Both the position numbers and the translations under genes were made by a program. A stretch of DNA of 64,000 nt from Octopus sinensis (Eukaryota). Positions within the stretch are counted from its first letter, which is position 1. Each line of letters opens with the position of its first letter. The notes under the pieces were generated by a model. It saw only the letters and a program-made list of their open reading frames with translations, had not been told where the DNA came from and did no database searches. Below, in pieces: positions 1 to 64,000 of this stretch. The DNA is taken from positions 68,386,001-68,450,000 of the forward strand of contig NC_043008.1 of assembly GCF_006345805.1 (NCBI RefSeq), in the 5' to 3' direction.

Positions 1-2178
1 TGATAGAGGAAGAGGAGCAGGTGTCTTGCTGAAGAGGTTAATACATGGCTTGTCCACCTGGAAAGTGAGAAAGAGATGTGAGGTCCAGGTACAACATGAC
101 TATAAGACAGAATAGGATAAAAGAGTGGAAAAGGTGGATGTGTAGGTAAGTGCACTGAGTGAAAGTAGTGTGACAGATGATTAGAGATAGAAGACATTTA
201 CACACAATCTTTCGCATTGGGAACGGATTCAAAGCAAATTACTTTACCCCATACTGTCACACCTGTACTTGTAATAAGCAATATATATTTTCTTATAAAT
301 TAGACATAACCATGTAGTTGAAAAATTTACTTCCCAACTGTAAAGTTTCGGGTTTAGATCCACTGTATGGTACCTTGAGCAGGTGTCTTCTACTATAGCC
401 CCAGACTAACCAAAACCTTCTAAATGCATTTGGTAGATGGAAGCCTGAAGAAGCCCATCATGTATATATTTTTATTCTTTTACTTCTTTCAGTCATTTGA
501 CTGTAGCCATGCTGGAGCCTTGAAGGTTTTTAGCCAAACAAATCAACCTCAGGACTTATATTTTTTAAGCCTAGTACTTATTCTATCAGTCTCTTTTGCC
601 AAACTGCTAAGTTATGGGGACATAAACACACCAATACCAGTTGTCAAACTGCATCTCATCTAAACTGACTCTCTCCCTAATTAGTTGGGTTATGACCGTC
701 TCTGTGACCTTCATTACCTGATCCAATATATATTGTGTTATGCTAAAATGTCTTGAATGATACCAGAATTTTTGACTCAGGTCAAATGTAACAAATTACT
801 CTAAAATGTTGTTAGAGAAGCTGCATAAGTAGAGTCTGGAATGGTTAATTTGTACTGACACTTTATTTCATGTTGCTCTGCGGGTGGGAGTGTGGCAAAA
901 TTGTTGGCATGTCGGCAGAAATGTGCTATGGTATACCTTCTGGCTCCTTACATTCTGAGTTCAAAACCCACCTGTCTGGAGAAGGTAATGAGAAACTACT
1001 CCAGTCTCCATCCCAAGTCTAGCCATAGAAGCCAAAAGTTCCAGTAATCTACTTAACAGTAGCAGTCGAAGGTAGGGGCACCCCAGGTTGTATGGAGAAA
1101 GTTCACATGCATAGTGCCTTTCCAAGGGCAGATCACCACTTGACTCTGTGTGTGTGTGTGTGTGTGTGTTGGCGTTTTGAAGGGCATCCAGCTGTAAAAA
1201 CAATACCAAACAGAGGTCACCAGTGTTGGTGTCATGTAAGGTCATTGATATTGAGAAGAGCATATAAAAAACCATGCCCAAAACAGTCATTGAAGCCTGG
1301 TGCAGTCTTTTGCCTAACCAGCTTCTATCAAACCATCCAACTCATACCAGCATGGAAAACAGACATTAATGATGATGATGATGGACTGGGTTTTCATGAC
1401 TGGAATGCCTTTGTATTATTTCCTTTTATTGTAGTTTTTTTTTAATACAAATAATATTTTAAGCAGTAAAAATACAATGTAACTCTGTTACAAATAATAC
1501 TGACATTGTGTTTGAAATCATAAATTTATGCAGAAATTACCATGATTCTATCCAACAAAAATTGCCATCAACTAATACCATATTTCCTGGGAAATGTCAG
1601 ATATCTTTCTAGTTTGTTCATTTTACACCTATTTCCAATGCTAATATGAGTTAGGTGAATATTTTATTGAGGTATTTTTTTAAAGCAGGATGTCCTTCTT
1701 GTTGCTAACTCTTGTTTTTCTAGTAAAGGATTTCTTGTTTCCACCCATTTTTGGAGGTGCAAGGCAAGTGGAGGATTTGTTGACAGGAAAAGTGACGACA
1801 TTTGTAACCTGATAATAAGGATCAGCCTGCAAGAGCACTGTGCCAGTACCACATAAAAAGCACTATGGCTGGCGTCACATATAAAGCATTCATGTTGGTG
1901 CCATGTAAAAGCACTCATGCCAATGTCATGTTGGAAGTACTCAGCACACAGTGTAAAGTGGTTGGCATTAAGAAGGACATGCAGTTATAGGAACTAAGCC
2001 AAATCAGACTGGAACCTGGTGCAGCTTTCTGGCTTGTCAGCTCTGGCCACACCATCCAACCCTTGCCAGCATGGAAAATGGACATTAAAGGATGATGATG
2101 ATATATATATTTATCAATATTAAAAATATACATATATTCATATTTTGAGTTCTATTTTCCCTGTTTCCATTAACACGC

Positions 2179-2179
<1 letters not shown>

Positions 2180-2229
<50 letters not shown>
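2180..2229 (+). repeat. (CA)n microsatellite, representative of many (TA)n, (CA)n, (TAA)n and (GAT)n tracts
   Basis: Direct inspection. Confidence 0.95.
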
Positions 2230-2231
<2 letters not shown>

Positions 2232-2456
2232 TACACATTGTGGGCTCCTTTCAGTTTCTGTTGACCAGATTCACTCATAAGAATTTGTCAACCTGGTACT
2301 ATAATTGAAGATACTTGCTTCCCAACCACATGGTTCTGGGTTCAGTCCAACTGCATAGCACTTTTGGCAAGTATTTTCGATTATAACCTTGGGCTGACCA
2401 AGGCCTTGTGGGTGTATTTGGTTGACAGAAACTGAAAGAAGCCTATTGTGCATATA

Positions 2457-3728
2457 CAGAGTGCAGTGAATAAATTGTCACCTAATTTACACAGAAATCA
2501 AAATAACACTGACATCTCATTTTAAGAGATATATTTACTAAAATTACTTAAAAATATCTTGAAATACTAAAGAGTAAATTTATTTAATAAAATCACGATC
2601 GGCTTCAACCATAGCCTCCGGACGACTTCGGAACCTTCTGTAACTCTGGTCTCCTTGTCTAAGTTGGTGAATGCTGCCATAATCTTTGCCTTCAGTTCAT
2701 CTTTGGTGTTACAAGGAGTTTGGTTAGTTTCTTGCTCAACTGTGCCCCACGCATAATAATCAAAGAGGTTGCAGTCTGGGGAGTTAGGTGGCAAGATGTT
2801 AGGGGTGATGTCGTCACAGAAATTGTCTGACAGCCATGACTGAGTTCTCCTTGTGTAGTATGGTGCAGAGTCCTGTTGCCAGATATAGGGTCTTCCAGCA
2901 GCCACCCTCTTGACCCAGGGCAGCACTACATCCTGCAGGCACTTGATGTAGGCCTCTGCATTGAGTGTGAGGCTGTGTGGGAAGATGAATGGAAGCATAA
3001 TGTCGCCATCATTAGTGATCACTCCAAACACCATGATGTTGACTGGATATTTGATTTTTATCACTCTTGGTACATGTTTTGGGAACATGGCAAGTCAGCG
3101 GTTGTTCTGTGTTCACCATCTGATCTTGGCAGAAACTAAAGCATGTTTGGTTGGAGGGGATGCTTGAGTTTGTTCAAAAGCTTCATAGCATGGTCTCTTC
3201 TCTTGTCCTTGATAGCTTGGGATAAAAATTGGCCCTTTCTCATCTTGTACGGGGAATAGTGAATGTCTTCATGCACTACCTGTCTGGTAAGAAACTCAGA
3301 CACTCCCATGTCCCTGGCAATGGACCTGATTGACCTGGAGGGATCATTGTCAATCATAGCCTAGATCTCACCAACTAATTCAGGAGTTCTTTTCTTATCA
3401 GACCAATCAGAGTGAGTTTTCTGAGCTGCCATACTTTTGTAGTCGCCATTAGACCTATCCAACTCTTTCCAAATCCTCTGCACTGTCCTCAGGTTGACAT
3501 CCAAACACTCTGAAATGTTCATATTGGAGCTTCTGGTGTGAATGCCAAGCAGTACAGCATGTTGTTTCCAAATTTCTGGCTGAGTGAATTGCGTCATGGT
3601 GTTGATTTTCTCACAGACGGTGCCCAACTGACCCTACTATACTGTGTAGTTGACAAAATCAAAAACAAAAAGTGCACATGCACGAAATTAAAAATATAAA
3701 ATGGCGACAATTTACCCATCGTACCCTA
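2457..3728 (-). mobile_element. Degenerate Tc1/mariner element, DD37D (maT-like) family
   Basis: Broken transposase in ORFs 3361-3627, 3136-3357 and 2567-3088 (QQDSAP...PPNSPDCNLFDYYAWG). Imperfect TIRs share taaattgtc(a/g)cc; TA flanks. Confidence 0.9.
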
Positions 3729-3904
3729 TATATATATGCATGCATGCAAGCATGGCTGTGTGGTAAGACGCTTGCTTCCCAACCACATGATTCTGAGTTT
3801 AGTCCCACTCCATGGCACCATGGGCATGTGTCTTCTACTATAGCCTTGGGCCAACCAAAGCCTCGTGAGTGGATCTGGTAGACGGAAATTGAAAGAAGCC
3901 CATC

Positions 3905-3942
<38 letters not shown>

Positions 3943-6737
3943 GTTTGTGTGTCTGTGTTTGTTCCCCTCACCATCACTTGACAACCGATGTTGGTGTGTT
4001 TACATCCCTGTAACTTAGCAGTTTGGCAAAAGAGACCAATAAAATAAGTACTAAGCTTACAAGGAATAAGTCTTGAAGTTGATTCGTTCGACTAAAGGTG
4101 GTGCTCGAACATGGCCACAGTCAAATGCCTAAACCAAATAAAAGAATACATATATACATACATGTGTGTGTCTTTGTGTCTGTGTTTGTTCTCCAACACT
4201 GTTTGACTACAAGTATTGGTGTGTTTATGTTCCCATGACTTAGTGGTTTGGCAAAAGAGATGGAGAGAATAAGAACCAGGATAAAAAAAAAATATTCTTT
4301 CAACTAAAAATTCTTCAGGGCAGTGCACCAGCTTGGCCACAGTCTAATGACTGAAACAAGTAAAAGATAAAAGATATATATTGTCACCTTAGAAACATGT
4401 CTGAAACAATAATGTTCTCAGTCACTCCTTTACAAAGCAGTCAATATTTCTTATAAATGCAGCACCTGTTACTCTAATTGATTGCATTTGTATCATCTTC
4501 CAACATATACTTCACTTACCTGATTGCATGTGTACTGCCCATTGCCATGGAAACTAGTGCCGTCCTTTATACAAATATAATGTCTCTTTGTTTCATCTCA
4601 TTGTTTATATTTATGACAGCCTAACAATTAACCTCCTAAAACAGGCATGGATATGTGGTTAAGGAGTTTGTTACATGTCTATATGACCATGAGTTCAATT
4701 CCATTGTGCAGTGTTAGGTCATCTATATAGCTTTGTTAGTGAAATTCAGGTGGGCTGTTTGTTCCTTGGTGGTAAGTTTCATGTGTAACACTACCTCTTG
4801 ACTCTCAAGTGCTTTTAGCAAACTTTACTCTGTTGCAAGAATCCTAGCCTGCTCTCCAGTCTGAAGTGAACTCTATTTCCTTCTTTCCACCAGTCTTAGG
4901 GTCATGGATGGGGCGTCATGGATGTTGTCCTTCTCTTTCTAACTAAGCTATAGAAAAATAAAAAAGAAAAGAGATCAGAAAGGAACCACTGTACCAGGGG
5001 TTAACACCTGGTTCATAGGTATGGTGCAGGTTTATTTTTATATTCTCAGATGAATCCGGTGGTACCTTGCTAGAAATTGGGTATAATGAGATAATGGGTG
5101 GGTTTAGAGAGAGAGAGGAAAAGAACAGAGCTTAAAAGATGAGAGGTATGTACATTGGGGGAACTTAGAGGATGAGAGAGAAGCAGTTGCAAGTACATTA
5201 GGTAGAGAGAGAGAAGCAGTTGCAAGTACATTAGGTAGAGAGAGAGAGAGATTTTAAATGAAGGAGGGCAGGTATATTGGGTGGAGTTACAGAGAGAGAG
5301 GAGAGGTGGCAGGTACAGTGGATGGAGATAAAGAGAGATTAAAGAAGAGACAGGTGCATCCACCTAAAACACTTGAATACTTACTCCCACCCAAAATTTT
5401 TACCCCTATGTAATAACAGACATTGTAATTAAACTGAAAACAATTGTAAACAGCTTGATTAGTTTATGTATATTGTTTGTTTGTGAATGTAATTAAAATA
5501 AGAATAATTAATATAACAGACATTATTTATTGATATAATTAAAAAATATACTGTTTATTAACACAATTAAAATAAGAATAATGTGAATAAATAACCGGCC
5601 GTATCCGGCCCAAACCTGTTTTATACACAAACTGGTCGGATTTGGCTTCTCACATCTAATCTATATTGTTATGCTAAAAATATACAAGCACATCAAAATT
5701 TCAAAGCTATGAAATATTGTATGATTAATTCAAAACGTGAATAAGCAAAAATTACATTTGGCAGAGTAATCTGAATGCTAAAGAGTTAATGTAGCAGAAT
5801 CATTTATTAATGTGATTTCTGTTATTGATGAATGACCAGCAGCAAGTTTTGTGGTATTTGGTTCCAACTTTGATATAAAGCCATAAAGGCATCCTAAATT
5901 TCCATGCTTCCCTACTTCCATCTGGTTTCAGTTTTTGGCTGTGTGGTAAGAAGCTTGCTTCCACACGGTACTGGGTTCAGTCCCACTGTGTGGAATCTTG
6001 GGCCAGCCAAAGCCTTGTGAGTGGATTTGGTGGATGGAAACTGAAAGAAGCATGTCATATATGTGTGTCTTTGTTTGTCCGCCACCACTGGTGTTGGTGT
6101 GTTTATGCCTTCATATCTTAGCAGTTTGCCAAAAGAGACCATCTAATAAGGTCCAGGCTTAAAAAAAAAGAGAAGTACTGGGGTTGATTCATTTGATTAA
6201 AAAAAAAATTCTTCAATGTGTTGCCCCAGCATGGCCACATTCTCACAACTGAAACAAGTAAAAGATGAAAGTTTGAACACAAATAGTTCAATGACCAGGC
6301 ATGTTTTTATGGAAGATTGCAAATGAGTAACACATTTTTTAGTATGAATTGTGTACAACCAGTGTACAAATGTCAAGGCAAGGAGCCACACACAAACATG
6401 CATCCATCCATCGATTCATTCATTCACCCACACATCCGCTCCTGACCTCTTACAATTTCTGACCAAATATGGAAACCAGATGGTTGTAGAGCAGCTCAGA
6501 AATTTATGACTACTTTTATATCAAAGCTGAAACCCAAATATTTCAATACTTGTTGATAGTCATCAACAACAGGGAAATCACAGAAACAAGCATTAACCCT
6601 TTTGATACCAACTAGCCTGAGACCGTCCCACATTATATGACATAAACTTACTGTTTTGAAGTGGTCTAATCTTCCATCAAGATTTTATGCTAAGTTGACC
6701 CAAACCCTAACAAGAAAGTTATTTTATTAAATTCTTC

Positions 6738-7136
6738 ATGTGGTAAGAAGCTTGCTTACCAACCACATGGTTCCGGGTTCAGTCCCACTGCGTGGCACCT
6801 TGGGCAAGTGTCTTTTACTATAGCCTCGGGCCGACCAAAGCCTTGTGAGTGGATTTGGTAGACAGAAACTGAAAGAAGCCCGTCGTATATATGTATATGT
6901 GTATGTATATATATATATATATATATTTGTGTGTCTGTGTTTGTCCCCCCAACATTGCTTGACAATCGATGCTGGTGTGTTTATGTCCCCGTAACTTAGC
7001 GGTTCGGCAAAAGAGACCGATAGAATAAGTACTAGGCTTACAAAGAACAAGTCCTAGGGTCGATTTCCTCGACTAAAGGTGGTGCTCCAGCATGGTCGCA
7101 GTCAAATGACTGAAACAAGTAAAAGAGTAAAGAGAG
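6738..7136 (+). mobile_element. tRNA-derived SINE, representative of the most abundant family (dozens of copies and fragments in the window)
   Basis: B-box gggttcagtccc, CORE-like caccttgggcaagtg, central (TA)n/(TG)n, 3' ggtgctccagcatgg...gactgaaacaagtaaaaga. Other copies at about 3750-4145, 55944-56350 and 59670-60050 (minus). Confidence 0.85.
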
Positions 7137-7453
7137 TATTTAAAAAATTAATTGAAACAAAGACTGCAAATGTTAAACAGGAATATGGTGACAAATGAGT
7201 TAATATCGCCAATGAACTCAGCCATGAAGTAGAAACATTTCAGAGGAAGTCTTTTTAATTTTTTGTTGATTCAGCCAAACTGACACAAACCAAATTATGA
7301 CCCTTGCTGAGGGATAAAGTATAGTGACTGTATTAGAATTAGAACTGGCAACCATATGGTTAGTAGCTTAGCATCATAACCTCCTGGGTCATGTTCCTCA
7401 CATTGTCTTTCATAATAATAAATGTAATCTTTTCTCTTTTGTTTTCATTACAG

Positions 7454-7640
7454 TCCAAGCATCATGGCATCATTTTGAAAGGCCAAGAGATCATTTTGGA
7501 CATATGTACAGCTGAGAACTGCTGCAATGGGAAGATCCATTGCCCCTTCTGTGATATCAATCACTTCAAACCTACAAAATCACACCGGGTCAGAGATCAC
7601 CTAGAGTTGCTACATCTCTCCTATGCAGTACAAGCTGAAG
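7454..7640 (+). CDS. Zinc-finger gene, first identified coding exon (5'-incomplete); Cys/His module half A1
   Basis: Acceptor cattacAG, donor GTgggt; 187 nt, phase 0 to 1; SKHHGIILKGQEIILDICTAENCCNGKIHCPFCDINHFKPTKSHRVRDHLELLHLSYAVQAE. No in-frame Met, so an upstream exon is missing or unidentified. Confidence 0.85.
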
Positions 7641-7719
7641 GTGGGTACTCAAAGATTTCTTCTTACATAATTCAAGAACTTCTGAGATGGAAGGGATTAT
7701 TGCTGCTGTTGATGCTCAT

Positions 7720-7975
7720 CGCAATTTCCTCTTCCCTCTCTCCTTCCTCCCCTTTCCTCTTCCTCTTTCCTCCACAACTCTTCCTCCTCTCCCATCCTTT
7801 CCTCCATTACTCCTCATACTCCTACTTCTCTCTTTGACCTCTTCCCTTTACTCCTCTCCTTCCTTCCCTTCCCTACTTCTCCCCTCCTATTCCCTTCCTT
7901 CTCCCTTCCTGTTCTTCATTCTCCCCTCCTTGTTCCCCTTCCTCCATCTCCCTCGCCTTCTCCCCCTCTCCCCGT
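7720..7975 (+). repeat. CT-rich low-complexity intronic tract
   Basis: Almost pure C/T for about 250 nt; explains spurious ORF 7687-8151. Confidence 0.85.
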
Positions 7976-8170
7976 GGGTAACCATGGGGATTCCAGATGG
8001 GATGCATTGGCATGGAGTAGGGGTATGGTGGAGGGAAGAAATTGAGTTGGAAAATTTTAAGACTACAAAATTGAAATTGGTGTTAAGATGGTGTGCAGTT
8101 GCATTGTTGATTGTAAAATCATTTCCATATCAGGGACTTGAAACCAAGTAATTTTCTTTACTGATTTCAG

Positions 8171-8301
8171 ATGTAACTATAGTGAAATGTTTCTGGTCTT
8201 GTGGTCAGATAGCTGGACATTATCATTGCCCTTACTGTCCTTCAAAATTGCTGAAGCGCTATGCCTTTACTCTGCACCTACATTCGCATATGAAGAAAAT
8301 G
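8171..8301 (+). CDS. Zinc-finger gene exon; module half B1
   Basis: Acceptor gatttcAG, donor GTatgt; 131 nt, phase 1 to 0; (D)VTIVKCFWSCGQIAGHYHCPYCPSKLLKRYAFTLHLHSHMKKM. Confidence 0.88.
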
Positions 8302-8354
8302 GTATGTAAGTCTTTAAATATTCATTTTAAATTCTATGCTTATATTATGTTTAA

Positions 8355-8540
8355 CCCCTTTGATACCAACCTACTTGAGACTGCCCTGGTTCTACGATAT
8401 AAACTTCCTATTTTAAAACAATCTAAATTAAAACCTTTCTTGTGAATTTATGCTCTCAACTTAATAACGACAAAGCCATTTTGCTAAATTCTTTATTAAT
8501 TGAAACATAGGTAGTGCATTTCAATTTGGTTATGAAAGAG
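8355..8540. mobile_element. Degenerate piggyBac-type MITE (third family)
   Basis: TTAA|cccctttgataccaa ... ttggttatgaaagag|TTAA. A related left end starts at 6597. Confidence 0.6.
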
Positions 8541-8828
8541 TTAAATGTCTTGAGATGAGTCATTGTTTTATATAGTTGTAGTTTTGTGTACTCCTCATGC
8601 CTGTGGCCTAGTAGATAAAAGTGTTACTTTTAGTTTAGAAACTAAGGCTTTGACTTCAAATCCAGTTTGATATTAATCAAAATATAAAATGTTGATTTAA
8701 AAGTTTTTTAATTTTTCATATCTAAAGAGGAGGTTGATAGTCTGAATTGTTAAAGCATTATATGGAATTCCTCATGGCATTTGTTCCAGCTCCCTGCATT
8801 CTTAGTTTAAATTAGTAGCAGCAGCAGC

Positions 8829-8861
<33 letters not shown>

Positions 8862-10364
8862 TAATTATTATTATTATACTACACCTTAACTGTATTCAAC
8901 TTTCCCCATAAACTTGTCTGCTCATCCAACAGTTCATACACAATTCTTTACACACTGATTGTTAAAGATTCATCTGTATTCACAGACTGTATATCTGTAT
9001 TGCTGCCAGCTATCTCACCACATACTACATACAGATAAAGGGTAAAGACCCACTTTGGTCATGAAAGACTATGGTATTGCACCTAGAAAGTTCCCCTCCA
9101 AGATACAAGTCTGGGAAAATTTGTTTATAGAAGACCAGCAGTCACCCATGCATACCAGCCTCCCCTCTCCACACCACCAATATTATCCAAGGGAAAGGTA
9201 AAGGCTGATACAGCTTGGCACTAGTGACATCGCAACTCATCTCTACAGATGAGTGAACGGGAGCAATGTGAAATGAAGTGTCTTGCGCAAGAACACAAAA
9301 CACAGTCCAGTCCAGGAATCAAACACATTACCGCATGAATGTGGGCCCGATGCTCTAACCACTGAGCCATGCACATACACACACATAGAGCAGACTATGT
9401 GATATTGTCTGTCTTGTACCAGAGATAGAGAGACTGTTCATTTATAAAGGATCTTGTATCTAGGAGAAAAAAATATATATTGACTGAAGGCACAGGCATA
9501 GCTTACATATATCAGTATAATAAGAAGTATGCTTCCCAACCACATGGATTTAGGTTCAGTCCCACCGTACAGTACCTAGGACAAATGTCTACTGTTATAG
9601 CCATACCCATGCTTAAATACACATGTATTTATACAAACACACACACACAAACATATGCATGTGTATGTGTGTGTATATATACATATGTGTATGTGTGTGA
9701 TTGTATTGATTTTTGTGCTTTGACTTAGCATGATAGTTGTGAGCAAGTGTCACTGTCATGCAAGCAGTGACTTCTGTTTTCAATCTTCTATGAAAATATC
9801 CTTGGTCATGGGCGAAAATATTACCTTAAAGGTGCAGGTGTGGCTGTGCGGTAAGAAGCTTGCTTCCCAACCAAAAGGTTCTGGGTTCAGCCCCACTGCA
9901 TGGCACCTTGGGCAAGTGTTTTCTACTATAGTCTTGTGAGTGGATTTGGTAGACAGAAACTGGAAGAAGCTCATCATGTGTGTGTGCAGGTCTTTGTGAC
10001 AACCAGTTTTGGTGTGTTTACGTCCTTGTAACTTCACAGTTCAGCAAAAGGGAGTGATAGAATAAGTGTCAGGCTTTAAAAAAGCAAAAAAGAAACAAGT
10101 ACTGGGGTTTGATTCATTCAATTAAAAATTCTTCAAGGTAGTGCCTTGGCATGGCCACAGTCTAATGACTGAAACAAATAAAGGATAAAGATTATTCAGA
10201 AACAGGTGAGGGCTGGTGACAGAAAAGGCATCCAGTCATAGAAAATCAACCTCAGCAATTCTGTCCAACCCATGCAAGCATAGAAAAGTGGATAGTAAAT
10301 GATGATTATGATGATATTTTACATTGAGATGATACTAATGTTTGAATACAATATTTCATTTAAG

Positions 10365-10428
10365 GGCAAGGATAAGAGCTGTATCTCTGTGCCAGATCCA
10401 AAATATCCAAATACTATCAAAGGATATG
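10365..10428 (+). CDS. Zinc-finger gene, small linker exon
   Basis: Acceptor ttcatttaAG, strong donor GTaaga; 64 nt, phase 0 to 1, exactly the phase needed to join 8301 to 14249; GKDKSCISVPDPKYPNTIKGY. Confidence 0.6.
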
Positions 10429-10434
10429 GTAAGA

Positions 10435-10465
<31 letters not shown>

Positions 10466-11004
10466 GAGTGAGAGCAATGCATGCCATCAAAGTGACTCTG
10501 GGGTACAAATATACAATGTCCAGTATACCCATCATGACTACCCATCTGATAAGGGTACATCAGGCACATGCATCACAACCATATGTGCACAACATGGCGA
10601 TCTCATATCAAGATAAACAGCACATAACTTTGCAGGTGGGGCCCAGTTAGAATTCTCTTCACATCAAGTAGCCCATCCTGCCCAAAAGGTTCTTGAATAA
10701 GGGTTGTTTTGAGGTTGATGAATGAAACACCCATGTTTCCATAGATAAATTACTCAAACCCCAAAGAATTCCTCTCAACATCCTCTATGATACTTTCCCA
10801 CTACTCCTGCTGATAATCAAAGATGCACTTATCATCAGCTACTAAAAGACATGCTCAACTGGTTAGGGTCAAGCAACTGACAAGTAAGTATGTGGTACTG
10901 AGCAGAATATTTGCTGTAGTCCATCTTTAATACCAAGACAAAACACTTCCAATCAGTTAAGATCAACAGCCATGAGAGCCACTACCAGATACTGCATCAG
11001 GGCA
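10466..11004 (-). mobile_element. About 540-bp interspersed retroelement-like repeat, copy 1
   Basis: Collinear with 47328-47882 with the same boundaries; flanked by (TTA)n. Confidence 0.75.
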
Positions 11005-14000
11005 TTTTATTATTATTGTTACTGTCTTTATGTATTTTTCCCTTTGTTTGTTTTTACATCTGTTTTTACATAAGCTAGATCAGTGGTCCTCAACTGGGAT
11101 CCATATAAGATTTTTGGTGGTTCACACAAGATACTAGTAAATTGCGGAACTACACAACAAAATAATAAATTGGGAATCCACAATATTATTTTAAGGGCCC
11201 CTGAAAAATTTTTTGCTATAAAGATATGTATTACTATGTATTGCAGGAAACATTTAGATTTCTTTCTCTAACATTTTATGTAGTTCAACCTACACAAGGA
11301 AATGTGTGGAAAGCAAAATAGGAATTTGAAAGAAATTTCTATAAAACTAATTTTTAAACATTGATTGGTTATGGTGGGGAGGAGGTCCACCAGAATAAAA
11401 CAGTAAAAGGGTCAATAAATAAAAAATGGTTGAGAACTCCTGGGCTAGATGAATATATTATAGAGAAATTGTTTCATGGCCGAATATCCTTCTTGCTGCT
11501 AACCCTGTCCTATTTTCTTTAATGGGTTATCTTATTCTGCACATCTTTGAGACATAAAGCTGGTGAGAGGGAGAAATGATAGCAAGTCAGTACTCATAGC
11601 TGAGTGGTTTTTGGGAGAAGTGTAAATATAAATAAATGCTCAGACATACACATCACACATCACATGCACACATACATGCACACACACGCACACACAGAGG
11701 CAGAGGCACAGGTATGAATGTATGGTTCAGTTCACTTTCCAATTATGCACATTCAGTCCCACTGTGTAACACCTTGGGTAAGGTGTCCCACTGCGCAGTA
11801 ACAAAGACAAATGTCTACTGTTAGAGCCATAAAGCTAGCAGTTCATTCAGTGACAAGAAGTGACAGCAATTCACTGCTTATGGCTGAGTGATTTTGGAGA
11901 ATTAAATATAAACGAATGCAAACACACACATACACACACTGTCTAGCCATCTCTCATTCTCCCCACACTCTCTTCTATTTACCTTGTGCATTGCAGGCAC
12001 ACTCTGACTCTTTACAGTGCTTTGTCTCTATTTCCAGCTCCACCCTGATTATTCCAACTCATCATCATGATACGTCCATATTCCATAGGTGACGGTTTGA
12101 TAGGAGCTACCCAGCTGAAGAGCTGCCTGGTCTCCAAGTCTGCTTTGGCATGGTTTCTACAGCTGGATGCCCTTCCTAATGCCAATCACTTTACAGAGTA
12201 TATAGGGTGCTTTTATGCAGCACCAGCACAGGTGCTTTTACATGATACTAGTACAGATGCTTTTATGTGGCACCAGCACTTGTGCTTTTTATGTGATACC
12301 AGCACCCATGAACTCATATAAACAATTATCTGTCTATCTATCTGTCTGACTGTCTCTGTCTCTCTCTACATCTATCTAAATGTCATCATCATCATCTAAT
12401 GTATGTTTTCCATGTTGGCGTGGGTTGAACTGTTTGACAGGGGCTGGCCAACTGAAGAGCTCCTCAGGTTCCATGTCTGTTTTGGCATGGTTTCTACAGT
12501 TGGATGCCCCTTCCTAATGCCAACCACTTCCAGTTTACAGAATGTACTGGGTGCTTTTATGCAGCATTGGCATGGGTGGTTTCACATGGCACCAGCACCC
12601 ACAGGCCTGCAAGATGAGGATCACTCAGTTGAAGAGGGATGCAGGGACATGTCTGTATGCAAGGTCAACTGCAATTTTACTTAGCTTGACGTGTCTTCTC
12701 AAGTACAGCAAATTGCCAGAAGTCTTGGTCCCTTGCCATCCCTGCTGTGAACCCAATGTCAGAAGATCCTTTCTCATCACTGTGTCCCATGTCTAATGCA
12801 AGATAACCATGTATCTCCTCTACAGCAAAATACCTGTTCCTGTCCCTCTCAACACCTAGCATAAAAGCCACATCCTTCTCAACCAAACTTTCACTCAGTT
12901 GAGAGGTCTCTTTAGTCTTGTGAGTTACTTGGTAACCCTTATTAGTGCTAATAACACGGAAAAAAAAAGGCATCCAGCTGTAGAAATCATGCTAAAACAA
13001 ACAAATGGAGCTCAGGCAGGGCAGCTCCAGCTGGCTGGCTCTTGTCAACCGTCCAACCAATGCCAGCATGGAGAATGGAATTTACATGACGATGATGATA
13101 GTGTATAGTAGATACAATAAAGAAATAGCAGAAGAAAGCACAGGTCCTGCAAAAGCCATGTACAAGGGGAGATGTATGCCATTTTAAAGTTAGTAGTTTG
13201 CAGAGAACCAAGACTTGATATGTAATGCATAATTAGGAGTGGGTAATAGCAGAAACAACTTACACTAAATTTCATAAGCCATTCAGATGACTCACCAGAT
13301 GTAAATGATACTTGCTCTTATCTTAGTGACTTAAATTAGAGCTGAATGGAGATGTCGTGAAAGCAGAGTAGCTAGAGTAGCAGTGGTAGTTGTTAAGGAA
13401 TTCTTGCCAAGAGTTCCTCTATTGATGCAAAAAGCAGACTGCCTGTGTACGAAGTGTGATGCAGCATTGTAGTATGATGTGAAACTGAATGTGTAAGATC
13501 TATGGAGACAGGAGAAGAATGAGGTTAGTATGATCTGTAGGAAAGGCTGACTATATAAATGAACTGAAATAGTGACAGCATATTAAAGCCATCAATACAT
13601 AGGAGATCTAATTATATTGGTATGGATATGTGAAATGAATAGATGGTGAATATTGGAGTGAAAGTACTCTCTTTGTTCATCAGTAGGGAACATTTGCGGA
13701 AGGAGGACACTTAGGAGGAAGTGGGACACCAGATCTCAGGAAACTGGGCACTGCATATCTTCTGATGAAAGACTAAAATGAGATGTGATAAATTGTAGTG
13801 CGGACCTATGACACTGTGAAAGAACAGATCCTAAAATCTTGATGATGATGAGGATGCTGATGTGTAAGGATAAACAATTAAGTATTTAGCGATCCTCTAG
13901 CTGGTCTAGGGGAGCAGTAACTTCAGAAAATAATTGACTTGGGCTGTGATGATTCATCCACTTCATACAACTGTGGAAAGTGGGTATAAAACAGGAATGA

Positions 14001-14248
14001 TGATGATTATCGTAAATGATAGATATATTTGGTTCTTGACTTTTTGATGTTCAGGGAGAAGATATGTTACTCTAGCTAAATGATATCTCAATATCTGTGA
14101 AATGGTGATAAGCTTTATTAACCTCATGAGCTTAGGGCAATAGACGTTGTAAAGATCATGTTTCTTCCAACTGTCTTTAATGGACTAAGTACTTTGGTCT
14201 TTCACTCTTTTTGACGATTTGAGAAAAAAAATTTCCATCTTTGTTCAG

Positions 14249-14583
14249 GTAAAGAAATCCATCTTTGTAAGAATGAATCATGTTATAAAACTGCAAATGT
14301 GAAAACTACTTCGGATGCAGCGACCCCTGCTGATGGGGAGAAGGCTTCAGAATCTTCAGCTGATACTTCTACAGTTGATGTACAAAGATCTGGACCACAT
14401 TATCATTGCCCACTTTGCAATGTTCTGCGAAACCGACGGAGTCCACTCATTAACCATCTATGGCGCTGCATGGAACAGCCTCGCAATTCCAAAGCACTGA
14501 CAGACAATTGGAAAAAGGCTACAATACTTTTGGAAAAAGATTTTGAGAAAGTTCCTCATCCTCGTGATGTTGAAGGTTTAAAG
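14249..14583 (+). CDS. Zinc-finger gene exon; B-type finger with long insertion
   Basis: Acceptor ctttgttcAG, donor GTaagc; 335 nt, phase 1 to 0; KEIHLCKNESC...SGPHYHCPLCNVLRNRRSPLINHLWRC...VEGLK. Confidence 0.85.
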
Positions 14584-14971
14584 GTAAGCTAACCAATGTC
14601 CTTGCTTTGTTTCTCATTAAATCCTTTACTTTTATGTAGTGGCTCATTAAAAATGGATGAAGATTTAGTAGATTTAGTGCAGTTAATTTCTCCATTTGTT
14701 GCAGCTATATGTATGGTGCTTAATTTATAAATCTCTCCAGAAGGATGATCAACAAGGCCAACCCTCTTGTTGGATTTGAATCCAAAATTTTGATAAATAT
14801 AAACTAAATATTGTAATTAGTCCAATTCAATATCATTTTGCTGTAGAATGTCAGATATCATTTAACTTAGAATGTAGTGTCCACCAATCTGTTGTATGTA
14901 CCCTAATAACAAATTGCATTTATATTTCATGTAGTAATGTAACCTCAGTCTATGTCTCTATTATTTTCTAG

Positions 14972-15155
14972 TATCACCAGTCCATTGTACGTACCCTGAA
15001 TGATCTACCCATGGAAAAGTGCTATGCTCCTGACTGTAACTGTGGCCATAAGTACCATTGTCCCTTGTGTACAAAAGAGAAATTCAAACCCAATTTCTTG
15101 CAACACCTTCAGTACCATTACTATGCTCACTGGAAGAGACGGATCCAATATAAAG
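14972..15155 (+). CDS. Zinc-finger gene exon; module half A2
   Basis: Acceptor ttattttctAG (in-frame alternative AG ending at 14980), donor GTacag; 184 nt, phase 0 to 1; ...MEKCYAPDCNCGHKYHCPLCTKEKFKPNFLQHLQYHYYAHWKRRIQYK. Confidence 0.87.
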
Positions 15156-15169
15156 GTACAGAGATAACC

Positions 15170-15610
15170 CACTTGTACTCACTGGTGGTCTGTCTCACTA
15201 TATCTCATTAGTACTCTAGTCTACTGTATCTCACTAGTACTTTATTCTACTAAATCTCACTGGTACACTATTCCACTATATCATACTAGTGCTTTATTTC
15301 ACTAAATTTCATTGGTACTCTGTCTCCTATCTTACTTGTACTCATTGATACTCTGTTCTACTAATCTCACTAGTACTTTATTCCACTAAATCTCACTTGT
15401 ACTCACTGATACTCTTCCTCTAATGATCACTGATAACTTTCTCTCACTGATACTCTATTCCACTATATCTCACTCGTACTCTATTTATATGCATTGATAC
15501 TTTATCCTAATATACCTCGGATACTCTATTCCATTACATCCCACTGATACTCACTGGTACTCTGTCTCACTGACTCTTGGTCCTACTGTATCTTGTTGAT
15601 ACTCTATCTT
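15170..15610 (+). repeat. Degenerate approximately 26-bp minisatellite at the intron 5' end
   Basis: Recurrent ctcactagtactttattccactaaat-like units starting just after donor 15156. Confidence 0.75.
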
Positions 15611-16351
15611 ATTTAACGATGACTAGGTCACTTATGACAGGCATTGATGCATAGTAGTAAATAATATGATTACAAAATAAAAGTGAATATAATTGGAAAT
15701 TTGTTTTTTAAATTCCAATCATAGCTCTGCTATGATGCAATATCAGAAACAGGTTTTGGAAAGTATACAATTATATTACATATGGGCACAATACTTTTAC
15801 ATTTCTCTTCATTGTTTAAGTTGAGGGTGTCTTTATATATATATATATGCATTGTACACTTGTAAAGGTTTCCTCTGTACATATATAGAAATGGAAAAGT
15901 ATATATTTTATCTTTTATCTCTTGTTTCAGTTATTGGATTGTGGCCATGTCGAAGTACTACCTTAAAGTGTTTAATTGAACGATTTGACACTAATACTTA
16001 TTTTTAAAGCCTAGTACTTAATCTGTCAGTCTCTTTTACTGAACCACTAAGTTAGTGGGATGTAAACAAACCAAAACTGGTTGTCAAGCAGTGGCAGGAC
16101 ACGCATACACACACGTATATGTGTATGTATGTATGTATATGTATATATATGTGTGTATGTGTGTGTACATATGACATGTTACTTCACAGTTTGTTTACCA
16201 AATTTGTTCATACATATAGTCGAAATCACTTGCTCAGAGTGTCACAGTGGGACTGAACCTGAAACCATATGGTTGGTTGCAAATCAAGCTTCTTAACTAC
16301 ACAGCCATGATTACTCCTAATTATATATTTTATTTTTATTCTATTTTACAG

Positions 16352-16761
16352 AATACTCAGTGCTCCTCTGTAACGGACGTTGTGAGCTTGAGAAAGGTTG
16401 TAATAAAATCCGCTATCACTTTCACTGCCCCATTTGTGGATCGACCCGCCGGCGGCGCAAAAGCTTTGCTCGTCATTTAAAAATCTGTCCTGGGTCTGTC
16501 TGTATGAAAGTCTTGAAGCAGAACGAGTCGAGTGTAACAGCAATAGAGAATTTTTCTATCAATGGAGAATCTGGGCAGAAACTAGAACAGGAAAAGACGA
16601 ATGCTGATGTGGACCTGTCGCCTTCATTTCTTGTGGCTGAAAACGGTAACATTGGAGGGAATGAGCAAACTGGGGAACCACCATCTGAAGTAACATGTGA
16701 TGATAAGGATGTTGAGGAAGGTGAAGTGTTATGTGAACCAAAATCCTTGGAAGATTTTCAG
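16352..16761 (+). CDS. Zinc-finger gene exon; module half B2 plus acidic linker
   Basis: Acceptor ctattttacAG, donor GTatct; 410 nt, phase 1 to 0; (E)YSVLLCNGRCELEKGCNKIRYHFHCPICGSTRRRRKSFARHLKIC...EDFQ. Confidence 0.88.
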
Positions 16762-16958
16762 GTATCTCCTTTACTATTTATTCTACACATATTGCACCTG
16801 TGATTTCATGTTCAGTCCAACTCCGCTGCACCATAAGCAAGTGTTTTGTGCTATAGCTCTGGGTTGCTTGTGTGAGTGGATGAGATAGATGGAAGTTGAA
16901 AGAAACCCATTGTGTGTATGCATGTATGTACATGTGTGTAAATGTATGTGGGTATATA

Positions 16959-17430
16959 CAGGGGTTGGACAAAATAATGGAAACACCTTAAAATTTCAAA
17001 CAAATTTATTTTAATATGGGGTAGGACTTCCTTTGGCAGTAATTACAGCTTGAATTCTACGAGGTATGGTCTCATACAAAGTTTGAATTGTTTCTAAAGG
17101 AATTTTTGCCCGTTCTTCAGCTAAAACAGTCTCCAGTTCTTGTAGTGATGATGGTGGAGGACATCGACTCCTTACTTGTTTTTCTAAAATGCACCATAAA
17201 TGTTCAATAATATTGAGATCTGGGAACTGTGGTGGCCAGATAAGCTGTTCAACTTCACTAGAATGTTCCTCGTGCTATTCAGTAACAACTTTAGCTGTGT
17301 GAATTGGTGCATTATCAATCCTGCAAGATTGTGATTCCCTCTGGAAACAGTTCCACAACAATTGGTTGAATTTGATCAGATAAAATTCTCAAATATTCTT
17401 GACTATTAATTCTGCCATGAAGGGGAACTA
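16959..17430 (-). mobile_element. 3' fragment of a Tc1 (DD34E) element
   Basis: TIR ta|caggggttggacaaaataatggaaacac. Minus-strand translation gives DNAPIHTAK...WPPQFPDLNIIEHLW...IPRRIQAVI, with stops. Confidence 0.85.
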
Positions 17431-17479
17431 TTGGGCCAGTGGATTTCCAAGATATAGCTCCCCAGATCATCACAGATTC

Positions 17480-18406
17480 TTCTCCATGTTTAATAGAAGG
17501 CTGGGCAAAGTTCAGAGAGCTCCTACCTCTACTGGCAACAAAGGGCCTCTCAGAGTGAAAAGCAGATTGTATGATGCCTGTGTGTGAACAGCTATGCTAC
17601 ATGGCAGTGAAACATGGGCTGTGACAACCAAGGACACGCGTAGACTTGAAAGAAATGAAGCTAGTATGCTTTGCTGAATGTGCAATGTCTGCGTGCATGT
17701 TTGTCAGAGTGCAAGCATCTTGAGAGAAAAGTTGGGCATAAGAGGCATCAGATGTGGTGTACAAAAGAGACGACTGCACTAGTATGGTTATGTGATGTGT
17801 ATGGAAAAGGACAGCTGTGTAAAGAAGTGCTGATCTCTAACTGGAGGGAACCTGTGGTAGAGGTAGACCCAGGAACACAAGGGACGAGATGGTGAAGCAT
17901 CATCTTTGAACTTTGGGCCTCACAGAGGCAATGACTAGTGACCAAGACGTTTGGTGATTTGCTGTGCTTGAGAGGACCTGTCAAGCAAGTGAAATCATAG
18001 TCTTGGCTGATGCTGGTGTCACATTATTGGTACCTGTGCTAGTGGCACATAAAAATCACCTTTTGAGCATTAGGCCTCATGGAGACAAAGTAGCTGAACT
18101 CCTTTCAAGTGTTTGGCCTCATGGAAGCAATGACAGACCTTTGGCCTTATGTCGTGCTTGAGAAGACCCATCAAGCCAAGTGAAGTCCCAGTCGTGGCAG
18201 ATACTGGTGTCACACAAATGGCACCTGTGCTGGTAGCATGTAAAAGCACCCATTACACTCTTGGAGTGGTTGGTGTTAGGAAGGGCATCCAAAGGTAGAA
18301 ACCATGCCAAATCAGACTAGAGTCTGGTGCAGCCTTCCAGCTTGCCAGCCCTGGTCAAGCTGTCCAACCCATGCCAGCATGGACAATGGATATTAAATGA
18401 TGATGA
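17480..18406 (+). mobile_element. RTE LINE 3' fragment with (GAT)n tail
   Basis: LRVKSRLYDACV...ETWAVT...EGTCGRGRPR remnants followed by the shared 3' UTR and tail. Confidence 0.85.
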
Positions 18407-19700
18407 ATTAGATAAGGACAATAACTCAAAAGGGACCAGTGACATGAATTTAGTTAATTATTATTAATTGTTAAGCTATAAGGTTATTTAGACAATTAAG
18501 TTAATGGTTGGGCAACAAACCTGTGTGTCAGCTGTTTCTTATGATAGTTGAAGGAATGATTAACAGGGAAAGAAAGCGTTTAACCTATGTGGACAATTTG
18601 TTTCAGGACAGCAGAATGGCAAAAGTTAACAAATTAAAAACCTGCTTGGCGGACCACGATGGATGGTGTGCTCACATAAAATTATTGATGTGTCTGGGAG
18701 GACAGCCAAACTAACTAACTGGGCAATGAATTCTTATTTTATAGAATTTTCCCATTCATATCTTCATTTTTGGTTTTCTCTAAGTTAAGGGAGATAATTT
18801 CCTTAGGTGAATAAATTATCATCCATTCCACTTCCATTCCTCAAAAGCAACATGTCAGGAGAATACAAAGCGTGAAATAGCTGGCCTGAATCTATGTAAC
18901 TGTGTTGTAGTTTCACAAAACATCTTGTAGCCATATGAGATCTTAAGTACTAATTGCACACACATCTTTTATCTTTTACTTGTTTCACTCACTGGACTGT
19001 GGCCATACTGGAGCACTGCCTTCAAAGATGCACATATCTTTAGTTTAAGATCACAAAATCAACCCTGAAGCAATGAAAATGCTTGTTGTCTAAGTGATTG
19101 TACTTAACTTTTTTTTAAGCCTGGTACTTATTCTGTAGGTAACTTTTGGCCAAAGTGCTAAGTTACGGGGACATAAACAAACCAACACTGGTTATCAAGC
19201 ATTAGTTAGGAACAAACACAAATATAAATACAAAACACACACACACTCACAGGGCTTTGGTTGGCCTGGGGCTATAGTAGACGATGCATGCCCAAGGTGC
19301 CACGCAGTGGGACTGAACCCAGAACTATTTGGCTGGAAAGCAAACTTCTTACCACACAGTCATGACACACACACACACACACACACACACACATTCTCTC
19401 TCTCTCTTTCTCTCATGCTAATGTGTATCTGATAAAGAATTGTAAATCTCTAAAAATACATAAGCCATGTCCTAAGTATGTAAGAAAGGAGAATAATAAA
19501 GAACTTTTGTATTTGTCAAGTTATATAACAAACATTCATTCATTCTTAAATATTTTGTTAACCAGATCCGAACCCTTTTATTTAATCATTTCTTTTACAG
19601 TAGGCCAGGGCCCTCATTATTTCCTTAGTGAATTCATCTTTCCTGTTTTAAACATGTAATAAATTAATTCCCTCCCGTTTTCTCCTCTTTATTTTTGCAG

Positions 19701-19907
19701 GTCTATGAACATGTGATTGCCAAGTTGTCTAATAAATGTCTCGATGCTCTTCGGGATAAAGGCAACATTGAGGAGATCTTTTCTGATATTGCCCTACGTA
19801 CTGGTGCTGAATTGATTTGGAGCGAAGGAGAACTGGGAAGTCTTCCTGTACATGAATTAGTTGGAAATCTGAAAGTTCTAGAAATGTCAAAAGACTTGGT
19901 GTTAAAA
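19701..19907 (+). CDS. Zinc-finger gene exon; possible degenerate KH-like domain
   Basis: Acceptor atttttgcAG, donor GTaaga; 207 nt, phase 0 to 0; VYEHVIAKLSNKCLDALRDKGNIEEIFSDIALRTGAELIWSEGELGSLPVHELVGNLKVLEMSKDLVLK. Confidence 0.85.
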
Positions 19908-20770
19908 GTAAGAATTTCACTTCTAGCTTTGCAGAGAAAAATCAAAGATTTAAAAATGACAAAACAAGAAAAAAAAAACCCAGACAAGAGTCAATAATGA
20001 TTTCAGAAATTTTTGTTTGATTTTTCATTAGCTAATACATAGTCTAATACTGGGGCATTTAAGCCTGTGACTGAAAAAGAAATGGGTATAAGTACACAGG
20101 AATTTAGCCCACACCTCTTATTTTACAATATATTTTGCACTCTTATCACAAAAATAAGAGGGAGGTGTGGGTTTGATTCCCACTCATTCTAATAATCATT
20201 TTTTCCATTGGGGGCTTATATGCCCCTATATAACACCATTTTCTTTAGCCAATACATAGTAAACGCTTATAAGCTTAAAGCTTAAAATAATTATTTGCAG
20301 AATATATAAATAAGCATTGCTGTCATACAAATTATGTCTTTGGTTTCCAATCTTCTATGTATTTCATCACATCGTCCCACTGTCATCTCACTACACCTCT
20401 TGTGCATTTACAGACTCTATTATTTCCCTGTCACTTTTACTCATAAGCATCAACTACTACTTCTTTGTATGGGATCTTTCATCTTTCATACATTCTTTCT
20501 CCAGATTGTCCTCTTGTCTTTGAGTCTATCCTGCCCTTACTCTGAGGTCAGTGATCACTAGTTTATTTGAGTGTTTTATATATATATATATATATCATCA
20601 TCATCATCATCATCATCATCGTTTAACGTCCGCTTTCCATGCTAGCATGGGTTGGACGGTTCAACTGGAGTCTGGCAAGCCCGAAGGCTGCACCAGGCCA
20701 GTCAGATCTGGCAGTGTTTCTACAGCTGGATGCCCTTCCTAACGCCAACCACTCCGAGAGTGTAGTAAGA

Positions 20771-20818
<48 letters not shown>

Positions 20819-20867
20819 GTTACTTTCTTTACTGTATACTCATATTTTCTCTAAACACACATTGTAA

Positions 20868-20901
<34 letters not shown>

Positions 20902-20902
<1 letters not shown>

Positions 20903-21414
20903 TAGCAGTATCGCCCGGCGTTGCTTGGGTTTGTAAGGGAAATAACTATATAAGCATTTTTAGAGAGTTACTTCCTTTATAGATGCCAATTCGGGCTTTC
21001 TTAGCCATTTCTGTTTTGGTGTCTTCAAGCCATGAAGTCGTTGTTCTAAAAGAACGCTGGTCTCCTTGACAACGCATTACGACGTTGATTTCCTTAAACT
21101 CCCTTCCCCACAGCTTCACGAGGGAGGGAAGAAGGGGGAGAAGCAAACAGGTGCAGGTGTGAGCGTGGACGCCAACTCCGCTGCCATTGACACACGAAAA
21201 ATTATGCATTAAAATGGAATAAAAAATGATGTTAAATTATTTTTTAAATCGTAGACTCATCGTAGATGCGCGCTAATAGCCAGACAGGCTCGATATGAAT
21301 TACGACTATAAGATACCCGAATTTGGTTAAACTGCACCGCAAAATGTGGGAGGAGTTAGGAATCTAAATCGTAGGAGACAGACACTCACACAACTACAGT
21401 TTTATATATATAGA
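20902..21414 (-). mobile_element. Non-autonomous Helitron
   Basis: Minus strand starts TC(tatatatataaaac) and ends with a GC-rich hairpin followed by CTAG, inserted between A and T; near-identical to 35530-36034. Confidence 0.85.
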
Positions 21415-21904
21415 TATATATACATATTACTGTATTTTCCAGCATAGAAGTTGGTGTAGTATATAGCACAAACATGTGCTGGTGCCATGTAAAAAGCACC
21501 CAGCACACACTGTAAGGTGGTTGGCATTAGGATGTGCAGCCGGCCACAGGAACCAAGCCAAATAGACTGGATCCTGGTGCAGCTCTCTGGCTTGCCAGCA
21601 TTGGTCCAACTGCCCACCTCAAGCCAACATGAAAAATGGATGTTAAATATTGATGATAATGATCATGATGATGATGTAGTGTAAACATTTGTTCATCATC
21701 TCTATCTTTTAAAATCCTGCAGCATTTCATCTCGGTGTATATGACCTATCTTTTTTGTCTGTAAATTTTGAAAAATTTGACTTGTATGCCAAAAAGTATG
21801 TTATTTTCTCTATGTACAGTGTGGTTTCTCTAAATGCAAGCTGTGACATTTTCTATACATGTTTTTCATGTTTGGCCTAATCATCTTTACTGTTTTCTTT
21901 TCAG

Positions 21905-21983
21905 GCCATTATTGGAGATCTGAATACAGAACAAGTTATTCCCACAAAACAATATGAAGAGAAAAATACTCAGACTGATGAAG
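21905..21983 (+). CDS. Zinc-finger gene small exon carrying a KxTQT motif
   Basis: Acceptor ttttcttttcAG, donor GTcagt; 79 nt, phase 0 to 1; AIIGDLNTEQVIPTKQYEEKNTQTDE. Confidence 0.8.
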
Positions 21984-22249
21984 GTCAGTAAACTATTTTC
22001 TTAACGGCCATATGAAGCATGTAGTCTAAAGTCAGAACCCCACTCCCCAATGACCGACTACATTTGAAAGAGAATTAACAAATGTTATGTCCAGGAATGT
22101 GGCACAAGTGAATCAAAGGACCCAGTCTTCAATGGTGTCAGATTGGAATTGTTTTCCATACAACATGTATATTTTTTGCATAAGCAAGATGGTTTATTTC
22201 TTATCATAATTATTTTTATAGCTAGGTGAATATTCCTTACTACTAACCA

Positions 22250-22500
22250 CTCAGCTGTAAAGTAGAGAGTGGAGTATACTAGTTAATACTCCTTATTATT
22301 ACCTGTTCAACTGTGAAGTAGAGTGTAGATATGCTGGATAGTATACCTTCTTACCATTAACCGATTGAGAAGTAAAGAGTAGAGATATGTTGGATGCTAT
22401 TCTTTCCTACTGCTGTCCGGTCGACCGTGAAGTAGGGAGTAGATTATACTAGATGATACTCCTCCCTATCTTTGACTAATCAGTTGAGAGGTAGAGAGTA
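22250..22500 (+). repeat. Degenerate approximately 60-bp tandem repeat (4-5 units)
   Basis: Recurrent ctgtgaagtagag(a/t)gtagatat...gatgatactcct units. Confidence 0.6.
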
Positions 22501-23483
22501 AAATTTTTGCTTTTCTCAGCCAGGTAGAATAAACAGTATAAGGTGATGTACTCCGGATGGGGAGGAGACTTATCAATACCATCAACACCAGTATTTGATA
22601 GGTATTATAATGGTTACAGTAGATCGGCTTGAGCTACTAACCATTTGGTCAATAGGTCTGTAGTCCAGCATCTTAAATACACAATCAACATTCCATTAAT
22701 ATTTGCAAGGAAATGGTTGGCAGATTGGCATTAGTGTGTTGGCCCAAACCCCTTATGATATTTACTTCTCTTTGTGTTCTTGCCCAGGGGATTGGCAAAA
22801 TTGTGTTGGACAAAATGCCTTGTTGTTCTTTTGGCTCTTTACATCATGAGTTCAGCTGTAAAATAGGGAGTGGAGACATACTTCGGTCAGCTTTATCTTT
22901 TATTCTTTCAGGGTTGATAAAATAAAGTACCAGTTACAGGACTTGATGTAATTGACTGTTCCCTTACCCTAAACTTGCTCACTTTGTGCCTTAATTAGAA
23001 TCAATTATTATATGAGGGTGGTGGAATAGTAGAACTGTTAAAACATTAGAAAAAATGTTTTGTGATATTTTTCCAACTCTTTACATTTTGAGTTCAATTC
23101 TTACTGAGACCAACTTTGCTTTTTATCCCTCTAGGGATGATGAGATATAATACCTATCAAATACTGGAGTTGATGGTATTGACTAGTCCCCCTCTCTTAA
23201 AATTGCTGGCCTTGTGTCTAAATCAAAATGCCATAAAGGCAGCAAACTAGCAGAATTGCTAGAATGTCAGAAAAAGTACTTTGTGGTGTTTGTCTGTAGC
23301 TCTTTACATTGTGAGTTCAAATCCTGTTGAATCAACTTTGCCTTTCATCCTTTCGGTGGGATCGATAAATTAAAGCTCTATTTAAGTTTGGGGTTGATTG
23401 TATTGACCACTCTCCATCCCTCAAAATTGCTGGCCTTGTACTTTAATCAGAAACCATTATTATTATTTTTTTTTTTTTTTCAG

Positions 23484-26200
23484 ATTTGTACCCAAAGAAT
23501 TGTATGGATGCTAGCATACAAGTTGAAGTCAGCCTGCTGTCAGAACAGAGAATTCCACCTTCACTTGAAATGAATCCCTCCAACACAGTTAATGGTGATA
23601 AAACGCCAGAAAACACCTATTCTAACCAGTCTTCAAAGCAACTGAACAAACGGGCATTAAATAATTCTGACAAAGATACAAGAGTTACTTTGAAAGAATA
23701 CAGCTCCAAAAGATCTAAAGACAATGGTGAGAAACATCCTGAGAGTCCAGCAGCTAGTTTGGTGGCCTCACCATCTTCTCCCAGAAAACGTGGGCGGCCT
23801 CGAAAGCTAAACAACTGTTTGAACCCAAGCAATATTAAAGTTCGAAAAGTTGACTCAACCATAGAAGATTTACAAAGTCCAGGTGCTAAAACAATCAAAA
23901 GGAAAAGAGGAAGGCCAAGGAAAGAGATTAGCAATAAAGTTAATGCTTCTGAAGAAACTGTTTATGAAAAAGATCTTGATGATGCCGATGACATGACCCC
24001 AGATGCTGATAGTCACCTGTTAAATAGCAAACGCTATTCTACCCGTGGGAAGAAAATTGATTTCTCATTCCTCGTGGGAAAACCCAAGAAAAGCGAACTC
24101 TTTAAAATGAACTCTGAAAATGGTTTAAATGATTCAAGTGATGAAGACTCTCCATCTTCAGAAACAGTTGGTGCCAGTTGTTCAGACAGTGGTAAACCTG
24201 ATGAGGCTATGTTAATTGATGACAGTTCTGAAACTAATAAACTCACAAATGATGAGAGTAACACTAGTAGTAGTATTAATGATAATAATAAGAACAATGA
24301 TAATGATAAAGTAACTGTTCAAAGTGATACTGTTAGTCAGAAGAATTCTAAAGCATCTTCAACTAGTGCTAATCCTTCGAAATCAAAAGATTCTAGCAAA
24401 AAACCTAAATCCCGTGTTTTCAAGCCATTAGTAATGTCAGATGTTGCTGTATTACCTACCATCCGGGATTTATTCACTTCCAAAAAAAGGCAAAGACAGA
24501 GAAATAGGAATGATTTGAAGTCTGAATTAGCTGCAGCTGGTATAAGTGGTCGGGGACCATCATCATCCTTATCATCATCATCTACTAGTGAAGTAAATTC
24601 CAGGTATGCTGGGAACACCTTTAATCAAACTCCTAAAACTACAGAATCAAAACAGCTTTCATCTCACACTTATGACCTGCTTTGTCACTTGTGTGGCTTA
24701 CAGGATAATCAATTTGATATAATTACCGAACATTTAAGGCAAGAACACAACATAGAAAACCCATTGCGTTGTGATGTCTGTCAAAGAACTTTCGATCGAT
24801 TGTTTGACTTAAAGAGTCATCTGTCTCGTAAACATGGACCATTTCCCCAGTTAGCTATTGTTCACTGTTCTGTGTGTGGCAAAAGCTTTCAGGGTACTGC
24901 CAAACTGAATTGGCACATGAGTTTTATGCACAAAATTACTAAGGAACCCGATCCCAAAAAGACTTCTATGAAATGTAATCAATGCAGTTTTGTGGCTCCG
25001 AACTATTCTGCTTTGATTAATCACAAAGAAACTCATGTAGATGATTCTAAGTTGTGCAATTTATGTGGGAAACTCTTTTCAAAAGGGAACCATTTAATTA
25101 CTCATATTCAGGCTGTTCACACAAAAGAGAAAGCAGCTCAGTGTAAGCAGTGTGGTAAACAGTTCAATCATATACGTTACCTCCGCACTCACATGAAACG
25201 ACATGAAGGCATTAAGAAACATGAATGCAACTTATGTGGCTGGCGTTTCTTTGAAAGCAATACTCTTAAAGACCATTTAGAAACTCACAAAGACGTTAGC
25301 AAACGAAAATATCGTTTTACTTGTGACTATTGTGGTCAGAAACACATCAGTAAAGCTAATTTCAATGATCATCTTAACAAACACACCGGCAACAAACCTC
25401 ACAAATGTCAGCTGTGTGGCAAAGGGTTTGCTTTCCGCACAATGTTGATGAAACATCAGATTCATATCCACACTACAGAGAAACCATTTAAGTGTACATG
25501 TTGTGATCGAGCATTTAAATTTAAGTCGAAACTTATTCAACACATGGTCATTCATACTGGAATCAGTAAATATGTATGTCAGAACTGTAACAAACCATTT
25601 TCATGTTCAGCTACACTGAAACACCACCAACCTCGTTGTAAAGGAGATAAATCATGGCAGCAGAGCAGAACGGTTATCAGTGATGGAATGACATTAACAG
25701 TTGATGGACTTCAACTGGAACAACAGCAGGTAGAGTCTGGTGAAAACATTGCCATTCCAGTGGGGGATCAAAACGACATTGTCATCGATATGTCAAACCT
25801 ATCTGGTATCCCAGAAGGCAACATTCTGCAGGCTGCTGCACAGGCTGCTCAGCTGATGGAGATGCCAGAAGTGTTTATGTGTAGTGAGTGTAATGCTGTC
25901 TTCTCTTCTCTAGCACATGCTGAGAGCCATGTAACCACATGTCGTATTGATGTTGCTACTATCGACACACCAAACATTGAAATAAAGGTGTTAGACGACC
26001 AACAGAATACAAGCTTTGTTGAAACAGCAATTTCTGTTGATAATACCTCCACCATTGCTGTTGATAATTCCACCACAATTGCTGTTGATAATTCTGCCGC
26101 AATTGCTGTTGATAATTCCTCCACGATTGCTGTTGATAATTCCTCCACGATTGCTGTTGATAATTCTTCCACAATTGCCATTGATAATTCCTCCAACTGA
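23484..26200 (+). CDS. Zinc-finger gene terminal exon: AT-hooks, 10 C2H2 + 2 C2HC fingers, octapeptide tail
   Basis: Poly-T tract + cAG acceptor, phase 1; long ORF (provided 23486-26200). Two RGRPRK AT-hooks; CxxC-x12-H-x3/4-H fingers with TGNKP and TTEKP linkers; ends TGA at 26198-26200. Confidence 0.95.
26030..26197 (+). repeat. Coding 24-bp tandem repeat x7 (consensus peptide IAVDNSST)
   Basis: Seven consecutive attgctgttgataattcctccacN-like units directly before the stop codon. Confidence 0.95.
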
Positions 26201-26229
26201 TCACATGTCAGTGGGGCATTATATTATTG

Positions 26230-26235
26230 AATAAA
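26230..26235 (+). terminator. Candidate proximal polyadenylation signal AATAAA of the zinc-finger gene
   Basis: AATAAA about 30 nt after the stop. A second AATAAA at 26706-26711 and repeat-free T-rich sequence to about 27700 suggest a longer alternative 3' UTR. Confidence 0.45.
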
Positions 26236-28108
26236 GAGTTTAAAAGTTCAAATCACATCACCAGCTCTGCTCTGCATGTTGTCCATAACGAAGACTTGGT
26301 TATAACTGGCTCAGTCCACCAAACTGTAAATAGGTACCATAGTGTAAATATACGACATTGCTGTATTTGGTAAGAACTCTAACATAAGCAAGTGATTTGT
26401 TAGCTTGCAATTTTTAAGTTCAAATCCTTGTGTGGGGTCTGGATAAGGTAATAAGAAGCACACTCCTGTGCATTCTTCCCTGAAATATTTTGTAGATATT
26501 TTATATACAGGGAATTACCAGAATCTTCTTTGATTTGGTAGCCAAGGTTTTTTTTTTCTTTTTAATTTAAAGAGATTATTAATGTAAATATGGTATAGTA
26601 TTTACTGGGATTTTACTATTTACAGAATAAGGAACAATCTCAATTCTTAGTTTTTGTTAACGTTAGAAAGCTATCTTTGAATGTTCAGTTAGAGAGTTGT
26701 ACAGAAATAAAAAACCTTGCAATGTTGTACAGACAAAAAAAACAACAAATTAAAAAAAAAATGCAAGAAAAACATATACTGATGCAGGTGAAGTAATCTT
26801 CTGAAAGGCACTAAGGAACACTCACTAAATATTTCATTAAAGATCATTATAAATGCACTGAGATCAAGCTTTGAGCTCCCAAGATGTAACCACATGTATT
26901 CTTTGTCCAATTGTCTCATATTTTATCTCTTCAAGGTATTGATGTTGGGATTCTTGTTAAAGGGAGTGGAATTCGATTTCTTTGTACTGTTGAGTTATTC
27001 TTCATAAAGAACCTTACTTTGAATTTCATGACAATCAGAAATGTTGTTTTAAATTGATTAAGGTATATTAATGATGATTTGTGAAAATGAAATCCTTGGT
27101 GAGTCCTGCTTAATATTGGTGTCATAATATTTATTTTCACTTTAGTGTATGTATTTTGGCCTTATTAAACTATACAACTTTTTTGTGATTGTAACCATAT
27201 TTCTCAGAAAAGATTCATTCAATAGATTCTGTTTTTTTTTGTTGTTTTTCTTTTCATCTTATTCATTCTGTGATCTGTTTCTGTGATTATATAACAACCA
27301 GTTTTAACATAACAAACAGCTATGCCTCTCCCAACACACATGCACACACATACACATTGACATTTCCTTGTCAAGGTTGTTTCCAAAGTTTCTTCATCAA
27401 TGCTGAAGATTACCATTTTTAACAGCTGTGCTTTCTAAAGTTTAAGATCGCAAAATCAACCCTGAAGCGATGAAAATGCTTTTTGTCTAAGTGATTGTTG
27501 TTGGGTACCTTCCTCTCGTTCATTTCTTTTCCTTGCTCTCCTTTTTTTTTCACCTTTAGCTTACTGCTGGAAAGTAAACCACACCAACAACTCTTTCTAG
27601 TCTTTTCCTACAAATTAGGTTGGCTGTAGAATAAAAGAGTAATAATTCTTGCTGGAACCACAAAAGTGTTTCTTAGGTACACTCCCTGTACAAGATCTAT
27701 TTGGCGATTCTTTTCTGCACCCTAAACAGTTACATTTTACAGCAGGCAATGGGGTGAATCTATGAAGTGTCCAGAAAAAAATATGTAATCCCTGCTAGCA
27801 CGGAAAAACATGGAAAACAAATATATGATGTTTGTGTGTGTGTGTTGGTGGTGGTTTTTATTTCTCTTCTTGCATGCTATGATGGGTGAGACTGTGTGTA
27901 TGTATACACACAAACACTCACACACACACATATGTATTAAAATGCAACTATACTATCTATTAAGGGTCTTTCACATCATATGAGTTGCTTAATATTTTTT
28001 TTTTGGAGCAATAAAGTCCACATGAAAAATTTTTGATAAAAAAAGATTATTGAGAACACAATTGCATTTTCGGTACACACTCACATACAAACATCCACAC
28101 ACATCCAT

Positions 28109-28154
<46 letters not shown>

Positions 28155-28959
28155 TCATACTTTAACATTCATTTTCCATGCTTGCATGGGTTGGACCTAT
28201 ATATATTCCAACTTATTCAATTATATACATATATATTCAAATAAGTATATAATCGAATAAGTTGAAGTGAACAAGAAGGAGTACAGTTGGACATTTGTTT
28301 GTAATCACTACAAATGTTTCCACACTATGTAATTCTCCAAGTTTGCAGTTATTTGGTTATGTAATCTTTTCCTTGAATTATGGGATCTAGTTGTGTTTCC
28401 TCAAGTGAAGTATAAATATTGAATCAGTAAATTCAAATTCTCGGCTTCAAGTACATCCTTTCTGTCTGTTGTGGCCTGTGGGTTAGTAGTAGCCACTGAG
28501 TTCGTTTAACGTCTGCTTTCCATGCTAGCGTATCATGAAATGTGTCATGGCTGAAACTCTGTTGATAAACTGCTTGGAATGTATCTATGGAGTTTGGGTG
28601 GTGGTCATGATGCTGGGGTTCTTGTTAAAGTGAGTGGCATTCGATTTCTTTGTACGGTTGAGTTATTCTTCATGGTTGGTTACATTTCCAATTGCCCTTG
28701 GCTGACCTTCAAGAATTCACTGGTCAATCTGTTGACATCATTTTGTATATATCTACATTTATATACAGCTATACGTACACATGTATGCTCACACACACAC
28801 ATTTACATACTATATGTATATATAGATACATGTACACACATGTATATACTTAGACATGCATATTAATATATGTACCCATACATACATGTACACACATATA
28901 TATATATGTAAATACACTCATCCATACATACATATACATGCACCCAGACATGCATATAA

Positions 28960-30900
28960 TCATCATTTAATGTCCATTTTCCATGCTGACATAGGTTGGA
29001 TAGTTTGACCAAAGGCTGATAAGCTGGGGAGCTGCAGCAGATTCTGATCTGATTTGGCAAGGTTTCTACGGACGGATGCCCTTCCCAACGCCAACCACTG
29101 CAAGAGTGTATTGGGTATTTTTTACGTACCACTGGCACAGGTGCCATTGACTTGACACCAACATCGACACAACTATGGTCTCACTTGGCTTGACAGGTCT
29201 ATACAAGCACAGTATATTGCCAAAGGTCTCGGTCACCTGTCACTGCCTCTGTTAGGTCCAACACTCAAACAGTGCTTTTTACATGCCACTGGCACAGGTG
29301 CCAGTCACACAGCACTGGCATTGGCTACAACTACGATCTCACTTGGCTTGACAGGTCTTCTCAATCATGGCATAACGTCAAAGGTCTCAGTCACTTGACA
29401 TTGCCTCTGTGAGCCCCAACATTCAGAGATCACACTTCACCACCTTGTCCCATGTCTTCCTGGGTCTACCTCTTCCACACTGTTAGAGTATGACACTTCT
29501 TCACACAGCTGGCCTCGTCAATATGCATCACATGACCATACCAGTGCAGTTATCTCTCTTGCACACCACATCTGGTGCTTCTTATGCTTACACTCTTTTG
29601 TGCGTGCACACTGACATTATACATCCAGCAAAACATATCAGCTTCATTTCTTACAAGCCTATGCATATCCTTGGCAGTCGCAGCCCATGTTCCATTACTG
29701 TGTAGCATGGCTGTTCACACACAGGCATCATACAATCTGCCTTTCACTCTGAGTGAGAAACCCTTTGTTACCAGTAGAGGTAGGAGCTCTCTGAACTTTG
29801 CCCTGCCTATTTGTATTCTAGCAGCTACGCTCTAGGAGCATCCACCCCAACTACTGACTTGGTCACCTAGGCAATGGAAGCTGTCAACTACTTCTCCCCA
29901 ACTCCCTGGCACGTGACAGGATCTGTTTTCTATACATTTTAGTGTTAATTGTACCTGTGCACCTTCCACACACAAAAACTATTTTCCTTGTTAACCTTCC
30001 CCTTATATTGCTGCACCTCTTATGTGTCCATAGCTTACACCATGTACATCTTATGGTGTTTCTACCTACACCTTTTCTGCAGATCATGCAGGGCCATCTA
30101 CCTGAAGGAATTTGTGATTTGTCTGCTTTCCTACTTACTAACACTTTAGTTTTTGCTAGGTTTACTCAAAGGCACTTCTATTCTAGACCTTGCTTCCATA
30201 CCTGAAACTTCTCACTCTAGTTCTTGTAGTGATTCAGCTATAAGAGCAAGGTCATCAGCATAGAGGGGCTCCCAAGGGTAGCCTGCCTTAAATTCCTTTG
30301 TTATTACCTAGAGGACTATGATGAACAAGAGGGGGCTGAGGACTGATCTTTGGTGAACCCCTACTTGTAGCATGCATTCTTACACTATACTCATTGCCAA
30401 CCCTCACCTTACTGACAGCATTCCTATACATGGCTTGTACTGCTCTCACCAACCACTCATCTATCCCTAGTTTCCGCATTGACCACCAGATAAGGGATTG
30501 GGGGACCCTGTCAAAGGCTTTCTCCATGTCAACAAAATCCCAATACAGAGGTTTATCTTTGGCTAGGTATTTCTTCTGCAGCTGTCTTACCAGAAATATA
30601 GCATCAGTGGTGCTTCTCTCTGACACAAAACCAAACTGCCTCTCATCTAACTTTCTCCCTAATTAGTTGGGCTTTGACCCTCTCTGTAACTGTCATCACC
30701 TGATCCAACAATTTGATACCTTTGTAATTATTTCTATCTAAGGCATCACCTTTACCTTTGTAGCAGTTGACTATGGTGCTGCTACACCAGTCATTGGATA
30801 TGACACCTTCATGCACCACCTAGTTAACAATGCGGGTGACTAGAGCAAAGCCTGCACTGCCAGATATTTTAAGCATCTCAATGGTGATTCCTGATGGGCC
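28960..30900 (-). mobile_element. 5'-truncated RTE-clade LINE fragment (RT remnant, Cys-rich motif, 3' tail)
   Basis: ORF remnants STTDAIFLVRQLQKKYLAKDKPLYWDFVDMEKAFDRVP (reverse transcriptase) and WPCMICRKGVGRNTIRCTWCKLWTHKRC; runs into a (GAT)n tail near 28960. Confidence 0.9.
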
Positions 30901-30990
30901 AGGGTTCTTTCTCTGTCTCTATATCCTTAATTGCTTTATCTACCAAAGTACTGTACATTCAGTTAGCTGGTCCTTCAGTTGAGTCAATGC

Positions 30991-31023
<33 letters not shown>

Positions 31024-31164
31024 CAACATATGTATATATATATATGTACATATACATATATATGCATGTATATAATTAAGCAGGTACATATTACACATAC
31101 CTACATATATCCAGATGTCTGTGCTTGCATATTTAAACAGACATGGTCACATGTGCATATCTAC

Positions 31165-31350
31165 ACACAGAGTTTACAGAGGCAATATTTATATATCACC
31201 TGAGGAAACACAACTAAATCCCATAGCGCAAGGAAAGGGTTACCTAACCAAATACCTGCAAATCTGGAGTACTATGTTGCATGGAAACAATTGTAGTGAT
31301 TACAAATAAATGTCCAACTGTACTCCTTTTTGTTGGCTCCAACTTATTCA
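31165..31350 (+). mobile_element. About 190-bp Penelope-like repeat with hammerhead-like motif; inverted copy at about 28243-28430
   Basis: atcac-CTGAGGA...GAAA-CAATTG-TA-gtgat then AATAAA. A diverged reverse-complement copy lies 2.8 kb upstream. Confidence 0.5.
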
Positions 31351-31774
31351 ATTATCTGTTCACACATAACAGAAGCCATAACACAAATCTAGCAGTATGT
31401 ATAATACTACTAGTGGATAACACCAGATGAAATCTGAAGGTGGACAAGCTTTATACTGTACTGCACTATGTTCTTAACAGAATATAACATAACTACACAC
31501 ACACAGTGATGCTGGACTGGCTCCTGTGCAGGTGGCATGTAAAAAACACCATTTGACATGGCCATTGCTAGTACTGCCTGACTGGCCCTCATGCCGGTGG
31601 CACATAAACACTCACTACACTCTCGGAGTGGTTGGTGCTAGAAAGGGCATCCAGCTGTAGAAACTTTGCCAGATCAGATTGGAGCCTGGTGCAGCCATCT
31701 GGTTCGCCAGTCCTCAATCAAATCATTCAACCCATGATAGCATGGAAAGCGGACATTAAACAATGATGATGATG

Positions 31775-31813
<39 letters not shown>

Positions 31814-31835
31814 ATATATAATATATATATATATA

Positions 31836-33050
31836 CAGGGTGCATAAGATATTTGAGGACAAATTTATGTTTATAAAAATGCATATATAATAACAGATAA
31901 CTTTATCAAAAAATGCTATGAGTATAAAAAATAAACCTTCTTTTCTATAATGTTATTCAATAAAGCCACCTTCAGCCGCAACAACTGTTTCTATATGAGA
32001 TCTAAATCATCTACATGCTCTAATCAAGTGGTCCTGGTTCCTTTTGGACATTATTCTGACTATGGCGGCTTTCAAAGAATCTTTGTTGTTATGGGCTTGT
32101 TCATTGACCTCTCTCTCAACAACACTTCACATGTAATAGTCCAATGAATTGAGATTTGGGGAATTAGGAGGCCAAATGTTAGGGGTTATGTGATCATGAA
32201 AATTTTCAGCCATTCATTCCTGTGATACTAGAGCCATGTGTGGTAGTGCAGAGTCTTACTGAAACACATATGGCTTTCCATTGCATACCCTGTCTATCCA
32301 GGGCCTAACAACTATTTCCAGAACTCTCAATGTAGGCAGGAGAGTTAACTCTAAGGCCTTGTGGAAAGAAGTAAGGTGGCATCACATGTGCTTCATTGCT
32401 GACAACCCCTAAAACCATGATAGTTGCAGGGAATTTTGTATGCATAACACTTGGAACATCAGAAGGATCTGCACAAAACCATCTGTCATTTCTTCTGTTA
32501 ACTTTTTGATCTTGGTCGAAGTTTTTCTTGTTTGAGAAAAACTAAATCACATCTTCAACTGGATTTTTCAGTTTGTTTAAGAGCCTTTTAGATCTGATGT
32601 TGTGATTTTCTTTTGCTTTTTCTGACAAATTGACCTTTCCTCATCATATAAGACTTATATCTGATGTCTTCATGAACAATATTTCTGACTGTTCCTTCTG
32701 ACACATGGAGATCTTTCGCAATTGACCTCATGGTCTTTCTGGTATTGTAACCAATGGTCTGTTGAACTTGTTCTGATGATTTCAGAGTGTTTAGGATGCT
32801 TTTTATGCTTTGATACTGGTGATATGTTTCCATCTTCAGTTTCTAGCTCCTTACAAACCTTGTAGATGAAAGATCTGGCAACTTCTAAAAATCAAGATAT
32901 TTCTAAATCGCTACAACAGCATGCCTCTTCATTTCTTGAGTAATCTGAGGGTCTGCCATTATTATTTTCTGAAATAATGATTATACAGAGTTAGCAAAAA
33001 TGCAGCAATGACCCCAAAAAGGTATGTCCTCAAATACTTTATGCACCCTG
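31836..33050 (-). mobile_element. Degenerate DD37D Tc1/mariner element with well-preserved TIRs
   Basis: TIRs cagggtgcataagatatttgaggaca / tgtcctcaaatactttatgcaccctg, TA at both ends. Minus-strand remnants RSIAKDLHVSEGTVRNIVHEDIRYKSY and DSALPH...IWPPNSPNLNSLDY (37-residue D-D spacing) with stops. Confidence 0.9.
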
Positions 33051-33929
33051 TATACATGCATACATACATATACATGTGTGTATCTGTATATATCTATGTA
33101 TGTATACATGCACTTCTAGGCTTCATCACTAATTCTGTTCTCAACCAAGTTGAATGCAGTTTTTTAGCAATGTCAGTCCAGTTTTCAGCTATATTTCAAG
33201 ATTGAAATATGGTTCATTAAAAAAAGTGAGATCAAAAGTGGGAAAGTAAGGCAAAAATGACTTTGAATCAAAATTTTTATTTTAAAAGCAAAGTATAGAG
33301 TAATTGGGTTTAAAAGTGCTCATTGGAAAGAATCTTTTGGTGAAAACCTCGTTAAAAAGTATAAGCTACAAAAAAAAGTAGTGTGGCTTTAAGTGAAAAA
33401 AAAATGGTAAGTAACCCCCAAAATTGACTTTGAATTAAAATATCTCAACTTTTGTAAAAGAAGAATCCTATGAGATGAATTTTATGGTAAAAACCTTTTA
33501 AAAAAATATTAGCTCCAAAAAAATTATGTGGCTTTAAATGACAGAAAAATTGTGATAATTTTAAGAAATCAAAATATTTTGTCTTTTTAAGATAACAATA
33601 TTATTTGAACTCAAATGAAAAAGTTCAAGATGAATATTTTGGAGAAAACCTCATCTAAAAATATTAAGAACAAAAAGTTATGGGTTTTGGATTTCATATT
33701 TTTATTATTCTGTTTGTTTTAAAATATGTATATATTGAAAACATTAAAATAAAATAAAAATTTCACTCATTAAAAAACTAATTATTAATTATTTAATTAG
33801 AATATAACATTATTTTATAACAAAAATTGTTTTAAAATATATTTGTTTGTAACAGATATGCTGTTATTAATCCTTTGGTACTTTTATGTGCAAACAAAAT
33901 TTTTAAGTTTGTACAAAATCTATATTTTA

Positions 33930-34420
33930 AAAATATCTGTATATATATATAAGGCAAGATGTGTGTGTGTGCACGTGATTGTAGTTTATGCACATCCACA
34001 AATTAGCACACATGTCGCTCAAATTTTAAGAGGATATTCGTCAACATCCTATCTGGGTTTTGTCAACTTATTTTTTTCCCGAGGCACCCACGGATAGCGG
34101 TAAAATTCTATTTTCAACCATAGCTTTTAGCCATAAAAAATATCAGCCATTGATTTTTGATGGTATCTAACAAAAAAAAAATAAGATAAAGAAAAGTGGA
34201 AGAAAGAGGCAGAGAGTTTCATGGGAAAGACAAAGTGAGAGAGGGAGAGAGAGAGAGAGTAAGTGGTGACGTTCATAAAAATCTATTTTTAGCCATTAAA
34301 AAAAATAAGATAAAGAAAAGTGGAAGAAGGAGGCAGAGAGTTTCACGGGAAAGACAACATGAGAGAGGGAGAGAGAGAGAGTGAGAGTAAGTGATGAAGT
34401 TCATAAATAAAATGTAAAAT
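33930..34420 (+). mobile_element. Probable Helitron-like 5' fragment with an approximately 120-bp tandem duplication
   Basis: tatatatataaggcaagatgtgtgtg... start; two copies of aaaataagataaagaaaagtggaaga...gttcataaa at about 34176-34283 and 34298-34410. Confidence 0.4.
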
Positions 34421-35121
34421 GTTTTGTTTTTTCTTAAACACAAGATATGTTAGTTAATTTTTTGGCTCAAAAAGCAAGGCCATGTAGGGGGATATGGAGT
34501 TATGTACAGGGTGGTGTTCATGTAAAGAGTTCAGGCCACTTGAGGTCAAGGGAGACTAGTGTTCAAATTCAGGATGTTTTTGAAAGACACTATATTTTAT
34601 AATCATAGTATATATACTTTCTCACACAACAATTACAATATATTTATTTTAAATCATTTATTTATTTTAAATCGTTCATCTTTCTCCCCCTTCTCTCTCT
34701 CTCTCACACACATTACTTTGGGTGCGAAAGAGTTTTGTTTTTATTTTACGCCAAGTAAAAAAGTGTTATGTTGAGAATCCATTTCTTTAACAACAAAGAA
34801 ACAAAGAGGTGAGTAACAATTTGTCAGTGAATTACACAATATAAATGGGTACAATTTCCAAGGCTTCCACCACACCCCACTCCATTTCATGGACCACAAA
34901 AAGGGTTTTGTAGCATATTAAGATGCCAGAGTAGTTGATTCCATGCAAAGAAAACGATTTTTTTTCTTAGTGAAAATCATGCGAGTGTTAATCTACAAAT
35001 TTAACAACATTTTCCCATTCATTTCTGTTTATGAACATGTATGCATGCACAAAACATGCAATAGGTGTACGTGTGTATATGTGTGTTTGTGTCTGTTGCC
35101 CATATATATTTATATTATATA

Positions 35122-35518
35122 CTAGCAGTGTCGCCCGGCGTTGCTCGGGTTTGTAAGGGAAATAACTATATAAGCATTTTTAGAGAGTTATAGCCAAAAA
35201 ATAGCAAAAAAATGCATTAAAAATGGGAAAAAAATGATGGTAAATTTTTTTTAAATCGTTGACTCATCGTAGACATTTTTAGAGAGTTACTTCCCTTATA
35301 TAATAGCGAAAAAATGCATTAAAATGGAAAAAAATGATGGTAAATTTTTTTTAAAATTGTAAACTCATCGTAGATGTGCGGTAATATCCAGAAGGGCTCG
35401 ATATGAATCACGACTATAAGATACCCGGTTTTGGTTAAACTGCACCGCAAAATGTGGGAGTAGTTAGGAATCTAAATCGTAGGAGACAGACACACAACTT
35501 CACTTTTATATATAAAGA
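35122..35518 (-). mobile_element. Non-autonomous Helitron variant with internal duplication
   Basis: Same termini as 20902-21414; lacks the central segment and carries an approximately 100-bp internal duplication. Confidence 0.8.
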
Positions 35519-35529
35519 TATATATAATA

Positions 35530-36034
35530 CTAGCAGTATCGCCCGGCGTTGCTCGGGTTTGTAAGGGAAATAACTATATAAGCATTTTTAGAGAGTTACT
35601 TCCCTTATAAATTCGGGCTTTCTTAGCCATTTTTATTTGGTGTCTTCAAGCCATGAAGTCGTTGTTCTAAAAGAACGCTGGTTTCCTTCACAACGCATTA
35701 CGACGTTGATTTCTTTACACTCCCTTCCCCACAGCTTCACGAGGGAGGGAAGGGGGAGAAGCAAACAGGTGCAGCTGTGAGCGTGGGCGCCAACTCCGCC
35801 GCCATCGACATACGATGCATTTTATGCATTAAAATGGAATAAAAAATTATGTTAAATTATTTTTAAACTCGTAGACTCATCGTTGACGCGCGCTAATAGT
35901 CAGACGGGCTCGATATGAATCACGACTATAAGATACCCGAATTTGGTTAAACTGCACCGCAAAATGTGGGAGGAGTTAGGAATCTAAATCGAAGGGGACA
36001 GACACTCACACAACTAGAGTTTTATATATATAGA
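35530..36034 (-). mobile_element. Non-autonomous Helitron
   Basis: TC...hairpin-CTAG termini; sits in tandem 11 bp from the previous copy. Confidence 0.85.
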
Positions 36035-36138
36035 TATATATATAACATATATAATATAACCAATTTCAACAGATTTTGCCCAAATTTGACGTCAATATTA
36101 CTTAATTTGGTTTGAAATAAAGAACTTGATTAGCTTAA

Positions 36139-36358
36139 CCCTTTTGTTACTGTATTTATTTTGAGATGCTCTGTGTTTCTTTCAATTATTTTGAATATAA
36201 CAAAGAATTTAGTAAAATAACTTAGTTATCATTAAGCTAGCGTTAGGAACATAAATTGTGACTAAGGTTTGGTGGAAGATTTTAATTCAAAACTTATGAA
36301 AACAAGACATTTTACCACAGAGCCAGAGCCGGTTTTGGCCGGGTTAGTAACAAAAGGG
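36139..36358. mobile_element. piggyBac-type MITE
   Basis: TTAA|CCCTTTTGTTACT ... AGTAACAAAAGGG|TTAA: perfect 13-bp TIR and TTAA target duplication; 220 bp. Confidence 0.85.
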
Positions 36359-36417
36359 TTAATAATCGTAACTTAATCCTGGACAAGGCCGGGTTATACT
36401 GCTAGTTTATAATAGTT

Positions 36418-36618
36418 TTGGGTTGGTGCATAATTATTGCGGCTTTTTATCAACAAAAACAATAACAACATGTAACAAAAACATTTTAAAATTATTATTC
36501 CGGAGCATATTCACAATCTACTTCAATTACTGCTTCTCATTTGCTTGGCAGACAGTCAGATTGTTATTTAAAGATGTTTTTGTTGAAAAAATGCTGCAGT
36601 AATTGTGCACCAACCCAA
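36418..36618. mobile_element. Mariner-type MITE (cecropia/Hsmar1-like TIRs)
   Basis: TIRs ttgggttggtgcataattattgcggc / gctgcagtaattgtgcaccaacccaa; 201 bp; non-coding. Confidence 0.8.
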
Positions 36619-36729
36619 TGTCATTTTTTTTAAAGTGAACTTGAATGGAAAATGCGGGTGCAGAATCCTTGAACATTCTTAAATATTGAATCTACCTGCC
36701 CCCCCATCTCTCTCTCTCTCTCTCTCAGC

Positions 36730-37882
36730 CCCTGAGAACTACTATATACTGATGATCTTGCCCTCATAGTGGATTCCATATCAGAGCTAGATGAGAAATT
36801 CCAGGTGTAGAAGCAAAACCTGGAATCTAAGGGCCTTATGGTTAACTTAGCAAAGACCTAAGGCCCTATTATACAAGAAACTGAGAGGAACCTATCCACT
36901 TCAGGTAGGTGGCTCTGTTTTATTTGTAGGAAAGGTGTAGGCGGGAACTCCATGTGGTGTACCCAGTGTAAGCTATGGACACACAAGGTGCAGTGGATTA
37001 ATAGGAAAGTTATCAGAGAAGATAGTTTTTATATGTAGAAGATGCACAGGGTCCATGAAAACTTTAGGACTCAGGAAATCGATTCTTTCAAATGCCCTGG
37101 TGACTCATTAGAGGTAGTAGATAATTTCTGCTACCTAGGGGACCAAATTAGTAGTGGTGGGGGATGCACAGAGAGTGTGATAGCTAGAATAAGAATAGGA
37201 TGGAGGAAACTTGGGGAGCTTTTACCTTTGTTGGCCACAAAAGGTTTCTCTCTCCAAGTGAAAGGAAGATTGTTTGATACAAGTATATAGAAATCAATTC
37301 TATATGGTAGGGAGATGTGGGCCCTGAATGCAGAGGACATGTGAAGGTTAGAAAAGAATGAGGCTAGTATGCTCCACTGGATGTGTACATGTTCGACAGA
37401 GTGCTAGTCTTTTGAGAGAGAAGTTAGGCATAAGAGGAATTTGCTGCTGTGTGTAAGAGAGAAGACAATGCTGGTTTGGTCATGTGATGCAGATGGATGC
37501 TGACGGCTCCATAAAGAAGTGCTGATCTCTCCAAGTAGATGGACCATGTGGAGGTGGAAGACATGGGATGAAGTACTGAAGAATGACCACAGGACACTGA
37601 ACATTTCAGGTGAGATGACAAAAGACCAAGATGTCTGGTACCTTGCTGTATTCAAGAAGATCTGTACTCCTCAGCAGAAGTGTTAAGACTGGTCCCTCTG
37701 GAGGTGTAAAGCACTCATGATGGTGCCATGTAAACACACCCAGCACACTCTGTAAAGTGGTTGGTGTTAGGAAGGGCATCCAGCTGTAGAAACCATGCTA
37801 AATCAGACTAGAGTCTGGTGCAGCTCTGGTCAAACTGTCCAACTCATGCCAGCATGGACAATGGACGTTAAATGATGATGAT
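36730..37882 (+). mobile_element. RTE LINE 3' fragment
   Basis: LYTDDLAL-like RT end, DSLEVVDNFCYLGDQISSGGGCTESVIARIRIGWRK; ends in gatgatgatga. Confidence 0.85.
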
Positions 37883-37909
37883 GATATATATATATGTGTG
37901 TGTGTGTGT

Positions 37910-38410
37910 GTAGCTTAGTAGATAGAGCAATTAAGGATATGAAGACAGGGAAAGCCTCCGTCCCATCAAGATTTGCCACTGAGATGCTTACAATATCTGG
38001 CAGAGTAGGATATGATCTGGTCACCTGTATAGTTAATCGGGTTATCCACGAGGGAGTCAGATCCAATGATTGGTGCAGCAGCATTATAGTCAACTGCTAC
38101 AAAGGCAAAGGTGATGCCCTAGACTGAAATAATTACAGTGGTATCAAATTGCTGGACCAGAGGATGTAAGTTGCAGAAAGGGTCATAGCTTAATGAATTA
38201 GGAAGAGAGTTAGCATAGAGAAGATCCAGTTTGGATTTGTGCCAAGGAGAAGCACCAATGATACTAGCTTCCTGGTGAGACAACTGCAGGAGAAATACTT
38301 GGCCAAAAATACACCTCTGTATCTGGAGAAAGCCTTTGACAGGGTCCCTCACTTCCTTATCTGGTGGGCAATGTGGAAGCTAGGGATAGATGAGTGGTTA
38401 GTGAGAGGTT
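37910..38410 (+). mobile_element. RTE LINE internal RT fragment
   Basis: AIKDMKTGKA...NDWCSSIIVNCYKGKGDALD...QFGFVPRRSTNDTSFLVRQLQEKYLAKN. Confidence 0.85.
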
Positions 38411-39959
38411 TTTAATTTATACAGAAGTCCAGTAGTTTTGAGTAGAGTGGGTTAGTGATATTGTTGGTCCTAGTATTTGACTGGTACTTTGTATTATTAA
38501 CCCCAGAGGAATAAAAGGTAAATTTGCCCTGAGTAGGGTGTTAATTTTGGCACAATAATTTGGATAAAATGTCACTAACCATTTTGTCTGATGTGCTAAT
38601 GCTTTTGCTTGCTCACTGCTTCAATAAAAATAATAACAATTTCTTTATTAGCTGCAAGAGCTCAATGAAAATGAGAACAACACAAAGAATAAGACTACAC
38701 CATGAGTCTTACAAAAGTCTGTTGGAACACAAAAAAAATAATAAAACCACAAAAAATAATAAACATCAACATAGAAAAAGCTTCCAATTTTGAGGAAAGT
38801 TAGCGCCAATCAAGGAGCTGCACATATCCTGGATTACTCTGAACAGCAAAGGAAAATGTTCTCTCTTATCTATCACTTCCACGCCTATATGTACTGCTTA
38901 CAATAGACCCATTTATTTTAGCCATGTTTGCTGTTCTCACAAATCTTTTTGTAAATATATCAGGGTGTAATGATATTTTGATCTTTGGTAATCAACAGTG
39001 TGATGTTTTGGTTGGAGTGAAGTCAATGGAAAGAACACAAATTCCATTGAGATTTTAAGCGCAAAAATATTTCTTGTTTACAAAAAATATTTTGTTGTTA
39101 CCATGAACAACAGAAAATATAGCAGTCCCAAAACACCGAGAAACTGAACCTGGATTACTATATCTGATGCAAAAACACCAGCATAGATTTGACTCAATTA
39201 TAAATGACATCACTAAAAAAAAAATTACCACTCAGATATTTAGTAAAACAAGATTTTAGTAAACAATTCCAACTTTACCACACTTTTTTCTGATAAGAAC
39301 ATCAACCATATGCTCAGCACATTTTGGCACTAGTCAGCAGTCAAAAAGCATGAGTAGCACAGGCTTTTAACAAGTTAGATGTAATATCAAGATCAATTGA
39401 TGACAATGACAATACTACTAGAATCAACCAAATCATTCTAGTGAGACATACAGCTGTCACACTCCTTACACTCTGAGCTTATACTGATTGTAGAACAGTT
39501 ATTCTGGTATCAAAACCTTTTCTGTTGTTCATGGTTGACTTGCGAGTTACTTGATCCTGCCAGTGGTGGTGCCACATATAAAAAAAGCATCCAGTCCACA
39601 CTGTAAAGTGGTTGCGTTTGGAAGGGCATCCAGACATAAAAAGCCATGCCAAAACAGTGAAGCCTAGTGCAATCTTCTGTCTAGCCAACTCCTGTCAAAC
39701 CGTCCAAGCCATGCCAGCACGGAAAACAGACGATAAATGATGGTGATGATGATGACAACGACGACAGAATGGATATCAGTACTATGAATAATCATTGCAC
39801 AACTCGAAGACATATCTTACTTTGTAACGATGAAAATAAAGGGCCATTTCAATTAATAATTTTTTTCCTGTCATTCATTGACTATATACAATCACTATAC
39901 ATATATATTTCACTTGTTGAGTCTAGTGGTGCCCCAGCCCTATGAAATAGGTGAGTTTG

Positions 39960-41400
39960 ATGATATTTGTGTTAAATGTTGCGAGCCAATACCTGCAGCA
40001 TAGACATGAACAGTATTAAAATTCCAGAGGTCCAATGTCTCGAGGGCGGGGGAAAAATGCGTATTTGTGATGAGCGCTGGGTTTGGACGTAGCAAGGACA
40101 ATGAGAAGTAGAGAAGTGAATGGATCAAGGGTACCCGAAAGAAGGAGGTATGGGATGAGTTGCTGTTTTCACATTTTGGTACATAGGTAGTAGTTCTATA
40201 AATGGGTGTTAATCGATACATCGACTCTTGACTGGTATTCTATTTTACCGACTCCTGTAGGATGAAAGGCATAATTAACCCCCAGCAGAATTTGAACTCA
40301 GAATGCAATAAGTCGGAAGAAATATCTCGAAGTATTTTATTTGATGCTCTGACTATTCGGTCTACTCACCATCTCTATGAAAAGGAATGAAATATAAACT
40401 GTTTAAAAAAGTGAAAATGGACCGCTAAAGTCAATGATCGTCGCTACATTTTTTATCAAAACACTGCCTATGTGCACCAAATATATATTCTCCCGAGCTA
40501 GGACAGATGAAAGTTGATCGTAAGTTGGACTTAGATACAGGATGTAGTAAGACGAAAATATACAACACAAAGAATATTGTTAAATGCCTTTATCAATTTA
40601 ATGACTATAACAACTACGATTTTTAGGAACTAGGCGTAACTGTAATTACTTCCCTTTAGTAGAATTCTTTTGTAGAAGAGTTTTAAAAATTTCCCATTAT
40701 TAGAGAAGCTATGGCGGAAAATACTAATGGAACCAAAACAGAAATGACGACAGAATCGTCAAACGAAGTGGAAGACATCGGTGTATACACGCAGGTAAAA
40801 AGACTAAGTTTATATATTAATATACTGCATTAATATTTGGGAATTTAGTGGTCATCTGGTTTGTATTAGTTAAAATTTTATATGAAGACCAATGTTTCGA
40901 CGTCTGTAGGGTTTTTGGCGTCAACGTTTACAGTTATCAAACCAGCAACATAAATTTGTTATATTGATTATAGGAGGATGAGAGGAAAACAGATTGTGTG
41001 GAGTTCATGCCTTCCTGGGAGACGCTAGTAATCGGTTCCTAATAAAATGGCTATAACTGAGAATGGAAATCAGACACGTACTCTAGTCCCACCACGCTGT
41101 ATAATTTTTAACACGCAGATACATATTTTGGAATATCTAAATAAATGCGATGTTGTGACGTTCATGTTGTGTCTTTCGTGAGGTAGTGGTGAGTAATAGA
41201 CGTGAAATTAAAATAGCTATGAGCATGAATTGAAATTATGTTTACTCGGCTGTGGTTAATGTATTATGTAACTACAGGCGTTATATATATATATATATAT
41301 TAGAAGCAGTGAGATGTTGTGATATTAATTCTTTTCATAAGGCTTTTACCATTGTATGCAAAATGAAATGTTCGCAGCTGTGAAGCGATACCAGGTTACA
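39960..41400. promoter_or_regulatory. CpG-retaining promoter/first-exon region of EXOSC10
   Basis: By eye, CG dinucleotides are visibly denser than in flanking DNA, around the ATG at 40711, and the region is largely free of old SINEs. Not quantified. Confidence 0.5.
40711..40794 (+). CDS. EXOSC10: EXOSC10/Rrp6 exon 1
   Basis: gaagctATGG start in a CpG-retaining region, donor GTaaaa, phase 0; MAENTNGTKTEMTTESSNEVEDIGVYTQ. Joins in frame to exon 2. Sequence similarity here is weak, so the call rests on position and phase. Confidence 0.7.
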
Positions 41401-43290
41401 GAATCATCCTGGAGTCTAGCAGCTGCTTGTTACTTTATGGATGCTGGAGCAATGTAATGTTGAGGCATTCATCAGTTTTCTCAAGGTAGTTATAGTACAA
41501 TTGTGAAGGCAAGATTTTATGTATATCTTTACATATATATATAAGCGAAAGCTTGACAAAAAAGAAAAAAAAAACAAAGAGAGGAAAAAATATTGATATC
41601 TTTGAACTGCGTAAATAACTCGAAAATTAATATTAGAAATCCCCTGACCTTCTCCACCCCCAAATAACGAGGTATATTGTTATAGTTACCTTGTATATTT
41701 TTTATGAATTTCCTACCAAAGATATACAAGGAATGGATTTGATTAAACTTTTGAAGAAACAACAGGTCAGTCTTCATCTAACTGGACTATGATCAAAGAC
41801 GTTTCATTTATGACCACCCTGCCATTTATTTATTTAGACATAGTTTACTAAACTAGTAGTCCACTACTAAAAGCCCATTTTATTGCATCAGTTTTCTTGT
41901 AGACCCAAAGGTTTTGAAAGATCTGTTTACAGATTTTGAACTCGGTTCACTAATCTCCAGTTATATCTTTGCAGAATCCCAGGTTGGGATTTCTGCTGAT
42001 TTAGACAATAGTATCCAATGTGTTTTACTTTAAGATGGTAAGATGTGGTTTGAAGAAGATTTGGTCACATATGCTTAGTGTGTGTGTGTAAGATTTGGTT
42101 ACATATGCTTAGTGTGTATGTGTATATATGTATATATATATAAGCAAAGTAGCTATGTATATATACTGGGTGCAGATTGCATCAATAACCAGCTGGAGGA
42201 GGCTCTTCCTGGGGTTAAAAAAGGTAGTAGCATTGAACAGCCATATTGATGTAGCAATAAACATTACTTATATGTATGTATATGTGAATTTAACGTACAC
42301 TTTTTCATGCTTGTATGAGTCAGATGGAATTTGTTATGGTCAAATTTTTTACAGTCAGATGCTCTTTCTGTCACTAACCCTCACCTATTTCCCAGCAAAG
42401 TTATAGTTCCTCATAGCTATACATATTTTCATAGAAGACTGGAAATGGACAACCTCCCTTGTATGACAATGATATTCACTTACAACCATCAGATGATGAC
42501 TAGACAAGGGTACACAGACACGTGTGCATACACACACACACGACTAGCTTCTTTCAGTCTGTCTACCAAATCCACTCAAGGCTTTGGTGAACTTGGGGTT
42601 GTATAAGTAGAAGACACTCAGCTGCTGCACATTGGGACTGAACCCCAAGACCACATGGTTGGAAAGCAATCATGTTGTCCTGGGGTTCACGTATGGACTG
42701 ATCAATGTCTTGTGAATGAATTTCATAGACAGAAAATGTGTGGAAGCTCATTGTTTATATATAAATACATGTGATATGTGTGTGTGCCTTTATGTTTGCC
42801 TACCATTCAGAAACTGGTGTAGGTTTGTTTATGATCCTGTGAGTAGTTTAGCAAAAGAGATCAATAGAAGATGTAACAGACTTGAAAAGAGTACTGGGGT
42901 TGATTTATTTGGCTAAATCCATCAAGCTGGTGCCCCATCATAGCCACAATCCAGTGACTGAAACAATGACAGTGGCAAAAGAATGTGTGTCTGTATGTCT
43001 GTATGGTAAAAGATGACTAAAAGGATTAGTATCCGGAAGGGCATGGCCTCAAAAAATCCCATCCAACCCCCACAACATGGCAGAATGGATATCTGCAGAT
43101 ATGGTTGTTTGGTAAGAAGTTTGCTTTCCAACCACATTCTTTTGGGTTCTGTCCCACTCTGTGGCACTTAAGGCAAGTGTCTTCTACTATAACCCTTAGC
43201 TGACCAAAGCTTTGTGAATAGATTAGGTAGACAGAAACTGAAAGAAGCCCATTTTATATATATATATATATTCACTTTATTACTTTATTA

Positions 43291-43419
43291 AAAAGAAGCA
43301 AAAATATCACAAAAACTGTTATTCTGAATTTCACGTTCCCATTTGTTGGACAACAAAACTCTGACGAATGAGAATGTGAAACTCTGAGTAACAGTTTTTG
43401 TGATATTTTTGCTGCTTTT
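43291..43419. repeat. Palindromic element (about 45-bp imperfect arms)
   Basis: agcaaaaatatcacaaaaactgtta... / ...taacagtttttgtgatatttttgct. Confidence 0.8.
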
Positions 43420-43496
43420 CAATATAGCATATTACTCTATCTCTGGTATTTAAGTACTATTTTTTCCACCTTGTTTTGCATTTATGTGCTTACTCT

Positions 43497-43533
<37 letters not shown>

Positions 43534-43556
43534 ATGATGACACATACATATATATG

Positions 43557-43608
<52 letters not shown>

Positions 43609-44439
43609 GCCATTGCAGGTGTCATGTAAATGGCACCCGTGCTGGTGGCACATAAAAAACACCCATTATACTCTTGGAGTGGTCGGTGTTAAGAAGGGCA
43701 TCCAGGTATAGAAACTAAGCCAAATCAAATTGGAATCTGGTGCAGTTCCAGTCAAACTGTCTAATGCATGCCAGCATGGAAACTGGACATTAAATAATGA
43801 TGGTGATAGAGATCTTGTGGTGGTCTGCCCTTGGACAGGTACTGTGTATATGAACCTTCTCCACCACTTTCTGTACGACCTGAGAGGGCCTGTGTCCCCC
43901 TCTTCCACCTTTAAGTAAATTACTATAACTTTGGTTACCATGAGCAATCTTGGGGTGAATACTGAAGTGGTTCCCTGTTGCCTTCTCCAGGCAAGTGAGA
44001 TTTGAACTCTGAATGTAAAAAGCTGGAAGATATACTGTAAAGCGTCTCTACCTATGTGTCAACAATTCTGCCACTCCCCACCCGCAGAGCAACATGAAAT
44101 GAAGTGTTTTGCTCAAGAACACAATTTGCTACCCAGTCGGGGAACTGAACCCATGATCTAGCAATCATGAGTGCAGTACCTTAACCACTCATCCATGCAC
44201 CTTATATATTCTTTTATTCTTTTAGTCATTTTGACTGTAGCTATGCTGGAGCACTGCCTTAAAGGGTTTTAGTTGAAGAAATTGACCCCAGGACTTATTC
44301 TTTTTAAACCTAGTACTTATTCTATCAGTCCCTTCTGCCAAGCTGCTAAGTTACAGGGACATAACCACACCAGCATTGGTTGTCAAGTGATGGTGGTGGG
44401 GACAGGGGAAGGAAAAACAGACACTCACACATAAATATA

Positions 44440-44502
<63 letters not shown>

Positions 44503-44505
<3 letters not shown>

Positions 44506-44830
44506 GTGAAATAGAAAGATGAATAATCTTGTAGTAGATTAATCAAAAGTTTAACCGATACCTTAGTAGCAAAAATCACAGCAGTGAACAGCACGGTTGG
44601 AGGTACAACCATCTGGCGTTGCAACCGTGCGTTGGTGCGGATAATTGAAATTTTTGCTCTGCCTCTGTTCTGTTTTTGTTTTTCCAACGGATTTCCTTTT
44701 TTCTTCCTGAAGAGAAAGACACAATATGGTCCCATTATTCAATCGGATTTTGGTAATTTGTGCCTTTCGAAACACGTGTAGAATGAAATAAAACGATTTC
44801 TGTTCAATCTGCGTTCAGCTCCATTTCTTC
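44503..44830 (+). mobile_element. Probable Penelope-like terminal repeat (pLTR) or retrozyme-like insert carrying the hammerhead
   Basis: CpG-rich 330-bp block between (TA)n tracts with the hammerhead followed directly by AATAAA, a layout known for Penelope-like element termini. Confidence 0.5.
44701..44788 (+). ncRNA. Minimal type I hammerhead ribozyme motif, intact core
   Basis: CTGAAGA 44707-44713; 11-bp stem II with one mismatch (44714-44724/44758-44768, G10.1-C11.1); GAAA 44769-44772; palindrome ACACGTGT 44772-44779; GUA cleavage triplet ending 44780; stem I ttc/gaa extendable past a bulge. Confidence 0.75.
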
Positions 44831-44846
44831 AACTCACCAATAATGT

Positions 44847-44879
<33 letters not shown>

Positions 44880-46870
44880 ATACAGGACTGGCTTTTCTCA
44901 GTTTCCATTTATCAAATCCACTCACAAGGCTTTGGTTGACCTGAGGTTACAGTAGAAAACATTTGCCCAAGGTGCCACACAGTGGCACTGAATTCAGAAC
45001 CTTGTGGATGGGAAGCAAGCTTCTTACTACACAGCCATGCCTGCGCCTATATGTATGTATGTATGTGTCTCCTTGTTTTGACATCGCATTTAGTGTCATT
45101 CATTTACAAAATACTGTGAGAACATATCTGGTTAAGGGGAAATATAACTTTGGAAAAAGGTGAATGTTGGCAACAGGAAATGCATCCATCTGTAGAACAT
45201 CTACCATCTCCCACTGTGTTCATTGCTCTCTCACCTCTCACTCATCCTACTCCTCTATCAGAGTACCTCCCTATTAGGACTTTATCTCTTTCCCATCATG
45301 GCACTTGTGTAACAAGAAATGGCAATGTGTTGGGGCTCTGTATTGAGTTTCTCTTACAATCATCTATTGTCTTTGCTTACTATCACCCTTTTCTCTCTCA
45401 TTACTCACTACATATTGATAATAATGTTGCATTACCCCCATTCTATCACCCATTTTCCTGCTATCCATTAATATTTCTCACATTACTCCATCCTTCACTC
45501 TCCTTCTCTCTCCCATTATGCTCTTCATCTTCCAGTATTTCTATCACTCTCTCTTCTCTACTATCATATCAATCTTTCTGTTTCTATCCAATCTCCTAGC
45601 TGACAGCCATTATGTAGGAGTATATCACTTTCTCTTCCATTACACTCCTCTCTATGATGTTTCTATCCAATCTCATTAGCAACAGTTGTCATGCATCTTG
45701 TCATTCCCTCGCTCTCTTTTCTGTTATTCTCTCTTCTTGTTTTGGTCCTCTTGTGTAGAAAAGAAAAAGGACAAATGGAGATAACACAGAGCAGTGAAGA
45801 GGCAGCTCTCTTTAGTCTTACCTTTCTGGTACTGGTCAATGAACAAACAGAGACAACATAGAGAGGATTCTTTATTCTTGCTAGGGACATGACAATCTAT
45901 CTTGTGCTGGAACCACAATAGCATGCACACAAAACACTCTGTAAAATGGTTGGCAATATTGAGAGCATCTAAGGTGGCGTGGCCTTGTGCCATAATTTGA
46001 AAGCAATATTGAGGGCATCCATCCTTAGAAACAATTTCAAAAGTGGCAACTGTGAATAAGACATGGTTTCATAATGTATGTGAGGGTAGTTACAATGGAT
46101 AAGAACTGACAAAAACTGTGGGAAACCACTTCAATTTTGTTGATTTCGAACCTGAGACCACCTTTAAAGCTGGTAATTTAGTACCTGGAAGATTTGATAT
46201 CTTTAATCTCATCATCGTCATCATTGTCATAACACCCATTTTTCCTAGCTTGCATGGGTCAGATGGAGTTTATTGAGGCAGATTATCTATGGCTGGATGC
46301 TCTTTCAGTCACCAATCCTCACTTGTGTCCAAGCAAGGCAATATTTCCTCATGGCCAGACATTATTTACAGAAATCTCATAATGTCAAAACAAGGAGACA
46401 AATATACACACACTCACACACATATACATACATACATCATCATCATCATTTAATGTCCATTTTTCATGCTAGTAGGGGTTAGATGATTTGACCAGAGCTG
46501 GCAAGCTGGAGAATTGGACCAGACCCCAGTCTGATTTAGCTTGGTTTCTATGGTTGGGTGCCCTCATATATATATATATATGTAAGAGACCTTTGCCCAA
46601 GGTACCACACTAAGACTAAACTTGAAACCATGTAGTTGCAAAGAACGCTTCTTACCTACACAGCTACACCTGCACCTAGATTAATGTAGATATAATTAAG
46701 GAGTATCCATTAGTCCAATCACAGTAATTACACACACAAAACATAAAAGGTAATAAAGTCTTCTTATACTGTGTATTGAGTACTACAAATAATTGTCTGT
46801 TATATTATTATGCAACAGTAAGTAGTGGAAGCTGAATTGTAATTTCCTGTTTCTGTTTCATTTTTTGTAG

Positions 46871-47007
46871 AAAGTTCTCCAGACTGTTCTTCAATGTGTG
46901 AAATCATCAAATGCACTGCCTGCTGAGGGAGATGACTATGACTTCTATTCCAGTTTTCCAGGTTTCCAAGAAATCATGGAAATTGAAGGCAAACGTATAC
47001 TACATAT
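46871..47007 (+). CDS. EXOSC10: EXOSC10 exon 2 (PMC2NT domain)
   Basis: ttttttgtAG / GTgagc; KVLQTVLQCVKSSNALPAEGDDYDFYSSFPGFQEIMEIEGKRILH matches the conserved Rrp6 DYDFYxSFPGF motif. Confidence 0.95.
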
Positions 47008-47041
47008 GTGAGCAGGATTTTCATTAATTTAATTGTCATCA

Positions 47042-47079
<38 letters not shown>

Positions 47080-47327
47080 AACAACAACAATGCTGTAAGC
47101 CAGTTGAATCATTAGCACTTTAGACAAAATGCTTAACAGCATTTTTGCCAGCCTTTTACATTCTGAGTTGAAATATTGCCTGGGTCAGTCTTTGCCCTTC
47201 ATCCTTTTAGGGGGTTGATAAAATAAGTACCGGTCAAGCATCGAGGTTGCCATAATCAACTTATCCCTCTCCTAAAATTGGCCGCCTTGTGCCGAAATTT
47301 GAAACTATTATTATTATTATCATTATT

Positions 47328-47882
47328 GAGTGAGAGAGCAGTGCATGCCATCAAAGTGACACTGGGGTAAAATATACGAAGCCCAGTATACCCATCATGA
47401 CTACCCGTCTGATAAGGGTATACCAGGCACATGCATCACAACCATATGTGCGTGACATGGTGATCTCATATCAAGATAAACAGCACATGACCTTGCAGGT
47501 GGGGCCCAGTTAGAATTTTCTTCTGGTCGAGTAACCCATCCTGCTCGAAAGGTCCCTGAATAAGGGTTGTTTAAGGATGTTGAACAAAATGCCCATGTTT
47601 CCAGAGGTGAATTATTCAAACCCCAAAGAATCCCTCTCAACACATGGCTATGATGCTCACCCACTACTTCTGCTCGTGATCAGAGTTGCACATATCGTCA
47701 GTCACTAAGGGACATGCTCAACTGGTTATGGTCAAACAACTGACAAGCAAACCTATGGTATTTAGCAGAATATTTGCTGTAGCCCATCTTTTATTTCAAG
47801 ACAAAACAATGTACATGATAACACTTCCAATCAGTTAAGATAAGAAGCCATGAAAGCCACTGCCTGGTACTGCATCAGGGCA
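47328..47882 (-). mobile_element. About 550-bp interspersed retroelement-like repeat, copy 2
   Basis: Collinear with 10466-11004. Confidence 0.75.
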
Positions 47883-48671
47883 TTTTATTATTATTATCAT
47901 TATTATTATTATGGTTGACTTTGCCTTTCATCCTTTCAGGGTCATTAAAAAAATAAGCACCAGTTGAGCACTAGAGGTCAATGTAATTGACTACCCCCTC
48001 CACCCAAATTTCAGGCCTTGTGTCTGTAATAGAAAGAATTATTGTTATTATTAACAACAGCAGCAACAATGCCTTAAGCTAGTAGAACTGTCAGGAGATT
48101 GGACAAAATGCTCAACAGCATTTTTACCAGTCTTTTATATTCTGAGTTCAAATATTGCCTCGGTTAAATTTGCCCTTCATCCTTTTAAGTGTTGATTAGT
48201 GGTCAATGTGATTGATGTACCCCTTTATCTAATATTGTTGGCCTTGTGCCAAAATTTGAAACTTATTATTGTTGTTGTTACTGAAATGGTCATTAAGTGC
48301 TTCAACATGGCTAGAGTCTCAACTTTAATCCTATATTTTTCTTCACTTTACTATAATTGAATACAAATAAGCTGCCGAGCTGAAAATCTCTCAGGATGTT
48401 TAAAATGAGAGATCAAGGACACGTTCAACTGATCTTTTTAAAGATTCTTAAACAAATATATTTCTGAACAGTTTGAAATGTTCAAATTTATATAAAATTG
48501 ATGCTCACTCAAATTGCGAGCAAAAAGAATCTAACATCTGTGTTATATAACTTAAAATCAGAATTCAGTGAAAAAACAGACTAAAATAATTTGTAATTTG
48601 AAATCAGTTTGATTTCTTAAAACAATTTAGTTTTTGCAGTTCTGTATTTAAGAGATGAGGAATTATGCACA

Positions 48672-49076
48672 TTATTTACATTCGACAGATATTTGTCCTC
48701 ATCGTGTTTGTTGTTAACACAACGTTTTGACTGATATACCTTCCAACTTTCTTCAGGTGTCTTGGGGAAATTTCGAATGTGGGTTCGAAATTTCCCCAAG
48801 ACACCTTAACCACTATACCATATGCCCACAGGCATATGGCGTAGTGGTTAAGAGCACGAGCTACTAAACCCAAGATTCCGAGTTCGATTCCAAGCAGTGA
48901 CCTGAATAATAACAACAACAACAATAATAATAATAATATTGAAAAATACCTTAGGAATGAGAACCCATGTTTAAAATTTCCCCAAGACACCTGAAGAAGG
49001 TTGGAGGGTATATCAGCCAAAACGTTATGTTAACAACAAACAAGATGAGGACAAATATCCATCGAATGTAAATAAT
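48672..49076. mobile_element. Inverted pair of Penelope-like terminal repeats (about 115 bp arms) around a tRNA-like head
   Basis: 48672-48787 is the reverse complement of 48961-49076. Each arm has a CTGAAGA-stem II-AAAA-CGTT hammerhead remnant. A-box (tggcgtagtgg) and B-box (gagttcgattcc) lie at about 48836-48900. Confidence 0.6.
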
Positions 49077-49092
49077 TTAGTTTTTGTTTTAA

Positions 49093-49312
49093 TCCTTCAG
49101 CATTCAGATTACTCTTTCAAATGTAATGCTTATTTATCCACATTGTTCTAAATTAATCATGCATTAGCTTATAGCTTGGTGATTTTGATGATGTGACTAT
49201 TTAGTTTTAGAATGACATTGTACGGTAAGTGTGAGAGGCTGGATATAGCTGGTTTGAAATTAAAACAGGTAGAATATTTGGGCTGGATGTGGCTGGTTTA
49301 AATACTAAAGGG
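49093..49312. mobile_element. piggyBac-type MITE (second family)
   Basis: TTAA|tccttcagcatt ... aatactaaaggg|TTAA. A partial inverted relative lies at about 5594-5785. Confidence 0.7.
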
Positions 49313-49864
49313 TTAAATTCAAATTTGATTTCAGTGTGTAACTTCTATTTCTGCTTCAGTTTCTTTTTTGTTTCTATATTCAATCTCAAAACCTTTCCCT
49401 TTTTGTGATTTCAGTTTATTGAAGTAGCCAAGTTATATTTAAATTTCATGCTTTAAAAATAACCGAAAAAAGGAAAAGGGCTGACTTGAGAAATACTAAA
49501 ATAAAAGTAGGGGTAAGTGGGGGTAAAAACCCAAAAACATAACAAGAGGTAAAAATTTTTTTAAAAACCAAAAAAAAAAAAAAAAACTTGGAAATCTGAA
49601 AAAATTAAGAAATAACAAAACAGAAAAATTTGAGAAAATTTGAAGGATTGGGAATTGGTGAAAACTAAAAATAAAGTTACAAAAAAAACTGGTCAAAAAC
49701 TTTTTATGAATTTTTATAAACTAAAACATTTATGAATTTATTTGAAATAGAAATCCATGTAAATGATTGATAAAAGTTCTTTGTGCATGATTTATTTTTA
49801 TGGTCTAGCTAGGATGTCCATCTACTGACCATTTTGTTTATTGTGGTGGTGATTTCTTTTGTAG

Positions 49865-49991
49865 CATTCAAAACATTATGAAACACCAACTTGTGAAAGG
49901 AAGCGTTGTGGGAGAAAGTCAGAGCTCGACAGAGATAGAAGATAGATTTGAGCACATCATTGATGCCAATGACCAGCTGCTGGAGAAAATT
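49865..49991 (+). CDS. EXOSC10: EXOSC10 exon 3 (PMC2NT domain)
   Basis: ttcttttgtAG / GTaagt, phase 2 to 0; IQNIMKHQLVKGSVVGESQSSTEIEDRFEHIIDANDQLLEKI (conserved EDxF..DANDxxLE). Confidence 0.95.
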
Positions 49992-50890
49992 GTAAGTATT
50001 CTCTCTTTGCATTCATTGCTTTCAGACAACAGCCAACATATTTTCTTGTGATGCCCAACTTTAGATTGTCATAAGAGAAACAGATGAACTAATCAGTGCT
50101 TTGGTAGTTTGTATCTTGCATCCTTGGCCAAGAACACACAGTTCTCTTTCCACAGTCTATTCTTGAGTAGGTAAGGTGTAGGGCTGCGAAGTCACTTTAG
50201 ACCTGTTTTGCTGAGGACTTAGCCATCCCTATCATACTGGTGCCATAGCAAATGCACCCAGTGCACTCCGTAAAGTGATTGGTGATTGGAACGGCATCAA
50301 GCTGTAGAAAGCAAACCAAATAACACATACTAGCACCAGTGTGTGAGAGCAGAGGCTTATAATAAAAAATGATTACCTGTCTGATTTATGCCAGCATGGA
50401 AAGTGGATGTAAAATGATGATGATAATTTGTATATATATGCGTGTGTTTATGTATGTGTATACACTCCTGTCATCATCTGTGCCTGTTTCCAAGCCGGGT
50501 AATATTTCCCAATGTCCAGACATGTTTTTGCACAATATGACAAGGGACTGGGAGATATGGCGATTTGTTATACTTGGTAAAATGCATCAAGGTAAGTAAA
50601 ATTGCTGTCTTCCACACATACAGGCTTGTCCTTTCATATGCTGGAGTCACTTAAAAAGCACCCATGCCGGTGCTGTGTAAAGCACCCAGCAAACTCTGTT
50701 AAGCGGTTGGCATTAAAAGAGCATCCAGCTGTAGAAACCATGCCACAACAGACAATTTGAGTCCAGACAGCTCCCTGCTAACCAGCTCCATGTCAAACCA
50801 TCCAAGCCATGCCAGCATGGAAAGTGGATGTTAAATGATGATGATTGGAAATGAATTTCATTCATTTACCAAAAATAAGCCCATTCTATT

Positions 50891-51019
50891 TTAAGCCTAT
50901 GGACTTATATTCAGAAAGTATAGCCTCAGTAATTTAAGCCTATGGACTTATATTCAGAAAGTATAGCCTCAGTAATTTAAGCCTATGGACTTATATTCAG
51001 AAAGTATAGCCTCAGTAAT
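50891..51019 (+). repeat. Perfect 43-bp tandem repeat x3
   Basis: ttaagcctatggacttatattcagaaagtatagcctcagtaat at 50891, 50934 and 50977, with no spacers. Confidence 0.95.
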
Positions 51020-51749
51020 TTTTATTATTTTCCCCACCAAAAAAATATTTAAGCAAAATTATTTTATTTTTGGAAAAAGCAGTATTTTAAAATTGAAATG
51101 AAATAAAATTAGTTTTAAAAAAATGCAGTAGTATTTGCCTGACTAGTCATCCCTAGGAGAAAATTGAAAGTGATGAATTAGGTGAAGTAATGAATTAGCC
51201 AAAGACAAATTAGGTTAATTCTACTGTATTAATGCTAACTAATAAATTTTACTCATGATTTGTTAGATTAAATTTTTTTAATGTGGAAGAATTGACTAAA
51301 CATATGGTTAATTTGAAACCATTTAATGACCATTCTACTGCAATCAATGTTTCTTTTTTAGTAATGGGATTTCAATTCAAGTGAAAAAAAAAATATTTTG
51401 CAGTATTATTTACAACTTCATACTTTATTGTTTGTACTTGATTCAACTAAATAAAATGACTATTTTAATTGTATAATTCAAAAGACTTGAAGACAATATG
51501 TACGTATACATTGCCGAGGTCCATCATATAAGCTAAAATAAAATATAGATTTCTTTTTAAAACAAAAAAATAGTTGGACTCAAAGTTGATTTCAGGTGTT
51601 ACTCTCCTGTTTTTGATCTCACATATTTTACTGAAACTTTTTTTCTACTGAAGCAATTTTCAAATTTTGTAACTGAAAATGTAGCTTAGGATGTGACCAA
51701 TCTAAAAATGTAAACATCATCTAATTTCGTTTAAACCTGAGTTAGTGAC

Positions 51750-52230
51750 AAAGCCTAGAAGTAGTCGCGAGTAAGTAAATGTTGACCGTAAGAATATTAT
51801 TTTGACACGGCAGTGTGTGAATGATACACACACTTATATATATGGTGACAAAGGGCCTCTCGCTCAGCGTGAAAGGTAGATTGTACAATGTATGTGTGAA
51901 CTGCCATGCTACACAGCAGTGAAAATGGGCCGTGCCTGCTGAGGACACGTTTAGGGTTGAAAGAAATGAAGCTAATATGATCCACTGGATGTGTAATGTC
52001 AGAGTGGAAGAGCTTTGAGAGAAGCATCAAATGTGGTTTTCAAGAGAGACGACTGCACTGGTATGGTCATGTGGTACGTATGGATGATGAGTGCTGTGAA
52101 GAAGTGTCACTCTCTAACAGTGAAAGGAACCCATGGAAGAGGGAGACATGGGATGAAGTGGTAAAGTATAACCTTTGGACGTTAGGCCTCACAGAAGCAA
52201 TGAGGAAAAACTGAGACCCCTGGAGATATG
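51750..52230. mobile_element. RTE LINE 3' fragments, degenerate
   Basis: gaaaggtagattgtacaat...RRLHWYGHVVRMD...TWDEVVKYNL remnants. Confidence 0.7.
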
Positions 52231-52507
52231 CTGTGATTAAAAAGATCTGGCAAGGAAAGTGAGATCACAGCTGTAGCCTACACCAGTGCTGCATAACCAG
52301 CCTATTTAAAAAGTACCTTTGAATTGTTGGGCGACATTGAGTCACGTAAATCAAAATCAAATCAAATCACAATCATATTGTACTTGTGGCCATTACCAGT
52401 GCTGGTGGCATGCAAAAAGCACCATTCATGTGTGGGTTGCTGCCAGAGTCGCCTGACTAGCTCCCTGTGCTGGTGGTATGTAAAAAGCACCATCTTAACG
52501 TGGCACA

Positions 52508-53216
52508 GGTTGACCTGGAATTTTGCTGCGCATGTGCATTAAGTTTTAACGTTCTAGCTCAATTTTGCTGTTTACAGCAGTGCTTAGAAAGTGTGTAGTG
52601 TGTGATCTTTGTTTTGACCATGATAGAGAAAGTTGAGCTGAGGATCTGCATCAAATTTTATCAGAAGCTTGATGATACCTGCTCAGAGGCCTGTGCAAAG
52701 TTTTCAAAAAGTTTTCATCATTCTTGACACAATCAAAGAGATCTTGTGCAACTGAAACTCAAGTGTCTTTTTGGTTAGCTGAATGCAGTTTTGGCACGAA
52801 CTTAGCAGATGCAACTCATACCCAAATCTTCAGAGATAACGGACTGAACTGTAACTAATCTGCACATCCTCTGATAACTCACGGATGGTGATTCAATGGT
52901 TCCCTTCACAGCTGCACTCACATCTGCGATATTTTTCTCAGTTCTGCTGGTTGCAGGTCTCCCAGAACGTTTGTTGATATCGACATTTGTTTTGACCATC
53001 TTGGAAATATCTGTGCAGCTCATACACTCCTCTCCATACACTTTCTGCAACTTAGTGTAGGCCTCTGAGCAGGTATCGCCATGATAACTTTCTCTATCAT
53101 GGTTAATGCAATGGTTACATGCTACATACCTTCCTCCCAAGCACTGCTGTAAACAGCAGAAGTGAGCTAGGAAGTTAAAACTTAGTGCACATGCACAGCA
53201 GGGTTCACGGTCAATC
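52508..53216. mobile_element. Mariner-derived foldback: two transposase 5' ends facing each other
   Basis: Minus strand 53216 to about 52720 encodes DTCSEAYTKLQKVYGEECMS...RSGRPATSRT...EDLGM. Plus strand 52508-52702 encodes EKVELRICIKF...DTCSEA and is the inverted copy of 53049-53216. Confidence 0.75.
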
Positions 53217-53920
53217 TTTGCCAAGAATCTTTACTCTGCGTGCTTTAGCTTTCTTACTATGGCAACAGTCTGGATACTTATTGATCAGACCATGTGTATA
53301 TATAAACCTTGCTACAACTGACAATTGGAATCTGGACAGATCCCAGCTGGCCAGCTCCATATCAAACTGTCCAACCCATGCCAGCATGGAAAATGGATGT
53401 TAAATGATGATGATGATGATGTTTGTGTCTCCTTGTCTTGATATAGCCTTATAATTGTCAATGAGTGCCACTGTCATACAAGGAGTGTTATTCATTTGTA
53501 GTGTTCTGTGAAAACATGTCTGGCCAGGGAAAAATATTTCCTTGCTTGGCAACAGGTAACGGTTGGCTACAGGTAGGGCATCTGACCATAGGAAATCTAT
53601 TTCTATAAACTCTGTCTGACCCGTGCAGAAATAGATAAGTGGATGCTAAAAAAAACGATGATGATGATAAGGATGAGCTGTACCTGTGCCCAAACCTGGC
53701 TCTTTATTTTGTTGTTCCTAACAGGATAACGAGCAAATGTCAATTCTGAAGGATTTAAAAAATTTATGGCAGATGTGATGGCAGTGGGATGGGAATAGTA
53801 GTGCATACAAGGGGAGGAAAAGTAGAGGAGAACTCAAAATGTAGATCAGATGTAATTAAATGCAACATTTATATTTTAATCCATTGCTAAAACAGTTCTA
53901 CCATTCATGACCGTTATGAT

Positions 53921-54835
53921 AATAATCCTTTCTACTAAAGGCATAAGGCCTGAAATTTGGTGGGAGGAAACTAGTCAATTAATTTGAACCCAGTGTTTCA
54001 TTGGTACTTAATTTATCAACCCCAAAAGGACGAAAGGCAAAGTTGACCTCAGTGGAATTTGTACTCAAAACGTAGTAACAGACGAAATACCACTAAACAT
54101 TTTGCCTGGCGTGCCTACGATTCCACCAGCTCGCTGCCTTAACCCTTGTAATAATAATAATAATAATAATAATGATAATCCTTTCTACTGGAGGCATGAG
54201 GCCTCAAATTTGTGGGGTGGGGACTAGTCGATTATATTGACCCCAGTGTTTCACTGGTACATAATGTATCAACCCTGAAACGATGAAAGGCAAGGTCAAC
54301 CTTGGTGGAATTTGAACTCAGAACATACCAACGGGCGAAATACCACTAAATATTTTGTCTAGTGCGCTAACAATTCTGCCAGCTCACTGCCTTGATGATA
54401 ATGATAATCCTTTATACTTTAGGCACAAGACCTGAAATTTTGTTGATTATATTGACCTCAGTTTTCAACTGGTAATTATTTCATCTACCCCCAAAAAGAT
54501 GAAAGACCAAGTTGACACTGATTTGAACTCAGAATGTGAAGATGGATGAAATACTTTCAAACGTACAGTCTGGTGGAGTGATGATCCTGGCAACTTGCTG
54601 CCTTAATAATAATAATAATAGTTTCAAATTTTGGCACAGGGCCTGCTGTTTTGGGGGAGGAGGTTAGTCGATTACATCAACCCCAGTGCTCAACTGGTAC
54701 TTGTTTCATTGACCCCAAAAAGATGAAAGGCAAAGTTGATCTTGGTGGAATTTGAACTCAGTATGTAAAGATGGATGAAATGCTGTTGAGCAATTTACCC
54801 AACTTGTTAATGACTCTTCCAGCTGGCTGCCTTAC
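53921..54835 (-). mobile_element. Array of four head-to-tail tRNA-derived SINEs (second family) separated by (TAA)n
   Basis: Each unit read on minus: aaggcagcgagctggcagaa...gagttcaaattcc...ctttgcctttcatcc...gataaattaagtacc. The same family occurs at 22700-23460, 47090-47310 and 47900-48270. Confidence 0.8.
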
Positions 54836-55145
54836 TCACTCACTTACTCCACTCAATAATAATAATAATAATAATAATAGCAACAACAATAAACATTATA
54901 TACAATATTTTGAATGCAATAAAAACCAAAAAATCAAAACAAAACATTGCACATAACCAAGGTACACATGGCTCTGCTTGGTAGTGCAATGAAAATATGC
55001 AATAAAAATAGACTGCTGAATAATAATAATAAGACTAATACTTAAAAATAATAACTATATTGATGCTGTATTTCATGACATTAGCAGGAAGATGGTTAAA
55101 AATTTAAACTAATTTTTAAAACTTTACTTTCTTCTTGTTTTCCAG

Positions 55146-55250
55146 GGAAATTTATTAGATGAAGCTTCAGGCATTAAAAAACAAGAAAATACACTTGTTA
55201 TTACCAACTTTAAACCAAAGCAGACCAATATTGCAAGCTGGAATAAAAAG
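55146..55250 (+). CDS. EXOSC10: EXOSC10 exon 4
   Basis: ttgttttccAG / GTatta; GNLLDEASGIKKQENTLVITNFKPKQTNIASWNKK (conserved GxxLDEASG...SWN). Confidence 0.95.
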
Positions 55251-56087
55251 GTATTATATATAATAATCATATCATTATTCTGACAAAATATGTTTTGTTG
55301 AACTAATGATTTGGGCTTAAATATTTTATTCATTCTCAGAGTTCTTTATTCTAAGTGGTTGGACTTAGCTTCTTTTGAACTTGTCACTCTCTGAAATAAA
55401 TAAATAGATAAATAAATAAATACATGGGTGCTTTTATGTGCCACCAGCATGGGTGCCAATCCTGGTGTCATGTAAAAGCACCCATTACACACCTAAGTAG
55501 TTGGCATTAATAAGGACATCCAGCTGTAGAATCCATGTCAAATCAGACTGGAACCTGGTGCAGCTCTCTGGTTCATCAGCTCTAGTCAAACCATCTAACC
55601 CATGCCAGCATAGAGAGTGGACATTAAATGATGATGATGATACACTATTTGTTTCAACCCATCATGTACTGGTAGCTTGGAGATAAGATGCTGTACAAAT
55701 ATTTGTGGTGTATCACATGTGCAGACATGGCTCCCCAGGTGATTTCTATGCCATTTCCCTTGTTTACATATCAATACATTTTTGTACTTGTGATGTACTC
55801 ATCATCTACATAAGGAATTCTTGAAGTTAATGCAGTGGAATATACCTCCAGACTGTTGTTGACAGGTAGCTGAATATTGTGAACAAGCTTTAAACGGCAT
55901 ACTGCAAAGTGTATACCTGAATGTAAAATTATATAGGCGCAGGCATGGGTGTGTGGTAAGAAGCTTGCTTTCCACCAACATGGTTTCAGATTCAGTCCCA
56001 CTGTGGCGTCTTGGGCGTCTTCTACTATAGCCTCAGGCCAACCAAAGCTTTGTGTGTGGACTTGGTAGATGGAAACTGAAAGAAGTT

Positions 56088-56128
<41 letters not shown>

Positions 56129-56557
56129 GTGTATACTTATGTGTGTGTGTCTTTGTGTCTGTGTTTGTCTCTCCACCAATGCTTGACAACTGATGTTGGT
56201 GTGTTTACATACTCATAACTTAGCAGTTTGGCAAAAGAGACTGATAGAATAAGTACTAGGCCTATAAAGAATAAGTCCTAGGGTTGATTTCTTTGACTAA
56301 AATGCTTTAAGGCAGTACTCCAGCACAGCCACAGTCAGATGATTGAAACAAATAAAATGAAAAAAAAACATGATATAGGGGTAGTTGTGTGGTAAGAAGC
56401 TTGCTTCCCAACTAAATGGTTCCAGGTTGAGTCCCACTGCGTGGCACCTTGGGCAAGTAAGTGTCTTCTACTATAGCCTTGGGCTGACCAAAGCCTTGTT
56501 AGTGGATTTGGTAGACTGAAACTGAAAGAAGCCCATTGTATATATATATATGTATAT

Positions 56558-56628
<71 letters not shown>

Positions 56629-56661
56629 GTTTGGAGATGATATACAGGTATTATATATTAC

Positions 56662-56856
56662 AAGAAATGAGGTACTCAGAAATCTGGATGGTTTTATATT
56701 TACAGATATTTATTAGTATGTTTGAGTTCAATTTGAAGACTCCACTAGAATGGATGAAAGTGCTAATATATGATATATGATTTATAAAAACATTTAACAT
56801 ACTAATAAATATCTGTAAATATAAAACCATCCAGATTTCTGAGTACCTCGTTTCTT
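56662..56856. repeat. 61-bp inverted repeat with 73-nt spacer (long hairpin)
   Basis: 56662-56722 pairs with 56796-56856 with a single T-G wobble. Confidence 0.9.
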
Positions 56857-56859
56857 CTA

Positions 56860-56895
<36 letters not shown>

Positions 56896-56914
56896 GCACG
56901 CATGCATGCATGCA

Positions 56915-56947
<33 letters not shown>

Positions 56948-57511
56948 GTATTTGTGTGTCTGTGTTTGTCACCCCACCATCACTTGACAACTGATGTTGG
57001 TGTGTTTACATTCCCATAACTTAGTGGTTGAGCAAAAGTGATTGATAGAATAAGTCCTGAGAGTAGAGCAACAAAATCCAGGCTAGCAGATCCTTGGAAG
57101 TAATAATTACTCAATGAGGGGAGGGGTGCTCCACTAGTTACTGATAAAGCCGAAAATTCCTTAGTCATATGAAGGTTACATTGTCATTAAGGAATCCCTA
57201 GTTAACTTGCCACAGATCGAACTTTGATAGGAGAAAAGCCTAGAACCTTTGGCATCAATAAACTGTTACTGTTCCTGAAAGTTGTTTTTTATACTGTCTA
57301 TGGACTGCTCAAAGCTTATTAACTTTCTACACCCAGATCTTTGGATCTTACAATTGCCTATCTGTCTGTCTACCTGCCCACCCACATGGTTTGTATGGCT
57401 GGATGCCCTTCCTGACATGAACCATCTTACAGAGTGGACTGAGTGTTTTCTTTACAGAGAGAGAGAGAGAAAGAGAGGTACTTATTGCAATGTTATTTCT
57501 ACTTCCTCCAG

Positions 57512-57674
57512 CAGAGTCCAGCCAATACGCCTGCAGCTCCTAACAACTATAGATTGATTACAGGACGTCAACTTGTGAGACCACAAACTAAATTTACAGA
57601 TGACATTGATAATTCCAACAGTTCATTTGTCCCACGAATCCGAAGAAAGCCCAATGCTCTGAAATCACTTGAAG
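57512..57674 (+). CDS. EXOSC10: EXOSC10 exon 5
   Basis: cttcctccAG(cag) / GTcagt, phase 0 to 1; ...RLITGRQLVRPQTKFTDDIDNSNSSFVPRIRRKPNALKSLE (conserved RPQxKF..IDNS..F.P.I..KPNA). Confidence 0.95.
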
Positions 57675-58886
57675 GTCAGTCTCTATTCAAATTCTTTGTG
57701 TTTCTGATTCTTCTGCCATATAACCAACAATATTCTCTGTTACCTTTCTTCATCATTCTTTGTTTTTATTTTCAATATATATGAAATGCTAAATAAAATA
57801 AAACTAGTTCAAGTCAAAATATAGGCATAAAAACAATTTCAACAACCAACTAGTTGGTTAGTGGGTTAGTACTTAGTAAGCAAATTGAATAACAGATGCC
57901 TTTTACACATGCATACACACTCAAGTATGTACACATACATGTGCACTTGAATTTGTCCATACTGATTAGTAGGTTAATGTATGCTTTATTTAATACATGG
58001 AACATTCTGTGTAGTCTTTCTTCCCTCACTATTTTCACCTCTGTCATAGTTTGTACTTGACATATGTGGGTGTGTGGTAAAAAGTTTGTTTCCCAATCAT
58101 ATGGTTTTGGGTTCAATCCCACTTTTTGTATAGCCTTGGGCCAACCAAAGCTTTGTGGATATGGTAGATGGAAACTGAAAGGATACTGTTATGTTTGTGT
58201 GTGTGTATGTATGTATGTATGCATGTGTATATATTTATATATCATCATCATCATCATTAATGTTTGCTCCCCATGCTGGCATGGGTTGGACGGTTTGACA
58301 TGGAGCAGGTTAGCAGGTAGCTGTCCAGACTCCAGCTATCTGTTGTGGCATAGTTTCTACAACTGGATGCCCTTCCTAGTGCCAACCATTAAACAGAGTG
58401 TTCTGGGTGCTTTTTACATGCCACTGGCACAGGTGCCTTTGATGTGGCGCTGACACCTGAAAGGACAAGCCTGTATATGTGGAAGGGTGAAGTTGAATTT
58501 GACAGACGGAAACTGTATTGAAGCGTGTATTGATCCATTCACTTGTCCACGTGGTTTCAGATTCAGTCCCACTTTACTCAAGCTCTGGGTTGATTAAAGC
58601 CATATATACATGTGTGTGTGTTGACTTTGGCATTTATTTGAAAGCTATGATATTCCAGCAGTGTTGTTGTTGATATTTCTCCTATCAATAAGCTGTCCAC
58701 TTGCTTCATGTCTTCAAAGTTGTTTGGGATAGGAGATCACTTTCTTGTAGAGCAAATAAAGGTTAGCACCAGGAAGGGTGTCTAGCTGCAAAACTGCATC
58801 AATAACATATACATCTAACACAAGACAGCATCGAAAACTTGACAAGGTATATATAATCCCATGTTTTTCTCTTTTTCTTGTTGCAG

Positions 58887-58938
58887 AAAGCTTAAAGGTT
58901 GATGCTAATGCTGAAAATATATCAGACCCTGATTTTTC
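58887..58938 (+). CDS. EXOSC10: EXOSC10 exon 6
   Basis: cttgttgcAG / GTaagt, 52 nt, phase 1 to 2; (E)SLKVDANAENISDPDF. Phases fit exons 5 and 7. Confidence 0.85.
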
Positions 58939-60054
58939 GTAAGTTTTGTTCACTCATTAGGAAATGTTTTGTATTTTCATTTTTATGTTGCTTTGGTCAG
59001 CCTTGCTAGAGCAAGTCTAAAACTAGAATGCTAGAGTGTGGTTTCAGGGAAATTTGGTCCCTGTTTTAGCAACAACAATGATTCTAGGAACAAATGAATA
59101 GCAGACCTCTAGCAGATGTGATGTATCGACTCCAGAGACTTCTATTTCTTCCCAGTTTTGTTTATTCATTGTCTAGGAAGAAACATCAAGATCATTATCT
59201 GAAATTGTCAAAACTGTTTAGTTGGTTCAACAGGAGGAATAACTCTTAACATGGACTTTAATTGAAAATATTGTTTATAGTGAGATATAATTAAAGCTTT
59301 AGTCTCTTGTTTTGTCTGAAATATAAAAATATTCTGTAACCATAAAGCTGTATCGATTTATGGAGAGATTGATTATTGTAAAGAGGAAAGGTGATTAAGA
59401 TCATCGTCGTCATCATCATCGTTTTAGCGTCCACTTTTCCATGCTTACATGGCTTAGGTGGAATTCATTGAGACAGATTTTCTGTGATTGGATGCTCTTC
59501 CTGTCACCAACCCTCACTTGTTTGCAAGCAAGGTTATATTTTTCTATTGCCAGACATGTTTTTTACAGAAGATTGGAAGCAAACAACTTCACTTGCGTAA
59601 CAATGAGGTTCTTCTACAACCATCACAGGATATCAGGATATTATATATAATTTTATATATATATTCTTGTTTCAGTCATTTGACTATGGCCATGCAGGAG
59701 CACCACCTTAAAGGGGTTTTTCAGTCGAAGAAATCGACCTCAGGGCTTATTCTTTGTAAGCCTAGTACTTATTCTATCGGTCTCTTTTGCTGAATTTCTA
59801 AGCTATGGGGAGGTAAACACACCAACATCAGTTGTCAAGTGATGGTGAAAGGACAAACATGGACTGAAAGACACACAAATAAATATATGTATATATGACA
59901 GGCTTTCTTCAGTTTCTGTCTACCAAATCCACTCACAAGGCTTTGGTTGACCCGAGGCTATAGTAAAAAACACTTACCCAAGGTGCCACACAATGGGACT
60001 GAGCCTGGAACTATGTTGGGAAGCAAGCTTCTTATCACACAGCCAGGCCTTATA

Positions 60055-60086
<32 letters not shown>

Positions 60087-60110
60087 ATTTGAAACTGACT
60101 TATTGGAAGT

Positions 60111-60153
60111 CCACCTGAAGATTGTCGATCAAGACAAGAAACAATTGTAGTGG
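60111..60153 (+). ncRNA. Minimal type I hammerhead ribozyme motif, intact invariant core
   Basis: Stem I ccac/gtgg; CTGAAGA 60115-60121; stem II ttgtc/gacaa; GAAA 60138-60141; palindrome ACAATTGT 60141-60148; GUA triplet ending 60149. Confidence 0.65.
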
Positions 60154-60237
60154 TTTTTTTGACTATTTATTAAAATTTTATGTATTGATTAAGTCTTTCC
60201 TTGTTTGTTTTGCAAAATAGTGGTTTTGTCTCTAATA

Positions 60238-60295
<58 letters not shown>

Positions 60296-61621
60296 ATATG
60301 GTGGGCTTCTTTCAGTTTCCATCTACCAAATTCATTCACAAACCTTTGGTTAGCTCAGGATTATATTAGTAAAACACTTGCTCAGTGTGCCATGCAATAG
60401 GATTGATCCCTAGTCCCATGGTTTAGAAACAAAACTGCTTAATAATACACTCATGCCTGTTCCTTGATGTAAATGTTAATGGACACAGTGTTTATAAATA
60501 TATATATATATATCGAATTTGTTTTCTTTTGAACACATCAGCATGAGAGATGTAATGGCTACACATCGTTATAACATGTTATAACAATCTACTCTTTATG
60601 CTAAGAAGGAGACCTTTAACTGCCCTTGAACTTTGTTCCCTCCCCTATTATTATTCTTGTGTTTATGCTTTTGGTACACTCTACCCCCACTGCTAATTAT
60701 GTCATTTGTGTAGCTAAAGCTATCAACTATTTCTAGTGAGCCTTTAGAGTGTTTGAAGGAAGTTATTTTGCATATACTCTTACCACAAACTAATTGTATG
60801 TATCTGCTGACTGACTACTCTTGTGTTCTCCCCATGCAACCCTCTCCAGCTGAGCATCCCTGATCTTGTGGGCTCGTAGGTACGGTACCACATAAAAGCA
60901 CCCATGCTGGTGCTGTATAAAAGCACCCAGTTCACTCCTTAAGGTGGTTGGCATTAGGAAAGGCATCCAGCCATAGAAACCATGCTAAAGCAGTCATGGA
61001 GCCTGGACTGCTCTTCAGCTGACCAGCTCCTGTCAAGCCATCCAACCCATGCCAGCATGGAAAACGGATTTTAAATGATGATGATGATGATGTTGTCAGC
61101 ATATAATGGATACAATGATTACATCAGCAGCATCATCATCATTGTTTAACGTCTGCTTTCCATCCTGGCATGGGTTGGACAGTTTGACTGAGGACTGGTG
61201 AGCCAGAGGCTGCACCAGGCTCAATCTGCTCTGGCAAAGTTTCTACAGCTGAATGCCCTTCATAATGCCAACCACTCTGAGAGTGTAGTGGGTGCTTTTT
61301 ATGTGCCACTGGCACGAGGGTCAGTCAGGCAGTTCTGGCAACGACCACGCTCACGCTCAAAAAGTGTTTTTACATGCTACCTGCATGGGAGCCAGTCAGG
61401 CGGCACTGGCAACGACCACACTCATCCTTTATAATATAGTATTTTCATGTTCACGTAAAATTACTACAATATACATCCTGTATATTAAATGTGATGTTTA
61501 CAATTGAAATAAATATTCTGCCATATACATGCTGTATGATAAATGTAATGTTTACATAATAGCAAATCTTCAATCAATATAGTGGATGTAATTAAATATC
61601 AACCCAATCTCTGTGTTTCAG

Positions 61622-61697
61622 CTACCCACATCCGTACGCTTATGAACTGGAGCATTGGAAAGCAATGGACCATCAATTACAGAAATCCGAGGCAAAG
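61622..61697 (+). CDS. EXOSC10: EXOSC10 exon 7 (gene continues beyond the window)
   Basis: ctgtgtttcAG / GTaatg, phase 2 to 0; (S)YPHPYAYELEHWKAMDHQLQKSEAK (conserved HPYxYEL motif preceding the DEDD exonuclease domain). Confidence 0.95.
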
Positions 61698-62362
61698 GTA
61701 ATGGAAATATATTCTTCTGTAATGGCACCAACAATAACCTTCCATTCCTTATACTTTACCTCCATTATTATCATCATCATCATCAACAACACCCCTTTTC
61801 TCTGATTCTTGTTTTAGATGAATATATTATTGAGGCATTTTTTTGCTGCTGGAAACTCTGCTCTCTTTTTTTCACACTACTTTGAAGGCACAAAGCCAGC
61901 AGATGAATCTTTGTCTGCTTTCCATGCTAGGGGAAATAACATCAGTGCTCACAACTCAGTGATTTTTGGAGAAGTGTAAATGTAAGCAAGCACACACAGT
62001 TCCATAGCCTTTTAACTATGGGATCTGGTGTGGCCCCTAGCCTTGCCAGCCCCTGTCAAGCCGTCCAACTCATACCAATATGGAAAAGAGACATTAAAGG
62101 ATGATGACAATGATATAACAAGTTTCTTTCAGTTTCTATCCAGTTTTATCAGACCAGAAAAACACATTCGTCCAAGATGATGATCAGTGGGACTGAACCT
62201 GGAAACTAGAAATCATGTGGTTGAGCAGTAAACTTGTTAACCATACAGCCATGTGTGCATCTGTGGATTAGATTTTTAACTTATTGTAAACACTATCTGA
62301 GTTATTGGGAATAATAAACTTGGTGTCTAATGCGCGCTCGCACTTGTGTATATATATATATA

Positions 62363-62962
62363 TGGCACGTAAAATACTCCAATGCGACCGTACGACAGGC
62401 ACCCTTGCCAACCCCCTTTGCTTGTGAAGACATGTTGGGGCAAGCGAAATCGAAATCGAATTGAACCAGCCAGTATCCCTGGTCTGGTGGTACGTAAAGC
62501 ACTATCCGACTCGTGGCCGTGGCACGTAAAATACTCCAATGCGACCGTACGACAGGCACCCTTGCCAACCCCCTTTGCTTGTGAAGACATGTTGGGGCAA
62601 GCGAAATCGAAATCGAATTGAACCAGCCAGGATCCCTGGTCTGGTGGTACGTAAAAAGCACTATCCGACTCGTGGCCGATGCCAGCACCGCCTCGACTGG
62701 CTTCCGTGCCGGTGGCACATAAAATACACCAATCTGACCGTGGCCGTTGCCAGCCCCGCCTGGCACCTGTGCAGGTGGCACGTAAAAAGCACCCACTACA
62801 CTCACGGAGTGGTTGGCGTTAGGAAGGGCATCCAGCTGTAGAAACATTGCCAAATTAGACTGGAGCCTGGTGCAGCCTTCTGGCTTCCCAGAACCCCGGT
62901 CGAACCGTCCAACCCATGCTAGCATGGAGAACGGACGTTAAACGACGATGATGATGATGATG
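62363..62962 (+). mobile_element. Young SINE-like copy sharing the RTE 3' tail, with a 157-bp tandem duplication
   Basis: CpG-rich; 62363-62519 is repeated at 62520 to about 62679; ends ggacgttaaacgacgatgatgatg. Many tail-only copies elsewhere (e.g. 20590-20765 minus). Confidence 0.8.
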
Positions 62963-62999
62963 ATATATATATATACATATATATATATATATTTATATA

Positions 63000-63790
63000 T
63001 CATCATCATCATCATCAGTTAACGTCCATTGACCATGCTGGTATGGGTTGGATGGTTTAACTGGGTAGGCACGCTGGAAGCTGCACCTGACTCTTGTCTG
63101 ATTTGGCATGGTTTTCTATGGCTGAATCCCTTTCCTAACGCCAACCACTCCGAGAGTGTAATGGGTGCTTTTGTATGCAACTGATACAGGTACCAATTTG
63201 CATGACACCGGTATCTGCCACGGTATCTGATTTTGCTCAGCTTGATGGGTCTTCTTCCCAAGCATGACATAGTGCCAAAAGTTTTGATCATTGCCTCTGT
63301 GAGGACTAACACTCAGAAGGAACTCAGCCACTTCGCCTCTGTGAGACCCAATGCTCGAAAGGAACTCAGCCACCTTGCCTCTGTGAGGCCCAACACTGAA
63401 CAGGAACTTAGCCACCTTGCCTCCATGAGGTTCAGCGCTCTTGAAAGGGACTCAGCCACTTTGTTTCTGTGAAGCTCAAGTTCAAAAGATGTTCTTTACA
63501 TGCCACCAGCATGGGTGCACTTGGCTTGATGGGTCCTCTCAAGCACAGCACATCGCCAAAGGTCTCGGTCACCAGTCATTGCCTCTGTGAGGCCCAAAGT
63601 TCGAAGATCGTGCTTCACCACCTCATCCCATGTCTTCCTGGGTCTACCTCTACCACAGGTTCCCTCCACAGTTAGAGATCGGCACTTCTTTATACAACTT
63701 CCTCGTCCATATGTCTCACATGACCATACCAGTGCATTCATATCTCTTGCACATCACATCTGATTCCTCTTATGCCTAACTTTTCTCTCA
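63000..63790 (-). mobile_element. RTE LINE 3' fragment with 42-bp x4 internal repeat
   Basis: EGTCGRGRPRKTWDEVVKHDLRTLGLTEAMT; four gcctctgtgagg...gaactcagccac units from 63293. Confidence 0.85.
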
Positions 63791-63818
63791 AGATGCTTAT
63801 ATATACACACACACACGA

Positions 63819-63920
63819 TTCGATGGGTAAAGGTTGCCATTTTATACTTTTAATTTTGTGCATGCACATTACTTGTTTGTGATTTTGTCAATTACACAGT
63901 ATAGTAGGGTCAGTTGGGCA
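63819..63920 (+). mobile_element. 5'-terminal fragment of the same DD37D element family
   Basis: cgatgggtaaaggttgccattttata...tatagtagggtcagttgggc matches the reverse complement of about 3622-3720. Confidence 0.8.
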
Positions 63921-64000
63921 AAAATATCATCATGATGCATTTCATTCCGCTAGAAATTTGGTAATGGTGGTGAGCTGGCAGAAACGTTAGCACGTTGGGC

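What the first reader, a model, noticed from the sequence alone, without database searches (positions are those of the whole stretch)
7454..16500. Duplicated two-exon Cys/His module (C-C-HxHCPxC-H-H/C) fused to a C2H2 transcription factor
Seen: exons 7454-7640 and 14972-15155 align (CxAxxC-C..KxHCPxC....FKP......H...H....Q) and both have phase 0-1. Exons 8171, 14249 and 16352 all carry hydrophobic-xC-x3/4-C...H(Y/F)HCPxC-x12-H-x3-H/C and phase 1-0. The N-terminus is therefore A-B, linker, B', A-B, built by exon-level duplication. Known: a CxnC-HxHC-C-H-H double zinc-site layout resembles Castor/CASZ1-type fingers. Inference from memory, untested: the A+B unit also resembles Cys/His clusters in uncharacterised fish proteins linked to Zisupton/KDZ transposons, so it may be a domesticated transposon module. 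A gene with 9 or more exons is also unlike typical exon-poor cephalopod C2H2 cluster genes.
Basis: partly seen in the sequence, partly recalled or inferred. Interest (0 to 1): 0.7.

Follow-up and report, generated by a model that had tools for sequence, protein, structure and literature searches.

The report
Undescribed multi-zinc domain shared with Zisupton transposons
The repeated Cys/His "two-exon module" is real: it is one compact ~95-residue zinc-binding domain, absent from Pfam and without a solved-structure match, present 2.5 times at the front of a conserved mollusc/brachiopod C2H2 transcription-factor gene and also at the front of fish Zisupton-type transposon proteins.

Summary
Exons A (7454-7640, 14972-15155) and B (8171-8301, 14249-14583, 16352-16761) have the stated motifs and phases. 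A1B1 versus A2B2 gives BLASTP E=1e-13. With a 64-nt linker exon, a middle exon and the last exon they splice into an open 1438-aa frame, colinear with a 1428-aa Argonauta protein.

A+B is one domain, not two. A profile of it finds 328 proteins (E<=1e-3), nearly always as a whole unit. AlphaFold2 gives pLDDT 95. Pfam and Foldseek against PDB give no significant match.

The gene is an old, uncharacterised orthologue in cephalopods, gastropods, bivalves and Lingula. The unit duplication predates the split of the first three groups.

Fish and amphioxus proteins carry the domain N-terminal to the KDZ-associated CxC4 cluster. One killifish protein also has SAP and a weak, sub-threshold Ulp1-protease match; close relatives pass that threshold. 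The phase-1 intron between A and B sits at the same codon in octopus, Aplysia, Polypterus, salmon and loach.

Not shown: the direction of transfer (domestication versus capture), DNA binding, the 5' exon, and any RNA evidence. The CASZ1 resemblance gained no support.

The parts
7454..7640 (+). Exon A1 (phase 0-1): first half of domain unit 1. Reads C-x4-CC-x4-H-C-P-F-C-x15-H-x4-H and ends AVQAE + G of the split Asp codon.
   Evidence: Sequence and splice sites. 87% identical to Argonauta P0003 residues 10-71.
8171..8301 (+). Exon B1 (phase 1-0): second half of unit 1. Reads VTIVKC-x3-C-x5-H-Y-H-C-P-Y-C-x12-H-x3-H.
   Evidence: 98% identical to P0003 residues 72-114.
10365..10428 (+). Linker exon (64 nt, phase 0-1), GKDKSCISVPDPKYPNTIKGYG. 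Probably the vestige of an A exon: same phases, and its end is predicted to form the same beta-hairpin with the start of B'.
   Evidence: tblastn of P0003. Splice sites. Conserved PDxKxP...hxxxG in all mollusc orthologues. AlphaFold2 strands 131-134 and 137-140. The domain profile extends into it from about profile position 46.
14249..14583 (+). Exon B' (phase 1-0): a B-type half-unit, IHLC-x4-C...HYHCPLC-x12-H-x3-C. It holds a cephalopod-specific ~30-aa Ser/Thr/Asp-rich insert and is followed by a long predicted helix.
   Evidence: Insert absent from bivalve and gastropod orthologues and predicted disordered.
14972..15155 (+). Exon A2 (phase 0-1): first half of unit 2.
16352..16761 (+). Exon B2 (phase 1-0): second half of unit 2 (C-x3-C...HFHCPIC-x12-H-x3-C), then an acidic low-complexity stretch.
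19701..19989 (+). Middle exon (phase 0-1), VYEHVIAKLS...; 69% identical to Argonauta, with visibly similar stretches in bivalve orthologues. No Pfam family.
   Evidence: bivalve sequences read.
23484..26200 (+). Last exon (phase 1 to stop): two RKRGRPRK AT-hook-like motifs, the conserved RYSTRGKKIDFS motif, a C2H2 array and a lone C-terminal finger. Stop codon included.
26028..26195 (+). In-frame 24-nt x 7 tandem repeat (TIAVDNSS units) forming the extreme C-terminus. Absent from the Argonauta orthologue.

Best explanation
Exons A and B together encode one compact domain of about 95 residues, inferred to bind several zinc ions.

Zinc sites, inferred from conserved ligands (coordinates were not inspected):
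- C24, C27, H43, H48: a long-spacer C2H2-like finger (the A finger).
- C63, C67, H73, H75: a small cluster.
- C76, C79, H92, H/C96: a classical beta-beta-alpha C2H2 finger (the B finger). It shares the HxHC string with the cluster before it.
- C12, C17/18, H23: a fourth cluster, present in molluscs and fish only.

The two halves look like old duplicates of each other.

The domain is bilaterian-wide and undescribed. It occurs in three settings:
- at the N-terminus of fish and amphioxus Zisupton/KDZ-type transposon proteins;
- as tandem arrays with no other recognised domain;
- fused to C2H2 arrays in several lineages.

The window holds the cephalopod copy of a gene conserved in molluscs and Lingula. 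Its layout is [A-B][vestigial A - B'][A-B], a conserved middle region, AT-hook-like motifs and a C2H2 array. The tandem units arose by duplication of the two-exon unit before cephalopods, gastropods and bivalves split.

Inferred mechanism (not shown): the domain binds nucleic acid. In the transposon proteins it would take the N-terminal DNA-recognition role. In this gene it would add DNA or chromatin contacts to a C2H2/AT-hook transcription factor. The most likely history is an ancient exchange between a Zisupton-like element and a host gene, with TE-to-host somewhat favoured.
For: One domain:
- The 4-unit profile found 328 proteins at E<=1e-3 and 100 at E<=1e-10 in 1.84 billion representatives. 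It is matched end to end, profile positions ~2-98, in almost all of them.
- AlphaFold2 on 55 units gives mean pLDDT 95 and pTM 0.82, with helices carrying the His pairs.
- Invariant or near-invariant ligands are listed.

Undescribed:
- No Pfam family for the module.
- A PDB sequence profile search gives only weak C2H2 hits to the B finger, best E=0.0017.
- Foldseek gives no hit with E<2 in PDB (TM<=0.32) or E<0.7 in BFVD.

Orthologues:
- The same N-terminal layout and C-terminal array occur in Argonauta, Sinanodonta, Solemya, Ylistrum, Mercenaria, Gigantopelta, Patella, Haliotis and Lingula. All are named 'uncharacterized' or 'hypothetical'.

Old duplication:
- NJ clades for unit 1 (bootstrap 93) and unit 2 (bootstrap 69).

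Transposon link:
- PF18717 CxC4 scores 38-47 bits (cut-off 26.9) in module-bearing P0017, P0057, P0077, P0099, P0111 and P0167.
- P0167 has the module (20-99), CxC4 (660-775), SAP (20.1 bits, cut-off 23.9) and Peptidase_C48 (17.9 bits, cut-off 20.7). The last two are sub-threshold.
- Relatives P0170 (partial B only) and P0173 (no module detected) score C48 at 25.3 and 35.2 bits, above cut-off. P0173 also has CxC7.
- Several of these fish clusters hold 11-25 near-identical members.

Shared gene structure:
- The codon just before h-h-h-x-C is split G|AT, G|AA or G|AG (phase 1) in octopus units 1 and 2, Aplysia, Polypterus, Salmo and Paramisgurnus.

DNA binding (indirect):
- Basic residues at K33, R39, R41, K62 and K85 in 53-71% of units, and at R86 in 95%. 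K85/R86 are the -1/+1 helix positions of the B finger.
- Mean net charge is +8.3 per unit.
- Partner domains are C2H2, THAP, SAP, SWIM, PHD and AT hooks.
Against: - No experiment or RNA-seq was available. Zinc stoichiometry and DNA binding are inferred.
- The model's coordinates could not be inspected, so the ligand grouping comes from conservation only.
- The KDZ catalytic Pfam model did not hit any module-bearing protein scanned. The transposon link therefore rests on CxC4, on SAP and Ulp1 (sub-threshold in the one protein that also has the full module), and on copy number. TIRs and TSDs were not examined.
- The Polypterus CxC4 gene is a single multi-exon locus between host genes. At least some 'Zisupton-like' carriers are therefore themselves host genes.
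- No CxC4 partner was seen in the protostome hits scanned, and deep nodes of the unit tree are unresolved. The direction of transfer is open.
- Only the best 150 of 328 hits could be listed.
- The net charge of individual units ranges from -9 to +20.
Confidence: 0.62

Rival explanations
1. Reverse direction. The domain is an old bilaterian host-gene domain that chordate Zisupton-like elements, or host genes derived from them, captured. The octopus gene was never transposon-derived.
For: - The spiralian gene is old, probably single-copy, multi-exon and conserved.
- The protostome carriers that were scanned lack CxC4 and Ulp1.
- The Polypterus carrier is a syntenic multi-exon gene between EMC4 and a CAP_GLY/UCH gene.
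- The conserved intron is what a host-gene origin would predict.
Against: - The domain's patchy fusions to unrelated partners (C2H2 arrays, THAP, TINF2_N, PHD, SWIM, CxC4/Ulp1) and the multi-member fish clusters are typical of transposon-borne domains.
- DNA transposons carry their introns with them, so the intron does not discriminate.
Confidence: 0.25
2. The domain is a protein-protein module, or a ubiquitin/SUMO- or histone-binding module, rather than a DNA binder. It would recruit or oligomerise partners in both the transposon proteins and this transcription factor.
For: - Weak sub-threshold Pfam similarities to UBZ_FAAP20 and zf-Di19.
- An Sgf11 zinc-finger hit just above cut-off in a Ptychodera unit, 29.7 versus 26.4 bits.
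- The conserved, non-diversifying helix residues argue against sequence-specific DNA reading that diversifies between paralogues.
- Co-occurrence with a SUMO-type protease in fish relatives.
Against: - Strong positive charge and 95%-conserved basic residue at R86, with K85 basic in 69% of units, at canonical DNA-contact positions of the B finger.
- N-terminal placement as in other transposase DNA-binding domains (established knowledge for THAP in P elements and BED in hAT).
- The partners are mostly DNA-binding domains.
Confidence: 0.2
3. Artefact. The similarity is generic Cys/His richness of degenerate C2H2 fingers, and the 'gene' merges a short N-terminal gene (as in the 265-aa Aplysia protein) with a separate downstream C2H2 gene.
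For: - The first protein search returned only two short gastropod proteins, 265 and 268 aa.
- No transcript evidence was available.
Against: - Nine full-length orthologues of 1182-1612 aa from mollusc species, plus Lingula P0004 (1440 aa), share both ends.
- The Aplysia model stops at assembly gaps directly after B'.
- All eight exons join in frame.
- Profile E-values reach 1e-69, and the A-B unit folds with pLDDT 95.
Confidence: 0.03

Closest known systems
N-terminal region of fish and amphioxus Zisupton/KDZ-type proteins (module + CxC4 + SAP + Ulp1/Peptidase_C48; e.g. Nothobranchius P0167, Boleophthalmus P0017, Polypterus P0099)
   Same: - The same ~95-residue domain, full length, at E=1e-10 to 1e-29.
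- The same invariant Cys/His ligands.
- The same phase-1 intron between the two halves.
   Different: - The octopus protein has no CxC4, CxC7, SWIM, SAP or Ulp1 domain.
- It carries 2.5 tandem units followed by AT-hook-like motifs and a C2H2 array.
- It is a conserved orthologue, not a multi-copy family.
Classical TFIIIA/Krueppel-type C2H2 zinc finger (PF00096)
   Same: - The B finger is C-x2-C-x12-H-x3-H/C, with hydrophobic residues in the canonical places and a predicted beta-beta-alpha fold.
- Weak hits to Helios, ZNF496 and CTCF fingers.
   Different: - It scores below the Pfam cut-off (14 versus 25.2 bits).
- It is welded to a preceding C-x3-C-x5-H-x-H cluster and to a long-spacer finger (x15, H-x4-H), forming one globular domain.
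- It is not a beads-on-a-string repeat.
- There is no whole-domain match in PDB.
Transposase-derived zinc-finger DNA-binding domains reused by host transcription factors (THAP from P elements, BED from hAT, FLYWCH, WRKY-GCM1)
   Same: - The same evolutionary pattern. A zinc domain sits at the N-terminus of transposon proteins and is repeatedly fused to host factors. Here the partners are C2H2 arrays, THAP, PHD and TINF2_N.
- This comparison rests on established knowledge of those families.
   Different: - No sequence or fold similarity to any of them was found.
- DNA binding is untested here.
Castor/CASZ1 para-zinc-fingers
   Same: Only the general idea of extra Cys/His ligands placed before a C2H2 finger. 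This is recalled from memory.
   Different: - Nothing in the Pfam, PDB-sequence or profile searches pointed to CASZ1.
- No direct comparison was possible, because no CASZ1 sequence was at hand.

Membership tests
Mollusc/brachiopod orthologue group of 'LOC115217962'-type uncharacterised C2H2 proteins | N-terminal A-B, PDxKxP linker, B', A-B layout with conserved ligands | tested here: met
   Alignment of nine mollusc N-termini has 54 invariant columns, including all the ligands. tblastn shows colinearity with the window.
Mollusc/brachiopod orthologue group of 'LOC115217962'-type uncharacterised C2H2 proteins | C-terminal C2H2 array plus a lone terminal finger, homologous over more than 400 residues | tested here: met
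   The window's last exon versus P0003-P0012 and Lingula P0004 scores 233-1033 bits.
Zisupton/KDZ transposase or a gene derived from one | KDZ DDE transposase core | tested here: not met
   Pfam on the full 1438-aa model finds only C2H2 and a weak AT hook. The core was also not detected in the fish carriers scanned.
Zisupton/KDZ transposase or a gene derived from one | KDZ-associated Cys clusters (CxC1-7), SWIM finger, Ulp1/SUMO protease | tested here: not met
   None in the octopus protein. They are present in fish and amphioxus proteins that share the A-B domain or in their close relatives.
Zisupton/KDZ transposase or a gene derived from one | Terminal inverted repeats, 8-bp target-site duplication, multiple copies | not tested
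   This does not apply to a conserved single locus. Fish element termini were not examined. Cluster sizes of 11-25 hint at many copies. The TIR and 8-bp TSD criteria come from PMC12730594.
Classical C2H2 zinc finger (PF00096) | C-x2-4-C-x12-H-x3-5-H with a beta-beta-alpha fold, scoring above the Pfam gathering cut-off | tested here: inconclusive
   The pattern and predicted fold are met for the B finger. The Pfam score is 14 bits against a cut-off of 25.2. The A finger has a 15-residue spacer.
Castor/CASZ1-type fingers | Sequence similarity to the CASZ1 finger repeats | not tested
   No CASZ1 sequence or model was available. No search pointed to it.

The most novel reading that the evidence does not exclude
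The A-B domain is the DNA (terminal-repeat) recognition domain of Zisupton-type transposases. On this reading the mollusc/brachiopod gene is a transcription factor more than 500 million years old that was built from such an element, which would make it the first Zisupton-derived host gene outside vertebrates. It would still carry the transposon's own phase-1 intron, and its fold would be a new type of zinc finger binding three or four zinc ions.
Probability: 0.3. Interest if true: 0.65.

Novelty: new member of a known kind. Interest (0 to 1): 0.5.

Why it matters
- It defines a widespread domain that is not annotated: no Pfam family, 328 significant profile hits across bilaterian phyla, and a very confident predicted fold with no solved relative.
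- It gives a handle on a conserved spiralian transcription factor that every genome annotation calls 'uncharacterized'.
- It links that factor to Zisupton-type transposon proteins. Derived host genes of this superfamily have so far been reported in fish and other vertebrates (PMC3424704).
- The identical intron position from octopus to salmon is a rare structural marker. It could help trace exchange between transposons and host genes.
- If the domain binds DNA, it may be the unknown end-recognition module of Zisupton elements.

Tried and rejected
- **Word-indexed protein search with the 55-unit domain profile**. It returned one fragment only, so the word index is too coarse for this domain. 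The exhaustive profile search was what worked.
- **Alternative GTAAGT donor at 8305.** It would join B1 directly to B' in frame. I rejected it because all orthologues contain the linker exon.
- **GTAAGA at 19908 as the donor of the middle exon.** Rejected. It would leave phase 0 against a phase-1 acceptor at 23484, and Argonauta reads through the equivalent stretch. The donor A|GTCAAT at 19989 restores the frame. It is a weak site and needs RNA confirmation.
- **The 265-aa Aplysia protein as a free-standing A-B-B' gene.** Rejected, because runs of N begin about 400 nt after its last exon.
- **Start-codon exon.** A scan of 1-7453 for ATG...GT mini-exons gave nothing credible.
- **Iyer et al. 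2014 (KDZ) and Boehne et al. 2012 (Zisupton).** Neither paper is held. Their domain descriptions could not be checked against this module.
- **Genomic loci for P0167, P0168, P0010 and P0174.** Not on record.
- **The window's spliced A1B1 as the first row for structure prediction.** The 92%-identical Argonauta unit was used instead.


Full report
**1. What is in the sequence**

The window is AT-rich eukaryotic DNA (GC 0.31-0.47). It holds a multi-exon gene on the + strand.

| Exon | Coordinates | Phase |
|---|---|---|
| A1 | 7454-7640 | 0-1 |
| B1 | 8171-8301 | 1-0 |
| B' | 14249-14583 | 1-0 |
| A2 | 14972-15155 | 0-1 |
| B2 | 16352-16761 | 1-0 |

Their translations carry the described Cys/His patterns. 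Spliced A1B1 and A2B2 align at 29% identity over 104 residues with BLASTP E=1e-13. A weaker second alignment pairs an A half with a B half at E=0.002.

**2. Gene model**

A 1428-aa Argonauta hians protein (P0003, GAB1606033.1, labelled 'LOC115217962') maps colinearly onto the window. It adds three more pieces:

- a 64-nt linker exon at 10365-10428, phase 0-1;
- a middle exon at 19701-19989;
- the last exon at 23484-26200.

The eight exons give 4317 nt and an open 1438-aa frame.

The exon with the start codon (MSEQEDTTLQ in Argonauta) was not found upstream. The donor at 19989 (A|GTCAAT) is weak. No RNA data were available.

Pfam sees only the C-terminal C2H2 array and a sub-threshold AT hook in the whole protein.

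**3. A and B are one domain**

A profile of four A-B units was run against 1.84 billion cluster representatives. It found 328 proteins at E<=1e-3, 100 at E<=1e-10 and 15 at E<=1e-30. In nearly all of them the match covers profile positions ~2-98 as a single unit.

Ligand conservation across 55-61 units from many phyla:

- invariant: C24, C27, H43, H48, H73, C76, C79, H92;
- at least 90% conserved: C63, C67, H75;
- position 96 is His or Cys;
- an extra N-terminal C12/C17-18/H23 group is present in molluscs and fish only.

AlphaFold2 on the Argonauta unit, which is 92% identical to the window's A1B1, gave mean pLDDT 95 and pTM 0.82. Two helices carry the His pairs, and a beta-hairpin sits across the A/B junction.

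From the conservation I infer three zinc sites, or four in molluscs and fish. The string H-x-H-C closes one site and opens the next.

**4. The domain is not described**

- No Pfam family matches the module even at E<=1.
- A PDB sequence profile search finds only marginal C2H2 hits to the B finger (best E=0.0017, Helios).
- Foldseek finds nothing with E<2 in PDB (TM<=0.32) or E<0.7 in BFVD.
- The B finger is a classical C-x2-C-x12-H-x3-H/C finger by pattern, but the whole is a different, larger unit.

**5. The gene is an old orthologue, and the duplication is old**

Proteins with the same A-B / PDxKxP linker / B' / A-B N-terminus, a similar middle region and the same C-terminal array exist in:

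- Argonauta;
- four bivalves (Sinanodonta, Solemya, Ylistrum, Mercenaria);
- three gastropod genera (Gigantopelta, Patella, Haliotis);
- Lingula, with 5-6 units.

All are named 'uncharacterized' or 'hypothetical'. Module-plus-C2H2 proteins also occur in an annelid (Owenia) and in nemerteans (Lineus, Tubulanus).

In an NJ tree, mollusc first units form a clade with bootstrap 93. Second units form a clade with bootstrap 69, which excludes the Gigantopelta second unit. The A-B duplication therefore predates the cephalopod/gastropod/bivalve split. Deeper nodes are unresolved.

The short Aplysia and Babylonia proteins found first are not evidence for a stand-alone gene. The Aplysia model has the same A | B | linker | B' exons and then runs into assembly gaps.

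**6. The linker is probably a decayed A exon**

- It has the A-exon phases (0-1).
- The domain profile aligns into its C-terminal end, from about position 46.
- In the AlphaFold2 model of Argonauta residues 1-360 (mean pLDDT 77), its last residues and the start of B' form the same hairpin as the A/B junction of a full unit (strands 131-134/137-140 versus 67-69/72-74).

The ancestral layout was probably three full two-exon units. This is an inference.

B' in cephalopods also has a ~30-residue Ser/Thr/Asp-rich insert. Other molluscs lack it, and it is predicted disordered.

**7. Link to Zisupton/KDZ transposons**

The domain is bilaterian-wide. It occurs in teleosts, Polypterus, sturgeon, amphioxus, Ptychodera, a crinoid, a scorpion, crustaceans and extra Patella paralogues.

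Pfam results on the long carriers:

- P0017 (Boleophthalmus), P0057 (Brachyhypopomus), P0077 (amphioxus), P0099 (Polypterus) and P0111 have PF18717, 'CxC4 like cysteine cluster associated with KDZ transposases'. Scores are 38-44 bits against a cut-off of 26.9.
- These proteins share homology over 500-800 residues beyond the module.
- A profile of them retrieved a fish family whose clusters often hold 11-25 near-identical members.
- P0167 (Nothobranchius, 1571 aa) has the full module at 20-99 and CxC4 at 660-775 (47.3 bits). Its SAP (20.1 bits, cut-off 23.9) and Peptidase_C48/Ulp1 (17.9 bits, cut-off 20.7) matches are below their cut-offs.
- P0170 has only a partial B half, with CxC4, SAP (25.7 bits) and C48 (25.3 bits) above cut-off. 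P0173 has no detectable module, with CxC4, C48 (35.2 bits) and CxC7.

Zinc fingers plus a SUMO-type protease are, from my own knowledge of Boehne et al. 2012, the hallmark of Zisupton. That paper is not held in the library. PMC12730594 confirms that Zisupton is the KDZ member characterised with TIRs and 8-bp TSDs. PMC3424704 states that Zisupton-derived genes exist in fish and other vertebrates.

**8. Conserved intron**

The codon just before the h-h-h-x-C start of the B half is split after its first base, which is phase 1:

| Species / locus | Split codon |
|---|---|
| Octopus unit 1 | G\|AT |
| Octopus unit 2 | G\|AA |
| Aplysia | G\|AT |
| Polypterus CxC4 gene | G\|AT |
| Salmo salar | G\|AG |
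| Paramisgurnus CxC4 gene | G\|AT, with a GC donor |

The 'two-exon module' is therefore an ancestral property of the domain's coding sequence. It is shared by host-type and transposon-type carriers across the protostome/deuterostome divide.

It does not fix the direction of transfer, because DNA transposons move with their introns.

**9. Mechanism**

Shown: a conserved, confidently folded Cys/His domain, and its partner domains.

Inferred: nucleic-acid binding. The grounds are:

- its position at the N-terminus of transposase-type proteins, where THAP and BED sit in other superfamilies (established knowledge);
- its construction from C2H2-like fingers;
- basic residues at K33, R39, R41, K62 and K85 in 53-71% of units, and at R86 in 95%. 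K85/R86 are the canonical -1/+1 helix positions of the B finger;
- a mean net charge of +8.3 per unit;
- partners that are mostly DNA-binding domains.

A protein- or ubiquitin/SUMO-binding role is the main functional rival. Sub-threshold UBZ and Di19 similarities, and an Sgf11 hit just above cut-off, point that way.

**10. Verdict**

- exon-level duplication: yes, but ancient;
- Zisupton/KDZ link: yes;
- 'domesticated': plausible but not shown;
- CASZ1 resemblance: no support.

The finding is a new member of a known kind, namely zinc-finger domains shared between transposases and host transcription factors. It has a fold that is not yet described and an unusual conserved-intron marker.

Noticed in passing
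window 26028-26195: An in-frame 24-nt x 7 tandem repeat (88% matches) encodes TIAVDNSS units at the very C-terminus of the protein. The Argonauta orthologue ends without it, so it is a recent coding microsatellite-like expansion.
   Followed up: partly
window 14290-14390 (inside exon B'): A cephalopod-specific ~30-residue Ser/Thr/Asp/Ala-rich insert sits between the Cys pair and the HYHC of B'. It is absent from bivalve and gastropod orthologues and predicted disordered (pLDDT<50).
   Followed up: partly
window 2567-3088 (- strand): A 173-aa ORF resembles the C-terminal part of a Tc1/mariner-type DDE transposase (Pfam DDE_3, E=9e-4, below cut-off). It is probably a transposon remnant upstream of the gene.
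   Followed up: partly
window ~12400-12681 (+), 20627-20851 (+), 62302-62925 (-); also 62363-62678: The same translated motif (...AWVGRF/ELFDRG...QLDALPNANH...) recurs in ORFs at several places. This indicates an interspersed repeat family. The last copy contains a 157-nt x 2 tandem duplication (98% matches).
   Followed up: no
window 7700-7960 (intron 1): A ~260-nt almost pure C/T (polypyrimidine) tract lies in the intron between A1 and B1. It produces long spurious ORFs rich in Leu/Ser/Pro/Phe.
   Followed up: no
L004 6170-6790 (Paramisgurnus dabryanus): The conserved phase-1 intron of the domain uses a GC-AG splice pair here (GAAG|GCAAGT), instead of GT-AG.
   Followed up: no
L001 8001-23910 (Polypterus senegalus): The module+CxC4 protein P0099 is encoded by a ~16-kb gene of about 7 exons, between EMC4 and a CAP_GLY/UCH (CYLD-like) gene. 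A copy at least 90% identical exists in Erpetoichthys. It looks like a host (possibly domesticated) gene rather than an active element.
   Followed up: partly
P0016 (Ptychodera flava) residues 568-593: The B finger of one hemichordate unit scores above the Pfam cut-off for the Sgf11 zinc finger (29.7 versus 26.4 bits). This is a possible distant relationship, or convergence, with the SAGA deubiquitinase-module finger.
   Followed up: no
window 19701-19989: The middle exon encodes a stretch with no Pfam family. It is 69% identical to Argonauta, and a visibly similar stretch occurs in bivalve orthologues (e.g. IFESVTAVVS... in Solemya). It may be another undescribed small domain of this gene family.
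   Followed up: partly

Follow-up and report, generated by a model that had tools for sequence, protein, structure and literature searches.

Is the hammerhead-like motif in Octopus sinensis EXOSC10, which encodes the nuclear exosome nuclease, a working part of the pre-mRNA, a passenger brought in by a mobile element, or an accident of an AT-rich intron? The motif was pointed out in a sequence-only reading of 64 kb of genomic DNA (the whole stretch analysed, hereafter the window), in which it was also proposed that cleavage of the transcript might feed back on EXOSC10 expression. The analysis presented below shows that the hammerhead motif is genuine and above chance expectation. The reading that we hold to be probable, with some room left for others, is that of a young minimal hammerhead ribozyme (min-HHR) of the type found in Penelope-like elements (PLEs), which came with a truncated PLE or a PLE-mobilised unit into a (TA)n microsatellite and is a passenger in an EXOSC10 intron. 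The features concerned are listed in Table 1.

Table 1 Features of the hammerhead, its host insert and the surrounding EXOSC10 locus (window positions)
Feature	Position	Strand	Basis or remark
Core box CUGAAGA (C3 U4 G5 A6 A7 G8 A9)	44707-44713	+	Sequence, descriptor, Rfam alignment
Helix II	44714-44768	+	Arms 44714-44724 / 44758-44768; 33-nt loop 44725-44757
Core box GAAA (G12 A13 A14 A15.1)	44769-44772	+	Sequence, Rfam alignment
Helix III, perfect 8-nt palindrome ACACGUGU	44772-44779	+	Sequence
A17, predicted scissile bond 44780/44781	44780	+	Position read from sequence
Helix I, 5' strand	44699-44706	+	3 bp, mismatch at 44703, then 4 bp
Helix I, 3' strand	44781-44788	+	Pairing list
AATAAA	44787-44792	+	Sequence; 7 nt downstream of cleavage site
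Unique insert bearing the hammerhead, ~344 nt	44503-44846	+	Splits SINE-like repeat
Left (TA)n microsatellite flank, target site	44449-44502	.	Internal (TA)n of SINE-like repeat
Right (TA)n microsatellite flank	44847-44872	.	Sequence; comparison with repeat copies
One half of interrupted SINE-like repeat	44200-44448	.	77-82% identity to at least 6 other copies in window
Other half of interrupted SINE-like repeat	44873-45064	.	Comparison with repeat copies
Favoured candidate for coding exon 1 of EXOSC10	40711-40794	+	ATG ... CAG/gtaaaa, phase-0 donor; putative
EXOSC10 exon 2, start of PMC2NT domain	46871-47003	+	Acceptor ttttgtag/AAAGTT; tblastn E=2e-8
Second, compact min-HHR	60111-60153 (descriptor match 60115-60149)	+	Descriptor, centroid fold

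A complete type I hammerhead core can be read directly from the sequence at 44707-44780 of the forward strand. All of the invariant positions (C3-A9, G12 A13 A14, the A15.1-U16.1 pair and H17) are present within 44707-44713 and 44769-44780. Helix II has ten base pairs and one A.C mismatch over its 11 positions and rests on the pair of G10.1 (44714) with C11.1 (44768), the G following directly upon A9. In a monomer, helix III amounts to only 2 bp capped by an ACGU tetraloop, while 8 bp can form between two copies. Helix I is weak and AU-rich: its inner part (44704-44706 / 44781-44783) consists of C-G, U-A and U-A, and past the mismatch the outer part (44699-44702 / 44785-44788) contains G-U and A-U pairs only. 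Base-for-base inspection bears out what had first been described, namely the intact core, the G44714-C44768 pair, the 11-bp stem II with one mismatch, the self-complementary stem III, the predicted cleavage after A44780 and the downstream AATAAA. The last of these is on its own not special, since the sense strand of the presumed intron 1 contains five AATAAA and four ATTAAA sequences.

The assignment of a minimal type I hammerhead with a palindromic stem III to the PLEs, made in the sequence-only reading, also corresponds to the published architecture (PMC4209133). Metazoan PLE min-HHRs are located in pLTRs and combine exact core boxes with a helix II enlarged to 6-8 bp, a short helix I and the G10.1-C11.1 pair; positions 15.2-16.2 and loop 3 form a palindrome, and an unpaired nucleotide is found between A9 and 10.1 (PMC4209133). 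The candidate resembles the PLE min-HHRs (Cervera & De la Pena 2014) in its type I topology, exact boxes, G10.1-C11.1 pair and long helix II, as well as in having a short and weak helix I, no loop-loop motifs and a palindromic helix III of 1-2 bp, which implies a dimer. It differs from the published min-HHR consensus families in the loop of helix II, which is 33 nt long instead of small, and from PLE min-HHRs in lacking the extra, unpaired nucleotide between A9 and 10.1 and in being known here without a linked pLTR or ORF.

The hammerhead lies in a stretch of unique sequence that interrupts a SINE-like repeat. In the SINE-like copies at 56357-55931, 7129-6739 and 4152-3746 the two halves are contiguous via a short (TA)n, and these copies represent paralogous empty sites. 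As the halves are joined in the other copies, about 344 nt (44503-44846) must have been inserted into the (TA)n, leaving TA repeats on both sides. The insert contains 12 CpGs and has a CpG observed/expected ratio (o/e) of 0.99, within the top 1% of 350-nt windows, as compared with 0.29 for the whole window and 0.0 (44200-44448) and 0.11 (44873-45064) for the two SINE halves. Because the immediate flanks are depleted of CpG, the insert is most simply taken to be much younger than the sequence around it; together with the empty sites, this agrees with the CpG-rich, young host block that had been suggested. The end of the hammerhead is about 65-66 nt away from the 3' junction of the insert.

Insertions of this kind are well known for PLEs, which show heavy 5' truncation, hammerheads near their 3' ends and a strong bias toward (TA)n (Craig et al. 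2021, PMC8557442). In the Hydra clade, which has Mollusca among its host phyla, canonical hammerheads are universal and (TA)n is the insertion site of almost all families; microsatellites are targeted by Neptune and Naiad PLEs as well (PMC8557442). Like the insertions of Hydra, Neptune and Naiad PLEs, the candidate insert is found in (TA)n without a discernible target-site duplication and carries its ribozyme near the 3' end. It can be read, as PLE insertions are, as strongly 5'-truncated, and a second insert in the window (see below) has the same layout. Unlike the (TA)n-targeting PLEs, it has no partial tandem or inverted companion copy: neither terminal inverted repeats nor a tandem or partial tandem were present in 44495-44850, and a 14-mer repeated at a spacing of 277 nt in the insert is not significant as a partial tandem. 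Most of the PLE min-HHRs in genomes are likewise dispersed single motifs that derive from truncated PLEs (PMC4209133). From these likenesses we infer that the insert is of PLE parentage. Its carrier would have been either the 3' end of a 5'-truncated PLE or a non-autonomous, retrozyme-like unit mobilised by a PLE; some 344 nt of it would recently have integrated into the (TA)n of an older SINE-like repeat, in sense orientation and most probably within intron 1 of EXOSC10.

Retrozymes offer the closest comparison for the second type of carrier. The non-LTR retrozymes of animals are derivatives of PLE pLTRs with consensus lengths of 51-972 bp, and their monomers are scattered and depleted from introns (bioRxiv 10.64898/2026.07.22.740005). 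The candidate insert would share with retrozymes (PMC7229834; bioRxiv 10.64898/2026.07.22.740005) the type I hammerhead, a low GC content, a unit of 150-450 bp, an ancestry in PLE pLTRs and the occurrence as scattered monomers. In contrast to the head-to-tail repeats of retrozymes that yield circRNAs (PMC7229834), it is a single unit with one ribozyme, and no circle can therefore be excised from it.

The alternative that survives best is another TA-targeting element, such as a Helitron, a Tc1/mariner-type MITE or an unknown SINE, with a hammerhead-like motif that has nothing to do with PLEs. Helitrons and Tc1/mariner elements, too, typically integrate at TA or AT sites, and this speaks for such an origin. 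A remnant of a Tc1/mariner-like transposase is present in the window at 2567-3088, and such remnants would fit an origin of this type. It is also favoured by the lack of linked PLE coding sequence: Pfam searches of the insert ORFs for the C-terminus of a PLE ORF detected no domain, and no PLE RT/GIY-YIG coding sequence was adjacent to the insert or among the window ORFs of at least 90 aa. Against it stand the features of the insert: terminal inverted repeats are lacking, neither end has a Helitron terminus (5'-TC ... CTRR-3' or a 3' hairpin), and there is neither a tail of poly(A) or simple repeats nor a head resembling a tRNA or a SINE. Moreover, as metazoan carriers of minimal type I hammerheads whose helix III is palindromic, only PLEs and their retrozyme derivatives have been described (PMC4209133, PMC7229834, bioRxiv 10.64898/2026.07.22.740005). 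This alternative is accordingly considered improbable, and the PLE-derived insert is retained. Further copies of the insert were absent from the 64-kb window (blastn, word size 7), and two scans of metagenome contigs, with a gapped hammerhead pattern and with a CpG-free 21-mer from helix II, gave 0 matches each.

The position of the insert relative to EXOSC10 was derived from the exons of this gene. Exons on the forward strand were located with tblastn at 46874-47005, ~49.9 kb, 55146-55253, 57533-57670 and 61623-61700; the query was a human EXOSC10 sequence, used for exon location only. Independently of this probe, the joined translations of exons 2-4 gave a Pfam PMC2NT match of 80 bits, and a homologous protein search with the joined exon translations had no match at E<=1e-10. 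The exon at 46.9 kb cannot be the first, as its splice acceptor directly follows an in-frame stop. Coding exon 1 was predicted ab initio, and the donor of its best candidate has a PWM score of 7.0, eighth of the 15 ATG-ORF/donor candidates in 26.2-46.9 kb; this exon was chosen for its location in a unique CpG-rich block (o/e 1.2). The C-terminal residues of its product (MAENTNG...GVYTQ/gtaaaa) extend the N-terminal EXOSC10 alignment. Intron 1 would thus probably extend over 40795-46870 and carry the hammerhead on the sense strand. Of the placement made in the sequence-only reading, the sense orientation with respect to EXOSC10 was confirmed by the PMC2NT match, and the assignment to intron 1 is probable.

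The window holds a second, compact min-HHR, CCAC-CUGAAGA-UUGUC-GAUCAA-GACAA-GAAA-CAAUUGU-A-GUGG, which lies, like the first, on the sense strand of EXOSC10, in an intron farther downstream. Helices I and II are both present in its centroid fold. It is part of a unique insert of 157 nt (60087-60243), bordered by (TA)n runs, with 95 nt to the 3' junction. Both motifs follow a common design, CUGAAGA and GAAACA-palindrome-UGUA, and helix I of the second motif has 4 bp. The 34 nt that follow the cleavage site of the second motif recur at the 3' end of its insert (p ~0.005), a pattern that resembles the partial tandem, or short 'tail', of PLE insertions.

An older pair of repeats at 31170-31355 (+) and 28249-28434 (-), which are 86% identical, carries CTGAGGA, then after 75 nt GAAACAATTGTA/GTGAT, followed by AAATAAA. 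One of the copies has lost C3 and the palindrome, helix II of the pair is poor, and the repeats are possibly a decayed relative. Outside the core boxes, no significant similarity was detected between the candidate insert, the second insert and the el3/el4 repeat; el3 and the second insert have only an 18-nt 3' half in common.

It had further been proposed that the hammerhead could cleave the EXOSC10 pre-mRNA after A44780, leaving ends for the exosome and Xrn2 to process and giving a possible feedback on the expression of the gene. The intact core in sense orientation in a probable intron 1, and the presence of another sense min-HHR in the same gene, would be in line with this. There is also a precedent in the conserved intronic type I hammerheads of amniotes, for instance in RECK and CTCL (PMC6155905). 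The candidate resembles the amniote ribozymes (RECK, CTCL, DTNB; HH9/HH10; PMC6155905), which are thought to derive from ribozymes of retroelements (PMC6155905), in being of type I and in sense orientation in an intron of a protein-coding gene. The amniote hammerheads are ultraconserved, with canonical helices, loop-loop contacts and efficient cleavage as monomers, whereas the candidate is minimal and, to judge from its CpGs, a recent arrival, and its geometry rules out canonical contacts between loops I and II; it gave no match to the Rfam models HH9 and HH10. The sense orientation of both motifs (2/2) is not significant, and a young insert with undecayed CpGs needs no selection to have an intact core.

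The predicted structure of the RNA also argues against activity. A fold with all three helices and an open helix I is compatible with the sequence but is not the MFE structure: constrained to the hammerhead, the RNA folds at -12.2 kcal/mol as against -17.2 kcal/mol for the MFE, and is thus 5 kcal/mol less stable. In the MFE structure helix II is present and the core boxes are paired elsewhere. With its helix II loop set 11 bp off the core and with an AU-rich helix I, the motif cannot make the loop-loop contacts to which natural hammerheads owe their speed at cellular Mg2+ (PMC6155905). Cofolding of a homodimer did produce the 8-bp intermolecular helix III, beyond the 2 bp of the monomer. A second GAAACACGTGTH site was absent from the 64 kb, so this solo copy has no partner for a dimer in cis. 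For single PLE min-HHRs cleavage was undetectable in vitro, and dimers and trimers were weakly active, mostly at non-physiological Mg2+ (PMC4209133). Activity on the EXOSC10 pre-mRNA is therefore regarded as very improbable, and the proposed regulatory feedback has no support.

In the life cycle of the element, according to the literature, two copies would pair via the palindromic helix III and then cut tandem or multimeric transcripts, a role that this copy may have had by analogy; at the EXOSC10 locus, a solo copy without stabilising tertiary contacts would be a passenger. Most likely, it is inert or at best a very inefficient passenger of the EXOSC10 pre-mRNA, and its intact core is explained most simply by the young age of the insert and not by selection or a host function. 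One could imagine that the two sense min-HHRs of the pre-mRNA cleave a fraction of the nascent transcripts, with the aid of host chaperones or by pairing in trans, as the palindromes ACACGUGU and ACAAUUGU are near-complementary and match at 6/8 positions. We give this idea hardly any credence. If it were true, ribozyme-triggered decay would act on the very gene that encodes the nuclear exosome nuclease, and a retroelement ribozyme would have been co-opted in a young, lineage-specific manner.

Chance occurrence was assessed with a descriptor applied to both strands. It demanded exact CUGANGA and GAAA boxes, H17, and a minimum of 4 bp in helix II (spacer up to 80 nt), 2 bp in helix III and 3 bp in helix I. 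In dinucleotide-shuffled 64-kb windows, 0.034 matches are expected on both strands; the P value is somewhat flattering for the candidate, as the descriptor was composed after this motif had been seen; the second match is an independent find. The real window gave 2 matches, the candidate and 60115-60149 (+), both with a palindromic helix III, and a match with a perfectly palindromic helix III occurred in 0/3000 shuffles. When one core mismatch was allowed, a single extra match appeared at 14211, within the chance expectation of 0.43 per window.

The comparison with hammerhead models, which the sequence-only reading had proposed as a check, was of little help by itself. No hammerhead was reported by Rfam at the gathering score over the whole 64-kb window, nor at E<=10 over 900 nt. 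In a search of 181 nt, RF00163 (Hammerhead_1) aligned in its full length (model positions 1-45) with 44701-44786, at 14.8 bits and E=0.68, far below the gathering score of 34. The alignment includes the palindromic helix III consensus ACGCGCGU; relative to RF00163 the candidate has a 51-nt insertion in helix II and a weak helix I. The compact second motif (60115) had no Hammerhead_1 match at all, and as such a clean motif is missed, the Rfam models are insensitive to minimal hammerheads. Folded alone, the helix II segment has -14.7 kcal/mol and z = -2.17, with 7/200 shuffles folding equally well; the MFE of the whole motif has a z-score of -0.27.

That an AT-rich intron came by accident to combine 11 fixed core nucleotides with complementarity for three helices is very unlikely: minimal descriptors do give many false positives (PMC6155905), 0.034 per 64 kb would mean roughly a thousand matches per Gb-sized genome, and both the Rfam score and the whole-motif z-score are unremarkable, but the palindromic helix III that was never met in the shuffles occurs twice in the window, both matches fall into small unique (TA)n-bounded inserts that together make up <1% of it, helix II by itself is more stable than expected, and the G10.1-C11.1 pair and the palindrome, typical of PLE hammerheads (PMC4209133), are not demanded by the descriptor.

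In conclusion, the hammerhead in EXOSC10 is one more among the thousands of minimal hammerheads that retroelements are known to have brought into invertebrate genomes. Greater importance would attach to it only if the EXOSC10 pre-mRNA were indeed cleaved, and nothing here points that way. It is nevertheless a clean case: the insertion is dated and delimited by paralogous empty sites, by its (TA)n target and by CpGs that have not decayed, and a second independent example is present in the same window. It is also of use as a positive case from a class missed by Rfam at gathering scores, and it suggests that hammerhead-bearing, (TA)n-targeting PLEs or their non-autonomous derivatives have recently been active in this genome.

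A second minimal hammerhead ribozyme, compact and clean, was found on the EXOSC10 sense strand, in the intron that separates the exon at 57533-57670 from that at 61623-61700 (see table). Its sequence reads CCAC/CUGAAGA/UUGUC-GAUCAA-GACAA/GAAA/CAAUUGU/A/GUGG, and the 157-nt insert carrying it is unique in the window and has a (TA)n run on each side. The 34 nt 3' of the predicted cleavage site are repeated at the 3' end of the insert (60218-60246; p ~0.005). Rfam gave no match to this compact hammerhead.

Further features of the window
Feature	Position	Strand	Remarks
Second minimal hammerhead, core	60115-60149	+	compact, clean; within insert 60087-60243
Long ORF, multi-C2H2 zinc-finger protein	23486-26200	+	~900 aa; Pfam zf-C2H2, zf-H2C2_2
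86%-identical repeat, inverted pair	31170-31355; 28249-28434	+; -	hammerhead-like halves
AATAAA/ATTAAA hexamers	44787-44792; 60169-60174; 31307-31313		one per hammerhead-bearing element
221-nt repeat family	21202-21422; 35310-35530; 35822-36042

Upstream of EXOSC10 and on the same strand lies the zinc-finger ORF, which finishes with tandem copies of a 24-nt (8-aa) unit (26003-26218). The proposed exon 1 of EXOSC10 (40711-40794) is surrounded by a CpG-rich block at 40150-41400, with a CpG observed/expected ratio (o/e) of 0.9-1.25, that is unique in the window and is likely the unmethylated promoter region. The highest CpG o/e of the window (~1.5) was found in the 35-36 kb region. The 221-nt family, of which the first and third copies are 95% identical, looks like another young repeat. 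Judged by eye, a 173-aa ORF at 2567-3088 (-) is similar to the C-terminal DDE portion of transposases of the Tc1/mariner type.

In the inverted repeat pair, the hammerhead-like halves consist of CTGAGGA and, after ~75 nt, GAAACAATTGTA/GTGAT, followed by AAATAAA. Pairing in helix II is poor, and this helix has undergone CpG decay; in the minus-strand copy, C3 is changed to T and the palindrome is broken. The pair and the 60-kb insert may be related, with the pair as the old and decayed member. A LINE-type RT fragment (30288-30626, -) is located between its arms.

In all three hammerhead-bearing elements, namely this pair and the inserts at 44503-44846 and 60087-60243, AATAAA or ATTAAA occurs 7-21 nt 3' of the predicted cleavage site. 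The surrounding sequence is AT-rich, and the hexamer may be a feature of the pLTRs of Penelope-like elements that the three have in common.
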